DNA from: a virus
Reading direction: 5' to 3' (one strand)
IMG/VR virus record: IMGVR_UViG_3300047445_000457
Span: 6,227-70,226 of that record
Length of the DNA: 64,000 nucleotides
Part shown: positions 1-64,000 of the stretch, piece after piece
How positions within the stretch are numbered: position 1 is the stretch's first letter
How the letters are laid out: each line of letters opens with the position of its first letter
The notes under the pieces: model-generated
Database searches by the model: none
Seen by the model: the letters and a program-made list of their open reading frames with translations, nothing else
Told to the model about the DNA's origin: nothing
Translations under genes and position numbers: made by a program

Positions 1-3000
1 GCCGGACGCTGCCACGACCCCTGGAACAGGTCTTGGCCGAACGAACCCCAGCCGGTATAGCCGGCCAGCACTTCCTGTTCCTCGCGGGTCGGCGCGCGGC
101 CGGCGTCGAGCAACTGGTTGCGCATCTCGAGCGCGGCGCGGTTCTTGTCGAAGCGGACCTTCTGGCCGCCGCCGACGATTTTCAAGGGGTCGGCAATATG
201 GAAGTCACCCGGCCCGGTGTCCGCCGGGCTGACGCTCGCCGGGTTCTTTACGACAGGGGCGGCAGCGCGCGATCCTCCACGTCCTGCTCCGGTTCCAGCA
301 TCAGGATTTCGCGCTCCGCCATTTCGCGGGCGTCCGTCACCGGCATCCCCGCTTGCAGCAGTTCCTTCTGACGGGTCCACATGCGCTGCTGGAGCACGTA
401 CGCCAGTTGCTTCGTTATTTGCAGGCGTTGCAGGTCCGCCCACAGCTTCGGGCTGTCGCGCTCCCAGGTCGCCAGGATGTGCCGGTCCAGTTCCCGGTTG
501 TGCAGCGTCTCGTCGTTGTGGCGCAGCCGCAGGTACTCCTGCAGGATCTCCTTGCGCCATTCCTTGCTGGCTGTGTTCATCGGTCGTGGTTCCCTTGGGT
601 TTCTGTGCGTTATCGGGCGATGCTGCACTATTTTGAGCGTTCACGCCAGCGGCCTGCGCAACGGCAGCCCGTGCGCGGTCGGCCAGCTCGGATGCCGGCA
701 GGTTCACCGGCATCCAGCGGTTCTCGCCGCCGCTGAAACGCTGGCCCTCTTTCGTCACGCGCATCACGACACTGACGCCGGATTTGGTGGACTTGAGGAA
801 GCCCAGCGATTCGCCGCCAACAGTAATATAGATGCCGTGCTTCATGCCTGGGTGGAACATGGTCAGCATGGCATCGCCGGAACCGGCTGGGCCGCCTTCG
901 TTGACGCTGACGATCTTCGTCGGCTTGCCGTTGTGGTCCGTGTGCGGCACGAAGCCCTCGACGTCCAGCGCCTTGCCCACTGCTTTCAGGTAGGTGCTGG
1001 CGTCCTTGAGGAAAGCGTCCTTCATGCCCCCGCGCAGGCCGAAATCGGTCTGTTCGTTCTTGCCGCCGGGGATAGGCGTGTAGCCGTCGATGTACTCGAC
1101 GCCCCAATCGTCGCGCAGGACCGGATCGGTGCCGGACTTTGCTGGGCGCGGTGCGGTCGGCTGCGTCGGCTTTTCGTCCTTCGCGGCCGCCACTTGCGCA
1201 GTCTTCGCGGCAGCATCCTCGGTCGCCATCGCGGTCATCTTGTCCTTGGCCCAGGCGATCGCATCTTCCAGCGGCATCAGGCCGGTTTGCCCGAGTCCGC
1301 GCCCTTCGGCGCGCCACTGGTCGCCTTCGCGGGTCAGGATGACATTGGCATACTCGTAGTCGGGCAGCCTTACCTTGATGCTGCCGTCCTTCTCGTACAT
1401 CACCGCCAGGCCGGCGTCCTCGGCCAGCAGCCGTTGCCTGGACAGCGAGTTGACAATCACCTTCATGCCGGAAGGTGCGATATGCACGCTGGTTTCGCTG
1501 GCATCGCTTGCGGCTTTCGGCTCTGCCGCCTCTACCGCCGGCATTTTCATCCCGCGCCGCTGCATTTCCTTGGCGATCGGATCCGCGCGCTTCGGCAGTT
1601 CCTTATGCGCACGCAGCAGTTGCCCGTCCGTCATGGCCTTGACGGACAGATTGTTGAGTTCCTGGGTAGTCAGCTCGGCGCCGGTTTCCGCCGCCTTGAC
1701 GACCCCTTGCCCCAGCGTGATCTGGCGGCTGGCGTCAATACCGGGATAGTCGCGGGTGTCGATCCCGAGTGCCTGGCTGGCGCGGTCTTCCGATGCTTCG
1801 CGCTTTTTCGGGTCGGCGTTCTTGTGCTCACGCGCCTGCTGGTAGCGGCGTGCGGCGAGCGAATCGAGCACCTGGGCGATCTCGACCAGTGCGCGCTTCG
1901 CTTCCTGAACCGCTTTCGGGTAGCGTGAGTCGATCTGGTCCTCGTACCTGAACCCGAGTTGCGCCAGCGTCGGGGCCAGTTCGTTCCAGCGCTGCACCGC
2001 CGCGTCAATGATCGGCTGCGGCAGCACAGGGGCCACGTTGGTGATCCGCGGCATGTCGGCAGCCGTGATCGGCACAAAATCGACCGGCACGGCCGGCTTG
2101 CCCTCGCTCGCTCGCATGGCGATCGCCTGGCGCGCTTTGTCCTCGCGGAACGCCACGCCGGCCTCGTTCAGCCGGCCCTGGCCGGCGTCCATGTGTACGC
2201 CGGCCTCGATCACCCTGGCCATGTCGTCGTCGCCCGCGTCGCGCAGGTCACGCAGCATCTTCTCGATGCGTGGCGCGAACGGCGTCGACTGCCAGGCGCG
2301 CGCCGACGCTGCGGGTGCGGCCTCCGGCTCGTCTGCCGTCTCGCCCTTCTCTGCGGCCACCAGCTCGCGCAGCGCGTCATTCGCTGCGTCATCGTCCATA
2401 TCACCGTAGTAAGAATCCTCCACGGCGCTGTTGATGTCGCCTTCGGTCACGCCGGCCGCCACCGCCTGTTCGATCAGCTTGCGGTCGAGGCGGTCGTACT
2501 TGTTGGCGATCGCCATGGCCGGGTGATCGGCGGCGTTGTTGGCCATGAAGAAACCATAGCTGAAGCCTTCCGGCGTGACGGAACGGGCGTTCTTCGTCGC
2601 CTGGCTCTTGCCGCCGTACAGGCGGTGCATCTTGCTGCCCTCGGTCGGCTCGACCGGCGCCACCGGCAGGTCGCCGTTGAAGCGGCCCCAGATCAGGGTT
2701 TTCTTGGTGTACGGGTCGCCCAGGTGGTTCGGGTCGAACGACAGGCGCCACGGCGGCAGGCCACCCAGCTTCTCGATGCGGCCTACAGGGTTTTCCAGCG
2801 CCCAGACGGACGGCTTGAAGTATTCGATGGTGCGCAGGGTCTGGTGAACCAGGTTCACGCTGGCCACCGTGCGGCCGTCCGCGTCCTTGGCGGCGAAGTG
2901 GCGCGCGCCGGATACGGCGAAGTCAGTGCAGGGGCAGGCGGCCAGGATCGCGTACACGTCCATGCCGTCAAAGGAGCCGAACCAGTCGTTGAAGAACTCG

Positions 3001-6000
3001 GTCGAGAAGTTGTTGACGTCGCCCATTTCCGGGTCGTCCTGGATGTCGAAGCGGAATACCTGGTAGCCCGCTTCCTCCCACGGCTTCGACCACTCGCCCG
3101 ACAGGTCGAACAGCGACAGCACGACCTTCTGGCTGTTGGCGCGGCGCGTGGCGTCATCTTCATACTGAGCCAGCGCGTGTTCTTTCCACTGCTCGATTTT
3201 TGCCTTGGCCTCGGCCGGGGTCATCCAGCCATGCCCGGCATGGTAGACCTTTGCCTTGTCGGCCAGGCGGACGATCTCGCCATTCTTTGGCGGCTGGAAG
3301 ATGTTGGTAACGACGTGCTCGCCGTCCATCATTTCCGCTTGGGCGGCGTTGAACTCGTCCACGATCTCGCCCAGCTCGCGGTCATCCACCCCTTGCAGGT
3401 GTTCCGGCGCAGTCGCGTTCGGGTGTGCTTCCGGCTTCTCGGACGGCTCGGCCAGTGGCTTCCATTCGGTAAAACGATAGGTCGCCAGGCGCTCGGCGTT
3501 CTTGAGCGCTTCCAGCTTGTCCCAGCCGCCGGACGGCCCGGCACCGCCCTTGGTGTGGATGGTCTTGTCGCCGTCCTCCATCGACTTGACGACCCAGCCC
3601 TTGTCCGTCTTTTCGATCCACACCGTGCTGCCCGGTGCCCCGGCGTAGTCGAAGTGGGCGCGGTAGCCGGCATCGACGTCGCCAATGAATTCGTCCAGCG
3701 TGGTTGGCTCGCGCACTTCCAGCGGCTCGACCGTCTCCGCGGCGCGCGCACGCTTCTCCAGCGGACTCAGCGGCTCCACCGGATCCCGGCGCTGGTCGTC
3801 GCGCACCACGCGCGGCTGTGGCGAACCGTCTGCCATGTCCGACTGGATGATGTGCTTCATCGCCTGCGGGCGCGGGCGATCAGGCGTGATCAGCGCGCGC
3901 AGGCGGTTGGCGTCCGCCGATACGTTGCCGTCATAGTCGGCCGCCATCAAGGCGTCCAGGCGCGGCTGCAGGCGGGAGTCCGACACCGCGCCCAGGATAT
4001 GCACGGCATGGATGTTGTCGCCGTACTTCCGCATCAGGTCCGTGAGCTCGTCATTCGACACCGCCTCGGCCTGCGACGGGATGCCGATGATCGGAGAAAT
4101 GTCGCGCGCCGGGTCCATGCCCAGGTTGTGCATCATCTGCTCGTAAGCCTCGGTCAGCGACAGCTCACCACCTTGCAGCGGGATGATCGCCTGCAGGCCG
4201 TAGCCATTGATCGTCTCCGCATAGCGGGCGACCAGATCCAGCGAACCAGCCTGATCCCCCACGATGTCCGGCATGACGAAGAAGGCGCGACCGTTCGCCA
4301 TCCCGCCGCTGGCCTTGCTGATCGCGTGCGACAGGTCCTCGTAGCGCTGCATCAGTGCGTCGTGGTCCAGCTTTGCCGCCTCGGCCATTTCGCGCTGCTC
4401 GCGCTCCGCCACGCCCTGCTCCCGCACGTTGCGCATGAAGATCGAGAACGCGCCCGAATCAACGAACAGGTAGGCACCCGGCGCCGCTGCCAGCTGCTCG
4501 GCAATGCGCGGAACGGACACCTTCGACAGTTCCAGCATGGAAATGCCGACGTTCTTGCCGTTGCCGAACAGCTTGCTGTAGTCGCCCGGCGCACTCATGC
4601 CAGAGACGAACTTCAACGGTTGCTCCGGGGTGCCGTACACGCCCGGTTTGAACTGGCCGTTGGTGTCGACCGGGTTGCCGGCGTTGGCGTAGGTCTCCGC
4701 CAGCACACGGGCGCGCTCGCGCTCGTCCACGGCGGGCGGTTCCGGCGTCACCAGTTCGGAGGCCACCATGTCCGGCCCGCGCACGCGCGCATCTTCCTCA
4801 ACCAGCCGGTTGTAGCGGTCCTGATCCATCAGCACGACCTGCTCGGACAACATATCGGGGTTCCGAGTCATGCGGATCTTGTTCTTCCCGATGTCGATGC
4901 CATTGAGGCGGTAGAGCGTGCCATCTTCCGCGTGCAGGACGTCGCCAGTCGCGGCGGATTTCAGGCTGACTTTTGCAGGCGCATGCTTCGCCTTCGCCTC
5001 GCGGTACTGTTGCAAGGTGCGCTCGGCATCCGCAATCTTGTCGTCGTACACCCATGCGTTGGCGGTCGCCTTGGCCTGCTCTTGCAGCCGCTTCAATTCC
5101 GCGACCTTCGCCTCGCCTGCGGCGATGAGTTCGTCCAGTTTAGCGAGCGCGTCGGCGCTCGGTGCCGCCGGCGCGGCCACCAGGCGCAGCACCTGGTCGT
5201 CCGGCATCGCCGCCACCACTTCCTCGCTGTCGGTGCCTTCGTGGTCCTCGGCAATCGCGTTGTAGGCCGCTTTCCAGCGGCGCGCGCTGATCTGGTCCAC
5301 ATGCGGGGCCACAGCCGGGTTGCCGCGCATCGCCTTGGCCGAAGCGCCGACCGCGGCGGCGAACGTGCGGAATCCCTTGCGGACCAGCAGCTCGATCACC
5401 TTCGACAGCGCCGGCAGCAAATCGCCTGTGCCGTGCTGCTTGCCGGTCATGTTCAGCTTGGAACCGAACACGTCGCCCAGCACATCGCCCAAGTGCCCCA
5501 GCGCAGCCTGCAGCTCGGCGTCCAGCAGGTCGATGGCGGGTTCGTCCGGCTTATCCGGCGCCTGCTCGGCCGCTACTTCTGCCACGGTCGGCGGCGTCTC
5601 GCGCTTGCCGTCGATGAAGTCGTTGACCGCCTCGCTTTCCGAGCGCGGAATCGACGGATTGGGGGCGGGCTTCGTCCCGTCCTTGGTCGGGTTCAGCGCA
5701 TGGCGGATTTTCGCCAGCGCTCCCTTCTTGATGTCGAAGCGGTCGAGGGCGGCGAGCAAGGACTGGCGCAGCAGGTCCGCCGGCACGCGGGCGTTCTCGG
5801 CCCACTGCGCGACCGCCTGCGGCAGTTCCTTTGCGTCGAAGTCGGGCTCTCTCGTCTCTTCGGCCACCTGTCCGGCCATTTCGAGGCCGAGCGCCTCGGC
5901 CCGGTCTTCGATCAACTGCTCGGGAGTCTTGCCCTCGTTGCGCCAGGCTTCCGAGTTGCGCGAGGGTCGCGCCGGTTGCGCTTCGGCCGGCGACTCGGTT

Positions 6001-9000
6001 TTCGCCGTTGCCCCCTCCGCCGCCTCGGCGCTCGGGAACTCCGGCACCACCTTCAGCAGCTCGCGGATCGGCGCATCGAAGCGGATCACGCGCACCGGCT
6101 CGTCCTGCTCGTACTTGGCCAGCCACTGGTGATGGCCGTCGAGCACGTAGTCGTCGCTCGATACCAGGATCGCGCGGTCGCCGCCCTGGAAGTCCTTGGC
6201 CCGCTCGACCTTGGCGATGGAAAACTCGCGCTGGGTCGGCTTGAGCGTGTCCGGCTCCACGATGTCCTGTTCGTGCGCGATCCCGCGCCCCAGCAGGAAT
6301 TGCGTCAGTGCGCCGCGGTGCTCCGCCTTGATCTGCGGCATGTCGGCGCGTGGGATGCCCAGCGTGCCGGTCTCAGGCGCGAATGCGGTCCATTCCTTGT
6401 CGATCCGGTGGCCGGCGAGGTCGTTCACCGGCTCGGCCGCCTGGCGGCGCTTTGACGGCCCGGTGTAGTCGCGCACCTGGGCCGGCACGGTGGTATCGCC
6501 CAACTGGTTGAGCAGGAACGCGCGGTGGTGGCCGTCCTGCAAGTGCAGCGAGCCGTCCGGCAGTTCCTGGGCCTGGATCGGATGGGCGGCGGTGAAGGCG
6601 CGCAGGCGTGCTTGTGCCGCCGGGTCCGCCTTGATGGCGTCGACCAGTTCGCGCATCCCGGTGCCGGCCGGCAGATTCAGGCCCGCCGCGTGTTCGAGCA
6701 CGTCGCGGACCTGGCTTTCAGTCACGCCCTGCGTGCCGATCGCGCCGTTCGGGCGGCGGATCTCGGACAAAGCCAGGTCGATGGTGTCGGCCGGGTGCGG
6801 TGCGGTTTCGTGCGCCGCGTTCAGTGCAGCCTGTCCGGCCTCGGCATCCACTGCAGCCACAGCGCCCGCAGTACCGGGTTCGCCAGCGGCGACAGCGGCG
6901 CCGGGTTGCGCATCCTGCGCTCCAGCGGCGTGTCCGTGCCCACCTTCATCAGTTGCCGATACTGCATGATCTGCCCCCTCGGTAGCGCCGGGAACAGGCG
7001 CGACGGCTTTCCGCCCACCTTTTACGAATGCCTTGAACGCCTCCATCAGCGGCTTGCGCTGCCCGACCGGCACACCAGCCTTGTTCAGCGCCTTCCAGAA
7101 CTCGGTGCCGTCCTTCGCCTGCTGCGCCAGCGGCAGCAGTTCCGGCGGCAGCGCCGGCGCGGCGGCGGGCTGGCCCTTGGCCACGGGCGCGGCGGCGGGC
7201 TTGCGCTCGGGCACGGCGTCCACCAGCTCGTTCGGGGCGGCGTATTCAGCCTCGGGCACGGCAAAGGCGTGGGCCAGCGCGCTGTGCCGCTCGATGTGCC
7301 CGATTTCCTCCGGGGTCGGCGCCAGGTTCCGATACCCCTCGCGGCGCAGGCGGGCCGTGAACGCCGCCAGCTTCCTTTGCGGCGGGGCTTCGCCCAGCTC
7401 GTTCAGCACATGGTCGAGCAGGTCCATGCGCGCGTTGCGCGACTGCATCGCCTGGTGCGCCTCGACGCGGCCGTGGATGGCGTCGAGCTCAGCCTGGCGT
7501 TTCAGGTGTTGCATGCGCAGGTAGGCCTGCTGTTCGGCAGCGGCGGCTTGCTCCCGCTCGGCGGCGATGCGGGCGTCGTCCTCATGGATGCGGCGTTCCT
7601 CGGACGCCTCGATGGCAGGCTCCAGCAGGCGCAGCGCATCCTGTGGCGCGGCCTTGCGCGGCGCGAGCGCGGCTTTTTCCCTCTGCAACTGCTTGTATTC
7701 CGCTTCCTCGTCGGCGGTGTAGCGGCGCGCCGGGGCGTCCGGCCCGCCGCGCCCGATCGCGCGCAACTGCTCAAGGCGGGCGTCGATCTGGGCGATGCGT
7801 CCCTCCGCGGTCGGCGTTTCCGGCGGCGGGTCCTGCGCGGTCGCAGCGGCGTCAGTGGCCGCACCGGCAGGCGCAGCGCCGGCATCCGGCGCTGCCTGGT
7901 CGCCCGGCAGCGGCGTCGGCGGGGTCTTGTCGAAGCCGTTTGTGGCATCCACCTGGCGGCGCACCTCGGCTTGCTTTGCCGCACGCACGGCGGACGGGTC
8001 TTCGCTGCCGAATGCCGCCTCGGCATCGTCGCGGCGCTGCAGGCGCGCGGCGTCGGCCACGTTCGGGTCGAGTCCCGGCGACAGCGGCGGGGCAGCAGTC
8101 GCCGCCTGGCTGGTGGCGGCTGCGTGGTGCGCGCGTTCGAGCGGCCCGGCATCCGGCGACAGCGGCGGCGGCGCGGCAGGAGCGGCCGGCGCCGTAGCGG
8201 CGGGCTGGGTCGCCGGCTGATGCGTCGCCGCCGGCTGGTGATTACCATGGAACCCAGCCATGACCCCGCCCTGCACGCCGCCCACCACCATCCCGCTGCC
8301 GGCGGCGTTGCCGACCCCCTTCATGCGGTCCGGCTCGCCCTCGGCCACGTTGGTGAAATACTGTTCCTGGGCCGACTGCGGCGCTTCCTCCGCCACGCCT
8401 TCGCTGAAGGCTTCCTTGCCGATCTTGGCCAGCCGGCTGCCCTTCAAGGTATGCGCGCCGGTCGCCAGGTCGGTAGCGGCATCACCGAACACGCGGCCCG
8501 CTCCCAGCCCGATCCCGGCCGTGAGTGCGCCGGCGGTGAGCGCCGGCAGCGCGTAATCCGTGTAATCGCGCCCTTTACCTTGCGCCTGGTCCGCGATCTG
8601 GCCGGCGCTCTGCGCGCCCTCCATGCCCGAGCCGGTGGCCAGCAGGCGCGTCGAATTGGCCTCGACCGCGGCGTCAGCGGCGGCCTTGCCCGCCTTGGTC
8701 TTGAGCGCCGCCGCCGCCGCCTCGGCGCTGGACTTGCCGGCGTCGGTTGCGAGCTGCGCCGCCAGCTTGCCCTCGGTGGTGGCCAGCGCCGCCCTGACGC
8801 CGATGCGGGCGGCGAGCGCGTTGGTCACGCCCATGCCGGCCAACATCCCCGGCGCCGATTCGGCAATCCCGCCCAGGATCGCGCGCGGGTTCTCCAGCGA
8901 GGCAATGGTGCTGTCAACGAAGCCATCGGCCTGCTGGACTTTCGCATCCGCCGCCTTCTGGCTGTCGCTCAGGTACTCGCCCAGCGTTGCATTGGTGGCC

Positions 9001-9269
9001 TCGGGGTCGTAGCCGATCGCGCGCATACCCTTCCCCACCAGCCCGCCAGTCGCCAGGCTACCGAGGCCGACCACGGATTGCCCGAGGTCGACCGCGCCCT
9101 GCGCCAGCTTGATGCCGACGTCGCCCGCCGTCCGCAGGAAGCCCGCCTGTTCCGGCTCCTTGGCTTGCGCCTCCCCCATCTGGGAGTCGAGCCATGCCTG
9201 GCCGGCATCGAAATCGAGCGTGCTGCGGTTATCGGTCAGGTAGGGGGCTTGCGGTTTCTTGGTGGCCAT
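1..9269 (-). CDS. Giant polyvalent DarB-like virion-ejected protein (3' end beyond window, >=3089 aa)
   Basis: ATG at 9269 (MATKKPQAPY) just after the 746-aa gene. The ORF track lists no stop-terminated minus ORF in this frame, and I read 240-660 directly with no stop. Motifs: DGHHQW (6123-6140), FVDSGAFS (4443-4466), ACPCTDF/LENPVG (about 2781-2939), EEQEVLAGYTGWG (45-83). Confidence 0.88.
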   Translation of the reverse strand, partial: MATKKPQAPYLTDNRSTLDFDAGQAWLDSQMGEAQAKEPEQAGFLRTAGDVGIKLAQGAVDLGQSVVGLGSLATGGLVGKGMRAIGYDPEATNATLGEYLSDSQKAADAKVQQADGFVDSTIASLENPRAILGGIAESAPGMLAGMGVTNALAARIGVRAALATTEGKLAAQLATDAGKSSAEAAAAALKTKAGKAAADAAVEANSTRLLATGSGMEGAQSAGQIADQAQGKGRDYTDYALPALTAGALTAGIGLGAGRVFGDAATDLATGAHTLKGSRLAKIGKEAFSEGVAEEAPQSAQEQYFTNVAEGEPDRMKGVGNAAGSGMVVGGVQGGVMAGFHGNHQPAATHQPATQPAATAPAAPAAPPPLSPDAGPLERAHHAAATSQAATAAPPLSPGLDPNVADAARLQRRDDAEAAFGSEDPSAVRAAKQAEVRRQVDATNGFDKTPPTPLPGDQAAPDAGAAPAGAATDAAATAQDPPPETPTAEGRIAQIDARLEQLRAIGRGGPDAPARRYTADEEAEYKQLQREKAALAPRKAAPQDALRLLEPAIEASEERRIHEDDARIAAEREQAAAAEQQAYLRMQHLKRQAELDAIHGRVEAHQAMQSRNARMDLLDHVLNELGEAPPQRKLAAFTARLRREGYRNLAPTPEEIGHIERHSALAHAFAVPEAEYAAPNELVDAVPERKPAAAPVAKGQPAAAPALPPELLPLAQQAKDGTEFWKALNKAGVPVGQRKPLMEAFKAFVKGGRKAVAPVPGATEGADHAVSATDEGGHGHAAGAQDAQPGAAVAAGEPGTAGAVAAVDAEAGQAALNAAHETAPHPADTIDLALSEIRRPNGAIGTQGVTESQVRDVLEHAAGLNLPAGTGMRELVDAIKADPAAQARLRAFTAAHPIQAQELPDGSLHLQDGHHRAFLLNQLGDTTVPAQVRDYTGPSKRRQAAEPVNDLAGHRIDKEWTAFAPETGTLGIPRADMPQIKAEHRGALTQFLLGRGIAHEQDIVEPDTLKPTQREFSIAKVERAKDFQGGDRAILVSSDDYVLDGHHQWLAKYEQDEPVRVIRFDAPIRELLKVVPEFPSAEAAEGATAKTESPAEAQPARPSRNSEAWRNEGKTPEQLIEDRAEALGLEMAGQVAEETREPDFDAKELPQAVAQWAENARVPADLLRQSLLAALDRFDIKKGALAKIRHALNPTKDGTKPAPNPSIPRSESEAVNDFIDGKRETPPTVAEVAAEQAPDKPDEPAIDLLDAELQAALGHLGDVLGDVFGSKLNMTGKQHGTGDLLPALSKVIELLVRKGFRTFAAAVGASAKAMRGNPAVAPHVDQISARRWKAAYNAIAEDHEGTDSEEVVAAMPDDQVLRLVAAPAAPSADALAKLDELIAAGEAKVAELKRLQEQAKATANAWVYDDKIADAERTLQQYREAKAKHAPAKVSLKSAATGDVLHAEDGTLYRLNGIDIGKNKIRMTRNPDMLSEQVVLMDQDRYNRLVEEDARVRGPDMVASELVTPEPPAVDERERARVLAETYANAGNPVDTNGQFKPGVYGTPEQPLKFVSGMSAPGDYSKLFGNGKNVGISMLELSKVSVPRIAEQLAAAPGAYLFVDSGAFSIFMRNVREQGVAEREQREMAEAAKLDHDALMQRYEDLSHAISKASGGMANGRAFFVMPDIVGDQAGSLDLVARYAETINGYGLQAIIPLQGGELSLTEAYEQMMHNLGMDPARDISPIIGIPSQAEAVSNDELTDLMRKYGDNIHAVHILGAVSDSRLQPRLDALMAADYDGNVSADANRLRALITPDRPRPQAMKHIIQSDMADGSPQPRVVRDDQRRDPVEPLSPLEKRARAAETVEPLEVREPTTLDEFIGDVDAGYRAHFDYAGAPGSTVWIEKTDKGWVVKSMEDGDKTIHTKGGAGPSGGWDKLEALKNAERLATYRFTEWKPLAEPSEKPEAHPNATAPEHLQGVDDRELGEIVDEFNAAQAEMMDGEHVVTNIFQPPKNGEIVRLADKAKVYHAGHGWMTPAEAKAKIEQWKEHALAQYEDDATRRANSQKVVLSLFDLSGEWSKPWEEAGYQVFRFDIQDDPEMGDVNNFSTEFFNDWFGSFDGMDVYAILAACPCTDFAVSGARHFAAKDADGRTVASVNLVHQTLRTIEYFKPSVWALENPVGRIEKLGGLPPWRLSFDPNHLGDPYTKKTLIWGRFNGDLPVAPVEPTEGSKMHRLYGGKSQATKNARSVTPEGFSYGFFMANNAADHPAMAIANKYDRLDRKLIEQAVAAGVTEGDINSAVEDSYYGDMDDDAANDALRELVAAEKGETADEPEAAPAASARAWQSTPFAPRIEKMLRDLRDAGDDDMARVIEAGVHMDAGQGRLNEAGVAFREDKARQAIAMRASEGKPAVPVDFVPITAADMPRITNVAPVLPQPIIDAAVQRWNELAPTLAQLGFRYEDQIDSRYPKAVQEAKRALVEIAQVLDSLAARRYQQAREHKNADPKKREASEDRASQALGIDTRDYPGIDASRQITLGQGVVKAAETGAELTTQELNNLSVKAMTDGQLLRAHKELPKRADPIAKEMQRRGMKMPAVEAAEPKAASDASETSVHIAPSGMKVIVNSLSRQRLLAEDAGLAVMYEKDGSIKVRLPDYEYANVILTREGDQWRAEGRGLGQTGLMPLEDAIAWAKDKMTAMATEDAAAKTAQVAAAKDEKPTQPTAPRPAKSGTDPVLRDDWGVEYIDGYTPIPGGKNEQTDFGLRGGMKDAFLKDASTYLKAVGKALDVEGFVPHTDHNGKPTKIVSVNEGGPAGSGDAMLTMFHPGMKHGIYITVGGESLGFLKSTKSGVSVVMRVTKEGQRFSGGENRWMPVNLPASELADRARAAVAQAAGVNAQNSAASPDNAQKPKGTTTDEHSQQGMAQGDPAGVPAAAPQRRDAAQPGTGPAHPGDLGARQPEAVGGPATPANNEATGVRAPAAHVDPSEGTAASGDAGDGRPRNGGARNPDAGTGAGRGGSRAAAPVVKNPASVSPADTGPGDFHIADPLKIVGGGQKVRFDKNRAALEMRNQLLDAGRAPTREEQEVLAGYTGWGSFGQDLFQGSWQRP
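248..580 (-). CDS. Small helical protein (110 aa) nested out of frame inside the giant ORF
   Basis: MNTASKEWRKEIL...AREMAEREILMLEPE; AAGGGA SD 10 nt upstream; GC3 bias switches to this frame. Confidence 0.7.
   Translation of the reverse strand: MNTASKEWRKEILQEYLRLRHNDETLHNRELDRHILATWERDSPKLWADLQRLQITKQLAYVLQQRMWTRQKELLQAGMPVTDAREMAEREILMLEPEQDVEDRALPPLS
6821..6967 (-). CDS. Possible second nested small ORF (48 aa) in the giant ORF
   Basis: GAGGGGG SD-like element then ATG (MQYRQLMKVG); same alternative frame as 248-580; lies in a linker. Confidence 0.25.
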   Translation of the reverse strand: MQYRQLMKVGTDTPLERRMRNPAPLSPLANPVLRALWLQWMPRPDRLH

Positions 9270-9287
9270 GTTGGTCCTTGTCGTGGG

Positions 9288-11528
9288 TCAGAGCGGCATG
9301 CTGGCGGACTCGCCAGCGTTGGCGGCTTGCTCTTTCGCCTTGGCGTACAGTCGTGCGGCGGCCTTGCGGATGGCCGGGTTCGGGTTGGTCTTGGCGATTT
9401 CCTGGTACTTGGCCGGACCGTCCAGCGGGCCGATCAGCTTTTCCTGTACCCAGGTTTCCAGGGCGGCGTCCGTCATGCCGGTTGCGGCCGGCGCTGCAGC
9501 GCGCGGGGGCGTCTGTGCCGCATTCTTTTGCGGCGCAGGACCCGTGCCGCCTTTCCCCTGGTGCGGGGTGGATCTGGCCGCCACCGTCTTGTACGCCGCC
9601 TGCACCTTGGCGGCGTAGTCCGGGTCCTCGGCGTAGCCGCCCGTCTTCAACGCTGCGCCGAACCTGGCTGCGTCCGCACCTGCGCCGACTGCGCCGGGGT
9701 ACTTGCGGCGGATCAGGTCAACATACTGGTCCGCGAACTCATCGGGGCTGGCGAAGGCGCGGTACTTGTCCACGCTGCCGGTCTGGTTGTCGGTCGCCTC
9801 GACGCCCTCGCCGGAGAAGTCCTTGATGTTGCCGAGGTTATTCGTGCCGGGGACGATGGATTGGCCCCAGCCGGTTTCCAGACCCCAATGCCCCAGCACT
9901 ACGCTCGGGTCGACCCCGAGCGCTTCGCCAGCGCGCTTGGCGGCGGCACCGTAGCTGTTGGCATAGTCCGCTTGCTGCGCGTTCGGCTGGGCATCGCCCT
10001 GCTGCGGCGTGGCGCGGATCGCATGTTTCAGGTACTCGGCGCGCAGGCGGCGCAGCTCGGCCACCGGGTCCAGCATCTTCGGGTCGTTGGCCGCTTTCGG
10101 GTCCTTGGCGGCTTTGGCGACGTTAGCGGTGGCCAGCGCCTTGAGCTGGTTGTTCACGCCCACCGCCACCCCGGCGCCGCTCATGGCGTCGCCGCCGTGC
10201 TGGCGGGCGTAGTCGATGCCGACCGTCTTGGCGAAGGTGAAGCCGTCGCCGTCGTAGACTTCGTTGCCGTCCTGGTCCTTGGCCTTGGTCGTGGCCACCA
10301 GGTAGGCGTCGGCCTCCTTGGTCCAGTTCGCGGCCTGCTCGGCGCTCTGGGCCTGCTTTACCTTGAGCGCCTCTTCCTGCAGGCGGCGCTGCTCGCGCAT
10401 GTTCTTGGCCTGGTCCTCGCGGTAGCCGGCATTCGTGTCGGCGTTCTTCCTCGCCGCTTCCACCATGCCGGTCTTGTAGTCCGTTTCGCTCTTGCGCTGG
10501 GCCGCCTTATCCATCACCTCGAGGCGATCTTTCAGTGCCATCGTCTGGAACTGGTTGAGCGAGGTGTCGATGTCGGTGCGGCTGCCGTCATTGTTGGCAA
10601 TTTGCAGCTTCCAGGTCGGCACTTCCATACCGTTCGGCAGCGTGGTCGTGGCCTGCTGGGGCGTGCCGACGATGCGCCCGCGATTCTCTCCGAGGCCGTT
10701 GTACAGGGCCATGCCGCCCGCGAAATCGCCATGCGCAAACGCCTCCATGGCCTGCGTCACGCCCTCGGTGCGCATCTTGTTCAGCAGCTCGCGGGTCTGC
10801 ACGTAGGCCTGCGGATTGACGTCGCCGCGCTTGGCAGCGGAGTTCAGCATGGTCTCGTACATGCCCAGCATGCTGCGCATGTCGCGCGGCTTGGGGATGC
10901 CGGCCGGCTGCTGCACCAGTGGGGCGACGTCGCCGGATGCGGGTGCGGTTGGTGCCACCTGTGCGATTGGTGCCGCCTGCGCAATCGGTGCTGCCGGTGC
11001 CGCCTGTGCAATCGGTGCTGCCGGTGCGGCTGGCGCAGCCGTCATGTCCGGTGCGATCGCGCGCTGCGGCGGCGGGCCTTCCAGTCCATCGACCAGCGGC
11101 GTCGCCAGCTTGCTTGCGGTTGCCATCGGGGCCGGGGTAATGTCCGCTGCCGGATCGGCCACCGGCAAGGTCTGCGGACCGCCATCATCCGGCGCAGTGC
11201 CGCCTGCCGCCGGGGCGGAGGGCATTGCCGGGGCGGGCGCCGCTGCGGCACTCGGCGCAGCCGGCGTGCCGGCGGTCGGTGCGGTGGCGCCGCTTGCGGG
11301 CGGATCCTGCCAGTAGTCGGCGGCGGTCTTCTTATTAGCGTCGCGCACGCGGTCGGCCTCGCTCCACTCGTAGCGCTGGCGCGAACGCAGTTCGTCCTGG
11401 TAGGCGCGGTCGGCCTTCTTCGCCTCATCCTCCACGCGGCGGCGCTCGGTGTCTTCCTGGCGGCGCTGCTCGTCGCGGTAAGCGTTGTAGCCGGCGGCGG
11501 CGCCGGTCAAGTTGATTCCAAAACCCAT
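9288..11528 (-). CDS. Ejection/internal virion protein with C-terminal GH73 (FlgJ-like) peptidoglycan hydrolase domain
   Basis: GHWGLETGWG, NNLGNIK and GGYAEDPDYAAKV motifs; Pro/Ala linker; located among ejection genes. Confidence 0.85.
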   Translation of the reverse strand: MGFGINLTGAAAGYNAYRDEQRRQEDTERRRVEDEAKKADRAYQDELRSRQRYEWSEADRVRDANKKTAADYWQDPPASGATAPTAGTPAAPSAAAAPAPAMPSAPAAGGTAPDDGGPQTLPVADPAADITPAPMATASKLATPLVDGLEGPPPQRAIAPDMTAAPAAPAAPIAQAAPAAPIAQAAPIAQVAPTAPASGDVAPLVQQPAGIPKPRDMRSMLGMYETMLNSAAKRGDVNPQAYVQTRELLNKMRTEGVTQAMEAFAHGDFAGGMALYNGLGENRGRIVGTPQQATTTLPNGMEVPTWKLQIANNDGSRTDIDTSLNQFQTMALKDRLEVMDKAAQRKSETDYKTGMVEAARKNADTNAGYREDQAKNMREQRRLQEEALKVKQAQSAEQAANWTKEADAYLVATTKAKDQDGNEVYDGDGFTFAKTVGIDYARQHGGDAMSGAGVAVGVNNQLKALATANVAKAAKDPKAANDPKMLDPVAELRRLRAEYLKHAIRATPQQGDAQPNAQQADYANSYGAAAKRAGEALGVDPSVVLGHWGLETGWGQSIVPGTNNLGNIKDFSGEGVEATDNQTGSVDKYRAFASPDEFADQYVDLIRRKYPGAVGAGADAARFGAALKTGGYAEDPDYAAKVQAAYKTVAARSTPHQGKGGTGPAPQKNAAQTPPRAAAPAATGMTDAALETWVQEKLIGPLDGPAKYQEIAKTNPNPAIRKAAARLYAKAKEQAANAGESASMPL

Positions 11529-11537
11529 GTTGCGCTC

Positions 11538-11795
11538 CTACTCCCCGGCTGGGGTGGTTGGGACTTCGAGGCGGGGCGACACCATGAACCTCACGGACTC
11601 GATGCGGCCGATCTCCATGGTCAACAGGCGCGCGCCCCGGTAGGCATCGGCGCGGCGCTCAAAGCGCTCGCGGCTGCGGTCAAGCAGGTGTTGCCCCTGC
11701 GCCGACAGGCGATCCAGCGTGCCGCCCTTCAAGGCACGATTCGGCATGCACCACAGGCGCATGAAACCTGCGCTTCCCGGCATGGCGGGGTCCAT
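11538..11795 (-). CDS. Hypothetical protein
   Basis: 85-aa ORF filling the gap, translationally coupled to the upstream gene. Confidence 0.5.
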   Translation of the reverse strand: MDPAMPGSAGFMRLWCMPNRALKGGTLDRLSAQGQHLLDRSRERFERRADAYRGARLLTMEIGRIESVRFMVSPRLEVPTTPAGE

Positions 11796-12508
11796 CAGGT
11801 GCCGATGCTCTCGCCGCTCGGCAGCGTATAACCGTCATTGCCACCGCTATACATATTCGCGTCGGTCATGCCGTTGCCGGACGAGGACGTGAACTTGCTC
11901 CAGTCGACCTTCGACAGTCCGCCGATCGCCGCGCCGGCGAGCTGGCCGGCCGCCGCGCCCTGCGCATTGGCCTGCTGCTGCTGGCTGTTCGCCACCGCAT
12001 TCGCGGTGCTGGCCGCGTTGGCGAAGCCGGTCGAGGCGTTGGCCACCAGCCCCTTGCCCATGCCGAGCATGTCGAGCTGGTGGGCGTAGGCGCTGTCCTT
12101 GACCTGTTTTCTCGCCGTGTTCTGCGCGGTCGCGCCCATCGCGGCGCCGGACAGGGCCAGGTTCGTTTGCGCCGCCTGCGCGGCAGCCGACGACGGATCG
12201 AAACCGACCTGGCGCGACAGACGATCCTGCGCCTTGCCGATCTCGCTCGAGACGTTGGCCTGCGCCTCCGCGGCGGCGGCATTGCGCGCCTCGGGGGTGT
12301 CGTAGTTCTTGGCGTCCATCACCATCTGCGTTTCGAGCGGCTGGTAGTTGGCCTTGTAGCTGTCCCACTGGTCCTGCGCGATCCGGCCCTGGTAGGCGTT
12401 GGCTTCAAGCGCCGCCTTCTGGGACTCGGCGGCGTTTTTCGACGCCTTGTTCGACGCGACCCCACCGACCACCGCCGAAGTAACTGCTGCTGCTGCTGCC
12501 CATGGCAT
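11795..12508 (-). CDS. DNA ejection/pilot-type protein
   Basis: Gly/Ala-rich hydrophobic N-terminus (MPWAAAAAVTSAVVGGVAS), Ala/Gln-rich helices; position typical of podovirus ejection proteins. Confidence 0.65.
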   Translation of the reverse strand: MPWAAAAAVTSAVVGGVASNKASKNAAESQKAALEANAYQGRIAQDQWDSYKANYQPLETQMVMDAKNYDTPEARNAAAAEAQANVSSEIGKAQDRLSRQVGFDPSSAAAQAAQTNLALSGAAMGATAQNTARKQVKDSAYAHQLDMLGMGKGLVANASTGFANAASTANAVANSQQQQANAQGAAAGQLAGAAIGGLSKVDWSKFTSSSGNGMTDANMYSGGNDGYTLPSGESIGT

Positions 12509-12509
12509 A

Positions 12510-12818
12510 TCAGCTCTCCTTAATGAGTTCGTGGTCGATCTTGTCCGGGTCCGTCTCGCCGGTTGCGTGTATGCAGAACCAGACGATGCCGGTGACGGCC
12601 TCGATGTGGTGGACGGCGCCGGCGCGGATCGCCAGGCATTCCGGGCCGATGTGCTGCGTGGTTTCGCCGTCGACGGTGACGCGGGCGATGCCGCTGGCCA
12701 GGATGCTCAGGTGATCGAAGTTGTGGCGGTGCGTGTCGGCCTGGTGCCCGGCGGGCAAGACCATCTTGCGGGCATACTCGCGCCCGGAAAAATAGTGTTC
12801 AATCTGCAGGTCAAGCAT
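12510..12818 (-). CDS. Cupin-domain protein (102 aa)
   Basis: HRHNFDHLSILASG and AGAVHHIEA cupin motifs. Confidence 0.8.
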   Translation of the reverse strand: MLDLQIEHYFSGREYARKMVLPAGHQADTHRHNFDHLSILASGIARVTVDGETTQHIGPECLAIRAGAVHHIEAVTGIVWFCIHATGETDPDKIDHELIKES

Positions 12819-13389
12819 GTCGGAGCCCCTTGAAGCGGTCGGTCTTGATGCACACGATGAGCGCGAGCCGGTCGACGCCTGACCCGTTGGTGACGCCATG
12901 CGGCACGCCGTTGTCGAACCAGAACAGATCCCCCGGCTGCGCCACCAGGTCGCCGTTCGGGAAGTGGAACAGCGCGCCCGGTTCGTTCTGGACGGCGACA
13001 TAGAATTTCTCGTAGTAGCCGGCATGCCAGCCGCGGTCGACGTGCAGGGCGATTTCGCCGCCTGGCGGGAGCCTGGTAATCAGCACGCCGCCCAGGCGCT
13101 CGCCTTCCACGAAGGCCATCAGCGGGAACAGGATCGGCTTCAGTTCCGGCAACGCGGCGTAGGCCGGATACCACACTGCGTCGTGCTCGTCGTTGAAGTG
13201 CGGGCCGAGCCTGTCGATGTGGTTGTAGCGCACCCAGATGTCCGTCATGCCGGCGTGCGGCGACTGGTAGCTGTCGGCGCGCGCCCGGTGCTGCCCGAAC
13301 AGGTGCGGCCTGGCCATGAGCGCGGCGCGCAGCGGCTCGACGTCGATGCCGGTGGCGATGTGCAGGAAGTGCGTCGAACCAGGATCCAT
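12811..13389 (-). CDS. Asp/Asn beta-hydroxylase-like 2OG-Fe(II) oxygenase
   Basis: LPPGGEIALHVD (HxD) and WFDNGVPHGVTN...DRLALIVCI motifs. Confidence 0.85.
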   Translation of the reverse strand: MDPGSTHFLHIATGIDVEPLRAALMARPHLFGQHRARADSYQSPHAGMTDIWVRYNHIDRLGPHFNDEHDAVWYPAYAALPELKPILFPLMAFVEGERLGGVLITRLPPGGEIALHVDRGWHAGYYEKFYVAVQNEPGALFHFPNGDLVAQPGDLFWFDNGVPHGVTNGSGVDRLALIVCIKTDRFKGLRHA

Positions 13390-13533
13390 GTTTTCGGCCG
13401 GCGCCGTCTCGCTATAGTTGACGTCCTGAAATTCTAGGGCGCGCTACCATATCCAGAAATCATTTTTGAAATTTCCTGGCAGCCGGGTGTATCCTTTCGG
13501 TCCCTTGCCAATATTTACTAGGAGCAGCATCGC

Positions 13534-14208
13534 GTGAGTGAGCGAAACGGTCCCGAAAAGATGGACCCGGCGACGCAGGCCATGGCCGACTGCATGGCCA
13601 TGGTCCGGGGCGAGCATGCGGTGCCGCCGCTGACGTCGCAGGACGTGGCCCGGATCGAGAGCGAGTGGGTGGCGTCGCTGCCGGGTCCGGGCTACCTGGT
13701 GCTGTCGTCGCTGCATGTCGTGCGACGCCTGATCGACGCCGGCGCGACCGGCAGGGCCATCGAACACTTGGGTAACGCGCTGCGCCTGATCGAGCACTAC
13801 CGGCTCGGCATGACCGAGTGGCCGGATGAGGGGGGAGTCCCCGCCGCACCTAATCCCCCCGAATTCGAGGGAATTAGGGCGCAGCCGGTGGCGGAACTGG
13901 TCGCCGCAGCCAATGCGGTGGTCGAGCGATGGCACTCGAAGGACTGGAAGCAGCCGCATACTGCGGAATTCATCGGCAGGCTGGCGGCGGCGGTCGGTGC
14001 CGTGAAGTTCCCCCGGCCCGAGCTGTACACCTGCATCGGCAAGGACGGGACCTACGCGCTGGTCGGCGGGGCCAAACCGGCCGGCGAGCTGCGCGATCTC
14101 GTGCAGGGCAAGGGCTTGACCGTCTACCGCGACGTGCTCAGCCAGGCCGTGTACGTGCGCATCGACAGCGACTTCGACCAGCGCATGGCGCGCATCGGAA
14201 ATGACTGA
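13534..14208 (+). CDS. Hypothetical phage protein (moron-like cassette)
   Basis: AGGAG SD; 224-aa ORF opposite to the late genes. Confidence 0.7.
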   Translation: MSERNGPEKMDPATQAMADCMAMVRGEHAVPPLTSQDVARIESEWVASLPGPGYLVLSSLHVVRRLIDAGATGRAIEHLGNALRLIEHYRLGMTEWPDEGGVPAAPNPPEFEGIRAQPVAELVAAANAVVERWHSKDWKQPHTAEFIGRLAAAVGAVKFPRPELYTCIGKDGTYALVGGAKPAGELRDLVQGKGLTVYRDVLSQAVYVRIDSDFDQRMARIGND

Positions 14209-14344
14209 CCCGACCGCCCGCGCCGTCGCCTCGGTTGCCGCCTCTGCCGCCTGTGCCGCGATAGGCTGGGCACAGTCCATGATCAGTTTCATGGCCCTTG
14301 TCGGCGTCGTCCTGTCGGCCTATTTCATCTGGAAAGACGCATGA
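14201..14344 (+). CDS. Small membrane protein (47 aa)
   Basis: MTDPTARAVASVAASAACAAIGWAQSMISFMALVGVVLSAYFIWKDA; start overlaps upstream stop. Confidence 0.55.
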   Translation: MTDPTARAVASVAASAACAAIGWAQSMISFMALVGVVLSAYFIWKDA

Positions 14345-14477
14345 GCTTCCACGTCCCCGAACAATTCCGCGTTCGCAGCACCCAAGGATAGCCAGGCGTA
14401 GGCAACGGCCTTTTTCGTTGTTGATCGGCGGCACGCGGCAGGCTATGCTGTCCGTTTATCAATCCCGCGACCCCACC

Positions 14478-14972
14478 ATGATGAGTCAGGCCCGTTTCCA
14501 GGCAATGTACAGCGGCATGTCCACGATCGCCAGGAAAGTGTACGACGCGGTGCCGATCGCGGCCCACTGGAACCCCGGCCAGGTCGTCGGCGAACTGTCG
14601 CGCACCGGCAGCAACATCGAATACCGCACCGTGGCCGGCTGCCTGAGCAGCCTGATCGACGCCGGCCTGGTGCAGGAGCCGGTCAAAGGCTATTTCTGCC
14701 GCGAGCCGGTGCGCGAAAAACTCCCCCCGCCGAAAAAGGACCCCATGAAACCGACCGCACCCGCGCCCGCCGTCACCCCGGCGGCGCCCACCTCCCCGCT
14801 CGACCGCCTGGGCGCGCTGTCGGTGCGGGTCGCCGGCATGGCGCAAAGCCTGAAGGAACTGGCGTCTGACATCGGCGACGCCGCGATCGACATCGAAGCC
14901 CAGATCGAAACCAGCCAGGCCGACATGCACAAGCTCAAGCAGCTGCAGGCCATCCTCAAGAGCCTGAACTGA
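14478..14972 (+). CDS. Winged-helix protein with C-terminal coiled coil
   Basis: NPGQVVGEL...TVAGCLSSLIDAGLVQEP wHTH pattern. Confidence 0.7.
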   Translation: MMSQARFQAMYSGMSTIARKVYDAVPIAAHWNPGQVVGELSRTGSNIEYRTVAGCLSSLIDAGLVQEPVKGYFCREPVREKLPPPKKDPMKPTAPAPAVTPAAPTSPLDRLGALSVRVAGMAQSLKELASDIGDAAIDIEAQIETSQADMHKLKQLQAILKSLN

Positions 14973-14995
14973 GCGCGGCCGGCGCATTCCCGTCG

Positions 14996-15024
14996 TTGAC
15001 AATCCGGCATGCTTGCCGGACACT
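14996..15024 (+). promoter_or_regulatory. Sigma70-like promoter with palindromic spacer
   Basis: TTGACA-17 nt-GACACT; TCCGGCA-tgct-TGCCGGA inverted repeat overlaps the spacer. Confidence 0.55.
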
Positions 15025-15029
15025 GGACC

Positions 15030-15094
15030 CGTCTCTTTCAGACATCCCTAGTTTTGGACTTCGGCCCGGCGCTTCATCGCGCCGGGCTTTTTTT
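15030..15094 (+). ncRNA. Candidate small RNA of about 65 nt
   Basis: Lies between that promoter and a strong terminator; no ORF; CU-rich GTCTCTTTC...ATCCCT segment. Confidence 0.4.
15064..15094 (+). terminator. Rho-independent terminator
   Basis: GCCCGGCGC-ttcatc-GCGCCGGGC-TTTTTTT. Confidence 0.85.
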
Positions 15095-15674
15095 ATCCTG
15101 CCACCGGCACCACCAGCATCCCCCACAGCCCCAGCGCATAGCTGCCGCCCATGTCGTTACCCATGTGCAGCGTCAGCGCATAGGTCCCGGCCTCGAGGCG
15201 GAAGCCGTTTGAGGCCACATGCGTGCGGGTGTAGCCGCCGCGCGTGGTGTCACTCTGGGACAGCAGCACGACCCCGCTGCCGTTGTGGATCTCGGCACGG
15301 GTGCCGCCCGTCCTGATGCCGCTGGAGGTCCAGTTCACCGTCGCCTGAAAGCTGGTCGCGCGGTCGAGCACCAGGTTGATGGTGGCGAGCGGGCCGGACA
15401 GCGTGCCAAGCCCGAACGTGCCGCCGCCGGACCCTTTCACGTAGCGGGCGAGCATCCGCGGCGCGGCGCCCTGCTCGCCCACCGCACCCAGGCGCACGAC
15501 TTCGAGCGCCTGGCGCGTGGTGATGAAGGCGTCGTCGCCGCTGCCCGCCAGGTTGTTGCGGACGTTGTGGGTATCCACCAGCGCGCGCAGCACGTCGCGC
15601 ACCTTGCCGTCCCCGATCGCGGCGAGTGACGCGAGCGGGATACCCGGAATGACTTTGCCGGCCTGGTCGGTCAT
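15093..15674 (-). CDS. Tail-associated protein
   Basis: Coupled to the 691-aa gene; its C-terminal beta-rich domain resembles a segment of that protein. Confidence 0.65.
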   Translation of the reverse strand: MTDQAGKVIPGIPLASLAAIGDGKVRDVLRALVDTHNVRNNLAGSGDDAFITTRQALEVVRLGAVGEQGAAPRMLARYVKGSGGGTFGLGTLSGPLATINLVLDRATSFQATVNWTSSGIRTGGTRAEIHNGSGVVLLSQSDTTRGGYTRTHVASNGFRLEAGTYALTLHMGNDMGGSYALGLWGMLVVPVAG

Positions 15675-17749
15675 CACATCGCCTTCAGGTCAGTCGTGGT
15701 TTCGGCCACGCGCAGCTCGCGGAACACGCCGGTGCCGTGGATCGCCACCTGCCAGCGGTCGGACAGGAAGCCGGACGGCAGGCGGAAAGTCACGTTCCCA
15801 TCCAGCCCGGCCTGCGTGTGGCGCAGCACGCCATCGGCGTAGAAATCCACGGTCCAGCTACCGCTGCACACGGCCTGCGCCACGCTGAAATTGCAGGGGC
15901 GTAGCATGATGAAGGTGCGGCTGATCCAGTTGGCCGTCAGCAGCGGCCCGCCCGCCACGCGCACCAGGCTCGACCCGTTAACAACGAAACACTGGTCGGC
16001 CACCGGCGACACGAACGAGCATTGCGCGCGCAGGTTCGGCAACTCCGTCATCGCGCCGCGCGCTTCGTCCAGCCCGAGCATGAAGGGCGTAAAGGCGTCC
16101 TCCGCCGAATACACGATCAGGCGCCCGTCCCAGACCGCGAAGCGCATGCTGGCCAGCCCTGCCCCGTACTTGGCGCGCCACACGTCGCGCGTAAAATAAA
16201 TCTCGGACATGGCCATGGACGGCAGGCCACCGTCGAAGGCCACGATCCCGTCATGCGAGGCGTACACGATCTGCCCGCCCAGGTCCGCCAGCGCCCACTT
16301 CGACGCGCCGGCCTGCTGCGTATTCAGTACGCTGTAGGTCATCGAGTCGGGCGACACGCCGGCCACCACGTAGGGTTTTCCGGTCGTCGTCACCAGCGCG
16401 GAGGCGCCGACCGCGATGGCGCCGACCACGTTGTAGTCGCCAAAGGTCAGCCGGTACTGCGGTGGCCACGACCACGGCTTGTAGGCGTCCGAAAAGTGCA
16501 TTTCATTGCCCTTCCAGGCCATCAAAATACCGTTCGGGAGCTGTAGCAGGCCGACCAGGGCCGGATCCGGCGGGTAGTAGTTCATCGACGCCAGCGCCTC
16601 GTTCAACTCCGCCGCCTGCACGTCGTCGTGGAAGGTCACGGTCCCGGCCCCGACACCCAACACGTCGATCTTGCCGACATAAAAATACTCGGCAATGCTC
16701 GAACTGTCCGGCGTGCGGTAAATCCGCACTTCCTTGAGCGGCGCGTAGTCGTCCGCCGGCGGCGCGTAGGGCACGCTGACGTCGACCGCGCCGAGCGGAA
16801 AGGTGAACATGGCGGGCGGCGACGGCGGGCCTTCCTCGCCGTAGGTATTCACCTGGGTCCAGACATAGGCGCGCGTCACGTCCGGCGGCGGATCCGCTGC
16901 CGGCAGGGTTTCGCCCTCGACCTGGACCGGGATCAGGGTGATCGACCACTGCCCCAGATACCACCAGCCCTGGGTCCAGTCGTTGCCGAAGCTGAGCTGA
17001 AAGACATGCTCGCCGGCGTCCAGCGTCACGGCGCCGGTGGCGGCGCGCGACTCGTTGTACCCGGCCAGGCCGGACGCCGACTGCGCGAGCATCACGGCGC
17101 CGTCCGCCGTCACCTCGACGCGCACATTGAAATTGTCGCCCGGATTGAACGACAGCGATTCCCAGGCCACCAGCACGGCCACGCTGCCGGCTACGGGCAG
17201 GGTGATGTGCGCCGCAGCGACCATCGGCCCCATGCCGGCGCCGGCGTGGTATTCAAAGCCGCTGCTGTTTGTGCTCTGGGTGCCGTGCATGTAGACCGGC
17301 AGCACGCCGGCGTTGGTCGCCGCGCTCGCCGTGCCCGCGGTGCCGCCCGAGCTGGAAAGCGCGATCGACGGCGCGGCGGCGGGGCGCGGCACGCCCACGC
17401 GGTAGCTGCTTGGCGGCGGGCCACCTGCAGCGCTCATGCTATTGCGTGACGCGACACGGAAATCCGTGGTCGTGGTGTAGTACAGCCGGTTGAACAGGTC
17501 GTTCGCCATGGGCGAGCGCACCGCATTGACGTCGGTTGGCCAGGAATAGAACAGGGTGCCGTCGTCGGTGTAGATGCTGGCCGCGCTCGCGCCCAAGGCA
17601 TGTTCCGGCACGTCGGCCGCCGCGCTGCGCAGCTCGCCATAGGCGAAATCGCAGTTGTTCGCGGTCGTCGCGTTGACCGGCGGCAGCAGCGTGTCCGGCA
17701 CGCGCGGCAACAGGCCGGCGAAGCGGGCGAGTTTAATACCATTTGGCAT
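15674..17749 (-). CDS. Podovirus tail nozzle/hub-type protein (691 aa)
   Basis: Beta-rich; YVWTQVNTYGEEGPPS, RIYRT and IVYASHDG segments typical of podovirus tail stabilisation proteins. Confidence 0.7.
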   Translation of the reverse strand: MPNGIKLARFAGLLPRVPDTLLPPVNATTANNCDFAYGELRSAAADVPEHALGASAASIYTDDGTLFYSWPTDVNAVRSPMANDLFNRLYYTTTTDFRVASRNSMSAAGGPPPSSYRVGVPRPAAAPSIALSSSGGTAGTASAATNAGVLPVYMHGTQSTNSSGFEYHAGAGMGPMVAAAHITLPVAGSVAVLVAWESLSFNPGDNFNVRVEVTADGAVMLAQSASGLAGYNESRAATGAVTLDAGEHVFQLSFGNDWTQGWWYLGQWSITLIPVQVEGETLPAADPPPDVTRAYVWTQVNTYGEEGPPSPPAMFTFPLGAVDVSVPYAPPADDYAPLKEVRIYRTPDSSSIAEYFYVGKIDVLGVGAGTVTFHDDVQAAELNEALASMNYYPPDPALVGLLQLPNGILMAWKGNEMHFSDAYKPWSWPPQYRLTFGDYNVVGAIAVGASALVTTTGKPYVVAGVSPDSMTYSVLNTQQAGASKWALADLGGQIVYASHDGIVAFDGGLPSMAMSEIYFTRDVWRAKYGAGLASMRFAVWDGRLIVYSAEDAFTPFMLGLDEARGAMTELPNLRAQCSFVSPVADQCFVVNGSSLVRVAGGPLLTANWISRTFIMLRPCNFSVAQAVCSGSWTVDFYADGVLRHTQAGLDGNVTFRLPSGFLSDRWQVAIHGTGVFRELRVAETTTDLKAM

Positions 17750-17798
17750 GGCTGAGATCCAATGCTAGGATTCCGGTTCAGTGAAATCGGGTGTTGGC

Positions 17799-18101
17799 AT
17801 GACGGAATTGGCTATAGATGAGGTGCGCGGCTGGGTGGATCAGCCAGGCGTTACGGATGTGCAGCAGAAGGGTGATGCCGGGTTTGTCTGCATCAACCGC
17901 TTGATGTACACCCACGCCATCCTGGCGGACCTGACCCACTTGGGGTACGGGGATCGCTGGTGTTACAAGGACTACGACGCGGCCAGGGCGGCGCTGGATG
18001 CCTGGGACGGCCAGGACGGCACCGAACCGAGCGGCTGGCACCGCCACCCCAACAGCGGAAGGCGCCGCGACGAGAACGGCCACGAAACCGTGGCGTTTTG
18101 A
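17799..18101 (+). CDS. Hypothetical phage protein
   Basis: GYGDRWCY...AALDAWDG...EPSGWHRH. Confidence 0.7.
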   Translation: MTELAIDEVRGWVDQPGVTDVQQKGDAGFVCINRLMYTHAILADLTHLGYGDRWCYKDYDAARAALDAWDGQDGTEPSGWHRHPNSGRRRDENGHETVAF

Positions 18102-18119
18102 TAACTACTGATAAGACAC

Positions 18120-18368
18120 ATGACGACGACGAATGAAGACGATTTGCACGCCAAGCTGACCCGCCAGGGCTATCTCGACGTACAGAACAAAGGTGAGGCT
18201 GGCGTGGCCGGGATCACCCGGCTTATGTATGGGTGCGCAGTGGTTGGCGGCCTGGACTCGCGCGGCGCCTATCTGGTCCGCAGGAATTACCCGAACTACG
18301 ATATAGCGAAGGCCGCGCTGGAGGCCTGGGACGGCACTGGCCAACCGCGTCCAGCGATCGCGGCCTAG
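18120..18368 (+). CDS. Hypothetical protein, paralog of the upstream gene
   Basis: Shares DVQxKGxAG, RLMY and AALEAWDG. Confidence 0.7.
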   Translation: MTTTNEDDLHAKLTRQGYLDVQNKGEAGVAGITRLMYGCAVVGGLDSRGAYLVRRNYPNYDIAKAALEAWDGTGQPRPAIAA

Positions 18369-18550
18369 TAATCCTCCAGAAACTCCCCCGGCGGGGTCTG
18401 CCATCCGTTGCGCCAGGCCCGCCACTCTCCCGCCTCTTCCTCCTTGTCATACGGGTTTCCGCCCGTATGAGCCGGGTCCGTGCGCGCGTCGCGGCCCTCA
18501 TTCCACACGCGCAAATAGGTCTCGGCGTCGATCAGGCGCGGTACAGGCAT
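18365..18550 (-). CDS. Rmf-like (ribosome modulation factor fold) small protein
   Basis: EGRDA...NPY...AWRNGW pattern. Confidence 0.55.
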   Translation of the reverse strand: MPVPRLIDAETYLRVWNEGRDARTDPAHTGGNPYDKEEEAGEWRAWRNGWQTPPGEFLEDY

Positions 18551-18625
18551 GGAATATCCCTAATTGAGTACATTCAACGAAATGAGGCAACAGTCAACGT
18601 AGCACCGAGGTGCAGCACACGCACG

Positions 18626-19183
18626 CTAGGGATTGACCGCCTTCGCCGCGGCGTCATACGCCACGATGCAGGCATTCAGCCGCACTATGGCGTTGTCGCC
18701 GGTTCCAGTGAGTTCGACAAGGCGGCCGGCAGCCTGCGGGTCAAGTTCGGCTGCAGCGGCGGGTTGCGGATCCAGTCCGGCAGCGGCGCCACCTTCACCC
18801 TGGACGGCTGGATGACTTCCGGGGCAGATGGCGGCGACTGGCAGCCGCACACGGCGGGCAGCAAGATCAGACTGCAAAGCAGCGTTGTGGCGTTGTTGCT
18901 CATGTAAATCCCTTTCACGGTCCGCAAGGGTGGCCAGCGCCGCATCGAGCGCGGTCTGTCGTTCCGCCACCTGGCTGTTGGCGAGTGTCACCGCCTTGTA
19001 GGCGGCGCGTTCGCGGGCGGCATCGGCCAGCGCATGCTTGGCGTCGGCCTGCGCCCTGCCCTGTTCAACCAGGTGATGCTGGTACGCGAGCAGCCCGCCA
19101 ATGACCGCGGCAGCGGCGGCGGCGGCGGCGATCCACCTGGCCTCGGGCGGGATCAGGCCCGCCAGCAGCTCACTCGCGTTCAT
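18626..19183 (-). CDS. Rz-like inner-membrane spanin
   Basis: N-terminal TM, coiled coil, AELDPQAAGRLVELTGTGDNAIVRLNAC. Confidence 0.85.
   Translation of the reverse strand: MNASELLAGLIPPEARWIAAAAAAAAVIGGLLAYQHHLVEQGRAQADAKHALADAARERAAYKAVTLANSQVAERQTALDAALATLADRERDLHEQQRHNAALQSDLAARRVRLPVAAICPGSHPAVQGEGGAAAGLDPQPAAAAELDPQAAGRLVELTGTGDNAIVRLNACIVAYDAAAKAVNP
18685..18903 (-). CDS. Rz1-like outer-membrane lipoprotein spanin embedded in Rz
   Basis: Lipobox-like LILLPAVCGC, Pro-rich body, AAGGGA SD. Confidence 0.8.
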   Translation of the reverse strand: MSNNATTLLCSLILLPAVCGCQSPPSAPEVIQPSRVKVAPLPDWIRNPPLQPNLTRRLPAALSNSLEPATTP

Positions 19184-19274
19184 CGGGATGCCCCAGCGGC
19201 GAGTAGGCGAGATCCCAGGCCGCCCACGCCACGACGATGAAGGACAGGACGGCAAAACCCAGCAGGTAGATCAT
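19170..19274 (-). CDS. Small membrane peptide (34 aa) in the lysis cassette
   Basis: GGAGGT SD; MIYLLGFAVLSFIVVAWAAWDLAYSPLGHPDERE. Confidence 0.55.
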   Translation of the reverse strand: MIYLLGFAVLSFIVVAWAAWDLAYSPLGHPDERE

Positions 19275-19301
19275 GATTACCTCCGTGCGGTCGAAAGCGG
19301 T

Positions 19302-19523
19302 TTATTTGTCGGCCAGGCTGGTCGAGGTGCGGAAGCGGAGCACGATGTTGACCACCACCACTGCCAAACCGATGGTTCTGTAGGTGGATGGCGATAAATA
19401 GTCGGTTAGTTGCGGAAGGCTGTCGCGTGCGTACTCGGCCAGCGGCAGCGCGGCCAGCATCAGGCCGTTGAACCAGATCACGGCGGACTTGCGCATGCCG
19501 CGCAATTTCTGTTGCAGCTTCAT
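19302..19523 (-). CDS. Putative holin
   Basis: 73 aa, two hydrophobic segments, directly after the endolysin. Confidence 0.7.
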   Translation of the reverse strand: MKLQQKLRGMRKSAVIWFNGLMLAALPLAEYARDSLPQLTDYLSPSTYRTIGLAVVVVNIVLRFRTSTSLADK

Positions 19524-19984
19524 GCCACGGTTCCCCCTGCACGCTGGTAGGCGGCCACCAGGTCCGCCATCTTGTTTTCGCGCTGCCTGTAGCCCGCGCC
19601 AGGCAGCGAGGCCCAGCGGCTGCGGCATTTCGTGATCGCGTCCTGGATCCGGCCGGCGCCCACGTCGTCATAGGCATGGCATTCGCGGATCAGCTGGATC
19701 GCCCACTGGTCCTGGGCATCCTTGCCGAAGTCGGGCAAGTGGAGCTGGTCGCGGTAGTGCTCCCAATAGCGGCCCATGAACTGGTAGCGGCCGGCAGCGT
19801 CCGAGTCGAGCGCGTCGCAGCGGCGGCGCGGGTGTTCGGCGTAGCCGTCGAACAGGATCGGCCTGGCGGGGGTCGAGCCAACGCACACGTCGTAGCCGTT
19901 GTCGCTGGCGTTCAGGAGCCGCGGGCCGAGCTCGGACCACGCGAGCATGTCGAGGAAGGCTTTGATGTTGGACAGGCGATTCAT
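19520..19984 (-). CDS. Endolysin, lambda R/GH104 lytic transglycosylase
   Basis: AFLDMLAWSE, SDAAGRYQF and WASLPGAGY motifs. Confidence 0.93.
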   Translation of the reverse strand: MNRLSNIKAFLDMLAWSELGPRLLNASDNGYDVCVGSTPARPILFDGYAEHPRRRCDALDSDAAGRYQFMGRYWEHYRDQLHLPDFGKDAQDQWAIQLIRECHAYDDVGAGRIQDAITKCRSRWASLPGAGYRQRENKMADLVAAYQRAGGTVA

Positions 19985-19985
19985 G

Positions 19986-20423
19986 TCAGTCCGCCTTCAA
20001 GCCACGCGCGGTTGCCCACAGCCCGAGCACGGCGCTGATGAAGCCGATGATCCAGGTCAGCGGTTTCAGGACCTTGCCGGTCGCTTCAATCGTCTTCATC
20101 GCGCCGCCCCAACTCGTCATCAACTCCACGATGCCGGCGGTGGATTCCTCCAGGCGCTTGGTCGCCGCCGCCTGCAGGTCGATCTTCGCCTCGATGTTGT
20201 CCATGCGGGAGGCCTGCGCGGCGAAGCGTTCGCCGGCGTACTCCCGCAAGACGCCGGCAATCTTGAGTTCAATCGCGGCGCTCAACCTGTTGTCGCCGTT
20301 GATCAGCTCGGCAACCTGGGCCACGGTCGGCGCACAGCGCTTGGTGCAGTCGATGTCGGCGCACAGCATCGCACCGTCCGGGTCCGGCTTCGGCTGCAAC
20401 TTGATGGGTTGGGAATTCGGCAT
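19986..20423 (-). CDS. Membrane-anchored lysis-region protein
   Basis: Coiled coil plus C-terminal TM, upstream of the endolysin. Confidence 0.6.
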   Translation of the reverse strand: MPNSQPIKLQPKPDPDGAMLCADIDCTKRCAPTVAQVAELINGDNRLSAAIELKIAGVLREYAGERFAAQASRMDNIEAKIDLQAAATKRLEESTAGIVELMTSWGGAMKTIEATGKVLKPLTWIIGFISAVLGLWATARGLKAD

Positions 20424-20448
20424 CGTGGCTCCTGTAGGGATGGCGCGG

Positions 20449-21006
20449 TTACTTGAATCGGCCCGGTCGGCGCATCAGGTACTTGGGCGGCCGGGGTTGC
20501 GGGGTGATGACGCACTCGCAGGCACCGCCCGGCCCATCTACGCCGCCGGCGCCCTGGCCCGGCTGGGAGGATCCGGCGCTGACCACCTCGAGGATGTAGC
20601 CCTGAAGGACCACCGGATTGTTCAGCAGGGGATCGCGCCCGAGGCCGCTGCGGCTGATGACTTCGGCAGTGACTGCGCTGGTCTGCGCCGCCGGGGAAGC
20701 TGTGCTCAACACCTCGGCGGCGAAGGTCTGCACGACCGCCGCGGTGCCGTCCGGCAGCGGGGTCACGCCGAGGCCGCTGCGGCTGATCACCTCGGCCACG
20801 ACCTGCGCCGACTTTGCGCGCGGCGCGACTGGCGTGCTGACCGTTTCTGCAATGAAGGTCTGGAGCACCACCGGGTTGCCGACCAATGGCGGCGCACTGG
20901 CGCCGGTAACGCTGACGACCTCGACAATGCATTGGGCGGTGCGCGCCGTGGGGCTGCGCGGTGCGACTACCTCTAGCGCGACCTGGTAGCTGCGGGCAGT
21001 GGTCAC
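20449..21006 (-). CDS. Tail/fibre-associated repeat protein
   Basis: Repeats of about 42 aa (VVLQTFxAE...AEVISRSGLG); C-terminal LMRRP. Confidence 0.65.
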   Translation of the reverse strand: MTTARSYQVALEVVAPRSPTARTAQCIVEVVSVTGASAPPLVGNPVVLQTFIAETVSTPVAPRAKSAQVVAEVISRSGLGVTPLPDGTAAVVQTFAAEVLSTASPAAQTSAVTAEVISRSGLGRDPLLNNPVVLQGYILEVVSAGSSQPGQGAGGVDGPGGACECVITPQPRPPKYLMRRPGRFK

Positions 21007-21009
21007 GGC

Positions 21010-22059
21010 TTAGGCGGCGACGACGATGCCGAATTCCGCCGCGTTGATGCCTGCCTGGGTCCAGTTCGTGCCGGTGGCCGGGTCGTGTTCGTGGATGGTG
21101 GTGTAGAACTTGCGGTCGGTCGACAGCGGGATCGCTGCCGAATACTCTTCGCTGACGCCGGACTTGACCAGGTGGCCGATGGAACGCACGCCGGCGTCGT
21201 CCTTGGTCGAGACATCCACGATCTGCACGCCGCGCACGACGCCGACGATCGACGTCAAATCCTCGAACTGGTACGAATCCTTGGCCCCGACAGTGCTGGA
21301 GGCAACGTACGACAATTGATCGGCAACCTGCTCGTTGACCCGGCTGTAGTGGTTGACGCCGCTGTCCGGCGTAAAATTCCCGTATGTACCATCGGCGTTC
21401 GGCTTCACCGCGTCTACCCTGACATCCCCGAAGAAATCGTTGTTCGACAGGCCGCTGGTGTCACACATATACAGGTCATCGACCGATGTGGTTCCGCCAT
21501 TCGCCGGGCTTATCACGCTCACGCGGGTGATCGTCTCGGTGGCAGAGAGGTAGCTGATCGTGGCGACATTCACCAGGTTCAGGACGTTGGCACCATTGAC
21601 CAGAACCTTGACCGTACCGGTGCCGGTTGCGCTGATGCTGGCCTTGACCTCGAGGTAGGCGTAGACATTGGGATCGACCACGGCACCCGTCGTCTTGCCC
21701 AGCTGCTGCCAATCAGTGCTTGCGCTGCCGTTGCGGCGGTAGACAGAGATCGAGCCATCCAGTGCAATCGCAAAATACAAATGCACCCCGTCGCCGTTAC
21801 CCAAGGTCAGACACCATGGCGAGGCGTTTGGGTCCGTGATGGTCGTGAAGGTGGAAACCTTGATGGCAAAGCCAACGATCAGGGTCTTTGTTCCAGCGAG
21901 GTCCTTGCGCGCCGAGGTTGCGAGGGGAAGCGACATCCCGCCACCACCGCGGCGCCCGCCAGTGGCATTGATCGTAACGGCACCAGTGACAGCGCTCCAC
22001 TTGAGCGGCAAGTCGCTCGTGCCGTAATGGTCGAACGAATCGAGGAAAAGCATGGTCAT
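21010..22059 (-). CDS. Virion structural / putative receptor-binding protein
   Basis: 349 aa, beta-rich, atypical codon usage, in the tail cluster. Confidence 0.7.
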   Translation of the reverse strand: MTMLFLDSFDHYGTSDLPLKWSAVTGAVTINATGGRRGGGGMSLPLATSARKDLAGTKTLIVGFAIKVSTFTTITDPNASPWCLTLGNGDGVHLYFAIALDGSISVYRRNGSASTDWQQLGKTTGAVVDPNVYAYLEVKASISATGTGTVKVLVNGANVLNLVNVATISYLSATETITRVSVISPANGGTTSVDDLYMCDTSGLSNNDFFGDVRVDAVKPNADGTYGNFTPDSGVNHYSRVNEQVADQLSYVASSTVGAKDSYQFEDLTSIVGVVRGVQIVDVSTKDDAGVRSIGHLVKSGVSEEYSAAIPLSTDRKFYTTIHEHDPATGTNWTQAGINAAEFGIVVAA

Positions 22060-22060
22060 G

Positions 22061-22363
22061 TCAGTAGTCCTTGATTTTCAGGATGAATTCGTCCTGCAGG
22101 ATGCGGCCCGAGGCCGTGGTGGCGGTCACAGTCACCTTGTAGGTCTGCCGCACCGTGCCGCCGCCGATCCACAGGCTCACGCGGGTAGTGCCGACGTCGG
22201 CCGCGTACAGCACTGGCGGGCTGGTGTCGTCCATGGAACCCTGTGCGGCGATCTGGACGTCCGGCGCCGGGGCGATGGTGTCGCCGGCTGCCAGATCGTC
22301 CTCGTACTCGATCGCGTAGACTTCGCGCTCGGCCGGTTGCTTCGTAAATTTCCCCAAGAGCAT
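22061..22363 (-). CDS. Fibre-tail adaptor-type protein
   Basis: FTKQPAEREVYAIEY...WIGGG...YKVTVTATTASGRILQDEF. Confidence 0.75.
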   Translation of the reverse strand: MLLGKFTKQPAEREVYAIEYEDDLAAGDTIAPAPDVQIAAQGSMDDTSPPVLYAADVGTTRVSLWIGGGTVRQTYKVTVTATTASGRILQDEFILKIKDY

Positions 22364-22382
22364 TGCGGTGTCCTTCGCTCGC

Positions 22383-22865
22383 TTATTTGTGCATCACACG
22401 GTTGACGGACGGCCGCCATAGCACTTGCGTGGCGGCGATCGAGGCGGGATTGAGGCTGGTGGCAGTGCGGAGCGCGCCGAGGCGCAGGAGCAGGACCGCC
22501 GCGAGCGGGCTGGTGGCGGTCGCGTCGGACGACAGTGGTGCCAGGCCAGCGTCGACCCGCCCGGCGAGGCCGAACGTGCCGCCGGCGTCGTCCAATAGCA
22601 GCGCCGCCAGCATGCCCAGCACCCCGGCGCCCACCGTGCGCTCGGCGCCGGCCACAACGACAGCCGGCGCGAGCGTCGCGCCCAGCTCGGCAGTGCGCCA
22701 GGCGGAACCGTCCGCATCGAGCAGCAGCGCGCCCAGCGTCACGTCCAGGTGCGCGCCGGTGCGGCCCTCCGCCTGAACCAGCAGAGGGCCGAGCAGGACC
22801 GCCAGCTCCGTGCCGGCAGAGTCGAACGCCGTACGGTCGAATGCGGCCCAGTAGAACGCGACCAT
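22383..22865 (-). CDS. Tail fibre shaft-like protein
   Basis: Ala/Leu/Gly repeats; C-terminal LWRPSVNRVMHK. Confidence 0.6.
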   Translation of the reverse strand: MVAFYWAAFDRTAFDSAGTELAVLLGPLLVQAEGRTGAHLDVTLGALLLDADGSAWRTAELGATLAPAVVVAGAERTVGAGVLGMLAALLLDDAGGTFGLAGRVDAGLAPLSSDATATSPLAAVLLLRLGALRTATSLNPASIAATQVLWRPSVNRVMHK

Positions 22866-23125
22866 TACAGGGTCACGGCCAGCGGGAATACGCTGTTATT
22901 CATTTGGTTGTGGTCGACCGCGGAAACGCCGAGCTGCTGCATCGCGGCTGCGATCTGCTCCACGGTGGCAGTCGGTTCCGGTTCTGGCGGATCGGGAAGC
23001 AGGTCGGGGCCGTTGCCCGCCTGGAGCCAGAGCACGTAGGCGTCGTAGGGCGGATTGCCGTCCACCTGATCAATCAGAACCCCATCCTCGAACAGACGGC
23101 CACTCGGATAGTAGACTGTGTACAT
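22865..23125 (-). CDS. Tail fibre assembly chaperone-like protein
   Basis: NPPYDAYVLWLQAGNGP motif; directly after the fibre gene. Confidence 0.6.
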   Translation of the reverse strand: MYTVYYPSGRLFEDGVLIDQVDGNPPYDAYVLWLQAGNGPDLLPDPPEPEPTATVEQIAAAMQQLGVSAVDHNQMNNSVFPLAVTL

Positions 23126-23126
23126 A

Positions 23127-24053
23127 TCAATTCCCCGTTTCAAGGTAAAAGCTAAAAAAGTCGAACCGGACTTCGAGGGTGGCCGTTCCATTACATCGCA
23201 GGAAGTAGGCTGATGTGCCCGAAGTGGTGCTCGGCAGGTCGGTGGTCAGGCGCGTGCGGAACACGTCGCCAGTATTCAGCCGCGTAACCTCGACATCCAT
23301 GTAGGCGCCACTGGCGGGGCAGGCCATCGCCAGCTCGTACACGTCGACGCTGAGCGTGTGGTCGGGGAAGTTCGCCCCGAGTGAAACCTTGGTGGCGGCG
23401 CCGGTGGCGTCGTTGTAGAACAGGCTGAGCGTCGTGTCACCGCTATCGGTGCCGACCCCGACCAGGTTTAGCATGGTCGACGGGTTAGCAGTGCCGAGGG
23501 TTTGCGCCAGGCCGACGAAGCTGCGGGCCGCACTGGCGACGGTGGCTGGATCGCTACAACCCCATCGCGCCACCATCCGCATCGCGGTAGTGCCGCGTGC
23601 CCACGACGCGACGGTATAGATGCGTGCGTAACTGCCGGCAGCGGTCGGGGAACCATAGCCAAGACGTGGCATCATGAGGAAGCGGCTTGTCGTGCCGGCG
23701 GTGATCGTGCGGATGTAGGTTGTGCCGCTGGAATTGACCTGCTGGCCGAGGACAGTCAGGCTGCTGCTGGCCCAGCCTGGGATCCACGCAATGACATTCC
23801 CTCGCCCCAGGAATGGCTGCAAGACGTTGGTGCTGCCGTTTGACGTGATGTAGGCGGGTAGCGGATCGCTGGCGATGTTCTGTGCGTACAAGGCCAGGGT
23901 GCCATCGGGCGGCGCCACGGGTGCGGCGGTGCTCGCGGGCAGGTTGATTCCGCCGGCGTCAACCTGGTGATCGTCGTTCCAATCGTCACCGCCTACCTTC
24001 GCCGGATCAGTGCTCGCCCCAGCGGTCGATGCCTTCCTGTGCTTGATCGTCAT
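23127..24053 (-). CDS. Putative tail fibre / receptor-binding protein
   Basis: MTIKH...DDWNDDH N-terminus, beta-rich body, atypical codon usage. Confidence 0.65.
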   Translation of the reverse strand: MTIKHRKASTAGASTDPAKVGGDDWNDDHQVDAGGINLPASTAAPVAPPDGTLALYAQNIASDPLPAYITSNGSTNVLQPFLGRGNVIAWIPGWASSSLTVLGQQVNSSGTTYIRTITAGTTSRFLMMPRLGYGSPTAAGSYARIYTVASWARGTTAMRMVARWGCSDPATVASAARSFVGLAQTLGTANPSTMLNLVGVGTDSGDTTLSLFYNDATGAATKVSLGANFPDHTLSVDVYELAMACPASGAYMDVEVTRLNTGDVFRTRLTTDLPSTTSGTSAYFLRCNGTATLEVRFDFFSFYLETGN

Positions 24054-24076
24054 GGAATCCTTGTCTTGTCGGTGCG

Positions 24077-25492
24077 CTAGATCGGGCGCGGGTTGCGGCG
24101 CATGGTGCGGGGCTCGGACGGACGGCGCATGAGGCATTGCAGGGCGGCGGTCCGCAGCAGGGGCGGCGCCACGAACTGGAGCGAAATCCCGCTGGCGGCG
24201 CGCACCAGGTCCAACTGGCCGGGAAAGTCGAGGCCGACGAGCGATGCGCCGGCGCCGGTCACATTGGCCGTGCCCAGCGCACCGGCCAGCACTGCCGACG
24301 CCGGGGTGCCTGCTCTCGCCGCAAGGCCTGCCGGTGCGAGCGCGCGGTTGAAAGTGGCGATGATGTTGCTCGACACGACGCTCGCCGTCCAGGCCGGTCC
24401 CAGCGTTGCGGCCACCTGCGCGGTAGTCAGTAGCGCCGCCGTCGTGAGCCCTTGCAACGGATCGAGGGGTGCCGCCAGCGCGCCGGCTACCTGCACGGAT
24501 CCGCTGGCCGAGGTGCCGGTCGAGGCGAGCGGCGCGAGGGTGGCGGTGCTCGATCCTTCAAGCGGGACCACGCCCGCTGCCAGCAGCCCGGCGACGGCGA
24601 GCGTCGCCGTGAAGGATGCCGCAGCCAGTTCGGTGGCAGTCGTTACCAGCGGCCCATAGGTAATGATGATCGCGCCGCTGCCGCCCGCCGCCGGCACGCC
24701 CAGCCTGTTGGTGTTCGGATCGTAGCCGGGACCGCCAGCGCCGCCGCCGGGGAAGCCGCCCTTGGTGCCGGTGCCGCCCCAGCCAGCGCCGCCGCCACCG
24801 CCGCCGCCCTTGCCGGAAGCTGCGCCGGGCGATCCGGTGGCCTTGACCCCGCCGCTGCCGCCAGTGCCGCCCAGCCCGTTGTCGCCGGTGCCGCCGTCGC
24901 CGCCCGGCGCCACGAAGTTATTGCCGTTCAGGCCGCTGCCGTCCGCGCCGTTCAGGCCGTTGCCGTCCGCCCCGCCGGCACCGCCGCCGCCGCCACCCGC
25001 ATTCCACGGTACGGCACCGCCACTGCCACCCGAGGACTTGAGCGTGCCGATCGAGGCCGAGGCCTGGCCACCGGGCGAGGTAAGGCCCGTCGTGACCAGG
25101 GTGCCACCCTTGGCCGCCACCAGCGCCGCCGCGAAAGTGGCGGCGCCGAACCAGGTGTCGCCGCCCGATGCGTTGCCGATGCTCTGGCCGACCGAGATCG
25201 GGATGGCGCCGCTACCGTTCCAGTTGAAGATGGCCGCATACGCACCGCCGCCACCGCCGCCGCCGCTGACTTGCGAGCCCGCGCCGGCACCCCAGCACTC
25301 GACGCTGTTGTTCGCCGGGTTGAAGTCCGCCGGCACGGTCCATGTCGTCCCGGCGGTGAGAACGATGGTCTTGGTGCCGCTGCTCGTAAAGAGCGCGCCG
25401 AGGGTTGCCGTCAGCGTGCTGACCGCCGGAAGCTGGGCGGCAGCGGCGACGGTTCCGGCGCCGAGTGTCTTGGCGAGATCGGCGGTCGTCAT
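24077..25492 (-). CDS. Glycine-rich tail fibre-like protein
   Basis: TWTVPA...VECWGAG...GGGGGG glycine-rich domain; C-terminal LMRRP. Confidence 0.7.
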   Translation of the reverse strand: MTTADLAKTLGAGTVAAAAQLPAVSTLTATLGALFTSSGTKTIVLTAGTTWTVPADFNPANNSVECWGAGAGSQVSGGGGGGGAYAAIFNWNGSGAIPISVGQSIGNASGGDTWFGAATFAAALVAAKGGTLVTTGLTSPGGQASASIGTLKSSGGSGGAVPWNAGGGGGGAGGADGNGLNGADGSGLNGNNFVAPGGDGGTGDNGLGGTGGSGGVKATGSPGAASGKGGGGGGGAGWGGTGTKGGFPGGGAGGPGYDPNTNRLGVPAAGGSGAIIITYGPLVTTATELAAASFTATLAVAGLLAAGVVPLEGSSTATLAPLASTGTSASGSVQVAGALAAPLDPLQGLTTAALLTTAQVAATLGPAWTASVVSSNIIATFNRALAPAGLAARAGTPASAVLAGALGTANVTGAGASLVGLDFPGQLDLVRAASGISLQFVAPPLLRTAALQCLMRRPSEPRTMRRNPRPI

Positions 25493-25504
25493 GGTGACTC
25501 GCGG

Positions 25505-25909
25505 TTAAGCGTTGGCGTCGGTCAGGCTGAAGGTGTTGACCGTCACTGCCTGGGTAGCAGCGATCACGGTATTGTCGAGCGTCATGTCGCCGCCGCTGCC
25601 GGTGGCCGTGACGGTGCCCTGCAGGTGGCAGGTGGTGCCGGCCGCGTCGACCACGCGGAAATAGCCGACCGTGCCGCCAGCCGCACCGGTGCCGCTCCAG
25701 GTGCCGCTCTTGATCTTGCTGCCGGCCGAAGCGTTGGCCAGCCAGTCGGCCGGCAAGGCGATCTCGCACAGCAGGGTGCCGGATTGGGCGGTCGCGCAGT
25801 CGGCCGGCGCCGCGCCGGACAGCAGGCGCAGCTTGGCGGACGCGCCCGCGGTGGTTTCGATAGCGTCGAGCCGCGCGTTACGCACGGCAACAGAGAGTTG
25901 CAGGGCCAT
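25505..25909 (-). CDS. Virion structural protein
   Basis: RNARLDAIET...LPADW...GYFRV...LQGTV, a pattern common in tail clusters. Confidence 0.7.
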   Translation of the reverse strand: MALQLSVAVRNARLDAIETTAGASAKLRLLSGAAPADCATAQSGTLLCEIALPADWLANASAGSKIKSGTWSGTGAAGGTVGYFRVVDAAGTTCHLQGTVTATGSGGDMTLDNTVIAATQAVTVNTFSLTDANA

Positions 25910-25941
25910 GGGGATCCTTCAGTAGTGGGTCGTTCGGGGAA

Positions 25942-26598
25942 TCAGGCGCGGGTACGGGCCGGGGATTCGGCGCGTTCGTGCGTGGTCTTGCCGTCCAGCG
26001 AAGCGGCAAACGCGGCGTAGCGGCTGGCGGCGCGCGCCGGATCGGCGGCGTACTCCGCATCCTTGGAAAACGCCCGGTACAGGACGTAATCGAGCAGCGC
26101 GTCCTGGTAGATGTCGTCCAGCGTGATGACGGCCGCTTCGCTGGACACGGGCGGCGGGTTCGCGCTGTACACCAGGTCGAGGCATCCGGTGCCGTCGTTC
26201 GGCGGGTACACCATGAAGCGGACCGGATCGAGCGGGTTGACCATGTAGTGCTGCACGGTCGTGTTCTGCGGCGCGTTGTGCCACTCTGGGTTGAACTGGT
26301 CCATCAGGTCGCGCTCGATCAGGCGCACGGCGCGCCCGGTGGCGTTGCGCAGCACCTCGATCAGCTCGATCGGATCGACCGGCCCGGTATCGTCCGCGCT
26401 CGGCAGGGACTGCACCGTGCCCACCGCGAGCGTCATGCTGCTGCGCAGCACGTAGGCGCTTGGCTTCCTGATGACGGTTTCGCGCTGGCCGGCGTTCAGG
26501 TAGTCCAGCAGCTCGGCGCGGGTCCAGCGCACGTTGCTGGTGTCCTGCAGGGCGGTTGCGGCCCGGTTGATGATGGTGGCGGCGGTCACTATGGGCAT
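25942..26598 (-). CDS. Head-tail adaptor-type protein
   Basis: LQDTSNVRWTRAELLDYLNAGQRE...YRAFSKDAEY. Confidence 0.75.
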   Translation of the reverse strand: MPIVTAATIINRAATALQDTSNVRWTRAELLDYLNAGQRETVIRKPSAYVLRSSMTLAVGTVQSLPSADDTGPVDPIELIEVLRNATGRAVRLIERDLMDQFNPEWHNAPQNTTVQHYMVNPLDPVRFMVYPPNDGTGCLDLVYSANPPPVSSEAAVITLDDIYQDALLDYVLYRAFSKDAEYAADPARAASRYAAFAASLDGKTTHERAESPARTRA

Positions 26599-26605
26599 GG
26601 CCGCC

Positions 26606-27223
26606 TCACATGAAGGAACGCGGGCGGACCCGGTTGCCACTCATCCCGAATCCAGCCTCGGCGCGGATCCGCGCGTTGGTCCGTCCGACGACATAGATCG
26701 TCTGGTAGGTCGGCGCCAGTTGCGGGTTGCTGAATAGCTGGTTTGGCATCAGCATCAGGCGTGCGACCGCACCGCTGCCGATCTCGTAGGCGTAATCGGC
26801 CAGCAGCACGTCGTCCAGCGTCGCCGCCAGCATGGTCGGGCGGGTCGCCACGCGCAGGACGATCACGCCATCCTGGTCGACGGTCGGGGTCGGGTAGAGC
26901 GTAAAAGTGTTGTCGGCGGCCTGGCGCAGCGCAAACGGGGCGGTGCCGCCCTCGCGCACGTCGTCGTCCTGGCGGATCACTTGCATGCGCTGGCCGTCGT
27001 AGTAGGCCTCGAGGATCAGCGTGACATTGGCGCCGTACGGCACGTCGATGTCGTACTGTGCCTGGCCGGCGTACACGTCAACCGGGTCCAGCACCTGCTG
27101 CGCCACCGGGGCGTAGGTGCAGAAGTCGATCGCCACGCCGCGCAGGGTCATTTCCGCCAGCGGCGCCGGGCAGCCCGGCACCAGTGGCAGGATGTACGGC
27201 ATGAAATCCGCCAGGTGCGCCAT
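26606..27223 (-). CDS. Head-tail adaptor-type protein
   Basis: PLVPGCP...AIDFC...LYPTP; position after capsid genes. Confidence 0.7.
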   Translation of the reverse strand: MAHLADFMPYILPLVPGCPAPLAEMTLRGVAIDFCTYAPVAQQVLDPVDVYAGQAQYDIDVPYGANVTLILEAYYDGQRMQVIRQDDDVREGGTAPFALRQAADNTFTLYPTPTVDQDGVIVLRVATRPTMLAATLDDVLLADYAYEIGSGAVARLMLMPNQLFSNPQLAPTYQTIYVVGRTNARIRAEAGFGMSGNRVRPRSFM

Positions 27224-27225
27224 GT

Positions 27226-27582
27226 TTAGGCGGCCTTCGCTGCCGGACGCGCGTTGTACGAGAAGCGCTTCACCTGGCGCGCGCGCGAGGTATTGCCGTT
27301 CGCCTCGTACACGATCTGCACCGCGTTCTCAAGGATCTGCAGCAGTTCCACCGGCACCTCGACCGGGGTATCGCGCGGGACCTGGTAGCCGGTGCCGTTC
27401 AGGCCGATGAACACCGGATCGCGGCCCGAGTCGCCTTCGCCCTGGTGGATGGTCAGTTCGACGCGCTCGCCGGACAGCACATCGCCGTCGTTGTTGACCT
27501 GCAGTTGGGCGACGGCGACCGGCTCGATGGTCTTCGGTGCGTCGTCAATGGTGGTGATGCTGGTGTCTTGTGCCTTGGCCAT
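27226..27582 (-). CDS. Conserved phage protein downstream of capsid genes
   Basis: PVFIGLNGTGYQVPRDTPVEVP motif. Confidence 0.7.
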   Translation of the reverse strand: MAKAQDTSITTIDDAPKTIEPVAVAQLQVNNDGDVLSGERVELTIHQGEGDSGRDPVFIGLNGTGYQVPRDTPVEVPVELLQILENAVQIVYEANGNTSRARQVKRFSYNARPAAKAA

Positions 27583-27606
27583 GATGTGCCTCGCTTGGTA
27601 GGGTCG

Positions 27607-27632
27607 AAAAAAAACCCGCCGAAGCGGGTTTT
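27607..27632 (-). terminator. Rho-independent terminator after capsid genes
   Basis: AAAACCCGC-TTCG-GCGGGTTTTTTTT on the minus strand. Confidence 0.85.
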
Positions 27633-27651
27633 AGGGGGGATCGCCGGGCGC

Positions 27652-28149
27652 TTACGGGGCGACCGAGGGCAGCACGGCCACGTCGAAGAACGTGAACGCG
27701 ATGCCGGCCGCATCCAGCGCCGTGGTGCCGGGGGTGAAGGCGGCCGAGGTGGTCGTCACCTTGATCAGGCCGATCGGGGTGACGCCGTTCGGCACGTCCG
27801 GCACCGAGCCGACCACCGAGGTGGCGGGCTGGTTGTTGGCCAGTGCCGCGGCGATCGCGTTGTTGGAGGCCGGCGCGCCCTGGTAGGTGCTGACGGTGCC
27901 GGCAGCATCCAGGCCGACCGCGTAATACATGGTCTGGCCAACCGCCTGCACGGCATGGCCGGCGGAGAAAGCCTGGGCCGCCAGCGCAACCTTCGACTTG
28001 AACACGCCGTCGCAGGTGTAGGTATAGGCGTTGGTCGACTTGAAGGTGACTGCGCCGGCGATGTTGATGGCCAGGATGCCGGCGGTGTGATTGCGGTAGC
28101 CGGTGATTTCGCGGCCGGTTTCGTCGTTGACGTCGCGGAGAGTTGCCAT
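27652..28149 (-). CDS. Probable capsid decoration protein
   Basis: 165 aa, between capsid gene and terminator; strong AGGA SD. Confidence 0.65.
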   Translation of the reverse strand: MATLRDVNDETGREITGYRNHTAGILAINIAGAVTFKSTNAYTYTCDGVFKSKVALAAQAFSAGHAVQAVGQTMYYAVGLDAAGTVSTYQGAPASNNAIAAALANNQPATSVVGSVPDVPNGVTPIGLIKVTTTSAAFTPGTTALDAAGIAFTFFDVAVLPSVAP

Positions 28150-28205
28150 GGTGTTGTCCTTGTGGGTTCGTCAGCAGGCCCGCCGAAGCAGGCCCGCCGG
28201 GGTGA

Positions 28206-29210
28206 TTAGGCGGTGACGGCGCTTTCGAGGCGGCACATCCAGGCGTCATTCAGGATGACGGCGGATTGCATGGTCTTGAAGCCGATGAAACCGCGCTGGG
28301 CCAGCGGATCGGCCGAGCTCGGCTTAGGATTGACCACCATCGGGGTCAGCGCGAACATGCCTTTCAGGGCCACGATGCCGTAGGCGTTCTGGGCGATGTA
28401 CAGGGTGCTGTACACGTCCGCGTTGGCGCCGCCGGTGGCCGAGGTCATCGCGCCCTTGGCACCGCCCGCGTTCAGGAACGGCTCGAAGATCGTGGACGAC
28501 AGGTAGCGCACGTCCTCCACCTTGCCGATCTCGTTCTCGTACGGGGTCAGCGAGCCGTATTTCTCGACCGGCACGAACACCGATTTGCCATCCGCGCCCA
28601 GCATGTTGCGGATGTCCGATTCCTGGTCCGGGTGGATCAGGCCGATGAACGATTTCGCCACCGCCTCGGTGCCGTAGGCCGGGGTCGAGCGCAGCACCTT
28701 GGTGATCTGCTCGGCGTTCTGGCGTTTCAGCGCCTTCGTCACCTTGCGCTGGGCGGTCAGCGAGATCGCCGTGTTCACCGCGTTGCGGCTGGCGCCGTTC
28801 GCGTAAATCACGTTGGTGCCGGCGCGCAGGATGCCGTTGCGCATGCGCTCGACCATCTGCGCGGCCTGCTCGCCCAGCAGCTCGACGGCCTCGTTGAGGA
28901 CGTTATCCTCGTGGGTGTCCAGAACGATGTCCGAAATCTGGATCAGGCCGCCGTACTGCGTCAGCAGGCAGGGCACGTCCGTCGCGGTCATCTGCTGGGC
29001 GCCTGGGGTCACGCCTTCCGCCAGCGCGGTCGGGGTGGTGTCCAATGCGTTGTAGCGGCGGAACACGATGGTCTTGCTGTTGTTGGCCGGCAGTGCCTTC
29101 GACTGGCCGAATTTTTCGAGAACCATGAAGGGAATGGCCCTCTTCAAGAGTTCCTTTTCTGCATACGCGGCAGTGCGCGGGCTGATATCGCCGTAGTTGG
29201 TAGCGCTCAT
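28206..29210 (-). CDS. Major capsid protein, N4-gp56 family
   Basis: YGDISPRTAAYA, IVFRRY, EGVTP, EIGKVEDVRY and DPLAQRG motifs. Confidence 0.92.
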   Translation of the reverse strand: MSATNYGDISPRTAAYAEKELLKRAIPFMVLEKFGQSKALPANNSKTIVFRRYNALDTTPTALAEGVTPGAQQMTATDVPCLLTQYGGLIQISDIVLDTHEDNVLNEAVELLGEQAAQMVERMRNGILRAGTNVIYANGASRNAVNTAISLTAQRKVTKALKRQNAEQITKVLRSTPAYGTEAVAKSFIGLIHPDQESDIRNMLGADGKSVFVPVEKYGSLTPYENEIGKVEDVRYLSSTIFEPFLNAGGAKGAMTSATGGANADVYSTLYIAQNAYGIVALKGMFALTPMVVNPKPSSADPLAQRGFIGFKTMQSAVILNDAWMCRLESAVTA

Positions 29211-29431
29211 TGGGTATCCTTGAGTGAACGGTAAATCGGTGGGTGTGGTGGGTCAGCGATTCAGCGAACGCTCGCAAGGGGGCGGAGCCTGTCCTTCGAT
29301 GCGTGCTTTCGATGCCCGCAAAGCGTTCCCGGCGCGGGTTGGCGGCGCCCGAGGGCGTGTCGCTCCCGGCCGGGGGTGGCAGTGGGGGTTGATCGGCTTG
29401 AGGTCTGTTCAGGCGCGAACAGCAGCGGCAA

Positions 29432-29514
29432 AATTCGGCGAGTAGTCGACGAGTGCTCGGCGAGTGGTCGGCGAGGCCTCGACTACGGAATGGAATGGAA
29501 TGGAATGGAATGGA
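29432..29514. repeat. Four tandem 11-mers next to (GGAAT)x5
   Basis: aattcggcgag/tagtcgacgag/tgctcggcgag/tggtcggcgag (29432-29475); GGAAT x5 (29487-29511). Confidence 0.85.
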
Positions 29515-29560
29515 GTTAACTACAATGTCCGGTTGCCCGGACGGTTAGCAGCTGGATGGC

Positions 29561-30478
29561 TTAGGCCTCGTTCCACGCCTTGGCAAAATCGTCGCTGGCG
29601 GCGGGCTCCTTCGGCAGCGTCAGGCCCGACGAGCGCACGCCCTCGGCGGCATCCAGCGCGTCTTCGTGGTAGTCCTGGCTGTCCGTCTTCTTGGTCGCGT
29701 TCTTGAATGCGGTCAGCATGTCGATGATCTGGCGCGCGCTGCCGCTGTCGATCACCTGCTGCAGTCGGTCCTGATCCGGCTGCTCGCCCTTCCAGGCGGC
29801 GAATTCCGGCGACTCGACTACATCCATGAAATCGGCGTGGGTCTGCGCGATGGTGTTGAAGTGGTTGTTCAGGCGCTCGTTTTGCAGCGCCTCGATCACC
29901 TGGTCGACGCGCGGATCCATGCCGCCGCCGCACTCCTGGGCTACCTTCTTGATGAGGCGAGTGATCTGCTCCACGAAATCCTGCCCGAAGTCGTCGGCCA
30001 GCACCGCGGCCGGGTCGTCCCCGCCGCCGCCCTCGCCTTCGCCTTCGCCGGCTTGATCGCCGCCGCCTGCACCTTCCTCGCCCATCGGCTCGCTGCCCTG
30101 CTCGCTGTTGGCGTCCGAGATGCCCATCGCTGCTTCGCGCGCATCGAGTTCGGCCTGGCGCGCCTTGAGGCGGCCTTCCCACGACTTCAGGCGCTGTTCC
30201 TGGTCGGCAGCGGAAGGCGGCGCTTCACCTTCGCCGCTCGCTTCGGCTGGAGCGGCTTCGGCAGCTTCGCCAGCCGGTCCCTCTGCGGCTTCCTCGGCGG
30301 GCGACTCTGCCGCTTCCTCGGCGGCGCTGCCTTCCGGCGCTGCGCCTTCTGCGGCGGCGGGTTCGGACAGGCCGAAAGCCTCGTCGTCGCTCATCTGGCG
30401 CGGCTGTTTGTCTGGTTGGTCGAACTCGTCCGCATAGTCAGCGGCGCGAGCATCCATTTCGTCCTTCGTTGCCTTCAT
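29561..30478 (-). CDS. Probable capsid scaffold protein
   Basis: Acidic, coiled-coil, upstream of the capsid gene; ends DDFAKAWNEA. Confidence 0.75.
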   Translation of the reverse strand: MKATKDEMDARAADYADEFDQPDKQPRQMSDDEAFGLSEPAAAEGAAPEGSAAEEAAESPAEEAAEGPAGEAAEAAPAEASGEGEAPPSAADQEQRLKSWEGRLKARQAELDAREAAMGISDANSEQGSEPMGEEGAGGGDQAGEGEGEGGGGDDPAAVLADDFGQDFVEQITRLIKKVAQECGGGMDPRVDQVIEALQNERLNNHFNTIAQTHADFMDVVESPEFAAWKGEQPDQDRLQQVIDSGSARQIIDMLTAFKNATKKTDSQDYHEDALDAAEGVRSSGLTLPKEPAASDDFAKAWNEA

Positions 30479-30512
30479 TGGGTGACTCCTGTTGTGTTGA
30501 AACGCGGGAAGT

Positions 30513-30534
30513 AAAAAAACCCGCGTTCAGCGGG
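30513..30534 (-). terminator. Rho-independent terminator
   Basis: CCCGC-tgaac-GCGGG-TTTTTTT on the minus strand. Confidence 0.6.
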
Positions 30535-30850
30535 CCGGGTGCTCTTGGTTTGTGATCGGTTCCCCGAACAGGTCGGCTTGCCGGGTCGCCTCTGCGGCGT
30601 CCTGCTCTAGCTGGTAAAGCGACTTGGAGCGGTCGATGACGGTGTAGCGCACGACGCCCTTCTGGCGCAGGTCGCGCAGCACGCGGTCCGCAGACGCCGG
30701 CGCACAGCCTCCCTCCACCATGCCGTCGACATGGCGGCGCAGGTCGTCGGCGTGGAACGTGCGGCCTGCACGCTGGCGGCAATAGAGCAGGATCGCATCG
30801 GCAATCCGCGCCGACGTCGCTACCAGGTGGGCGGTATTCGGGTGGGTCAT
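30527..30850 (-). CDS. Small winged-helix-like protein
   Basis: FHADDLRRHV...APASADRVLRDLRQKG. Confidence 0.7.
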   Translation of the reverse strand: MTHPNTAHLVATSARIADAILLYCRQRAGRTFHADDLRRHVDGMVEGGCAPASADRVLRDLRQKGVVRYTVIDRSKSLYQLEQDAAEATRQADLFGEPITNQEHPAR

Positions 30851-32163
30851 GCCTGCGCCTCCTTGAACAGGTCCAGTTGCGGCACCTCGGGCGGCGCCTG
30901 CCGGGCCACTTCGAGCACGCGCGCATGTTCGTGGGCGATGCGGCGCTGCGCGATCCCGATGTACTCGGGCGACAGTTCCGAGCCGATGAAGGCAAAGCCC
31001 TCGCGCATGCAGGCCTTGCCGGTGCTGCCCGATCCCGTGAACGGGTCGTAGACGGTGCCGCCGGGCGGCGTCACCAGGCGCACCAGGTAGGCCATCAGGT
31101 CGGTGGGCTTGACGGTCGGGTGGAAATTCTGGCTGCTCTTGTCCGTGCCCTCGGCCTGGAACGAGCCGGGGTTCTGGGTGCCGCTCGACCATAACAGGGG
31201 CTTCTTGTCCAGATCCTCGCAGCCTTCGTTGCGGTCGGTGCGGGTCGCCTTCGGGCAGTAGAAGAACCGGGCCGCGCTGCCGCTGTCGCCCTGAAACGTG
31301 CTGCCTGCTTCGTCAACGTTGCCGGCGAAGGCGCCGTAGCTGTTGCGGAACTTGTCGGCCTTGCGTGTATGAACCGGCGCCGCCGCCCCGGCATTGGCCG
31401 GGAACAGGGCGATCACTTCGGCGCTGCCGTCGTGGATCAGGTTGGCGGGCCAGCGTCCTTGCGCCGCACTGCCGCCTGGGCGCATGCTGGTCGCGCCAGT
31501 GTCGTCGGCTGAGCGCGTGCCGGCGTGGCCACGGTCGCCGGAACAGTTGCGCGCATAATCGTGATCCGTCACGCCAATTCGGCAAGCGTCGATGTTGAGT
31601 GCCCCGGTTCCGTAGGCGAGCAGGTTCGCAGAGACGGTGCCGACGAGCGCCTTGCGGGCCATCACCACCGGCTCATGGGAAGGTTTCAGGGCGGTGCCCC
31701 AGCCCTCCCAGCGTGCCGCGTCATCACCCTGCAGGTCGTACTTGGCCACGTTGCGCGACTTGGGCATGCCTGATCCGTAAACCCACATGAGCTGGTCGCG
31801 GATTTCAAAGCCCGCGTCCTCGATCGCGCAGGCCATGCGGTGGTAGGTGCGGCTCCCCGAGAACGCCAGCAGGTGCCCGCCCGGCTTCAGGATGCGCAGC
31901 GCTTCGGCCCACAGCTCGACGCTGAAGGCAATCTCGCCGCCATCCCATTTCATGCCCATGAAGCCGGTGCCGATCCTCGCGCGCCCGTACGGGGTATCGA
32001 GGTTGACGGAGGCTTCCCCGCTGCCTCCCTTCTTCCCGGTCGTCAGGTGGTAGGGCGGATCGGTCACGATGGCATCCACCGAGGCGTCCGGCATCGCGCG
32101 CATCACCTCGATGCAGTCGCCCAGGTGCAGCGTGTACGGCAGGTCGGTCTGCGGGTCGCTCAT
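30847..32163 (-). CDS. Orphan N6-adenine/N4-cytosine DNA methyltransferase (beta class)
   Basis: TDPPY precedes HPTVKP and DPFTGSGST. Confidence 0.93.
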   Translation of the reverse strand: MSDPQTDLPYTLHLGDCIEVMRAMPDASVDAIVTDPPYHLTTGKKGGSGEASVNLDTPYGRARIGTGFMGMKWDGGEIAFSVELWAEALRILKPGGHLLAFSGSRTYHRMACAIEDAGFEIRDQLMWVYGSGMPKSRNVAKYDLQGDDAARWEGWGTALKPSHEPVVMARKALVGTVSANLLAYGTGALNIDACRIGVTDHDYARNCSGDRGHAGTRSADDTGATSMRPGGSAAQGRWPANLIHDGSAEVIALFPANAGAAAPVHTRKADKFRNSYGAFAGNVDEAGSTFQGDSGSAARFFYCPKATRTDRNEGCEDLDKKPLLWSSGTQNPGSFQAEGTDKSSQNFHPTVKPTDLMAYLVRLVTPPGGTVYDPFTGSGSTGKACMREGFAFIGSELSPEYIGIAQRRIAHEHARVLEVARQAPPEVPQLDLFKEAQA

Positions 32164-34181
32164 GCCACCGCCAGGTCTTCACAAAGAACAAGACCGGCGC
32201 GTGGCCGGTCTTGGGTGTCTGCTGCGGGTGCCGGCATCGCCAGCACCGCCTCTATCCGCTCCCCTATCCAGCGCATGTTGTTCACGCACATGGAATTGCC
32301 GAGCGCCTTGTAGCGCGGCCCGTCCGCCGCCGGCTTGCCCCGGTAGGTAATCAGGGTGTAGTCGTCGGGAAAGGCCTGCAGGCGTTCGCACTCGCGCGGG
32401 GTCAGGCGGCGCACCGCCATGCCGACCTGCGCGAATTGCTTCGGGTTCGTGCTTTCAAGTGTCGGGTGCAGGTCCCCGTGCCCAAATCCGCCGTGCGGCC
32501 CGTTGAACCGGCGCGGATCGTCAAAGCAGGCCGCTGCAACCACCTGGCTGCGCGTGACGTTGCCCGTGACGCATACGGCAGGAACCGCCGTCGACCCGTT
32601 GTTCTGCGCCTGTAGGGTCGGGGTGAAGTCGTCGGTGACGAAGATTCCGCCGGCCGCTTCGGATTGCCCCGGCTTGAACGCGAGGACGCCGTGAGCAATC
32701 GCGGGTATGCCCTGCCCCGGCTTGCCGCCACCAGTGGACAGCGCGCCCGTGCGGCTGCCGTCGCCGCCTTCCAGCCGCAACTCGCCGCGGCTGTTTTCCG
32801 CGAACGATACGGCGAACGGCTCGCCAATGCAGTTGTGCAGCCGGAACGTGGTGCCCTCATGGGTATAGGTCTTGGCCTCGTTCGCACTGATCGGGTCGGC
32901 CACCACGCCGTCCCCGGTGAAGATGGTCGGCGCGAGGATCAGCGTGTCCTGGTCGCCCTTGTCGGCATCTGCGGACAGCGGCGGAGCCAGCTCGGACGGC
33001 GCGCCATCCTTGCCGCGGGTGTAGTGCGAGGCCTTGAAGCTGACCGCGATCTGCCCGCCGCCATTCGCATGACTGCCGCTGTAGCCCATGGCGCGCAGGG
33101 TCGGCGCGATCTCCACGCTGGCGTCAGCGCCGTGGTCCTTGCATGAGAAGGCCACCGCCTGCACCTCCGCGCGCGCCTCCAGCGTGTAGGCGATGGCTTC
33201 CTGCACGCCCACGCCGTCCGGGCCGCTGGTCGGGTTCTCGCGCAGCGCCCCGGCCTGGATCGCGTAGCTGATCGGTGCCAGCACATGCGGCCTGTCGCCG
33301 CCTGTCGCCGCGCGCAGGGCAACGGACAGGACATGCGGCGTGTTGTTCGGGCTGACTCCGTGCCCGCCCGACTGCAAGGCGTGTACCAGGTCGCCCGTGG
33401 ACACCATGTTGCGGAAGTCAGCAGCTACAGGCTGGAGGTGCCCAGCTTGGGCATGGTCGACGTCGCAACCGCCGTCAGTGCTGCGTAGAGTGCCGGTGGC
33501 AGGATCTTGCCCCGCTTGTCGGCTCGGCGGAGTATGCCGCTGCACGCCTTCGAGCTCAAAAAGTACCTGGATGGGATCGAACCCCTCTCTAGAACTTGCG
33601 ACAACGAAACAACGGCGGCGACGTTGGGCCACTCCGAAATATTGGGCGTCCGTGATCCGCCATGCGACCGCCCTTTCGGGTCCAAGCACACAACCAGCGT
33701 TTGCCCATTTGCCCCCTGGCGGGACGAGCGCATCATCTTCGCCGGCAAGTGCTCCCAAAAAGCACCCGAAGGCGTTGTCTTTAGTGCTGGTGACGCCGGG
33801 GACGTTTTCCCAGACGACGATGGCAGCGGGTTCTCCGCGAACAGCCCGAGTTGCATCAATTGCATTGGCAAGATCCACAAAAGAGAGGGACAACTGCCCG
33901 CGCGCGTCATCCAGCGACTTGCGCAGGCCCGCGACCGAGAATGCCTGGCACGGCGTGCCGCCGACCAGCACATCCGGCGCAGCAACCTGGCCCGCGCGCA
34001 CCATGGAGGCAATCTTCGTCATGTCGCCCAGGTTGGGCACGCCGGGGTAGTGGTGGGCGAGGACCGCCGCCGGGAAGGCCTCGATCTCCGCCAGCCACGC
34101 GGCGCGCCACCCGAGCGGATGCCATGCCACGCTGGCGGCCTCGATGCCGCTGCACACGCTGCCGAAGGTAAGATCGCTCAT
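32160..34181 (-). CDS. C5-cytosine DNA methyltransferase, large subunit with long variable region
   Basis: SVCSGIEA, GGTPCQAFS, WENVPG, QRRRRCF and YKALGNS motifs. Confidence 0.93.
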   Translation of the reverse strand: MSDLTFGSVCSGIEAASVAWHPLGWRAAWLAEIEAFPAAVLAHHYPGVPNLGDMTKIASMVRAGQVAAPDVLVGGTPCQAFSVAGLRKSLDDARGQLSLSFVDLANAIDATRAVRGEPAAIVVWENVPGVTSTKDNAFGCFLGALAGEDDALVPPGGKWANAGCVLGPERAVAWRITDAQYFGVAQRRRRCFVVASSREGFDPIQVLFELEGVQRHTPPSRQAGQDPATGTLRSTDGGCDVDHAQAGHLQPVAADFRNMVSTGDLVHALQSGGHGVSPNNTPHVLSVALRAATGGDRPHVLAPISYAIQAGALRENPTSGPDGVGVQEAIAYTLEARAEVQAVAFSCKDHGADASVEIAPTLRAMGYSGSHANGGGQIAVSFKASHYTRGKDGAPSELAPPLSADADKGDQDTLILAPTIFTGDGVVADPISANEAKTYTHEGTTFRLHNCIGEPFAVSFAENSRGELRLEGGDGSRTGALSTGGGKPGQGIPAIAHGVLAFKPGQSEAAGGIFVTDDFTPTLQAQNNGSTAVPAVCVTGNVTRSQVVAAACFDDPRRFNGPHGGFGHGDLHPTLESTNPKQFAQVGMAVRRLTPRECERLQAFPDDYTLITYRGKPAADGPRYKALGNSMCVNNMRWIGERIEAVLAMPAPAADTQDRPRAGLVLCEDLAVA
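33425..33865 (-). CDS. Nested alternative-frame small subunit of the C5 methyltransferase (M.EcoHK31I beta-like)
   Basis: SLSQVLE...PSRYFLSSKACSGILRRADKRGKILP; local GC drop consistent with dual coding. Confidence 0.75.
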   Translation of the reverse strand: MQLMQLGLFAENPLPSSSGKTSPASPALKTTPSGAFWEHLPAKMMRSSRQGANGQTLVVCLDPKGRSHGGSRTPNISEWPNVAAVVSLSQVLERGSIPSRYFLSSKACSGILRRADKRGKILPPALYAALTAVATSTMPKLGTSSL

Positions 34182-34633
34182 GCGCTTGCCGGCGGCTGGG
34201 TCAGACCGAAGAAATGGGCCAGTACAGGGTCGGGGGCCGGAATGCACATGGACAGCGCGCCGGGATGGAATGAGCCGGTATCCAGGCGGTGGATCCTGTT
34301 CGGCTGCTTCGGCTTTTCCCGTAGTGCGGAGCCTGCCGCCACCGCGCGCAGATAGTCGTCCACGCGCTCCGTGTCGCGCACAAGGCGGAACATTGGATGG
34401 CCTGGCGAGCTGCGGGTGGCGTTCACGAAGCGATCGACCTCGATCACGCCATCCGCACGCAACATGAGGATGTACTTGTTGACGCCGGACTCGCTCATGT
34501 CGATGACATTGCGGAGGTCCGCGCGCAGCATCGGGCCGTTGCGAAGTGCGCCGATGATGGCCGTCACGTTCTGGTCGCGGCGCCTGGTGTTGGCATTCGA
34601 CCGGACGCGGCTGTTGGAAGGAACGAAGGACAT
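34178..34633 (-). CDS. Winged-helix DNA-binding protein
   Basis: PMLRADLRNVIDMSESGVNKYILMLRADGVI. Confidence 0.7.
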   Translation of the reverse strand: MSFVPSNSRVRSNANTRRRDQNVTAIIGALRNGPMLRADLRNVIDMSESGVNKYILMLRADGVIEVDRFVNATRSSPGHPMFRLVRDTERVDDYLRAVAAGSALREKPKQPNRIHRLDTGSFHPGALSMCIPAPDPVLAHFFGLTQPPASA

Positions 34634-34635
34634 GC

Positions 34636-34881
34636 TCAGGCTTTCGGGGTCTGGTGGGGGTTGTCGTCCAGCAGGGTGATGCGCAGGCACTGGAGCTGCC
34701 GGATTGCGCCTTGCTTGAATTCCAGGCGCTCGGGCAGCACCGTGATCAGGTCGGACAGGTGCGACTCGATCAGGGCGTCGATCAGGGCGATCAACTGCCG
34801 CATCGGCAGCGTGGCGCGCAGGAGCTGGAGTTCGCGCACTTCGGTGGCGACCGCAGCGCGGAGTTGGTCACTATTGCGCAT
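34636..34881 (-). CDS. Hypothetical protein
   Basis: 81-aa ORF coupled to neighbours. Confidence 0.65.
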   Translation of the reverse strand: MRNSDQLRAAVATEVRELQLLRATLPMRQLIALIDALIESHLSDLITVLPERLEFKQGAIRQLQCLRITLLDDNPHQTPKA

Positions 34882-35437
34882 CGCCCCTCCATGCGCGGGC
34901 GTAGTCGGCCAGGTCGGAGCCGGTGCTTGCCGCCTCGGCGACGCCGCCGGTGACGACTTTCGCGGCGCCGCTATTCTTGAGCGCCTGACCGGCCTTTTTT
35001 GACGCCGAATAGACCTCGGCGCCAGTCAGCGTGTTGCGGGCGACGTGCTGAATGTCTTCGCCAGTGCGGATTGCCTTGATGCCCTTCTTGACCAGCGCAC
35101 CGCCGGGGATCAACCCCGTTGCCGCCAGTGCCATACCTGACTTGTCGCCGTGGTTGTGGGCGTCGTTGAGTTCAATCGCGCTGGTGAGATTTCCCGTAAC
35201 CGGCAGCAGGCTGGCGACCAGTGCGACGACCGGGTGCTCCTTCTTGAAATCGTTCCAGTTGCGGCTGGCGTTGTCCAGGCTGGGGCCATCGTCCAAGGGT
35301 GAGTGACGGTTCCAGGCTGCGGCGTAGTCGCTTGGCTGTGCCGTGGCGGTGTCGCTCGCCGGGGTGGCTGGCGTTGCCGGGGCGTGGGTGCCTTCGCGCC
35401 AGGCCTGGGCCATTGCTTCTTCGGGGGTACTGTCCAT
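34871..35437 (-). CDS. Hypothetical protein with three AxAW motifs
   Basis: AAGGAG SD; AMAQAWR, DYAAAWN, DYARAWR. Confidence 0.7.
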   Translation of the reverse strand: MDSTPEEAMAQAWREGTHAPATPATPASDTATAQPSDYAAAWNRHSPLDDGPSLDNASRNWNDFKKEHPVVALVASLLPVTGNLTSAIELNDAHNHGDKSGMALAATGLIPGGALVKKGIKAIRTGEDIQHVARNTLTGAEVYSASKKAGQALKNSGAAKVVTGGVAEAASTGSDLADYARAWRGDAQ

Positions 35438-35456
35438 GCAGCTCCTTCCGGCCCGG

Positions 35457-35654
35457 TCAGGCCAATACCGTCTGGCTCGCAGCGGCCAGGCAGGCACGCG
35501 CACGGCGCACCTTCCACGCCACATATCCGCGTTCAACCATTTCCGCGTCGGAGATCACCACGTTGATCGCGTGGACCTCGCCGCGTACGAGGCGGCGCAT
35601 GTAATACCAGGTGCAGCCGCTGCGGTGCTCCTTGGTGTTCAGTACGCACTTCAT
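35457..35654 (-). CDS. Hypothetical protein
   Basis: 65 aa; ATGA overlap with the portal stop. Confidence 0.55.
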   Translation of the reverse strand: MKCVLNTKEHRSGCTWYYMRRLVRGEVHAINVVISDAEMVERGYVAWKVRRARACLAAASQTVLA

Positions 35655-37987
35655 GCTTGCGGGTCCCCATCCATACGCGCCGTCTCGATGCCATGCTCCT
35701 GTCCGACGCCAGCCCCGACGACACCACCCTGCGGATCGCGGCCGGCGGTCGGCGGCTCGGGAGGCTGCACGGATTGTTCGGGCGCGATACCGCTACCTGG
35801 TGCGGCTGGTGCGGCTGGTGCGGCTGGTGCGGCTGGTGCGATCGGCACGCCGGTTGGTTCGGGTCCGCCCGCCGGGGCATCCTTCGGCGTGCGGTCGATG
35901 TAGCCAGCCGACAGCAGCACCGCATCACCTGCCGCCGCCACTGCGCCGCTCGATGCCGCCACGCCACCCGCTTGCATGCCCGCGTAGGCAGCGTCCACGT
36001 TGGTCTTGGTGGCGATGGCCTGCAGGCGCTCGACGTCGGCAGCCAGGCGCGAAACCTCGGCCTCGGTCTTCTTGACCGCCAGTTGCGCGTTCTCCATCTG
36101 GAGCTGCTGCATTTGCTGGGCCATTGCGGCGGCCTGCTTCGCCTGGTCGGTGTTCTGTTCGGCCTGGACTTCCTCCTCCGTCTTGATGATCGAGGACAGG
36201 TCGTGCGCTTCCGCGCGCTGGCGTAGCAATTCCTCGCGCTTGATGTAGGGCGCGTCCTCGGGTGCGAGGGTGGTGGCGAACTGGTCGAGTTGCTGGGCGC
36301 GCAGTTCCTTCGCCATCAGCGATGCCGCCCCGCGCGCCTTGATGTTGAAGTCGCCCTTGATGCTGTTGTTCGGGTTGAACTGCATGTTCCACTTGTACAA
36401 AGACTCCACGAACGTCCTCGTCACCGCGTCGTAGGCCGTCAGCAGGTCCTTCATCACGATGGAAGCGCTGGCCAGCAGCATGGACATGCCGGACGCCGTG
36501 CCGGCCGCGCCCGTGGTCGCGTTTTCGCCCTGCATGTACCTGGGGATCGCGGTCACGTCGTCGGCGTTCTTCTTGAACATTTCGACCACCGGCATCAGGT
36601 ATTCGAGGCCGTTCGGGATGTTCAGGACGCGCACCGCAGGCGCCCCCGGATCCTGCCCGTTGCGCGCCCAGATTTTGAAGGGGTGCATGTCATCCGCCCT
36701 CTCGTTCGGGCCGAGCAAAGCCATGTTGACCTCGAACTGCGGTCCCGCAGTGAGCGCGCCGTTATCGAGGACCATGCGGGTCGCCGCGTTGATCATGATC
36801 TGGTCGTCGCGCATGACCGAGGGGAAGCCATCCGCGAAGATGCTGGTCTCGTCCTTGTCCACGTAGTACAGGTGATAGGGCCAGGTCACGCCGTTGATCG
36901 GCTGGAGTGCGACCTTGATGACGTCACCCGATGGCAGGAGCCACACGTTGCCGAAAAAGGTTTCGTGCATCCGGGCTGGCGGGACCTGGACGCCGGCGGC
37001 GGCCAACAGTTCGCCGTCCAGCCATCCCCAGCGCTCCAAGACCTCGTAGGAGCCGTCGTCCTTCTGCTGCGCGCCGGCACGCTCGCCAATGCTGCGGATT
37101 TCGTTGTCGAAGTAGCGGGACGTCTGCGCTCCCTTCGGATTGGCCAGGATGTGGTCGCGGATCAGCTGACCCTTGAAAGACTTCTTCTTGGCCAGGCTCG
37201 ACAGCTTGGCGCGGGTCATCAGGTGCCGCTCGTAGACATAGCGGCATTCGTCCAGCGAGGTGGCCGACATATCGGGATACCACCGCCACACGGGCACCTG
37301 ATCCACGAAGGGCACCACGTAGGTCTCCGTCTTCATGACCCATTGGCCCTGCTCGATCACGAACTTGGACCGGCTCTTGCGCTCCACCAGCGGCGCTTTC
37401 AAGATCCCGGTGCCGTACAGGTGGCCCGAGTGCAGCACGCGGCGCGCGACGCCAGCGTAGTCCGCCTCCGCGAGCTGGTCGTCAATCACCTGCACCATGC
37501 CCTTCGCGGCCTGCGCTACCAGCTTCTTGACCGCCGCATCCACTTCCTGCGGGTTGGGCTGGCGTGCGAGGGCTTGCTGCAGGGCTTGCACGATCTGGGC
37601 CTTGGTCGCGCGGTCGACGCTCGGCACCGGGGTCGGGTCCGCCGTCCAGGTGCGCTCGGTGCCGTTCGGGAAAAGCAGATCGGCCACGCGCGCATCGACC
37701 GTTTTCACTTTCACACGGGTAGCGCGGACGAATGCCTTGGACCTGTTCTTGCCGATCAGGGCCAGGACCTCGGGATCGTAGATGCCACGGTACTGGCGCA
37801 GATCGCGCAGCCAGCGCTGCTCGGTGTCCTGCCTCGCGTTTTCCGCCTGGGCGAACTCCGCCAGCAGCACGGCCCCAAGGGAGTCGAGCTGGGTGTAAGC
37901 GGCGCTGTCGTCGCGCTCCATCCCCTCGGCGGCTGCCCGCACGTATTCCTGCTCCGCCTGTTGCGGTGCCTGGTCGTTTTGCGTCAT
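35651..37987 (-). CDS. Portal protein (P22-like)
   Basis: 778 aa after terminase; WLRDLRQYRGIY, YGTGILK and TASGMSML motifs; C-terminal coiled coil. Confidence 0.9.
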   Translation of the reverse strand: MTQNDQAPQQAEQEYVRAAAEGMERDDSAAYTQLDSLGAVLLAEFAQAENARQDTEQRWLRDLRQYRGIYDPEVLALIGKNRSKAFVRATRVKVKTVDARVADLLFPNGTERTWTADPTPVPSVDRATKAQIVQALQQALARQPNPQEVDAAVKKLVAQAAKGMVQVIDDQLAEADYAGVARRVLHSGHLYGTGILKAPLVERKSRSKFVIEQGQWVMKTETYVVPFVDQVPVWRWYPDMSATSLDECRYVYERHLMTRAKLSSLAKKKSFKGQLIRDHILANPKGAQTSRYFDNEIRSIGERAGAQQKDDGSYEVLERWGWLDGELLAAAGVQVPPARMHETFFGNVWLLPSGDVIKVALQPINGVTWPYHLYYVDKDETSIFADGFPSVMRDDQIMINAATRMVLDNGALTAGPQFEVNMALLGPNERADDMHPFKIWARNGQDPGAPAVRVLNIPNGLEYLMPVVEMFKKNADDVTAIPRYMQGENATTGAAGTASGMSMLLASASIVMKDLLTAYDAVTRTFVESLYKWNMQFNPNNSIKGDFNIKARGAASLMAKELRAQQLDQFATTLAPEDAPYIKREELLRQRAEAHDLSSIIKTEEEVQAEQNTDQAKQAAAMAQQMQQLQMENAQLAVKKTEAEVSRLAADVERLQAIATKTNVDAAYAGMQAGGVAASSGAVAAAGDAVLLSAGYIDRTPKDAPAGGPEPTGVPIAPAAPAAPAAPAAPGSGIAPEQSVQPPEPPTAGRDPQGGVVGAGVGQEHGIETARMDGDPQA

Positions 37988-38006
37988 GACGTAATTTGGG
38001 AGAGGG

Positions 38007-39524
38007 TCAGTAGCCGGCGCTGCTCGGGGCGACGCGGGAGGATGCCGGGCCGCGTTCGTCGCGCAGGGCACGCGGGACGACTGGCTCAGCGAAGGTCATG
38101 GCCAGCGCGTCGGCGCCGTCAGGGCTGCGCACCTGGCGTTTCTTCATGTCGTCCTTCGACTCGATCAGCCTGGAGCCGTTGGAGCTGTACTTGTAGCTGG
38201 GTGCGGACAGGTCCGCGATCAGGGCCGGATCGTTCGGCAAGCGGTTCGGCGCGTCCTCGATCCACTCCTTCATCCTGAACCAGCACTCCGCGCGCTTGTT
38301 GTAATAGCGTTCCGGGTCGGCGGCGCGCACGGCGCTGTTGACGCCAATGACCGGAATATTCAGTTCCTTCAAGCGGTCCACGATGCCCGAGCCGATGCCG
38401 ATCTTGTCCACGAACAGCGCGTCCGGCTGGTACTCGCGCCAGTATTCGGCCAGCAGCCCGGCGACCTGCATCGGTCCCTTTTTGTTGTGGTACTCGATGC
38501 GGTAGGCCGTGCGGCCGTGCCGGAACACGACGGCGGTGCGGTCGTCCCCGTATTCCGCAGGGTCGCAGCCGATGACGAAGGCGCCGCTACGCTCGCGGTA
38601 GTCGGCATTGACCGCCGCCATGACAGAGGTTGGCGAAATCAGCGGGTCCGTGGTCGCACTGCGGAATGCCAGGCTCGGTGTAGCCGGATATTCCTGGTCG
38701 AACAGCCATTCAAAGCCCTGCCCGTAGGTTTGCACCTTGTTGGCCCGCCACGCCATCTGCGCGAGGTCGAGCTGGTAGGTGTCCATGTAAAGCTGGTCGT
38801 CAGCCGACAGGATGAAACCCGGCTTGGCTACCGACCTGTATTCGTCCTGCCAGAACCAGGGCACAAAAATGGCGATGTACTCGCCAATGCCCGCCTCCGC
38901 GTCCTGCCACATCGTGTGGAACTTGTTGCCCAAGCCGTTCGCGGTGGACTCGATCACGATCTCGGTGCCTGGATTGTCCGAGATCGTATTGCCGAGGCCC
39001 GCCAGGTGAAACTCGGCGTTGTCCCAGAAACCGAATTCCGATGCGTGCAGCAATTGGGCCGTGTTCGAGCGTCCCACGTCCTTGCTGCCGGCGGTGGCCA
39101 GCTTGTAGCCACCATCCAGGCGGCCGAAAATCAGTTCCTTGGCGTTGGTCGCGCTGGTCGAAGGCGCGAAAGGATTGTGTTCGTGGTAGCGCTTGACCAT
39201 GCGGAACAGGTTGTCCGTGGCCTTCTGTTCGTGGGCGACGATAAAAGCGCTGCGGCCCGGCGTGGTCGATGCCTTGCAATAGAAGCGCGCACCTATATAG
39301 GTCGACGCGCCTTGCTGCCGTCCCTTGAGGATGAGCACGCGGACCTTGCCGGTGCGCTGTAGCTGGTCCTCGATTTGGGCGTGTATGTGACGCTGTGCGC
39401 GGTTGAAGCGCAGCGGAACGAGCCGGCCGTTCTTGTCCAACACATACATGCAGGTTTCGCAGTGAAGCGCGACGTCGGCCATCAACGCGGCCAGCGTGCG
39501 GTCGATGTCTACCTGGTCAGCCAA
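38007..39524 (-). CDS. terL: Terminase large subunit
   Basis: LKGRQQGAST Walker A, LHASE Walker B, ESTANG, IGCDPA and SPDGADALAMTFA; probable TTG start. Confidence 0.93.
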   Translation of the reverse strand: MADQVDIDRTLAALMADVALHCETCMYVLDKNGRLVPLRFNRAQRHIHAQIEDQLQRTGKVRVLILKGRQQGASTYIGARFYCKASTTPGRSAFIVAHEQKATDNLFRMVKRYHEHNPFAPSTSATNAKELIFGRLDGGYKLATAGSKDVGRSNTAQLLHASEFGFWDNAEFHLAGLGNTISDNPGTEIVIESTANGLGNKFHTMWQDAEAGIGEYIAIFVPWFWQDEYRSVAKPGFILSADDQLYMDTYQLDLAQMAWRANKVQTYGQGFEWLFDQEYPATPSLAFRSATTDPLISPTSVMAAVNADYRERSGAFVIGCDPAEYGDDRTAVVFRHGRTAYRIEYHNKKGPMQVAGLLAEYWREYQPDALFVDKIGIGSGIVDRLKELNIPVIGVNSAVRAADPERYYNKRAECWFRMKEWIEDAPNRLPNDPALIADLSAPSYKYSSNGSRLIESKDDMKKRQVRSPDGADALAMTFAEPVVPRALRDERGPASSRVAPSSAGY

Positions 39525-40134
39525 TTCGATCCCGCACGCGCCTGATGACGTCATCAATGCCGGCGTTGCCTTCTTCCTGGCGTGCGTCGATGCCGAATGC
39601 TTCGCGCTCCAGCGCGACCAGGACCTTGAGCGAGTCGGCCAGTTGTTTCATGGTCGTCGTGCGCGACGGCAGGCTCATCGCCTTCATGAACAGGTCGAGT
39701 CGCTTGTCTTGCCCTTTCTCGTCCGGTGCCGCCAGCAGTTCGCCCAGCTCGCGGTACAGGTCGATGTGCTCGGTCTGGTGCTCCAGCTCGTCCAGCAGCG
39801 ACATGGTGAGCCTGCGCGAGCGTGAAATGTCCTTGCGCTGCGCCTGGATGATGTTGGCCTGCAGGGCTGCATTGCCCTCGATGATCTCCTGCTCGGTTAC
39901 AGTCGTTTGGGCTGTAACCGGGCGTGTAACCACCGACTGTGTAACCAGCGCGTCGGCCTTGGCGCGGATTTTCTCGCCCAGGTCGCGGAGGATGCCGAGC
40001 TTGCCGAAATGCTTGTCCATGGCAGCACGCGAGACGCCGTATTCCTGCGATAGCTGCTGCTTCGATTTGATGTTCGCCCGCCAATCCGGCTCGATCAGGT
40101 CCCAATCGACCGTCCTACGCTTCGCTTCTGCCAT
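39517..40134 (-). CDS. terS: Terminase small subunit
   Basis: N-terminal HTH (DWDLIEPDWRA...LSQEYGVS), LEREAFGID; directly upstream of terL. Confidence 0.8.
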   Translation of the reverse strand: MAEAKRRTVDWDLIEPDWRANIKSKQQLSQEYGVSRAAMDKHFGKLGILRDLGEKIRAKADALVTQSVVTRPVTAQTTVTEQEIIEGNAALQANIIQAQRKDISRSRRLTMSLLDELEHQTEHIDLYRELGELLAAPDEKGQDKRLDLFMKAMSLPSRTTTMKQLADSLKVLVALEREAFGIDARQEEGNAGIDDVIRRVRDRIG

Positions 40135-40279
40135 GTGCTGCCTCTTGTGATGCCGTCACTCGCGTCCTGACTGAGGATCATCAAGTGTCTTTAGATAGGT
40201 GTGTATATATTTGAAGTCATGGGATGCAGCAGCAACCCACCGGGCTGGCGGGACCAGCGACCACTTCACGGGTGATGCG

Positions 40280-40777
40280 ATGAGAAACGGGGTATTTCAT
40301 GCGCGGGTTGAGGATCGGCGGTCCGAATACGGTCTGGTTGACGACGATGCACTGGTGCGGCATGCCATCGCCATCCTCGAGAAGCGCTTGAGGAAACCGG
40401 GCGCGGCCATGAATTCCCCGACTGTCGTGAAGGACTTTCTTCGTATGTCGCTCGCCGGACAGGAACACGAAAGTTTCGTCGTGCTGTTCCTCGACGTGAA
40501 GAACCGCGTATTGGCCACGAAAGAGGTGTTCCGTGGCACGCTGACGCAGACCAGCGTGCATCCGCGTGAAGTGATGAGGGAGGCGCTGGGCCACAACGCC
40601 GCCAGCGTCCTCCTCGCCCACAATCATCCGTCCGGCTGTACGACCCCGAGTGACGCGGATTTCCTCTTGACGAACACGCTGGTCAAGGCGCTTGCACTGG
40701 TCGATGTTCGGGTTCTTGACCACTTCATCGTCGCAGGCGTCGATGTGCATTCGTTTGCGGAGCACGGGCAGATGTAA
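40280..40777 (+). CDS. radC: RadC/JAB-domain protein
   Basis: VHPREV and AHNHPSG...SDAD...VRVLDH. Confidence 0.92.
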   Translation: MRNGVFHARVEDRRSEYGLVDDDALVRHAIAILEKRLRKPGAAMNSPTVVKDFLRMSLAGQEHESFVVLFLDVKNRVLATKEVFRGTLTQTSVHPREVMREALGHNAASVLLAHNHPSGCTTPSDADFLLTNTLVKALALVDVRVLDHFIVAGVDVHSFAEHGQM

Positions 40778-40826
40778 TCCATGCGCGCCCACCCGCTACG
40801 GTGGGCCTTCTACTGGAGGAGATACT

Positions 40827-41330
40827 ATGATTGGCAAGAACATCTACAGGAACAACGACGACCATGGCTATCTGGTCGACGTCAAGACGGACAATGGCCA
40901 CGAGGTCGAGTTTTTCCGTCAGGGTGGCGGTTTTCTCTGCAAGATGCCGAGCAAGGAATTCCATGAGTTGTTCACCCTCGCGCCTGAGCCGACCATGCGC
41001 CGGGGCACTGTGACCGCCGACTTTCTCTCCGATCCCCTGCCCTGCTGGTCCGATGGAGGTGCGTGGAACGGCTGGGGCATGCCCTACTTCGCCCGCGCCG
41101 AGGTCGACAAGTTGATCGAAGTGTCCATGCGCGAGCAGAGCGACCCGATGCGCTGGAATGGCGACAAGGTGATCGGTTCGTCGGACGACTACAACGGGGA
41201 AGATCGTGATGAGTACGAGGCGGTGACGATGCCGGACGGCTCGCTCGCGTGGGGCATCGGCGCGGGTAGCTGGTGCTGGGACAGCGTTACATTCGATTCG
41301 GAGGCTGGCAATGAACAAGTCACTGTTTGA
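40827..41330 (+). CDS. Hypothetical protein
   Basis: GGAGGAG SD; WNGWGMPYF and WGIGAGSWCW. Confidence 0.75.
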   Translation: MIGKNIYRNNDDHGYLVDVKTDNGHEVEFFRQGGGFLCKMPSKEFHELFTLAPEPTMRRGTVTADFLSDPLPCWSDGGAWNGWGMPYFARAEVDKLIEVSMREQSDPMRWNGDKVIGSSDDYNGEDRDEYEAVTMPDGSLAWGIGAGSWCWDSVTFDSEAGNEQVTV

Positions 41331-41346
41331 ACAGAGGGAGACACCT

Positions 41347-41580
41347 ATGGCTCAATTCACGATTCAGGTCAGCGACCGGCGCGGGAAGTATCCCAGCAAA
41401 ACGTACACGGTCGAAGCCGAGCAGGAGTTTCTTGCCTATGGTCCGGCGACCGAGCAGTTCATCAAGGACAACGGCCATCGTGCGCGCGGCCCGAGTGAAC
41501 GAATGTCGTCGTACTACTCGCGGTTCTGGAACCAGCGCGTGCCGGATACCCCGGCGGCGATCCCTTCCCTACATGAATGA
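41347..41580 (+). CDS. Hypothetical protein
   Basis: GGGAG SD; 77 aa. Confidence 0.6.
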   Translation: MAQFTIQVSDRRGKYPSKTYTVEAEQEFLAYGPATEQFIKDNGHRARGPSERMSSYYSRFWNQRVPDTPAAIPSLHE

Positions 41581-41675
41581 CACGCAGAACGCCGCCGATG
41601 CGTGGATCAAGGCGGGTGGCCACAGGACTGCCGCCTGATCGGCGCGCGGATACCAGAACCTATCAGGAGCAGATC

Positions 41676-42143
41676 ATGGCAAACAGGACCCAGCAGATTC
41701 TCAAGCGCCTCGCCGCCTTGGGGGTGGCAGGCACATTCGTAAGCGACATTGACGAAGAAGCGGACGGCGAGATCAGGATCACGCCCACCGTCTCGGTGCA
41801 GGTAGGGTGGGAGTACCTGATCGTGAACGTGTCCGATTCCGCGACCGCGCCGACCGTCTTTCGGCACTACCCGGCGCGCAAGCTGCGGGAACTGGAGCAT
41901 CTGGTTGAGGATATCAAGATGGCCGGGATTTTCGACTTCAAGGCAGAACCCGTGTTCAAGCGCGAGGACGATACGTGGTATGTGGTGATCTACCACGGTC
42001 CCAACGGCGGCAGCATCATCGAGCGCTGGCGTGGTCCGAAAAGGACCAAGCCAGCCATGTGGCTGAACGAGCATCCCCCCGAGCTGTGGGTGGGCATGCA
42101 GCGCGACGCGGCCAGCTACATCAAGCAAGAGGTGCCAGCGTGA
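41676..42143 (+). CDS. Hypothetical protein
   Basis: AGGAG SD; 155 aa. Confidence 0.7.
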   Translation: MANRTQQILKRLAALGVAGTFVSDIDEEADGEIRITPTVSVQVGWEYLIVNVSDSATAPTVFRHYPARKLRELEHLVEDIKMAGIFDFKAEPVFKREDDTWYVVIYHGPNGGSIIERWRGPKRTKPAMWLNEHPPELWVGMQRDAASYIKQEVPA

Positions 42144-42352
42144 AAACGGATCGGAAGCCCGCGAAGGGCAACAACCCCGATGGGCGACCGCGCGTGCTTG
42201 TTGGCGGCATTCGCAAGAACGTCTATCTGGACGCCGACACCATCAAGTACGCGACCGCCTTGGGCGGTGGCGAATTGAGCGCGGGTCTGCGTGAAGCGGT
42301 GCGGCGGGTGCGCTGCGCGGTTTCGCAGGGCGAGCAGGGGCCGAACGAATGA
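42140..42352 (+). CDS. Ribbon-helix-helix-like regulator
   Basis: GRP...RKNVYLD...ALGGGELSAGLREAV; GTGA overlap. Confidence 0.65.
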   Translation: MKTDRKPAKGNNPDGRPRVLVGGIRKNVYLDADTIKYATALGGGELSAGLREAVRRVRCAVSQGEQGPNE

Positions 42353-42552
42353 GGGCAATTAAGAGAGCGACTGTTCCCCTGATCGGACCCACCTCAAGGG
42401 CAGGAAGTACGCTGGGGAAGACTGTAGAGCGCCGGTTCAACCTGGCACCCGTCCCGCTGGCTGGCGGCTGGACTGTCCTATCGTGAGTTTGTCGTGATAA
42501 TACGCAACAGTGTTGCCCGTGGCAATTTATGCCTGGATGTGATGCGAGGCGG

Positions 42553-43104
42553 TCACGCCGGCGGGCGGCGCATGATGCCGGCGGCGCGCGCGTCGTGGGC
42601 CTGCACCATCCCCTCCAGGTCGCTCACCATATCGGCGATGAGCTGCTGTTCAAGCCTGGTAGCACCTGGGGCGAACTCGGCGCGGCCGCTACCCTTGCAC
42701 GCCGGGCATAGGCGGCGGTTTGGCGTCTGCCCGGCGCCGCTGCACTCGCTGCAGCGCCCGTCGATCCAGTGCGCCAGGGAGCCCATGGCCACGCGACGAT
42801 ACAGTGTTTCGTGTGCCTGGATGGTCCACTCGCTGCCCGCTGTCGGCACCCAATTACGCCGCCCCGACTTGATTCGGATGCAGTCCTGCCAGATCGCCAA
42901 CAGGCGCACCAGGTTATTCGACCCAGGCTGGAAGTCCTTGCTGAGCGTACCGTCCGAATACTTGACGCGCGAGAGCAGCGCACCCAGCCCGGCGCCCGTC
43001 TTGCTGGCGATCGCGGCCGCAAAAAGCGCCTCGGTGGATACATGGTGCGGATCGTCGCGCAAGTCGGACGATTGCAGGGCACTGACATAGCGTTCAGAAA
43101 ACAT
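42553..43104 (-). CDS. Q-like late antiterminator
   Basis: CSECSGAG...CPACKGSG zinc finger; last early gene before terminase. Confidence 0.7.
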   Translation of the reverse strand: MFSERYVSALQSSDLRDDPHHVSTEALFAAAIASKTGAGLGALLSRVKYSDGTLSKDFQPGSNNLVRLLAIWQDCIRIKSGRRNWVPTAGSEWTIQAHETLYRRVAMGSLAHWIDGRCSECSGAGQTPNRRLCPACKGSGRAEFAPGATRLEQQLIADMVSDLEGMVQAHDARAAGIMRRPPA

Positions 43105-43158
43105 GGTAATGGTTCCTCCGAGCAGGAAACCGCAGTATCCCGTAAGTGAGCCTGATAC

Positions 43159-43560
43159 TCACATACGGGAGTGCCCTGATCTATGGCAATCCACCCGCGC
43201 CGGCGGCCGTTTCGTCTCCAGTATGGTGATCCCGTACAGGTGCATCATCAGGTGCCGCTTGATCTTGTACACCGCCGTCAGCGGCGCACCCTTCACATCC
43301 TCGATGATCCTGTCCCCGGTCGCGGTATCCAGGTAGCTGAAATCGGCCCGGTAGATCAGCGCCCGCTTGGTCTTGCCGTTGATCCTCACCTTGGGCGCGA
43401 GCACGAACGAGGCCTGGCGCGTCAGCTCGCGGATTGCGCCGTCCCTTTCCATCTGCAGCAGGACCAGGTAGCGCTCGTACTCCGCGATCGAGTCGTACGT
43501 CTGCCCCTGATGCGTGACCCTGACGTTGCCATACTTGCGGCGCACAGGCCGGAAGATCAC
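43159..43560 (-). CDS. DUF1064-type PD-(D/E)XK endonuclease
   Basis: KYGN...YDSIAEYERY...YRADFSY...EDVKG. Confidence 0.85.
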   Translation of the reverse strand: MIFRPVRRKYGNVRVTHQGQTYDSIAEYERYLVLLQMERDGAIRELTRQASFVLAPKVRINGKTKRALIYRADFSYLDTATGDRIIEDVKGAPLTAVYKIKRHLMMHLYGITILETKRPPARVDCHRSGHSRM

Positions 43561-43736
43561 GCTTGGCCGCCCTGTACGCCGGCCTGGCCAGCCTTGGCGG
43601 CATTGATGCGCGCGACCCTCTCGCGGGCGATCGCGCGGCGCTGCTCGAGCTGCTGCGCGATTTCGGCCTGGCGCGCGGCTACCGCGGCGTCGCGTTCCCG
43701 GCGCCGCGTCCACGGCATTTTGAATAGTCCCAGCAT
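43557..43736 (-). CDS. Hypothetical protein (59 aa)
   Basis: AGGAG SD; stop overlaps the next GTG. Confidence 0.55.
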   Translation of the reverse strand: MLGLFKMPWTRRRERDAAVAARQAEIAQQLEQRRAIARERVARINAAKAGQAGVQGGQA

Positions 43737-43776
43737 GCTGTTCTCCTATCCGTCATGAAAGTGCCCATCGAACCAC

Positions 43777-44523
43777 TTACACCTGGGGCGGATCCACCTC
43801 ATTGCCCGCATCGGCGGCGAGCTGGCGGGCGTAGCGCAGCGACACCGCAGGCAGCAAGGCGTCACCGGCAGCAGCCCGTTCCAGCACCTTGGCGACCCAT
43901 GCGCGCTGGTCGCCTGGCTGGTCGCCGCTGCGCAGGATGCCCGAAGCGCCCAGCTCCTTCAGCATCCTGGCGGCGGCCTCACGCGAGGTGAACGCCTCGC
44001 CAGGTGCCGGCAGTGCGATATGCGCCTCGGGAATCGGCTCCCACGCGCCGCGCGCCATCTGCCGCTTGAGCGCCGCCAGCCAGCGCTCGCGCACCGACCC
44101 GTAAGCCTCCTGCATCAATTCCCGCCGCAACCCCGACGCCGCCCAATACACGGCCGGATGCGTCCACTCCCCCATTTCGCCCTTGCCGCGTGCCTCGAGG
44201 CCCGCCACCGCTTCCTGATACGCGGCGATCGGGTCGACCTCGGGCTGGCACAGCGCGAGGAATTCCCCCCAGGTGGGCGGGAATTTCAGCCGCTCGCACG
44301 CAGCCAGGCCTCGCCGCAACTGCCCGCGCGTGATCCCGTTCGCCCTGATCCGTTCCAACCAGGTGCGCTTCATGTTCTCGATACCGGTGTCGACCCCGTT
44401 CTCGACATGCCCGCTGCGGTAGGCGTCAAGGAACTTGTTGCCGAACATGCCGTGCAACTCCCCGAACAGCGAGTCGATCCCGGCGTCAGTTGAGGTCGAT
44501 GATGGTGGGGTCGTCACGCGCAT
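43777..44523 (-). CDS. Phage replication protein P-like
   Basis: LFGELHGMFGNKF...GLAAC...FPPTWGEFLALC; follows the O-like gene. Confidence 0.7.
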   Translation of the reverse strand: MRVTTPPSSTSTDAGIDSLFGELHGMFGNKFLDAYRSGHVENGVDTGIENMKRTWLERIRANGITRGQLRRGLAACERLKFPPTWGEFLALCQPEVDPIAAYQEAVAGLEARGKGEMGEWTHPAVYWAASGLRRELMQEAYGSVRERWLAALKRQMARGAWEPIPEAHIALPAPGEAFTSREAAARMLKELGASGILRSGDQPGDQRAWVAKVLERAAAGDALLPAVSLRYARQLAADAGNEVDPPQV

Positions 44524-45511
44524 GATTGCCTCCGAGTCCGATGGATGCCGCCGCCGCTTTCCGCGAAGCGTCGCGCACGGCTGCCGCATTGGGTGAAGCG
44601 CGCAGCGGTGGCCGCACGGCGCCGCTGACCGCGATCGCCTGGCTCTCCGCCGCCCAGCGCTTGAGGACGCCAATCACGTAGCCCACGCTGACCGCCTCGC
44701 CTGGCTTGCTGCGCTTGGCCTCTTCGCACGCGGCCCTGACAGTCTCCGGCGTGATGCCCTGCTCTGCCAGCACGATCAGGTGGGGCTGGCTCGGGTTCGC
44801 GTTGATGCCGTACGGACGCATTGCGGCTGACAACTGCGCGGCGCTCACGCTCCCCCCCACCCCGTCTGGCGATTGCGTTGCTGGCGGCGGTGGTGGGTCT
44901 CCTGCTGCTGCTGTTGCTATTGCTGTTCCTGTTGCTGTTCCTGATTCGAGCAAGTCTTTCGGCAAGCCTTTTCCCGAAGCGTTCGGGGAAGGCTTAGGGG
45001 AAGGCTTACGGGGAGTCGCCGCGGAAGGGTCCGGGGTAGGCTCTGGCGGGGGCTTCGGCATCAGCTTCCCTCCCGTCACCTCGTCAAAGGCGTCCACGAA
45101 GGCTGGGCCGATCTCGGCCAGCGCGGCGCGGATTTCCACCAGCGCACTGCGTTTCAGCTCGCACTCGGGCAGCAGGTCGATCTCGACGCGCCAGTGCTTG
45201 ACCACGTTGGGCGACTCGGGCTTGTTGTGCTTGATCGCATTCGGCAGCCAGATCAGCCTCGCGCGGAAATCGGCCTTCGCCATGCCGAGGGTTTCCAGTT
45301 CATGGAAGGCGCCCGTGAAAGCGTCCATCTCCCAATTCAGTTCCTCGGCCATCGCGGCGCGGCCGGCGCGGTACAGGCCTGGGATCGGTCCCGTGTGCGG
45401 CCCGGTCAAGAGGAAGAACCACAGTGCCTGCCCGGATGGCATGAGCGGGGTCAGCGCGCGGAAAGCGTCATCGGACCAGGTGCGTACTTCGATTTTTCGG
45501 TAGCGTGTCAT
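44486..45511 (-). CDS. Phage replication initiator (O-like)
   Basis: RYRKIEVRTWSD N-terminus, central repeats, YVIGVLKRW DnaD-like C-terminus. Confidence 0.75.
   Translation of the reverse strand: MTRYRKIEVRTWSDDAFRALTPLMPSGQALWFFLLTGPHTGPIPGLYRAGRAAMAEELNWEMDAFTGAFHELETLGMAKADFRARLIWLPNAIKHNKPESPNVVKHWRVEIDLLPECELKRSALVEIRAALAEIGPAFVDAFDEVTGGKLMPKPPPEPTPDPSAATPRKPSPKPSPNASGKGLPKDLLESGTATGTAIATAAAGDPPPPPATQSPDGVGGSVSAAQLSAAMRPYGINANPSQPHLIVLAEQGITPETVRAACEEAKRSKPGEAVSVGYVIGVLKRWAAESQAIAVSGAVRPPLRASPNAAAVRDASRKAAAASIGLGGNHARDDPTIIDLN
44900..45012. repeat. Putative lambdoid origin inside the O-like gene
   Basis: About 12-bp units (gcaagccttttc, gggaaggcttag, gggaaggcttac) next to a strand-skewed tgctgt-type tract. 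Confidence 0.55.
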
Positions 45512-45577
45512 TTCGGGCTCAGCGTCGATAGTCTCTCGGTGTGCGGGCAGATCCATGGCAGGTCCGCGCCGCTCTTG

Positions 45578-46024
45578 TTATATGGGCTTTCCGGTCTGGG
45601 TCGCCTTCTGGAACGCCTCGGCCAGCCGGCGCGCATCGTCCAGCACGCCCAGCTCGAGGTCCGGCAGCAGCGCGAAATAGCCGCGCAGCGCCGGAAGGAG
45701 TGACTTGTATTCTCCGGTCGTCAGGTCCAGCAGGCGGGTATGGCGCAGGCCGGCGCGGTTCAGGGCGAGGCCCGCTTTCATGACGTCGCATTCCAGCTGG
45801 GCCAGCCCGTAGCGCCGACCGACATAGGCCGCCATGGTGATGACCGTGGCGAGGTAGTGATAGCCCTCGCTCGGGCAACGCGAGCGCTTGGCCGCGTCAA
45901 GGCACAGGTAGGCGCGCAGCTCCAGGTCGTCGGCGTCTTCCCGCCCGACTTTTTCGCGCCTGATGGCCGCGAGGTTGGGGGCGCCGCGTTCCGGCTTGCG
46001 GAGCAGGTGCAGCGTTCGGCTCAT
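45578..46024 (-). CDS. Hypothetical protein
   Basis: 148 aa in the early operon. Confidence 0.65.
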   Translation of the reverse strand: MSRTLHLLRKPERGAPNLAAIRREKVGREDADDLELRAYLCLDAAKRSRCPSEGYHYLATVITMAAYVGRRYGLAQLECDVMKAGLALNRAGLRHTRLLDLTTGEYKSLLPALRGYFALLPDLELGVLDDARRLAEAFQKATQTGKPI

Positions 46025-46027
46025 GGC

Positions 46028-46498
46028 CTACTCCATTTCAGCGGGCAGCACGCCCTTGGCGCGCAGCACCGCACGGCTGAGTGCCTCGGCCAGGTCGAAC
46101 CGGGCCTCGACCGCGGCGCGGGACCAGCCGGCGTTGGCATAGCCACCGTCATAAAAGGCATGGCAGGCGCTGCACCCGATGCACCCGTGTTCGTCCTGCG
46201 CCTTCAAGCCCATCCCTTTTCCATGCTCGTAGCGGTTGGAATGGCACCAGACCGAGGTGGCCGGGTCCCGGTTGCACACACCTTGGAAGCGCAGCGTGCA
46301 TTCCTCGCCGCGCGCCGCGCGCCGGATCGGCGTCATTTGCGGGCCGCGCTGCTTGAGCGGCAGCTTGCGCAAAGGGGTCTCTCGGTTCCTGGCGCGCAGG
46401 GTCGCGGTGCCGGCGCGGTTGAGCGGTGCCGTGCTTGCCCGCATCGGGGTGCGGCGCTGCAGCGGTTTGGTACCAGGCTTGAGAGGCGTGCGTTTCAT
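46028..46498 (-). CDS. DUF1364/YbcO-like nuclease-domain protein
   Basis: ARGEECTLR..GVCN.DP.TSVWCH...GMGLK...CSACH. Confidence 0.85.
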   Translation of the reverse strand: MKRTPLKPGTKPLQRRTPMRASTAPLNRAGTATLRARNRETPLRKLPLKQRGPQMTPIRRAARGEECTLRFQGVCNRDPATSVWCHSNRYEHGKGMGLKAQDEHGCIGCSACHAFYDGGYANAGWSRAAVEARFDLAEALSRAVLRAKGVLPAEME

Positions 46499-46607
46499 GG
46501 TCAGTTCCCACAGAAGCAGTCGGTGCCGCCCGCGTAGCCGTGCATCTGCTGGTACGGGGCGCGGTCGTTGCGGAACAGCTTGAAATCTGTCTGGATAGGG
46601 GTGTCAG

Positions 46608-47072
46608 TCATCGAGTAAATGCCAGTGTCTGCGCGAGCACGTTATCCAGGTCGGTGCGCGTGTAGTTGGTCAGGATGCGGGTGAGCACAACGTCCACCAG
46701 CGCGCTGAACAACGCTTCGCGTTCCGTCTGGTTCATGCGGCCGAAGTCCAGGCTGCGCGCGATCGGGCGCAGCCGCCCCTCGAGGTCCACGTAGACGTCG
46801 CCAAAACCCGCCATGATCGTCACGTCGCGGCGGAAAGCCTCAAAATTCTTGCGTACCGGCTCACCCCGGTAACGCACGTCGCGCGGCTCCCACACGTCAT
46901 AAGCGTGCTGGAGCAACGCGAACAGCTTGCGGTGAAAGCCTGGATGGTTGTACTGCTTGACGGTCGCCTGAAACCCCGCCCCCTCCGGGCAACGGTCGAT
47001 GTAGTCGGCCGTCGGCTGGTCCAGCGGTTCCAGCGCGTAGGCGGTCGACCTGACCAGGTAGAGGGCGGGCAT
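46608..47072 (-). CDS. DUF1367-like protein
   Basis: FHRKLFALL...KNFEAFRRDVTIMAGF...SLDFGRM. Confidence 0.8.
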   Translation of the reverse strand: MPALYLVRSTAYALEPLDQPTADYIDRCPEGAGFQATVKQYNHPGFHRKLFALLQHAYDVWEPRDVRYRGEPVRKNFEAFRRDVTIMAGFGDVYVDLEGRLRPIARSLDFGRMNQTEREALFSALVDVVLTRILTNYTRTDLDNVLAQTLAFTR

Positions 47073-47078
47073 GGGCTG

Positions 47079-47486
47079 TCAGCCGCCCATGCTGTGACGG
47101 GTCACGCCGACGATTCCCTTGGGCAGGGTCGTGTCTTCGGGCGTGAGGCGCTGCACGTTCCCCGCGAACCCGGCGTGCCCCTGCTGCTGCGCCGGCTTCG
47201 TTTCCCGGTCCGGTTCGGCCTGGGTCGCATCCACCAGTTGCGCGGGCGCGGCGGGCCGCGCAGGCACCGGCAGCGCTTCGATCCTGCGCGGGATGAAGTC
47301 GGTGCCGACGTCGGTTTTGGTCGCCTTCGCGTAGTCGATCTCCACCTTGGCGGTGTTGATGATGGTCTGGCCGATGTCGGACACGGCTTTTGCCGTGGCA
47401 ACGTCGATCTTCCCATCCTTCAGCTTGGCCAGTGCCTCGAACAGGTGTTCGCGCAGTCCTTCGATATTGTTGGTTCCGGTGCTCAT
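47079..47486 (-). CDS. Hypothetical protein
   Basis: LREHLFEAL...AKAVSDIGQTIINTAKVEIDY. Confidence 0.75.
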   Translation of the reverse strand: MSTGTNNIEGLREHLFEALAKLKDGKIDVATAKAVSDIGQTIINTAKVEIDYAKATKTDVGTDFIPRRIEALPVPARPAAPAQLVDATQAEPDRETKPAQQQGHAGFAGNVQRLTPEDTTLPKGIVGVTRHSMGG

Positions 47487-48148
47487 CCGGTGCTCCTCTT
47501 GTTGATTTGACGAACCAGCGCACCACGCAATTGCGTCACTTGCACGATCTCTGGCGGGTAGTTGTGGATCGTATTGCGCTGCATGTTTTCGACCAGGCTG
47601 ATGCACTCAACCCGGTCGATCACGATGTCCTGCAGCTCGGTGGTCCTCATGCCGGGCTTGAAAACGACGATGTGTTTGTCCGGCACCGGGCCGTTAAGCT
47701 CGATCCAGACCAGTTCGTGTACGCTGCGCCAGCGCTTGTCGTTGCTGCCCCTGGCGTTGCTGATCTTGCGCTGCAGATAGCCATCGGGGGACAGACGGTA
47801 GCTGCCGATCGGCATGGTGTTGTGCGCGGCCTGGCCAGGCTTGAACCGTGTCGATGCACCCGCCTTGGCGAGCGCCTTCCCCATCGCGCTGGAACCTGGT
47901 CGGCCTTTCTGGAAGCGCGTGGCGGCGCCGCGCACGCCGTCCAGCCGGCCGGATGCGCTGCTTGCCATGAACTCGGCGGTTTTCTTCAGGTCCAGGCTGT
48001 GCGCCTTGGCGTACACCTTCTTCTTCGAGTGGCCAACAATAACCGCCACGTCCTCTGTTTTATAGCGCGGGTAAAGATCCCGCAGAATGCCGATCTGTTC
48101 ATCGGTCCAGACCGCACGCGGCCCCCGAATGCCTCTTGATTTTGTCAT
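47483..48148 (-). CDS. HNH endonuclease-family protein
   Basis: TRFKPGQ, DGYLQRK, HELVWIELNGPVP; partly degenerate HNH core. Confidence 0.8.
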   Translation of the reverse strand: MTKSRGIRGPRAVWTDEQIGILRDLYPRYKTEDVAVIVGHSKKKVYAKAHSLDLKKTAEFMASSASGRLDGVRGAATRFQKGRPGSSAMGKALAKAGASTRFKPGQAAHNTMPIGSYRLSPDGYLQRKISNARGSNDKRWRSVHELVWIELNGPVPDKHIVVFKPGMRTTELQDIVIDRVECISLVENMQRNTIHNYPPEIVQVTQLRGALVRQINKRSTG

Positions 48149-48156
48149 GACGTAAT

Positions 48157-48816
48157 TCAGCCGTTCGGGCCATGCTTGGCCTTCCTGTTGATCGCCCTGG
48201 TCAACAGCCCGCGCATTTGCATGACCCGCACCAGTTCCAAAGGGTAATTATGCAGCGTGATGCGGCTCAGCCACTCCTGGCGGCTGAGCAGTTCCAGATT
48301 TTCGGGGACGAGATTGAAACGGTCCTTGTCGCGGAAGCACAGCACATGCCCGAACGGGACCGGGCCGTTGGCGCGCTCCCATACGACGTGGTGTTCCGGC
48401 TTCCAGGCATCGGGCCAGGATCCTTCCCGTACCTTGACCCAACGATAACCGGCCTGCATCCTGATGCTGCCGACCGGCTTGTAATTAGCTGGACGCTGGC
48501 CTGGGCGGAACCACCCGGCGCTACTGTAGCGCAGCCCCTTGCGACCTTTGGACCATGGCGTACAACCCGGCAAGAACCGGGTGGCGGTGCCGCGCTGCCC
48601 GTCCAGGCGACCGGATGCCGGGCTGTCGAGATAGGCCTGTGTCTTTTGCACGCCGAGGCGTCGCGCTCGGGTGTACAGCGCTTCCACCGTGACGCCGAGG
48701 CTCGCCGCCAGCGTGGCGGTCAGTTCATGCGGATAGCGATCGCGGACCACCTGCTCCCGCTCGGAAGTCCAATCCTGGCGCGGCGTGGCCAGCTTGCGGG
48801 TTTCGTTTTTTGTCAT
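48157..48816 (-). CDS. HNH endonuclease-family protein (tandem paralog)
   Basis: HHVVWERANGPVP...FRDKDRFNLVPENLEL. Confidence 0.85.
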   Translation of the reverse strand: MTKNETRKLATPRQDWTSEREQVVRDRYPHELTATLAASLGVTVEALYTRARRLGVQKTQAYLDSPASGRLDGQRGTATRFLPGCTPWSKGRKGLRYSSAGWFRPGQRPANYKPVGSIRMQAGYRWVKVREGSWPDAWKPEHHVVWERANGPVPFGHVLCFRDKDRFNLVPENLELLSRQEWLSRITLHNYPLELVRVMQMRGLLTRAINRKAKHGPNG

Positions 48817-49181
48817 GACGTAATCTTGCGGGACTGTCCGAAGAGGGCAGCTACCAGGTCCATGCGTTTCACCGGGTCTGGGCGCAGGGCACTGGACGCC
48901 CTCCGCGGCAGAATGACCGGGCGGTGGGACGGCAGAGGCTCAAGGCCGGGTGCCACCTGGTAGGTATTCGGCAGCGAGCCGTGAACGCCGATTTGGCTGG
49001 GCACGGTCCTGATGATGCGTTTCATCCTGCGCAAGTCCAGCGTGTAGCCGTTCAGGGTGGTGTGCTTGATGCATAGGGCGACTCCGATCTGGCGTGCAGT
49101 GCAGTGCGGGTGGTCAGCGATGTATTGCTCGACACGCTGAAGCGCAACGATCCGGCCCACCGTAATGACATTCTTGCGCAT
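48813..49181 (-). CDS. Winged-helix protein, first gene of the leftward early operon
   Basis: YIADHPHCTARQIGVAL...YTLDL. Confidence 0.65.
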   Translation of the reverse strand: MRKNVITVGRIVALQRVEQYIADHPHCTARQIGVALCIKHTTLNGYTLDLRRMKRIIRTVPSQIGVHGSLPNTYQVAPGLEPLPSHRPVILPRRASSALRPDPVKRMDLVAALFGQSRKITS

Positions 49182-49392
49182 GACAAACTCACCAATCAGT
49201 GTGCGTGAAGAAAACGGGATTGCGATAGCCGGGCAACCAGTCGATGTAAAACAAGTCCTCGATGGTCATCCATATTCCCAATCCTCACATATGTGTAGAT
49301 ACTTTGCAATACTTGCCCACAAATCACAGAAAAATTCTTTTCCGCGGTCTATAATCCAGCGCACGATGCTTGATGTTTTTCTGGGAAATCTT

Positions 49393-49821
49393 ATGATGAC
49401 TAAATCTACTGAACAACGCTTAGCAGCCCGAAAGGCGTTGGCAGAGCGGTGTACATGGGCACGTAAGCGACTAAGAATTTCACTTATGGAAGTAGCTCGA
49501 CGTGCCGGCGTAGCGGAGAGCGTCATCGGCAACGCCGAAGGCGGGCGAAACGAGACGATTCGCAGAATTACCGAGGTCGCACGCGCGCTAGAGGTGAACC
49601 CTTACTGGCTGGCGACCGGGGAGGGTGCCTACGATGATCCAGTGGAGCAGGATGCGCTGCCGCTACCTGAACAGTTCAGGGACCTTCCCAGGAACGAAAT
49701 CGTCATGGCCATGGAGTGGTTATCACTCTGGCGTGGGGCCGACCCACTGACACGCGGCCTGATTGAGAGCACCTTTGCCGTGGCCGGCCGAAGGGACCAG
49801 CCAGCGCAACGCTACGCATAG
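49393..49821 (+). CDS. CI-like XRE HTH repressor without peptidase domain
   Basis: SLMEVARRAGVAESVIGNAEGG...VARALEVNPYWLATGEG; divergent from the early operon. Confidence 0.85.
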   Translation: MMTKSTEQRLAARKALAERCTWARKRLRISLMEVARRAGVAESVIGNAEGGRNETIRRITEVARALEVNPYWLATGEGAYDDPVEQDALPLPEQFRDLPRNEIVMAMEWLSLWRGADPLTRGLIESTFAVAGRRDQPAQRYA

Positions 49822-49826
49822 CACGC

Positions 49827-50021
49827 TCAGTTGCACCTTACGAGCCGCAGCCCCCGCTGCGGCTTTTTCATTCCATGGTTCGGATATCGCGCGCCCATTT
49901 CTTGAGCGAGTGCCAGCAGCAAATGCTTGGCCTCTGGCGCGATCCGCGCCACCGCATCCGCCACCTGCGCATCCATGTCATCCGCTTGGGAAATACGATC
50001 GGATGTGGTCACGATAATCAT
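49827..50021 (-). CDS. Small hypothetical protein
   Basis: About 64 aa convergent with the repressor; start uncertain. Confidence 0.45.
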   Translation of the reverse strand: MIIVTTSDRISQADDMDAQVADAVARIAPEAKHLLLALAQEMGARYPNHGMKKPQRGLRLVRCN

Positions 50022-50197
50022 AGTCGTCCAGTTATTTCTAAACAATGTTACGTCGGGAATATATAGGATATTGACGGTCGGTATCACATCCGTCAATCCT
50101 TGTAGGATTCCTCCTACCACACGGTAAGTTTTCCGACTACAAGAGCACGACCCCAGATTGTAACGCTGATCCCTGCACCGCCGCAGGATGCCCGTTT

Positions 50198-50227
50198 TTG
50201 ACATGAGTGCCTCACATACGTGAGGAT
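50198..50227 (+). promoter_or_regulatory. Early rightward promoter overlapped by a palindromic operator
   Basis: TTGACA...GAGGAT; CCTCAC-ATAC-GTGAGG at 50210-50225. Confidence 0.6.
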
Positions 50228-50263
50228 CGGACGCATCCGAGGCACTCCCCAAAGGGCGCAGCA

Positions 50264-50440
50264 ATGACCGCAAACAAGCCATCCCGGCCCGATCCCGAGC
50301 AGGTGATCGACGCGCTGCTCAACGCCGCCATCAAGGCCCGCATGGACCTGCAGGCATGGATGAAAAATTACGGATCCGATATCGGGACCGAACTCCTGGT
50401 ATCGGAGCTCGACGCCGCGATCCGCAAAGCCCGCCTCTAA
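50264..50440 (+). CDS. Hypothetical protein
   Basis: 58 aa, first ORF after the promoter. Confidence 0.6.
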   Translation: MTANKPSRPDPEQVIDALLNAAIKARMDLQAWMKNYGSDIGTELLVSELDAAIRKARL

Positions 50441-50476
50441 AGCCGGCCGCCAGGCCACCAACCTGAGAGAGCATCT

Positions 50477-50962
50477 ATGCAAACGACCTCCCCTGATGAC
50501 GGAGCGGCGCCACCGGTGCGCCCCGATCCAGCCGAACTCGCTTACCTGCGCGGCGTTCTCGAGGACGAAACCGAGCTTGCCCACCTGCTGCGCTGGGGTA
50601 ACGTCGAGGCGCCAACGGTCCTGACGCCGAATATGTGGCTGTGGGGTACGCGCGCCGGCGAGCGCGGCCTGACGGCGCTGCTGGCCACCACCCCGCTACC
50701 GCGCTGGCGTCGCAAATGGGGCTGCGCCGGCGAGCTGGTGGCCAAGTGCGGCCTCATCATCTTGCAAGGCTCCACATCGGTGACTGTGATGGCCCGCAGC
50801 GGCGCCGCAATCGTCGCCAACTTCTCCGACTTCCCAAGTGTTGACCAGGCGATTTTCTACGCCATGTGCAAGGCCTCGATCGCCTACCTGAAAGCGGCGC
50901 GCAGCGCGCAGGCGGCGTCCACGGCCTACCTGTCCCAGTACATCCGGGGGGCAGAACTGTGA
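50477..50962 (+). CDS. Hypothetical protein
   Basis: 161 aa, coupled to the next gene. Confidence 0.65.
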   Translation: MQTTSPDDGAAPPVRPDPAELAYLRGVLEDETELAHLLRWGNVEAPTVLTPNMWLWGTRAGERGLTALLATTPLPRWRRKWGCAGELVAKCGLIILQGSTSVTVMARSGAAIVANFSDFPSVDQAIFYAMCKASIAYLKAARSAQAASTAYLSQYIRGAEL

Positions 50963-51456
50963 GCGAGCAAAAACGCACCCACTGGAAGGAGCTGGCGGAC
51001 CCGCGCTACATCGGCGCCTACGCCCTGCCGAACGGCGATGATCTGACGGTGACGATCACGCGCGTGCAGCGCGAGGAAGTGACGGTCGACGGCGGCCGCA
51101 AGGAGGAACACACCGTTGTCTACTTGCAGGATCAGAAGCCGTTAATCTTGAACGCGACCAACGGCAAGACGATCGCGCGCCTATACGGGCCGTACATCGA
51201 GGAGTGGGTTAACAAGCGGATCACGCTGTTCGGCAGCACCGCCAGGCTCGGCAACGACTTGGTGGAATGCCTGCGGATCCGCCCATCGGTGCCGGCCGCT
51301 TCAAAAAAGGGCATCAGCGCGGATCGCCTGGCGCGCGCGATCGAGCAGATCAAGGCCGGCACCTACACCCTGGCGAAGCTGCGCGCCGGCTTCGCGCTCA
51401 CCGAGGCGCAGGAGCGCCAGGTGACTGAACTCGAGGGAGTGCCGGCCGATGAATAA
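50959..51456 (+). CDS. Recombination-module protein (probable ssDNA binding/annealing)
   Basis: THWK...YIGAYAL...KPLILNATN...IEEW; adjacent to the exonuclease. Confidence 0.65.
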   Translation: MSEQKRTHWKELADPRYIGAYALPNGDDLTVTITRVQREEVTVDGGRKEEHTVVYLQDQKPLILNATNGKTIARLYGPYIEEWVNKRITLFGSTARLGNDLVECLRIRPSVPAASKKGISADRLARAIEQIKAGTYTLAKLRAGFALTEAQERQVTELEGVPADE

Positions 51457-52189
51457 CTTCCATTTTCGCTGCTCATCGCTGGGCCTCATCATGACCGATC
51501 CGCTGTCGATCGAAGAACAGCACGTTACCGACGAAATCGCCGCGATCCAACGGAAGAAGACCCGTACCGACGAGGAAAAGGCACTGCTGCAGGCAGCGAA
51601 AGACAAAAGCCTGTCCGCCGGCGCCAAGACGTTCCTGGAAACGCTGGCCAAGGAATACGTGTACGGCTACCACGAGGTCGTTTCCACGAAATACATGGAA
51701 AAAGGGCTGATCGTGGAAGACCAGGCGATCCAGCTCTATAACTCGGTCTATTTCACCGACTACGTGAAAAACACGGTCCGGCTGACGGACGAGCACATCA
51801 CCGGCGAATGCGACATCATCGTGCCAGGCGTGAAGGGTATCGACATCAAATCCTCCTGGTCGAAACCCACGTTCCCGGCCACTGCCGAAGTCGGGGCAGA
51901 CAAACTCTATGAGTGGCAGTGCCGCGGCTATATGAAGCTGTGGAACGTCCCCGAGTGGGAGGTGGCCTACTGCCTGGTCAACACGCCGGACGAGCTGATC
52001 CGGTATGAGCAGCCCGATCTGCACTACATGGACGATATTGACGAGGCGCTGCGGGTGACAGTCGTGCGCTACCAGCGCGACCTGGAACTGGAGGCCAAGA
52101 TCGCCACCAAGGTGGAAGCGGCCCGCCGCTACCTGGACGAAGCGGTGGCCAGGATCTACCGGCAGCACAACATGCCAGCAGCGGCGTAG
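51449..52189 (+). CDS. Lambda-exonuclease/YqaJ-like nuclease
   Basis: RCSS, MEKG..VE, TGECD, DIKSS and YEWQCRGYM motifs. Confidence 0.85.
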   Translation: MNNFHFRCSSLGLIMTDPLSIEEQHVTDEIAAIQRKKTRTDEEKALLQAAKDKSLSAGAKTFLETLAKEYVYGYHEVVSTKYMEKGLIVEDQAIQLYNSVYFTDYVKNTVRLTDEHITGECDIIVPGVKGIDIKSSWSKPTFPATAEVGADKLYEWQCRGYMKLWNVPEWEVAYCLVNTPDELIRYEQPDLHYMDDIDEALRVTVVRYQRDLELEAKIATKVEAARRYLDEAVARIYRQHNMPAAA

Positions 52190-52200
52190 GGCGTCGCCCT

Positions 52201-52308
52201 GCGGAAGCGTGGCTTCCGGGGGGGCGGAAATTCATTCCCAAATTTTCGCACTGCTTTTCCAGTTTTCGGAAAAGCGTTTCCGCAGGGGCGGAAATGGCGC
52301 TTCCGGTG
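52201..52308. repeat. CGGAA-Nn-TTCCG palindrome array downstream of rep
   Basis: cggaagcgtggcttccg, cggaaaagcgtttccg, cggaaatggcgcttccg. Confidence 0.75.
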
Positions 52309-52950
52309 TCAGGTCCGCTTGCGCAGGGGTGCCGAGAAGCGTTCGATCTGCTTGACCGCCTCCTCCAGCTCGGAGTCGGCGGTCTTGGCGGGCAGGTCTG
52401 GTTCCATGCCGTCGATATGGGGCTGGCTCGGCGGATCCAGGCCCGGCCCGGTCGGCAACTGGCGTTCGTTGGAAAAGAGCAGCGGGATCTTGCGCAGGTC
52501 CGTGCGCTCGATGGTCATCCTGTCCTGGTCATCCCGGTCCGCGATCACCTGGGCCGAGAAGATCGAGAGGTGCATCTTGTCCCGCGATTCGCCCCATGAG
52601 ACCTGATCGTTGACTACATAGGCCATGACGGTGCCGGGACCATTCAGCTTCACGGTGCTGATCCATCGGTCTGCCACCAGCACCTGTACTGCCGTGCGGA
52701 TTGTCCTGTCGGTGACGCCCATCATCTTGGCCAGCATTTTCTGGCCGACGACGACGGCGTTCCGCGGCCCCATGTGGGCCACCAGTAGGTGCAGCAGTGC
52801 GGCGGCGCGCGGTGCCTTCACCGACAGCAGCGCCCATGCTTCGTGCGCCTCGCGCTCAGTCATCACGAAGGTGGCAAAAGACGTGCCGGCCGGGGTGCCA
52901 AGTCTGGCAGGAACCAGCTTGTCGGATGGATTATCGGGAGATGTTTGCAT
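52309..52950 (-). CDS. rep: pBBR1-type plasmid replication initiator
   Basis: TEREAHEAWA, NAVVV, KLNGPGTV.AYVVND and QLPTGPG..PPSQP.I.GMEPDLPA match pBBR1 Rep as I recall it. Confidence 0.85.
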   Translation of the reverse strand: MQTSPDNPSDKLVPARLGTPAGTSFATFVMTEREAHEAWALLSVKAPRAAALLHLLVAHMGPRNAVVVGQKMLAKMMGVTDRTIRTAVQVLVADRWISTVKLNGPGTVMAYVVNDQVSWGESRDKMHLSIFSAQVIADRDDQDRMTIERTDLRKIPLLFSNERQLPTGPGLDPPSQPHIDGMEPDLPAKTADSELEEAVKQIERFSAPLRKRT

Positions 52951-53034
52951 CTTTTCGGAAAGGGGGCACACAGAACTTGCATGAGTATGCCGAGAATTGG
53001 CGTTAACTGCAATCAGGGATTGTTGCAATGGCCA

Positions 53035-53135
53035 GGTGCGGAAGCCGGGCTTCCGGGGGTGCGGAAATAGCTTGTTTCCGAGGGTGAAGAAACAAGCTGT
53101 TTCCGGGGGTGCGGAAGCCCTGCTTCCTGGGGGTG
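53035..53135. repeat. CGGAA-Nn-TTCCG palindrome array upstream of rep
   Basis: Four units at 23-25 bp spacing separated by GGGGT(G)-like spacers. Confidence 0.8.
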
Positions 53136-53441
53136 GGGTGTAAGTGATTGATTTATCGAAAGTTCTTTTGCGGCTCTCTTGATCTCGGGCCGCGTGTCGC
53201 GCCGACTTCTCGATTCTTTGCAAGCTTTTAACTAACGCGCGCTGCGCGCTTGTTGCCGCACCGGTTTGCGCAGCAAACCGGCGCGGTGGGTGGAAGCGGT
53301 GGCCAGTATCTATCGGCAGAACAACATGATGCGCGTGGCATGACTCGGCGATTGTCCCGGCGGGTAGTTTCCGGCTATCATCGAATGGTTCACCGCCAAG
53401 TTAGCTACAGGATGATAAAGCAATCCACAAAGGAGACGCTT

Positions 53442-54503
53442 ATGCAGCGCACCGCCGCTGCATCCATGCGCAAGTACACGCCGGTCCAGTTAGCGTTCTG
53501 GCCGGACGAGCGCAGGGCGATCGCCAACGAACTGGCGCGCTGTGCGCTGTTCCGCTGCGGCTCCACGCGCAAGCCGCGCCAGCAATTCGACAACCATAGC
53601 CTGTTTGTGCTCGGCAGCGGCAAAGTCACCTATACCGGCGAGGAACTGCGCAGCCTCGACGAGGATTTGTTCATGGCATTGGCCCATGCGGCGCGCCGGA
53701 TGTCGGTCGACTGCCTGACAGTCAAACTGAGCAACGCCCAAATCTGCAAGCTAACCGGACGGCACCAGTCGCAGGTTTATTACAACGAGATTTTCAGGTC
53801 GATCCAGCGGATGCGGGGCGGGACCATCACCGTGTTTTCCGCGCGCCTGACGAAGGCGCTGGCCTGCGAGAAGGCACGGGAGGAGGGCGCTGCACCGGAA
53901 GTGCTGTACCGCCTGTTCGCGGAACTGGCAGAGTTCGAGCGCCGCGAAGCGCTGAAACTGCTGACGCCGAACGACAAGATAACCGGCGTCATGATGTCCC
54001 TGATCGAAGGCGACCCGGTGTTCACCAACGTAGGCACGATAGTCGACAATATCCCGCAAGGCAATCTGCAATGGGAAATCATGCTCAACAAGAAACTGGT
54101 CATGCTTTTTGCAGAGGCCTACCTGACGCATATTGATTTTGAAGCGCGCAAGGAGCTGTCTCCGGGTGCGCGCCGCCTGCAGTCTTATTTTTCCAGCCAT
54201 CGCAATCCAAACGACGTACTCGTCAGCTCCCTGGCGCAGTACGTCGGCCTTGAACTGAGTTCACGCGAAGAAGTGCGGACGATACAGCGCTACCTGGATG
54301 AGCTGGTGAAGGTCGGGATCCTGGAAACCGGCGTGATCGTGCCGGCGGCCCGGAAGGGCAGCAAGCTGGTACAAGTAACACGCCCTACTACTAAAAACGA
54401 CACACAAGAGGGACAAAACGACCCACCAGCAAAGTCGGCGGAACTAAAAACCACACACAACGAGCTAAAATCGAACACGCTTTTACTTAAAATGACACCG
54501 TGA
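53442..54503 (+). CDS. trfA: TrfA-family (IncP-like) replication initiator
   Basis: AAGGAG SD; QLAFWP clamp-type motif, RAIANELARCALF, VTYTGEELRSLDED, YFSSHRNP. Confidence 0.85.
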   Translation: MQRTAAASMRKYTPVQLAFWPDERRAIANELARCALFRCGSTRKPRQQFDNHSLFVLGSGKVTYTGEELRSLDEDLFMALAHAARRMSVDCLTVKLSNAQICKLTGRHQSQVYYNEIFRSIQRMRGGTITVFSARLTKALACEKAREEGAAPEVLYRLFAELAEFERREALKLLTPNDKITGVMMSLIEGDPVFTNVGTIVDNIPQGNLQWEIMLNKKLVMLFAEAYLTHIDFEARKELSPGARRLQSYFSSHRNPNDVLVSSLAQYVGLELSSREEVRTIQRYLDELVKVGILETGVIVPAARKGSKLVQVTRPTTKNDTQEGQNDPPAKSAELKTTHNELKSNTLLLKMTP

Positions 54504-54519
54504 TTGCTAAAAACGACAC
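54391..54519 (+). repeat. Iteron array, consensus CTAAAAACGACAC
   Basis: Units at 54391, about 54412, 54444, 54465, 54486, 54507; inverted copy at 54779-54791. Confidence 0.85.
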
Positions 54520-55009
54520 CAGGCACATCTGGAAATAAACTTTACAATCAAAGAGTTACGTAATCCATCCACAGCGTTAACCGCTTTTAACCACTTTAAC
54601 CACTTAACGCCAACAAACAATTCTAGGATTTATCACAATTTCCTAACTAACAAGTAAATGGGTGAATTGTTAGAAAGATGGATGCCACAGCGAAACTAAT
54701 ACGCGAAAAGTTGTCAATAAGACGCTACTAACAACAACTTTCAGTGGCAAATTGCAGGTAACGCAAGCTGTAAAGCGTGGGTCATTTTTAGCGCCAAAAT
54801 TCTAGGTTCGCGGTTAAAACAATTCTACAATTCGCAGCCCTCACATTCGTGAGCCATCCAAGCGGCTCTACTGCCAACGACTGGCAACTTCCTTCCTCCG
54901 AGCACGCTATTCCGTAACCGAATTTCTCATCGCCCGTCCACGCTGTTTAAGAGGAGTGCGTTCTAAAAAAAAAGGGATTTTGTTAAAAAAATTTTGTTCA
55001 AACATAACT
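54520..55009. other. AT-rich non-coding region, putative oriV unwinding element
   Basis: Sharp GC drop; TTAACC(A/G)CT repeats at about 54577-54605; follows the iterons. Confidence 0.7.
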
Positions 55010-55037
55010 ATTTGACATAATGTAAGTTATGCGCGGT
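55010..55037 (-). other. XerC/XerD dif-like recombination site
   Basis: Minus strand ACCGCGCATAA-CTTACA-TTATGTCAAAT versus E. coli dif GGTGCGCATAA-TGTATA-TTATGTTAAAT. Confidence 0.85.
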
Positions 55038-55173
55038 CTCTGAACCTTGCTTTTCGGAAGCATGTTGTACAAATGTTTTTTTAACTTGTGCTATTGCTAA
55101 ATCGCAAAAGTGACTGCTAGAATCACATTTGTGGGGATGAAGACCAACCGAATCAATATCACAGGAAACGCAG

Positions 55174-55581
55174 ATGACTAGCAATGTCGCGCGCCGTGGG
55201 GAGATCAACGAGTTGCGCAAGCAGCTTAAGGTCGATCTTTTCAACCTTGAAAAGAAATTTAAGGAAGAGTCCGTCGCGCTGGAGAAGAAGTGTCAGGCAG
55301 ACATTTCCGCTCTCGAGCGTGAAATCAAGGAATGCGAAGCTCAGGAAGTGCGGGCGGCGCGAGAACAGATTCAACAAATCATCGCGGCTACCGGGCTTGA
55401 CCCTGCCGCCATCTTTGCAGGCCTGGCCGGGGCACGCGGCACCCAGGAAGCCCGCACCACCCGCAAACCAATGAGACCATCCACGGTCCAGCATACCGGC
55501 CCGAAAGGCCAAATCTGGAACGGGCGTGGTCGCACACCACAGTGGTTCAAGGAACGCCAAGTCGCTTCCAATGGCCACTAA
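55174..55581 (+). CDS. H-NS family protein
   Basis: Coiled-coil N-terminus; GQIWNGRGRTPQW motif. Confidence 0.85.
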   Translation: MTSNVARRGEINELRKQLKVDLFNLEKKFKEESVALEKKCQADISALEREIKECEAQEVRAAREQIQQIIAATGLDPAAIFAGLAGARGTQEARTTRKPMRPSTVQHTGPKGQIWNGRGRTPQWFKERQVASNGH

Positions 55582-55611
55582 CACCATTACCCAGATCGAC
55601 CTGGTGCAGGC

Positions 55612-55899
55612 GTGACGAATCCTGTCCATTACATGGATGCGACTCCCTGCCCCGTGTGCAGGGCCGAGCTGTCAGCGGTATCGAGCGCGAACGTGGCCGA
55701 GAACATCGTCGTGCCGCAGCCTGGTGATGTCACGGTCTGCCTGCACTGCGCCGCCGCGCTGCGCTTTAACGCCACCATGCTTCCGCAGCGGCTGACCGCC
55801 TACGATTTCTCGGACTTCGACCCTGAAACCCTGTGGGACCTTACCCGACTGCTCACGGCGGTGCGGATTGCCAAGCGCACTGGCCGGAAGCAGGCATGA
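55612..55899 (+). CDS. Zn-finger hypothetical protein
   Basis: CPVC...PQPGDVTVCLHC. Confidence 0.65.
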   Translation: MTNPVHYMDATPCPVCRAELSAVSSANVAENIVVPQPGDVTVCLHCAAALRFNATMLPQRLTAYDFSDFDPETLWDLTRLLTAVRIAKRTGRKQA

Positions 55900-56504
55900 G
55901 CGATCTCGCCAAAATCCGCCAGCGTGAAACCGACCCGGCCGTGCTTGAGCATGCGCAGCGCGTTTCAGACAAGATCGTTGCCCGCGTGGATCAACAGCGC
56001 GTCCAGTTGTTCGGGGCAATGGCCAAGCAGATGCCACACCTGGCCGGCAAAGTCGACATGCTGCGCCGAATGTCGGGCGAGCTCGCAACGGCGGCGCGCG
56101 ACCTGGTGCCGTGCTCCCGCGGCTGCTCCCACTGCTGCCACATGGCCACCATGCTGAGCCAGGAAGAGGCTGAAGTCATTGCGGCCGAGACTGGTGCGCC
56201 ACTCGCCACGCCGTCAGCCTGGTTCACTGGCGCCGACGAGCGGAACCGCTACGATGGCATACCGTGCCCCTTCCTCAAAGACAGCAAGTGCAGCATCTAC
56301 GAGCATCGCCCGGTGGCCTGCCGCCTGCATGTCCACCTGGACCGTGACAATACCCTCTGCCAGATCATTCCCGGTGAACCCATCCAGGTCCCGCGCCTCG
56401 ACACGCTGCGTTTCGACCTGAATTACGTCAGCGCCTTCGGTGATCCGCTGAACGCAAAACTGGCGGACATCCGCGAATTCTTCCCGAATGGATTGGCAAA
56501 GTGA
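55896..56504 (+). CDS. YkgJ-family CxxCxxCC cysteine-cluster protein
   Basis: CSRGCSHCC, CPFL...CSIYEHRPVACR. Confidence 0.88.
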   Translation: MSDLAKIRQRETDPAVLEHAQRVSDKIVARVDQQRVQLFGAMAKQMPHLAGKVDMLRRMSGELATAARDLVPCSRGCSHCCHMATMLSQEEAEVIAAETGAPLATPSAWFTGADERNRYDGIPCPFLKDSKCSIYEHRPVACRLHVHLDRDNTLCQIIPGEPIQVPRLDTLRFDLNYVSAFGDPLNAKLADIREFFPNGLAK

Positions 56505-56641
56505 GCTATTCGATTCGCCATAACGGCCGAGCGATCAAGTGTGACACCTGCGGTCGCACCTCATGGAACCTGAGTGATGTGAAATACCTGTTTTGCGGCT
56601 TTTGCAACGCATTCCATAAGCCGGTCGAAGAACCGCAATGA
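56501..56641 (+). CDS. Small Zn-finger protein (46 aa)
   Basis: IKCDTCGRTSWNLSDVKYLFCGFCNAFH; GTGA overlap. Confidence 0.65.
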   Translation: MSYSIRHNGRAIKCDTCGRTSWNLSDVKYLFCGFCNAFHKPVEEPQ

Positions 56642-56789
56642 GAATTTACTACTGCACTGTGCCGGGCCGCATCGGCTCACCAGCGTAGAAACCCAGCGCG
56701 CATTTTGGCGCGAAAGCGCAGTAAGCCGGAACGAAGGCTGAGCCCCCCTTTATTTCCTTCGCTTTGCCATAATTTCACGGGAGAGAACT

Positions 56790-58085
56790 ATGGCGCAACA
56801 CCTTGGATTACAACCTGTTCGCTGGGACGACGAAGAATGGGAAGATTTGGCCACGCTGCTGCATGAAGACAATCCACACCAGCACTACATGGATTCGTCC
56901 GACCTGGGCGGCCTATGCCTGCGACACTTGAACAACGCCGCCGCGCAAATGCGGCGCCCGCGTCATATGGTCGCCCTGACGGATCCGCGCAAGAACCTGC
57001 TGAAGGCATTCGCCCGCCTGCGCGCCAGCCGTCCAGGGGCTGCTTCCGGCACCGAGACGCGCACCCGCCGCGCCCCGGCGCCCTGCGAGCCAGCCAGCCC
57101 CCTCAAGCTCGACGGCAATGGTCGCCCGCTGTCGATCCCGACTGAGCAACGAGCAAAACCAGCTGAATCGACCAGTCCGTTCGCGGCCGTGGCGTGGGAT
57201 CGCGGCGAATGGCTGGCGATCGCCACCGAGATCGACCGCATGTATTCGGGGGCAAACTACCCGAACCGCGAGCACCTGAGCGGCCTGACTTCGGAAGACG
57301 TGGCATTCGCGCAGCGCATCCTGCCGCTCGAGCGCCAGATCCGCCATGTCAAGGTAGCCAGCTTCTCGACCCTGGCGCCGGCGCTGAAAGAGGCTTTCGA
57401 GGACCTGAAACGCCAGCGCCGCAGTGCTGAACTGGAGCAGGGTGTCGTGGCCGAGGCCGAACGCCACGCCAAGAACGCGCTGGACAAGGCCGCGGCGGCG
57501 CGCCAGGTACGCCCCGCGCCCGCGCCCGCGCCCGCGCCTGCCGTGGCGCCTGAGCCGGCACCCACGCCGATCACTGCCGGCCCGCGCGAAGCCGTGCTAA
57601 CGTCGGCTGTCAGTACCGTGCTGGGGATGTTGGCCGATTACCTGCGCCCGATGATTGCAGAGCTGATCGAGCAGGCCTTGAATGCGCCCCCGGCAGCGGT
57701 GCCGCCTGCGCCCGAGACCGCGCAAGCCGCCATGCCGACGCCGACGCCGGCGACTGTGGCGAAGCCAAGAGGGCGACGCATCCGAATCGGTATCGTCGGC
57801 AACCGCAACAGCTATGCCAGCGATCTTCAGCGCGACTTCCCGACTGTCGATTTCACCTGTATCGACAGCCTGAAGTGCGTCGATTCCATAAAGAACTGCG
57901 AGCGTGTGCTGGTACTGACGAAGTTCATCAGCCACAAGCTGGATGGCCAGGTCAAGCGCTCGATCGAGCCGACTCGGTACACGCCCGTGCATGGCTGCCT
58001 GACCGACATCCGGCGGGTTATAACCGGGCTGCTGAACGGCGAGCGCACCGAAGCCAGCCAGCCAGTGGTCGCACTCGCGGCCTGA
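56790..58085 (+). CDS. Multi-domain hypothetical protein with C-terminal DUF2325-like domain
   Basis: Two WDxxEWxx(L/I)A repeats; RIGIVG...VLVLTKFISH. Confidence 0.7.
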   Translation: MAQHLGLQPVRWDDEEWEDLATLLHEDNPHQHYMDSSDLGGLCLRHLNNAAAQMRRPRHMVALTDPRKNLLKAFARLRASRPGAASGTETRTRRAPAPCEPASPLKLDGNGRPLSIPTEQRAKPAESTSPFAAVAWDRGEWLAIATEIDRMYSGANYPNREHLSGLTSEDVAFAQRILPLERQIRHVKVASFSTLAPALKEAFEDLKRQRRSAELEQGVVAEAERHAKNALDKAAAARQVRPAPAPAPAPAVAPEPAPTPITAGPREAVLTSAVSTVLGMLADYLRPMIAELIEQALNAPPAAVPPAPETAQAAMPTPTPATVAKPRGRRIRIGIVGNRNSYASDLQRDFPTVDFTCIDSLKCVDSIKNCERVLVLTKFISHKLDGQVKRSIEPTRYTPVHGCLTDIRRVITGLLNGERTEASQPVVALAA

Positions 58086-58181
58086 AAAGAGCATCATGAA
58101 GAAACAGGCCGAGAAATTGTCCGCCGAAGCGATCAAGACGAGAAAGCGATGGGCGCCATCAGCGCCGATCTGCTGCAGTGA

Positions 58182-58658
58182 ATGACGACGCCCGAACCCC
58201 TCCCGGAGGGTATCCACCGGGTGTCGATCGACGCCATCCAGCTTACGCCCGAACAACAGAAGCATGTGCGCGTGCTGATGCTGCTGTCCGAGGGCGAACG
58301 CCTGGCGGACCTGGCCAAGCGGCTGACGCACCCGCGCCGCTGCATCCTGTTGCGCCTGCGCGACAGCCGCCGCGCGAGCGAGCTGGTGCATCGCGCCGAC
58401 GACCTGCTGGGCGAGGTCGCGCGCTTGACCGGGCAAGAACACACGCCGCTACCACGCGGCCGCCCGATGGCGTTCGGCAGCCCACTGGCCTGGTGGTGTC
58501 TGCAATGGTCGTTCGGGATCTGGAGCGCATCAAACCTGCTGAACTACCTTGCTGACCACCGCTGGGTCCTGGCCACCATGAGCGCCCTGTCGCTCCTGCT
58601 GTGTGCAGGCTGGCGGGTGCCGCCGTACCGGCTGGCCAAGCAAGGGAAGTGGGGATAA
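58182..58658 (+). CDS. Hypothetical membrane protein
   Basis: Two C-terminal hydrophobic segments. Confidence 0.6.
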   Translation: MTTPEPLPEGIHRVSIDAIQLTPEQQKHVRVLMLLSEGERLADLAKRLTHPRRCILLRLRDSRRASELVHRADDLLGEVARLTGQEHTPLPRGRPMAFGSPLAWWCLQWSFGIWSASNLLNYLADHRWVLATMSALSLLLCAGWRVPPYRLAKQGKWG

Positions 58659-58683
58659 CAACGAGTGACAAGCAAGGAATGAC

Positions 58684-58992
58684 ATGGCCGGGATACGACG
58701 AAGTGAAGATGATCTGGCCGAAGCCGGAAAGCAGTTTTTGGAGGGGGTCGCGCAGGCCGGGCGGGACCAGAACCTGGGACGGTCCTTCGTGATTCGCCTG
58801 TTCGGTGTGTTCGCGCGCAAGTGCGTCGACCTGGACGTGAACGAAGGCAGGCAGCGCGACGAGGCGACCATGGCACGCATGACCGAGTTCATGCAGGGTA
58901 TGGGCATGGAAACGGTGGGCGAGAACGTCGGAGACGAAGAAGCCGGCGCCATGTTCGATCTGGCGACGCGCAAGCGGGGGACACTGCAATGA
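58684..58992 (+). CDS. Hypothetical protein
   Basis: AAGGA SD; 102 aa. Confidence 0.65.
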   Translation: MAGIRRSEDDLAEAGKQFLEGVAQAGRDQNLGRSFVIRLFGVFARKCVDLDVNEGRQRDEATMARMTEFMQGMGMETVGENVGDEEAGAMFDLATRKRGTLQ

Positions 58993-59513
58993 ACGACGGC
59001 ATGATTGTCTCGCGCCTGATCGTCGGCGCGCGCTGCGATCCGACGTACGAACGCGAGCTGCTGGCCGCGGCGAAGACCACGCCGGATGGCCTGCCGGCCT
59101 TCTGTGTGTTCGAGGTCACGGCCTCGCGCGGGACGAAAACGCGGCGCGTGCTGTGCTGCTGGTCCGGTGGTGCGCTCGACCACAACAAGGTGAAGGATCG
59201 CACGTTCACAAAGGGAGCGAGTGGGATCCGGTTTTCCCCGGTGGGGCTGGCCGCGTTCCAGGCGCTGATGCGGTTGCCAGTGTGTATGGACGACTACCCG
59301 GCGATCAAGCCGCTGCCCGTCATCCGTGAAATCAAGCTGGGGCCGACCCCGCTGCGCGACAAGGTGATCGACGCCGTGCTGGAAGCGCAACCAGGCGCGC
59401 GCCTGTGCTTCCTGGGCGACCTGGCCGGGGAGCTGGAGGGAAAAATATCGCCGGCGTTCAACATCATGGACGGCGACCCGATCATGCTCGATGACGATGG
59501 GAGACCCACATGA
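58989..59513 (+). CDS. Hypothetical protein
   Basis: ATGA-coupled on both sides. Confidence 0.65.
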   Translation: MNDGMIVSRLIVGARCDPTYERELLAAAKTTPDGLPAFCVFEVTASRGTKTRRVLCCWSGGALDHNKVKDRTFTKGASGIRFSPVGLAAFQALMRLPVCMDDYPAIKPLPVIREIKLGPTPLRDKVIDAVLEAQPGARLCFLGDLAGELEGKISPAFNIMDGDPIMLDDDGRPT

Positions 59514-59770
59514 GCACCCGAAGGTCCGACCCATTGACCGCGCCGGACGTCGTGCTCAATCTGTGGACCGTGTACGAGCGGCCGAGCGACTACACGCAGG
59601 GGTTTGTCGCGCGCCTGCACCACGCCTACGCGAACGGCACCCACGGACCGACCTCGCTCGCATGCTACGGCCCGAGCCTGGAATCGGTGCGCGCGCAACT
59701 CCCCGGCGGCCTGTACAACCTGGGCCGACAACCCGATGACGATCCCTGTATCGTGGAGACTTGGATATGA
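59510..59770 (+). CDS. Hypothetical phage protein
   Basis: WTVYERPSDY...FVAR...DDPCIVETWI. Confidence 0.7.
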   Translation: MSTRRSDPLTAPDVVLNLWTVYERPSDYTQGFVARLHHAYANGTHGPTSLACYGPSLESVRAQLPGGLYNLGRQPDDDPCIVETWI

Positions 59771-60345
59771 CCGATCTGGCAAGGACTGAAACCGACTTGA
59801 CCGTGCCGGTGCGCACGCACTACCCGGCGCTGTTCCAGCCGACCGCCAACGGCTTCCTCGTCCGCTTCCGCGACATTCCCGAGGCGCTCACGCAGGGTGA
59901 CGACGAGATCGACGCAATGGGCATGGCGGAAGACGCGCTCGCAACCGCGCTCGAGTTCTACTTTGAAACGGATCGCTTGCCGCCGCTGCCGTCCGCGCTG
60001 CGATCAGGGGAGCGCATGGTCCGGCTGCCGCTGGAGGCCGACTTGCTGCTGCACCAGCGCATCCTGGACGGCGTGCGCAAAGCGTCCGGCCCGCTGAATC
60101 TCTGGTGGGCCATGATCGAGGCCGATGAATCCATGGCCGGCGAGGACCCGAGCGTAACCCTACCGGACGGCAAGACGATTCTGAACTTCATGGGATCCGG
60201 TGCGTCGACCACCGTGACGGCGGGACACCTGCGCGCCTTCATGGATGCCGCCGGCGATGCGTCCAGGCTGCTGGCCACGAATGAGGATCGTGCTTGGGGC
60301 GAGCGCCTGCTCAAGGACCTGATCGAGGATGCGCAGAATGGATAA
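59767..60345 (+). CDS. hicB: HicB-like antitoxin domain fused to an unknown C-terminus
   Basis: YPALF...GFLVRFRDIPEALTQGD...AEDAL...PLPS. Confidence 0.8.
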   Translation: MTDLARTETDLTVPVRTHYPALFQPTANGFLVRFRDIPEALTQGDDEIDAMGMAEDALATALEFYFETDRLPPLPSALRSGERMVRLPLEADLLLHQRILDGVRKASGPLNLWWAMIEADESMAGEDPSVTLPDGKTILNFMGSGASTTVTAGHLRAFMDAAGDASRLLATNEDRAWGERLLKDLIEDAQNG

Positions 60346-60814
60346 GCCGATCGACATCAGCCAGGCGAAGCGCCTGGTCACGCAACTGCGCGGCGAGCTG
60401 GCCCGCGTGCGGATCGAGCGCGACACCCAGGCGTACGGCCTGCTCCTGGCAAACGAGCACCGCGTCGAGCAGGACGCCAAGATTGCCGAGTTACAGCGCG
60501 AGCACGAAGAGGTGTACGGCACGATCGTGCGCCTGAGCGACCTGCTGCGCGACACCGCCAACGCCCTGAAAGGCCCGCCACCGAAACTGATGCTGCACTC
60601 CTGGCACGACCTGCCCGAGTGGGCGAGCGCGGCGCGCGCCGCTGCCGATGCCGGCGCCAGCCTCGATGCCGGCACGGATTATTCGGTCGCGGAGCATGAG
60701 AAACAGGTAGCGATGGTCCGGGCGTGGCCGCGCCGGCTGGCCAAGGATGCGCGGGAGACCGACGCTGCGCTCGCCCTGTGCAAGGCGGCGCAGAGCGCGG
60801 GTGCGCCGGAATGA
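60338..60814 (+). CDS. Hypothetical coiled-coil protein
   Basis: LLRDTANALKGPP...HSWHDLPE. Confidence 0.65.
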   Translation: MDKPIDISQAKRLVTQLRGELARVRIERDTQAYGLLLANEHRVEQDAKIAELQREHEEVYGTIVRLSDLLRDTANALKGPPPKLMLHSWHDLPEWASAARAAADAGASLDAGTDYSVAEHEKQVAMVRAWPRRLAKDARETDAALALCKAAQSAGAPE

Positions 60815-61041
60815 GTCGCAACGACAAGCTCGATGAATTGCATGCCAAGATCAAGGCCGGCACGATGACATACGAAGATACTGCCGACCTGTTCATGATG
60901 ACGATGGTTGGGCAATCCACTGGAGTCTCGCGCGAGGAAATACTGGCGAAGACGCGCGCTCACTTCCAGGACGCTACCGCGCTGAACGGCTACCTGCAGC
61001 ACGCTTTCGCTCAGTACGAAGCGCTGGTAGGGCTCAGATGA
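60811..61041 (+). CDS. Hypothetical protein
   Basis: ATGA-coupled; 76 aa. Confidence 0.6.
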   Translation: MSRNDKLDELHAKIKAGTMTYEDTADLFMMTMVGQSTGVSREEILAKTRAHFQDATALNGYLQHAFAQYEALVGLR

Positions 61042-61262
61042 GCCAAGGCTACCGGGTGGAAGGCTCGCACGGCTGCAAGGTGATTATCGGTGCGGTGCCC
61101 GTCAGTGATTTCGTTGCGCTGACGCGGGCATGGTCCGAGCTGGAGCAGGAAGGCGAAGAGTGGATTGTCGACGGCCTACTGGCCCAATCGCTCGGGGCCA
61201 ACTTCGTGCTCGGCCCCAAGGCAGCGTGTCTGGCGTGGCGCACGGAACGCGGGATCGAATGA
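61038..61262 (+). CDS. Hypothetical protein
   Basis: ATGA-coupled; 74 aa. Confidence 0.6.
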   Translation: MSQGYRVEGSHGCKVIIGAVPVSDFVALTRAWSELEQEGEEWIVDGLLAQSLGANFVLGPKAACLAWRTERGIE

Positions 61263-61263
61263 C

Positions 61264-61536
61264 ATGCCGCACGCTAAGGTGTTCGCCCTGCTCGGCGGCC
61301 GGGTGGCACTGTTGTGCGGCACCTGCGGCACGATGACCACGCTCACAAGCGGCGCGCCGCTTGTCTGCGCGCACTGCGCTGTAGCGGTCAGGCCAGCACC
61401 TGGCTATCCGCTGGTCACGGAGCCGCAGCCGCCAACCAAGAAAGCCCAGGACGGGCGCGCAGGCAAGGAGAAATTACGTCATGACGGAAAACGAAAGCGA
61501 CGAAGGCGCAAGCCTGTTATGCCAGTGGTGCGATGA
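61264..61536 (+). CDS. Zn-ribbon protein with basic tail
   Basis: CGTC...CAHC. Confidence 0.5.
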   Translation: MPHAKVFALLGGRVALLCGTCGTMTTLTSGAPLVCAHCAVAVRPAPGYPLVTEPQPPTKKAQDGRAGKEKLRHDGKRKRRRRKPVMPVVR

Positions 61537-61780
61537 ACCGGTGACGGAGCTGGAACTTCGGCTGGGAGGCGCGGAGGCTACTCTTTGGGGGCAGGTGACG
61601 CACATCGAATGCGGACTGCGTAGCGTCGTTGGCTCGGTGGGCCACCAGGCGCACCGCTGTTCCTGCCACGGGGGCACGGAGGAAGACCCGCCCGGCATGA
61701 CCAGGCGGGAAGCGGCGCGGGCCGCGATGACGTATTTCCAGTGGCGGCACCCGCCGGCCCGCTCTCACCAACCCGAGTAA
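61481..61780 (+). CDS. Cys/His-rich hypothetical protein
   Basis: AAGGAG SD; CQWC...HIEC...GSVGHQAHRCSC. Confidence 0.65.
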   Translation: MTENESDEGASLLCQWCDEPVTELELRLGGAEATLWGQVTHIECGLRSVVGSVGHQAHRCSCHGGTEEDPPGMTRREAARAAMTYFQWRHPPARSHQPE

Positions 61781-62418
61781 AGCGCGTACAGGCGGCCCCA
61801 ATCCTCGAGCGCGCCTTCATCCCGCAGGATCTCGATCCCCTCGCTCGCGTGCCAGTCCTTTTTGACGCGCACCATCCAGTTTTTGTCCTCTCCTTGCTTG
61901 TACAACTGCAGCACCGTGGCGGCCATCAACTGGCGCAAGGGCGATGCAGCGCGGTAGGCGGATCGCCACTCCTGGATTTCGGCGTCGATCGGGTCGGACG
62001 TCCGATAGTCGATCCCACGCGGCCGCAGATAATAATGCTCGCCTCCACTGCCATACGGCACCTCGATCCGCGTGAAAAACGGATGCAGGTCGTACTTGTC
62101 GACTACCTGCCATACCTGCTGGCCGAAAGCGGCCGGGTCGTACCAGCGGCGCCGTTCGTGTGCGCCGCACAGCCCGGCCAGCGCCTCCTTCTCAATGCTG
62201 TCGAGCTGATGCGCCTTCTGGATCAGGGCAACGAAGGTCAGTTTTGGAAAGCGGTCGCGCGCGATCGCCGGCACCGTCAGCGCATAGCCCACCAAGGCGA
62301 CGGGTGCGCGGGAGTGGTGGATATAGCCGTCTGCGGCGCGGGCGTCGATCAGCTGGGTGCCGAGCGGCCCCACGGCCAGGCCGAGTTCATCGAGCAATCG
62401 TGTGGTATCGGGGGTCAT
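61765..62418 (-). CDS. Hypothetical protein
   Basis: 217 aa, normal codon bias, ends WGRLYALYSGW. Confidence 0.75.
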   Translation of the reverse strand: MTPDTTRLLDELGLAVGPLGTQLIDARAADGYIHHSRAPVALVGYALTVPAIARDRFPKLTFVALIQKAHQLDSIEKEALAGLCGAHERRRWYDPAAFGQQVWQVVDKYDLHPFFTRIEVPYGSGGEHYYLRPRGIDYRTSDPIDAEIQEWRSAYRAASPLRQLMAATVLQLYKQGEDKNWMVRVKKDWHASEGIEILRDEGALEDWGRLYALYSGW

Positions 62419-62505
62419 CGTCAGATCCTGTCTCTCATGTGGACATCCCCACCGGATCACCGGGGGGATACATTTTTATCAGTTATATTACCAAAGTAGC
62501 AACTC

Positions 62506-63000
62506 TCAGAACGGGATGTCCTGATCCATATCCGAGAAGTTCGCGGCGGGCTGCGGGCGAGCCGCCGGTGCCGGCGCCTGGCGCGCTCCTGGGCGCGGTG
62601 CGGGGGTGGTCATCGCGGTCTGGTAGCTGTCGTCCGCGCCGTAGCTGTCGTTACCTCCTGGACCCGTGCGACCGCCCAGCATCTGCATGTTCTCGGCAAT
62701 GATGTCGGTAGCGTAGCGCTCGATGCCGTCCTTGTCGGTGTACTTGCGGGTCTGCAGGCGGCCTTCGACGTAGACCGACGAGCCCTTTTTGAGGTACTGG
62801 CCGACGATCTCCGCCAGGCGGCCGAAGAAGGATATCCGGTGCCACTCGGTCAGTTCTTTCTGTTCGCCGGTGTTGCGGTCCTTCGACTTGTACGAGGTCG
62901 CCACCGCGATGTTGGCGATCGCGTCGCCGCTCGGCATGTGGCGCACTTCCGGGTCGCGGCCGAGATTGCCGACGATGATGACCTTGTTGACTGATGCCAT
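62506..63000 (-). CDS. ssb: Single-stranded DNA-binding protein
   Basis: [18 protein letters not shown]...TEWHR...DIPF. Confidence 0.97.
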
Positions 63001-63074
63001 GATCTGACTCCTACGTAAAGTGTCCTGGAGCCGCCAGGCCGGATTCCTTGTCTTTGCAACCTAGCAATTATAGG

Positions 63075-63386
63075 TCACTTGCTGTTGCCGGCTTCACTCC
63101 GATCTGCTGTCTTACCGGGCTTCCTCGGGCGCTTCGGTGCCTGCACCAGGGCCGCTTCGAGCAGGAGCAGGCGCCAGGCGGCATAGTCGATCGCCGCATG
63201 GGACCGGGCCGTGGCTGGAGCCAGCCAGCGACGAACGGCGCGGCCGTCCTTCACACCCGTCAGGCCAGCGATCCGGTTGCCGGTGTAGCCAAGCATGGCA
63301 TACACGGCGCGGACGTCATCGGGCGACGGTTGCCGAAAGTTCGGGTCCGTGTACAGAAGCAGGGTATCGGGATGGGGCGCGGTCAT
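63075..63386 (-). CDS. korC: KorC-like HTH repressor
   Basis: QPSPDDVRAV...GYTG...RAVRRW...IDYAAWRLL resembles RK2 KorC as I recall it. Confidence 0.65.
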   Translation of the reverse strand: MTAPHPDTLLLYTDPNFRQPSPDDVRAVYAMLGYTGNRIAGLTGVKDGRAVRRWLAPATARSHAAIDYAAWRLLLLEAALVQAPKRPRKPGKTADRSEAGNSK

Positions 63387-63394
63387 GCCTCATT

Positions 63395-63598
63395 CTACCC
63401 AGCAGCAGATCCACCTGGAGGACGACGCCAGCGCGTTAGAGCTTCCTCAAGGATGCGGCTCGCCTCATGCTCGGGCTCCGACTCCATCAGGACCGCAGCG
63501 GCGTCGATCACCCGACGCATGCAATGGGCGATGCTGACCATCCGGGCGATTGTCTCCAGCCGGGCAGGTTTGGTATCGAAATTGGTGGTCTCACTCAT
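63395..63598 (-). CDS. Hypothetical protein
   Basis: 67-aa ORF in the leftward operon. Confidence 0.5.
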   Translation of the reverse strand: MSETTNFDTKPARLETIARMVSIAHCMRRVIDAAAVLMESEPEHEASRILEEALTRWRRPPGGSAAG

Positions 63599-63643
63599 GC
63601 TTGTCTCGCTTGCGCCGTAGCGCTCCAGTAATGTGTTGCCGAA

Positions 63644-64000
63644 TCAGGGCCGGGACAGGACTCCGCTCATCACTTCCACCAGCAATTGCCGCAGCTCCCA
63701 AGGGGTCCGCTTGCCCACGGTCGTCCGCAATACCTTGTCGAACCCGCCCGCGTAGATCGCGTTGTTCCATGCATCCGGGCTGTAGTTGTGCTGCAGGATG
63801 AAGGCGGCGTCGACCCCTGCCGCCGCCCGGCTGGCGATGTCAAGGCAGAACCGCACCAGGCTGGCCACTATCGGTTCAAGCGCCGGCTCAAGGCGCTGCG
63901 GGGCGACGTCCAGCAAGCGATATGCCGCAGTGGTCCATATCGCCACCACGCGGGCCTGTGCCCTGGTGGCGTACTCGACTTGGGTTTCCGATCCAGTCAT
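63644..64000 (-). CDS. Hypothetical protein (probably 5'-truncated by the window)
   Basis: Frame open to the window end. Confidence 0.55.
   Translation of the reverse strand: MTGSETQVEYATRAQARVVAIWTTAAYRLLDVAPQRLEPALEPIVASLVRFCLDIASRAAAGVDAAFILQHNYSPDAWNNAIYAGGFDKVLRTTVGKRTPWELRQLLVEVMSGVLSRP

Follow-up and report, generated by a model that had tools for sequence, protein, structure and literature searches.

Gene organization around the replicon region

The window analysed here, the whole 64,000-nt stretch at positions 6,227-70,226 of the record IMGVR_UViG_3300047445_000457 (hereafter G000), originated from a soil, rhizosphere metagenome and comprises most of a temperate, lambdoid-organised, podovirus-like phage. 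This phage encodes terminase, portal, capsid, internal virion protein, an endolysin-type domain and a cI-like repressor. No tRNA genes were found in the window. The genes that surround the replicon region are the following:

43777-44673 (-), lambda P-like helicase loader, member of an O/P pair
44486-45556 (-), lambdoid O-like/DnaD-like protein, member of the same pair
49165-49821 (+), CI-like repressor (phrog_8, 1.6e-11; phrog_2328, 8.9e-10)
50866-51456 (+), 196-aa recombination-region protein (phrog_21613 in PHROG, no assigned function)
51449-52189 (+), exonuclease (phrog_5715, 6.9e-60)
55174-55581 (+), H-NS-like protein, 135 aa, with a C-terminal RGR motif (phrog_10171, 9.4e-12)
55833-56504 (+), CxxCxxCC protein (Pfam CxxCxxCC, 3.8e-9)
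56790-58085 (+), 431-aa protein (synteny; weak Atlas lead to DUF2325)
62506-63000 (-), single-strand DNA-binding protein (Pfam SSB, 1e-37)

The gene for the CI-like repressor, which matched Pfam HTH_3 weakly, opens an early operon that runs rightward and terminates in the replicon region. The O/P pair was identified by phrog_1701 (1.2e-14) and Pfam Phage_lambda_P (30.6 bits, cut-off 26), and is presumed to be the lytic replicon. The exonuclease and the 196-aa protein were both conserved in related records, the CxxCxxCC and 431-aa proteins traveled with trfA in all of them, and the single-strand DNA-binding protein was 89-93% identical there. The H-NS-like protein scored below the curated cut-offs of both families, with 23.9 bits for Pfam Histone_HNS (cut-off 25.6) and 29.6 bits for NCBIfam H-NS (E 5.3e-7, residues 53-127; cut-off 211). 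A homologue of this protein also follows the rep cassette in locus L118.

A preliminary description of this DNA had placed divergent genes for a pBBR1-type Rep and a TrfA-type initiator, each with its own repeat array, behind the recombination genes, followed by an AT-rich region, a dif-like site and hns, with a separate lambdoid O/P-like pair and no integrase in the window. All of these elements were recovered, both arrays lie where they had been described, and the element thus carries three initiators, namely the pBBR1-type Rep, TrfA and the lambdoid O/P-type module. Two other assignments were not confirmed. The gene at 63075, described as KorC-like, matched no Pfam or NCBIfam family, and its sole match was phrog_8351, to which no function is assigned there. 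The capsid, described as N4-gp56-type, matched Pfam Phage_capsid_4. Its best matches were to the phages vB_Pun_Y3 and Rollin (40%), and none of the best 12 of 46 matching records was an N4-like phage, so that membership in this group was rejected.

A TrfA-type initiator with an iteron-based origin

The initiator gene and the elements of its putative origin (oriV) occupy the region between the exonuclease and H-NS-like genes:

53442-54503 (+), trfA, predicted TrfA-family iteron-binding initiator, 353 aa
54391-54524 (+), oriV iteron array, six direct repeats (repeat analysis and comparison with relatives)
54565-54605 (+), DnaA-box-like 9-mer (7/9 positions) followed by three TTAACCNCT repeats
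54520-55160, AT-rich region with an inverted iteron at 54777-54791 (GC content; islands conserved relative to locus L005)
55010-55034 (-), dif-like XerC/XerD-type site, internal and intact (exact pattern match)

The trfA open reading frame spans 53250-54503 (+), with the likeliest start at 53442, preceded by AAAGGAG. The protein matched Pfam TrfA (PF07042) with 62.7 bits (E 3.7e-17, cut-off 22), and an NCBIfam search with it matched no model. All 63 homologues at E<=1e-10 carried PF07042. In tblastn, 315 plasmid records were matched; all of the matches listed were annotated as TrfA, most of them about 26-29% identical and the best 43%. The same query gave no match in 50,697 GenBank phage records. 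The AF2 model (pLDDT 75, pTM 0.72) has a double winged-helix initiator fold; the structures retrieved by Foldseek were RctB domains 2-3 (E 1.5e-9), RepE54, a Rep-DNA complex, the TrfA-DNA entry 9a0w (E 2.8e-3) and Pi.

Repeats of the CTAAAAACGACAC type start at 54391, 54412, 54444, 54465, 54486 and 54507, i.e., with a spacing of 21, 32, 21, 21 and 21, and the first of them overlap the 3' end of trfA. At <=3 mismatches to the 15-mer, three direct iterons and the inverted copy at 54777-54791 were detected; this threshold gave 6 matches in the window against 0.61 expected, a number reached in 0/100 shuffles. No match to TTATCCACA within 1 mismatch was present at 54565-54605, and locus L066 of a relative contains two perfect DnaA boxes. 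The GC content dropped to 0.473 in 54001-55000, compared to 0.56-0.74 in all other 1-kb bins. The AT-rich region at 54520-55160 is presumed to contain the unwinding element and the hns promoter.

The dif-like site matched the pattern GCGCATAA-N6-TTATGTNAAAT perfectly. This was the single exact match in the window, where 0.02 matches are expected even at <=3 mismatches, and each of G001-G006 likewise has one exact copy of the pattern in its loci. Throughout G000-G006 the site is uninterrupted and lies in the interior, between conserved phage genes. This does not support an assignment to the IMEX elements, which are flanked by hybrid dif sites where they sit in host dif.

The origin was conserved among relatives. 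Locus L005 retains trfA (85% identical amino acids), the iterons, the inverted iteron and the dif-like site, and the remaining AT-rich spacer has diverged. In the two distant relatives checked (L076 and L066), 6-8 iterons are present that share the core AACGACACAC and follow the 21/32/21/21 spacing of the window. Among 120 loci, the exact 11-mer core occurred in nine, all in the window's own record, G001-G004 or G006, and it was absent from the bacterial contigs with TrfA alone. The conservation of iterons, spacing and dif-like site across TrfA proteins that are only 35-85% identical argues for selection on a working origin, and the TrfA/oriV unit is the ancestral, lineage-wide module.

A pBBR1-type replicon cassette in the exonuclease gene

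The second replicon lies within a discrete segment adjoining the exonuclease gene:

52139-52174, left copy of a 36-nt direct repeat (family D4), inside the exonuclease gene at its 3' end
52175-53328, pBBR1-type replicon cassette, 1,154 bp, missing in relatives
52200-52302, iteron-type repeats at 52214-52229 and 52278-52293, on the downstream side of rep and separated by an A+T-rich spacer
52309-52950 (-), rep, pBBR1-family replication initiator, 213 aa, by similarity to pBBR1 Rep
53037-53141, upstream iterons of rep in 25-bp phasing, with TTCCGGGGGTGCGGAA at 53051 and 53101 and a degenerate copy at 53076
53256-53286, hairpin with a 14-bp stem, lying at the cassette's outer edge (I16, an inverted repeat of 93% complementarity)
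53293-53328, right copy of the 36-nt repeat (family D4 and alignment)

The rep open reading frame spans 52309-53223 (-), with the ATG at 52950 as the likeliest start. Its product was 58% identical to Rep of the Bordetella plasmid pBBR1 (NC_025015; 108/185 aa, E 9e-76), and the pBBR1 record was also matched by blastn (68%). The Pfam HTH_36 match was sub-threshold (20.8 bits, cut-off 25). Most of the 926 homologues at E<=1e-10 were located on 1-6 kb contigs. Among GenBank phages, only Burkholderia phage FLC5 was matched (34.5%; two records of that one phage). The three upstream iterons lie 100-175 bp from rep. Exact copies of TTCCG-N6-CGGAA were found at 52214, 52278, 53051 and 53101, with no others in the window; at <=1 mismatch the window contained 8 matches against 2.62 expected, and 8 were reached in 1/100 shuffles.

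Read along the rep (-) strand, the cassette consists of the hairpin, iterons, rep, iterons and one repeat copy. The two copies of the 36-nt repeat are 92% identical at a spacing of 1154, and the right copy is what is left of the ancestral 3' end of the exonuclease gene. The 77%-identical relative L005 has no cassette, its alignment resuming at 53308 after 52174, and neither has a ~97%-identical contig of run X2 from a second metagenome study, where the joint 52166 to 53321 skips 1154. A homologous module with the same limits, an identical iteron 16-mer and a conserved edge hairpin is present in the unrelated phage contig G014 (locus L118), between a parA-like and an hns-like gene. These alignments indicate that the pBBR1-type rep is a strain-specific cassette, present in only some strains, and it is probably a functional accessory replicon. 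Of the dual replicon previously described, both initiators are present, but they are not of equivalent status, as TrfA/oriV is lineage-wide and the rep cassette is absent from L005 and the X2 contig.

Partition and integration genes in relatives

Seven distant viral records of ~100 kb each (G002-G006, G008 and G009) share 5-11 early-region proteins with the window, with synteny around trfA, and their TrfA proteins are 35-41% identical to that of the window. Among the eight TrfA-sharing records, ParA was found in 7/8 and ParB in 7/8, ~5 kb upstream of trfA, the exception being G001. Neither ParA (PF01656, PF13614) nor ParB was found in G000, neither ParA nor ParB in G001, and no ParA (PF13614) in G012 and G013. 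The record G006 is a phage with portal, head-closure and tail proteins. Its first 20 kb re-aligned to 98.6-117.8 kb of the same record, which indicates a wrap-around unit of ~98.6 kb without host flank; circularly permuted virion DNA could also give such a contig.

An integrase (PF00589) was found in 0/12 related records (G000-G006, G008, G009 and G012-G014), and G000 contained no serine recombinase, rve transposase or protelomerase. The preliminary description had proposed a search for integrase and parA beyond the window; over the 70-kb record, neither an integrase nor ParA was found. This search covered the first 70,226 bp of the parent contig of 96,289 bp, and the remaining ~26 kb to the right may contain host DNA or an integrase. 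A different picture emerged for the 12 structural relatives, i.e., records having the giant virion protein: 9/12 carried a tyrosine integrase and 0/12 a TrfA, with G001 as the positive control. In the complete structural relatives G017, G019 and G020, the integrase is located ~6-13 kb past the end of the giant gene, and the equivalent region is missing from every record of the phage's own lineage. The distribution of integrase and TrfA among the structural relatives suggests that here a plasmid-maintenance module takes the place of integration.

IMG/VR classifies G000, G001, G009, G012 and G013 as 'provirus'. G012 and G001 are 99.9-100% identical across their overlap, and G012 is cut at a position equivalent to 46024 of the window, where the phage continues in G001. 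The provirus boundaries are gene edges within demonstrably continuous phage DNA, and the cut in G012 renders the 'provirus' cuts unreliable here. Together, G012 and G001 cover ~78.8 kb of one phage, and a further 2.1 kb was added through homology with G013. This sum already reaches the 68-83 kb calculated from the CheckV percentages; what remains of the 96-98 kb contigs is not necessarily phage. Contig depth was flat and uninformative on copy number. Points against a plasmid state include the 'provirus' labels, the ~26 kb beyond 70,226 bp, the lack of parAB in G000 and G001, and the DnaA box with 7/9 positions.

Maintenance of the prophage

The gene identities, the anatomy and conservation of the origin and the polymorphism of the cassette are direct observations. 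A complete TrfA-type origin where related phages have an integrase, plus a second replicon, suggests that the phage probably persists in its host as a plasmid. We consider it fairly probable that the early operon ends in a plasmid-maintenance block and not in an integration module, that the prophage is inherited as a plasmid, and that the pBBR1-type cassette is an accessory second replicon. The block would consist of TrfA, the RK2-like origin, the XerCD/dif-type dimer-resolution site and the H-NS-like gene. During lysogeny, the cI-like repressor would silence the O/P-driven lytic replicon, while iteron-bound TrfA would initiate replication at oriV roughly once per cell cycle with the help of host DnaA, DnaB and Pol III. 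Dimers would be resolved by host XerCD at the dif-like site, and the prophage would be inherited as a low-copy circular plasmid. In this strain only, the exonuclease gene has received by recombination, at its 3' end, a pBBR1-type replicon from another phage-plasmid or a small plasmid. What we infer is that the prophage is extrachromosomal, that both origins are active and that Xer is used. The phage-plasmid lineage proposed in the preliminary description is favoured by the comparative evidence (conserved TrfA, iterons and dif-like site; relatives with parAB and without integrase), and parAB in G000 is the part that was not found.

An ordinary integrated prophage with captured plasmid replicons, whose integrase and att sites lie in the remaining part of the parent contig, appears unlikely; in that case, TrfA/oriV and the pBBR1-type cassette would be cargo or remnants, or would serve only once the prophage had excised. 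Such a prophage would account for the 'provirus' label of five records of the group and for the missing parAB in G000 and G001, and the ~26 kb outside the sequence read leaves room for an integrase, as the part that carries it in G017, G019 and G020 is missing here. However, those structural relatives that have an integrase lack TrfA (0/12), and the TrfA-related records lack an integrase (0/12) and include relatives with parAB. Conservation of iterons, spacing and dif-like site likewise argues for a selected, working origin, and the provirus boundaries are gene edges inside continuous phage DNA. The related proposal that the dif-like site is an attP, through which the phage integrates at host dif using host XerCD, would explain a provirus without integrase, in line with the labels, the perfect and conserved site and the lack of integrase in any TrfA-bearing relative. 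Because the site does not lie at a prophage-host junction, this route is unsupported; no assembled molecule is integrated through it, and TrfA and parAB would be superfluous. We regard it as highly improbable.

It is also improbable, though less so, that TrfA/oriV is the vegetative or early theta origin of the phage and that no plasmid state is needed. The location of trfA in the early operon, beside recombination and ssb genes, agrees with this explanation, and tblastn with the window's O/P pair found no homologue in the ~100-kb relatives, where TrfA may be the sole initiator. In the window, however, a separate O/P-type module is located in the late-early operon and a cI-like repressor is present, and trfA of the relatives is accompanied by parAB and a dif-type site, which serve stable inheritance and not a lytic burst.

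Comparison with known systems

The oriV of RK2 combines phased direct iterons and a single inverted one with a DnaA-box region and AT-rich DNA. The phage resembles RK2/RP4 (IncP-1) in its TrfA-family initiator, in the same oriV components and in the fold match to the TrfA-DNA complex 9a0w. It differs in that its TrfA is distant in sequence, its DnaA box is degenerate, and its origin follows trfA immediately, some of the iterons lying within the 3' end of the gene. A backbone of IncC/KorB, kor or tra/trb genes was not found, the family searches in G000 covering ParA and ParB. As there is no ParA/ParB family and the gene called KorC-like belongs to no family, the replicon is TrfA-type, not IncP; the earlier IncP TrfA-type designation holds for the TrfA family and origin layout, but not for the IncP plasmid backbone.

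The phage Rep belongs to the same length class as that of pBBR1 (213 vs 224 aa). Both replicons have three palindrome-ended 16-17-mers with 25-bp phasing, 70-175 bp upstream of rep; in pBBR1, the three copies are spaced by 25/54 bp and lie 67-162 bp upstream. The iterons themselves differ (TTCCG-N6-CGGAA in the phage, CGCAA-N7-TTGCG in pBBR1), and the phage motif had no match in pBBR1. In contrast to pBBR1, a 2.7-kb plasmid, the 1,154-bp cassette resides in a phage genome, has no mob gene and contains extra iterons downstream of rep.

XerC/XerD-type sites of 11-6-11 organization are found on mobile elements such as ColE1 (cer), pSC101 (psi) and CTX-phi-type IMEX elements, and integration at host dif via host XerCD is known for filamentous phages. 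The site described here has the same 11-6-11 organization, but on a tailed phage genome. Dimer resolution would depend on host XerCD, compared to a phage recombinase such as Cre in phage-plasmids. Among the matches listed, the nearest cultivated capsids (40%) and portals (28-33%) were those of Pseudomonas phage Rollin, Pseudoalteromonas phage vB_Pun_Y3 and HMO-2011-type podoviruses, and these phages had no match to the TrfA query.

No publication describing a phage-plasmid with TrfA or pBBR1 Rep came up in our literature search, and the term 'IncP' is absent from the main text of Pfeifer et al. 2021 (PMC7969092). According to that main text, P1, N15 and SSU5 combine phage structural, lysis and repressor genes with a plasmid replicase. 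Of the phage-plasmid features given there, the present phage has virion, packaging, lysis and repressor genes, and TrfA and the pBBR1-type Rep as replication initiators; a partition system is present in 7/8 TrfA-sharing relatives and was not found in G000 and G001. It differs from P1, N15 and SSU5 as described there in its replicase types and in its virion module, which is of the giant-protein podovirus type. Its TrfA-bearing relatives resemble the phage-plasmids of that text in carrying a partition system and lacking an integrase. P1 subgroups exchange two replicase families at one position (PMC7969092, main text), and this swap parallels the exchange of TrfA and pBBR1-type Rep seen here.

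Gene content around the replicons

All the elements named in the preliminary description, which took the window for a podovirus with a pBBR1-type and an IncP TrfA-type plasmid replicon, were found in the sequence. The phage genes surrounding the replicons were identified as follows:

Minus strand: terminase, portal, capsid, internal virion protein, glucosaminidase-domain protein and two large methyltransferases
Minus strand: lambdoid O/P-like pair, an O-like/DnaD-like protein and a lambda P-like protein
Minus strand: YbcO, DUF1367 and DUF1064 proteins, part of the lambdoid set
49165-49821, plus strand: cI-like repressor, first gene of the plus-strand operon

From the cI-like repressor, the plus-strand operon continues with a conserved 196-aa protein and then an exonuclease before it reaches the replicon region, which places the recombination genes before the replicons, as first noted. 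A tyrosine integrase was found neither in the window nor in the rest of the 70,226-base parent record (G000). Serine recombinase, rve transposase, protelomerase, ParA and ParB were also absent from this record, and the window contained no tRNA gene. The N4-type assignment of the capsid was not upheld: the nearest cultivated capsid and portal matches were Pseudomonas phage Rollin, Pseudoalteromonas phage vB_Pun_Y3 and HMO-2011-type podoviruses.

A giant ORF (window 3-9269, minus strand) comes after the tail and lysis genes and runs on into G000:C1:1-6226; Pfam gave no family in the first 3,089 residues of its product. Two large adjacent DNA methyltransferase genes (438 and 695 aa; window 30847-34247, minus strand) lie between the capsid and portal regions, and the product of the second (695 aa) also matches a primase PHROG. 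Tandem HNH-endonuclease-domain genes (221 and 219 aa; window 47483-48816, minus strand) are located in the early region beside the cro-side gene. Most small early genes returned nothing from Pfam. For the 431-aa neighbour of trfA, the Atlas gave a sub-threshold DUF2325 lead only, and a weak HicB-like match at 59761-60345 (E 0.0084) was not taken as a toxin-antitoxin system.

The TrfA origin and the dif-like site

The anatomy of the origin downstream of trfA (oriV) was resolved as follows:

53250-54503, plus strand: trfA ORF; most plausible start 53442, behind AAAGGAG, where the database copy of the protein also starts
54391, 54412, 54444, 54465, 54486 and 54507: six direct repeats of the CTAAAAACGACAC type, the first ones within the trfA 3' end
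Next: DnaA-box-like site (7/9 positions), followed by three TTAACCNCT repeats
54777-54791: inverted copy of the CTAAAAACGACAC-type repeat
55010-55034: XerC-arm/6/XerD-arm pattern, one exact match
55174-55581: H-NS-like gene, next after the dif-like site

The initiator is of the TrfA type (Pfam TrfA, 62.7 bits against a threshold of 22). In tblastn, 315 plasmid records were matched, and every match listed carried a TrfA annotation; the best plasmid TrfA among them, on a Herbaspirillum huttiense conjugative plasmid, was 43% identical. The AlphaFold model (18 homologues, pLDDT 75) matched initiators that bind iterons, namely RctB domains 2-3, RepE, a Rep-DNA complex, DNA-bound TrfA (9a0w) and Pi. 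No NCBIfam model matched TrfA, a PDB sequence search returned nothing relevant, and the same query had no match in 50,697 GenBank phage records.

The six direct repeats form the array that had been ascribed to this gene. The first iterons, being inside the 3' end of trfA (window 54391-54503, alignment A5), double as coding sequence, and in this clade TrfA terminates in repeated QNDPP/KNDT peptides that its own binding sites specify. The AT-rich region was confirmed as the only AT-rich kilobase of the window (GC 0.473). Promoter and terminator scans performed no better than on shuffled sequence. The dif-like site is a single exact match, with 0.02 matches expected even at up to three mismatches. 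The neighbouring hns is present as an H-NS-like gene that scores below both curated cut-offs. A Xer-type site, presumably used by host XerCD, is an unusual feature on a tailed phage.

TrfA-bearing relatives

A profile built from 18 TrfA homologues recovered 16 viral loci. Eight of these, on seven records (G002-G006, G008 and G009), have 5-11 early-region proteins in common with the window and are syntenic around trfA. Among the shared proteins are the exonuclease, SSB, four small proteins, the 431-aa protein and a CxxCxxCC protein, and TrfA itself is only 35-41% identical to that of the window. In the two relatives checked, 6-8 iterons directly follow trfA, with the core and the 21/32/21/21 spacing of the window, and two perfect DnaA boxes are present in one of them. 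An exact match to the 11-mer iteron core occurred only in the window's own record and its phage relatives, and was absent from bacterial contigs carrying TrfA alone. The exact dif-type pattern was present once in each of G001-G006. Both parA and parB were found ~5 kb upstream of trfA in seven of the eight records searched (G002-G006, G008, G009), and neither was found in G001; none of the same seven had an integrase. By this conservation, the TrfA origin is a lineage-wide module.

One relative, G006, carries portal, head-closure and tail proteins together with a 7,229-aa counterpart of the giant ORF. Bases 1-20,000 of this 117.9-kb record re-align to its bases 98,641-117,848. Since this identity is 70-85% rather than complete, the contig seems to wrap around a genome that is circular or permuted and to pass from one variant of the strain to another on the way. 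The implied unit is ~98.6 kb long and has no host flank.

The bacterial contigs with the closest TrfA (Massilia, Herbaspirillum and Noviherbaspirillum; 45-63% identity) were set aside as uninformative on the phage because they have only TrfA (in two cases also SSB) in common with the window; five loci had, in addition, a single weak match each. Judging by the nearest TrfA homologues, the host is probably a member of the Oxalobacteraceae such as Massilia. The complete, circular-type 111,592-bp record G007 (locus L063, IMGVR_UViG_3300028585_000002), which has terminal repeats, encodes a TrfA 65% identical to that of the window, a ParA-type gene and a tyrosine integrase. It shares no protein besides TrfA with the window and may be either a different type of phage-plasmid or a plasmid that was entered as a virus.

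The pBBR1-type replicon cassette

The second replicon lies between the exonuclease gene and trfA:

52309-53223, minus strand: rep ORF; most plausible start 52950, giving 213 aa
53051, 53076 (degenerate) and 53101: TTCCG-N6-CGGAA repeats upstream of rep, with 25-bp phasing
52214 and 52278: TTCCG-N6-CGGAA repeats downstream of rep
52139-52174 and 53293-53328: 36-nt direct repeat bounding the cassette; copies 92% identical and 1154 bp apart

Read from the 52950 start, the protein aligned end to end with pBBR1 Rep (108/185 identical residues, E 9e-76), which bears out its assignment. A nucleotide search matched the pBBR1 record and five other plasmids (four of 2.7-3 kb, one of 66 kb); no NCBIfam model matched Rep. 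This gene, too, has its own repeat array, on both sides. The repeat layout is the same as in pBBR1, but the repeat sequence is unrelated. Rep relatives numbered 926 at E<=1e-10, and the closest others are found for the most part on contigs of 1-6 kb, which would fit small plasmids. Among the 50,697 GenBank phage records, only Burkholderia phage FLC5 was matched (34.5%).

The cassette polymorphism was observed in two comparisons. Locus L005 on G001 is collinear with window 43389-63559 at ~77% identity, but the alignment skips from 52174 to 53308, and trfA comes directly after the exonuclease gene. A contig from the second rhizosphere metagenome (run X2, another study), ~97% identical to the window, joins 52166 to 53321, with exactly 1154 bases missing. 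In a three-way alignment, the right 36-nt copy and the sequence beyond it represent the ancestral continuation, and the left copy is the end of a working exonuclease gene. A 1.15-kb replicon cassette polymorphic between near-identical phages is an unusual feature. The pBBR1-type replicon is a recent cassette and an accessory second replicon, with predicted origin activity. The proposed dual replicon thus stands as far as both initiators are concerned, but they are not equivalent, since only the TrfA origin is lineage-wide.

On an unrelated phage contig (locus L118 on G014), a module with a Rep 66% identical, an identical iteron 16-mer, a hairpin and matching outer limits sits between a parA-like and an hns-like gene; no long direct repeats were found on either side of this rep cassette. 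We tentatively raise the possibility, which we consider rather unlikely, that the 1,154-bp unit (hairpin, iterons, rep, iterons) moves from one phage genome to another as a mobile mini-replicon. A short stretch of homology derived from a phage, in this case 36 nt of the exonuclease gene, would serve for its entry by recombination. The 36-nt copies differ at 3/36 positions, which is above the ~3% divergence between the strains with and without the cassette and suggests that the incoming copy was derived from a different phage. The unit could also leave by looping out as a circle of 1,154 bp and hitchhike in capsids, and its carrier would gain a second, compatible origin. If so, the soil phages of an entire family would be phage-plasmids, built either on TrfA/ParAB/Xer or on pBBR1-Rep/ParA.

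Limits of the records and the virion chassis

IMG/VR classes G000, of which the window takes up bases 6227-70226, as a provirus, with a CheckV completeness of 85%. Its left end truncates the giant minus-strand ORF (>5,164 aa, open at the first base), and its right end falls on the start codon of a gene on the minus strand. Two records collinear with the virion half, G012 and G013, contain the giant ORF in complete form (5,883 and 5,932 aa). G012 is 99.9-100% identical to G001 over a 23.9-kb overlap and ends at a gene edge equivalent to window 46024, where G001 shows that phage DNA goes on; the end of G015 falls right beside its cI homologue. Such cuts are therefore not att sites. Together, G012 and G001 cover ~78.8 kb of phage, plus 2.1 kb via homology with G013, which is close to the expected 68-83 kb computed from CheckV percentages. 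Both TrfA and Rep of the window lie on one 96,289-bp contig, so that ~26 kb more exists to the right of the window, beyond the sequence read. A closed circle of ~97 kb, considered because contigs of 96,289 and 98,107 bp are near-equal in size, was downgraded to suggestive only, because the second figure may stem from a different assembly and no viral record with the virion genes of G001's phage turned up besides G012. Flank searches gave a single distant match (KorC-like protein, metagenomes) and three uninformative 23-residue matches (window's last protein, viral sequences).

Over ssb (window 62677-63343), summed contig depth rises from ~12 to 260-425 in both metagenome runs (X1 and X2), depth being one value per contig and uninformative on copy number or on a free 1,154-bp circle. 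The Logan contigs end inside this gene and extend just 1.1-1.4 kb beyond the window end. The samples contain many organisms with a near-identical ssb, and even where the other proteins of two phages share only 35-55% identity, their SSB reaches 89-93%. In a 5.7-kb record (IMGVR_UViG_3300046615_000539; locus L011, 3772-5475), the exonuclease (55% identical) is followed immediately by ssb (93%) on one strand, an order also seen in ~100-kb relatives. The ssb of the window is inverted and 10 kb off, which indicates that its early region has been rearranged.

The C-terminal 500 residues of the giant protein retrieved 65 loci in viral contigs. Of the 12 closer structural records examined, four are complete with terminal repeats (71-80 kb). 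A tyrosine integrase was present in nine of the 12 and TrfA in none, with G001 as positive control for the TrfA search. The same virion chassis is thus combined with an integrase in some phages and with a TrfA module in others. The complete structural relative G022 (79,799 bp, terminal repeats) has neither, and encodes homologues of the CxxCxxCC protein and of 61481-61780. In G013 (locus L111, 1-1444), two proteins encoded downstream of the giant gene, an OmpA-like beta-barrel outer-membrane protein and a small one of glucosaminidase/SLT-like type, resemble moron-type cargo at the record edge.

A probable plasmid-like lifestyle and its alternatives

The best-supported reading is that this is probably a temperate phage kept as a low-copy plasmid via TrfA/oriV. 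The dif-like site would let host XerCD resolve dimers, and lytic growth would be driven by an initiation module of its own, the O/P pair. The phage-plasmid first proposed is favoured by its parts, by the conservation of the TrfA origin and by integrase-free relatives with parAB; the plasmid state itself we infer. A less probable, still sizeable alternative is an integrating prophage with its integrase in the unread part of the parent contig. In the complete structural relatives G017, G019 and G020, the integrase lies 6-13 kb past the giant gene, and this stretch is missing from the window's lineage, whose records all stop before the interval from the giant-gene end to the window's right end. 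The remainder of the 96-kb contig could be host DNA, and the provirus label cannot be dismissed, even though the record cuts are not att sites.

It is improbable that TrfA serves as the vegetative origin, a role that the preferred reading gives to the O/P module. Xer-mediated integration at dif is very unlikely, because the dif-like site is internal and intact in every record. As a caution for databases, 'provirus' calls can slice through elements of this type.

Comparison with known phage-plasmids

Phage-plasmids are known mostly from the enterobacterial models P1, N15 and SSU5. The present element would add a soil/rhizosphere group, whose plasmid side would pair an iteron origin of the TrfA type with a site for dimer resolution by host Xer, relatives also having ParAB. 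Its broad-host-range-type mini-replicon, present in some phage genomes and absent from others, would be a concrete path for the exchange of modules between phages and small plasmid replicons. The available portions of the phage-plasmid literature on TrfA, pBBR1, plasmid prophages or XerC/dif (including PMC12142739 and PMC7326022) describe no such element. The main text of Pfeifer et al. 2021 (PMC7969092) makes no mention of 'IncP', although its supplementary replicase tables may list TrfA-type cases. In that study, phage-plasmids are defined by replicase and partition genes, an integrase not being required. The element is best regarded as a variant of this known kind, an assignment that is partly supported. 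According to the same study, two replicase families alternate at one position in P1-like elements (PMC7969092).
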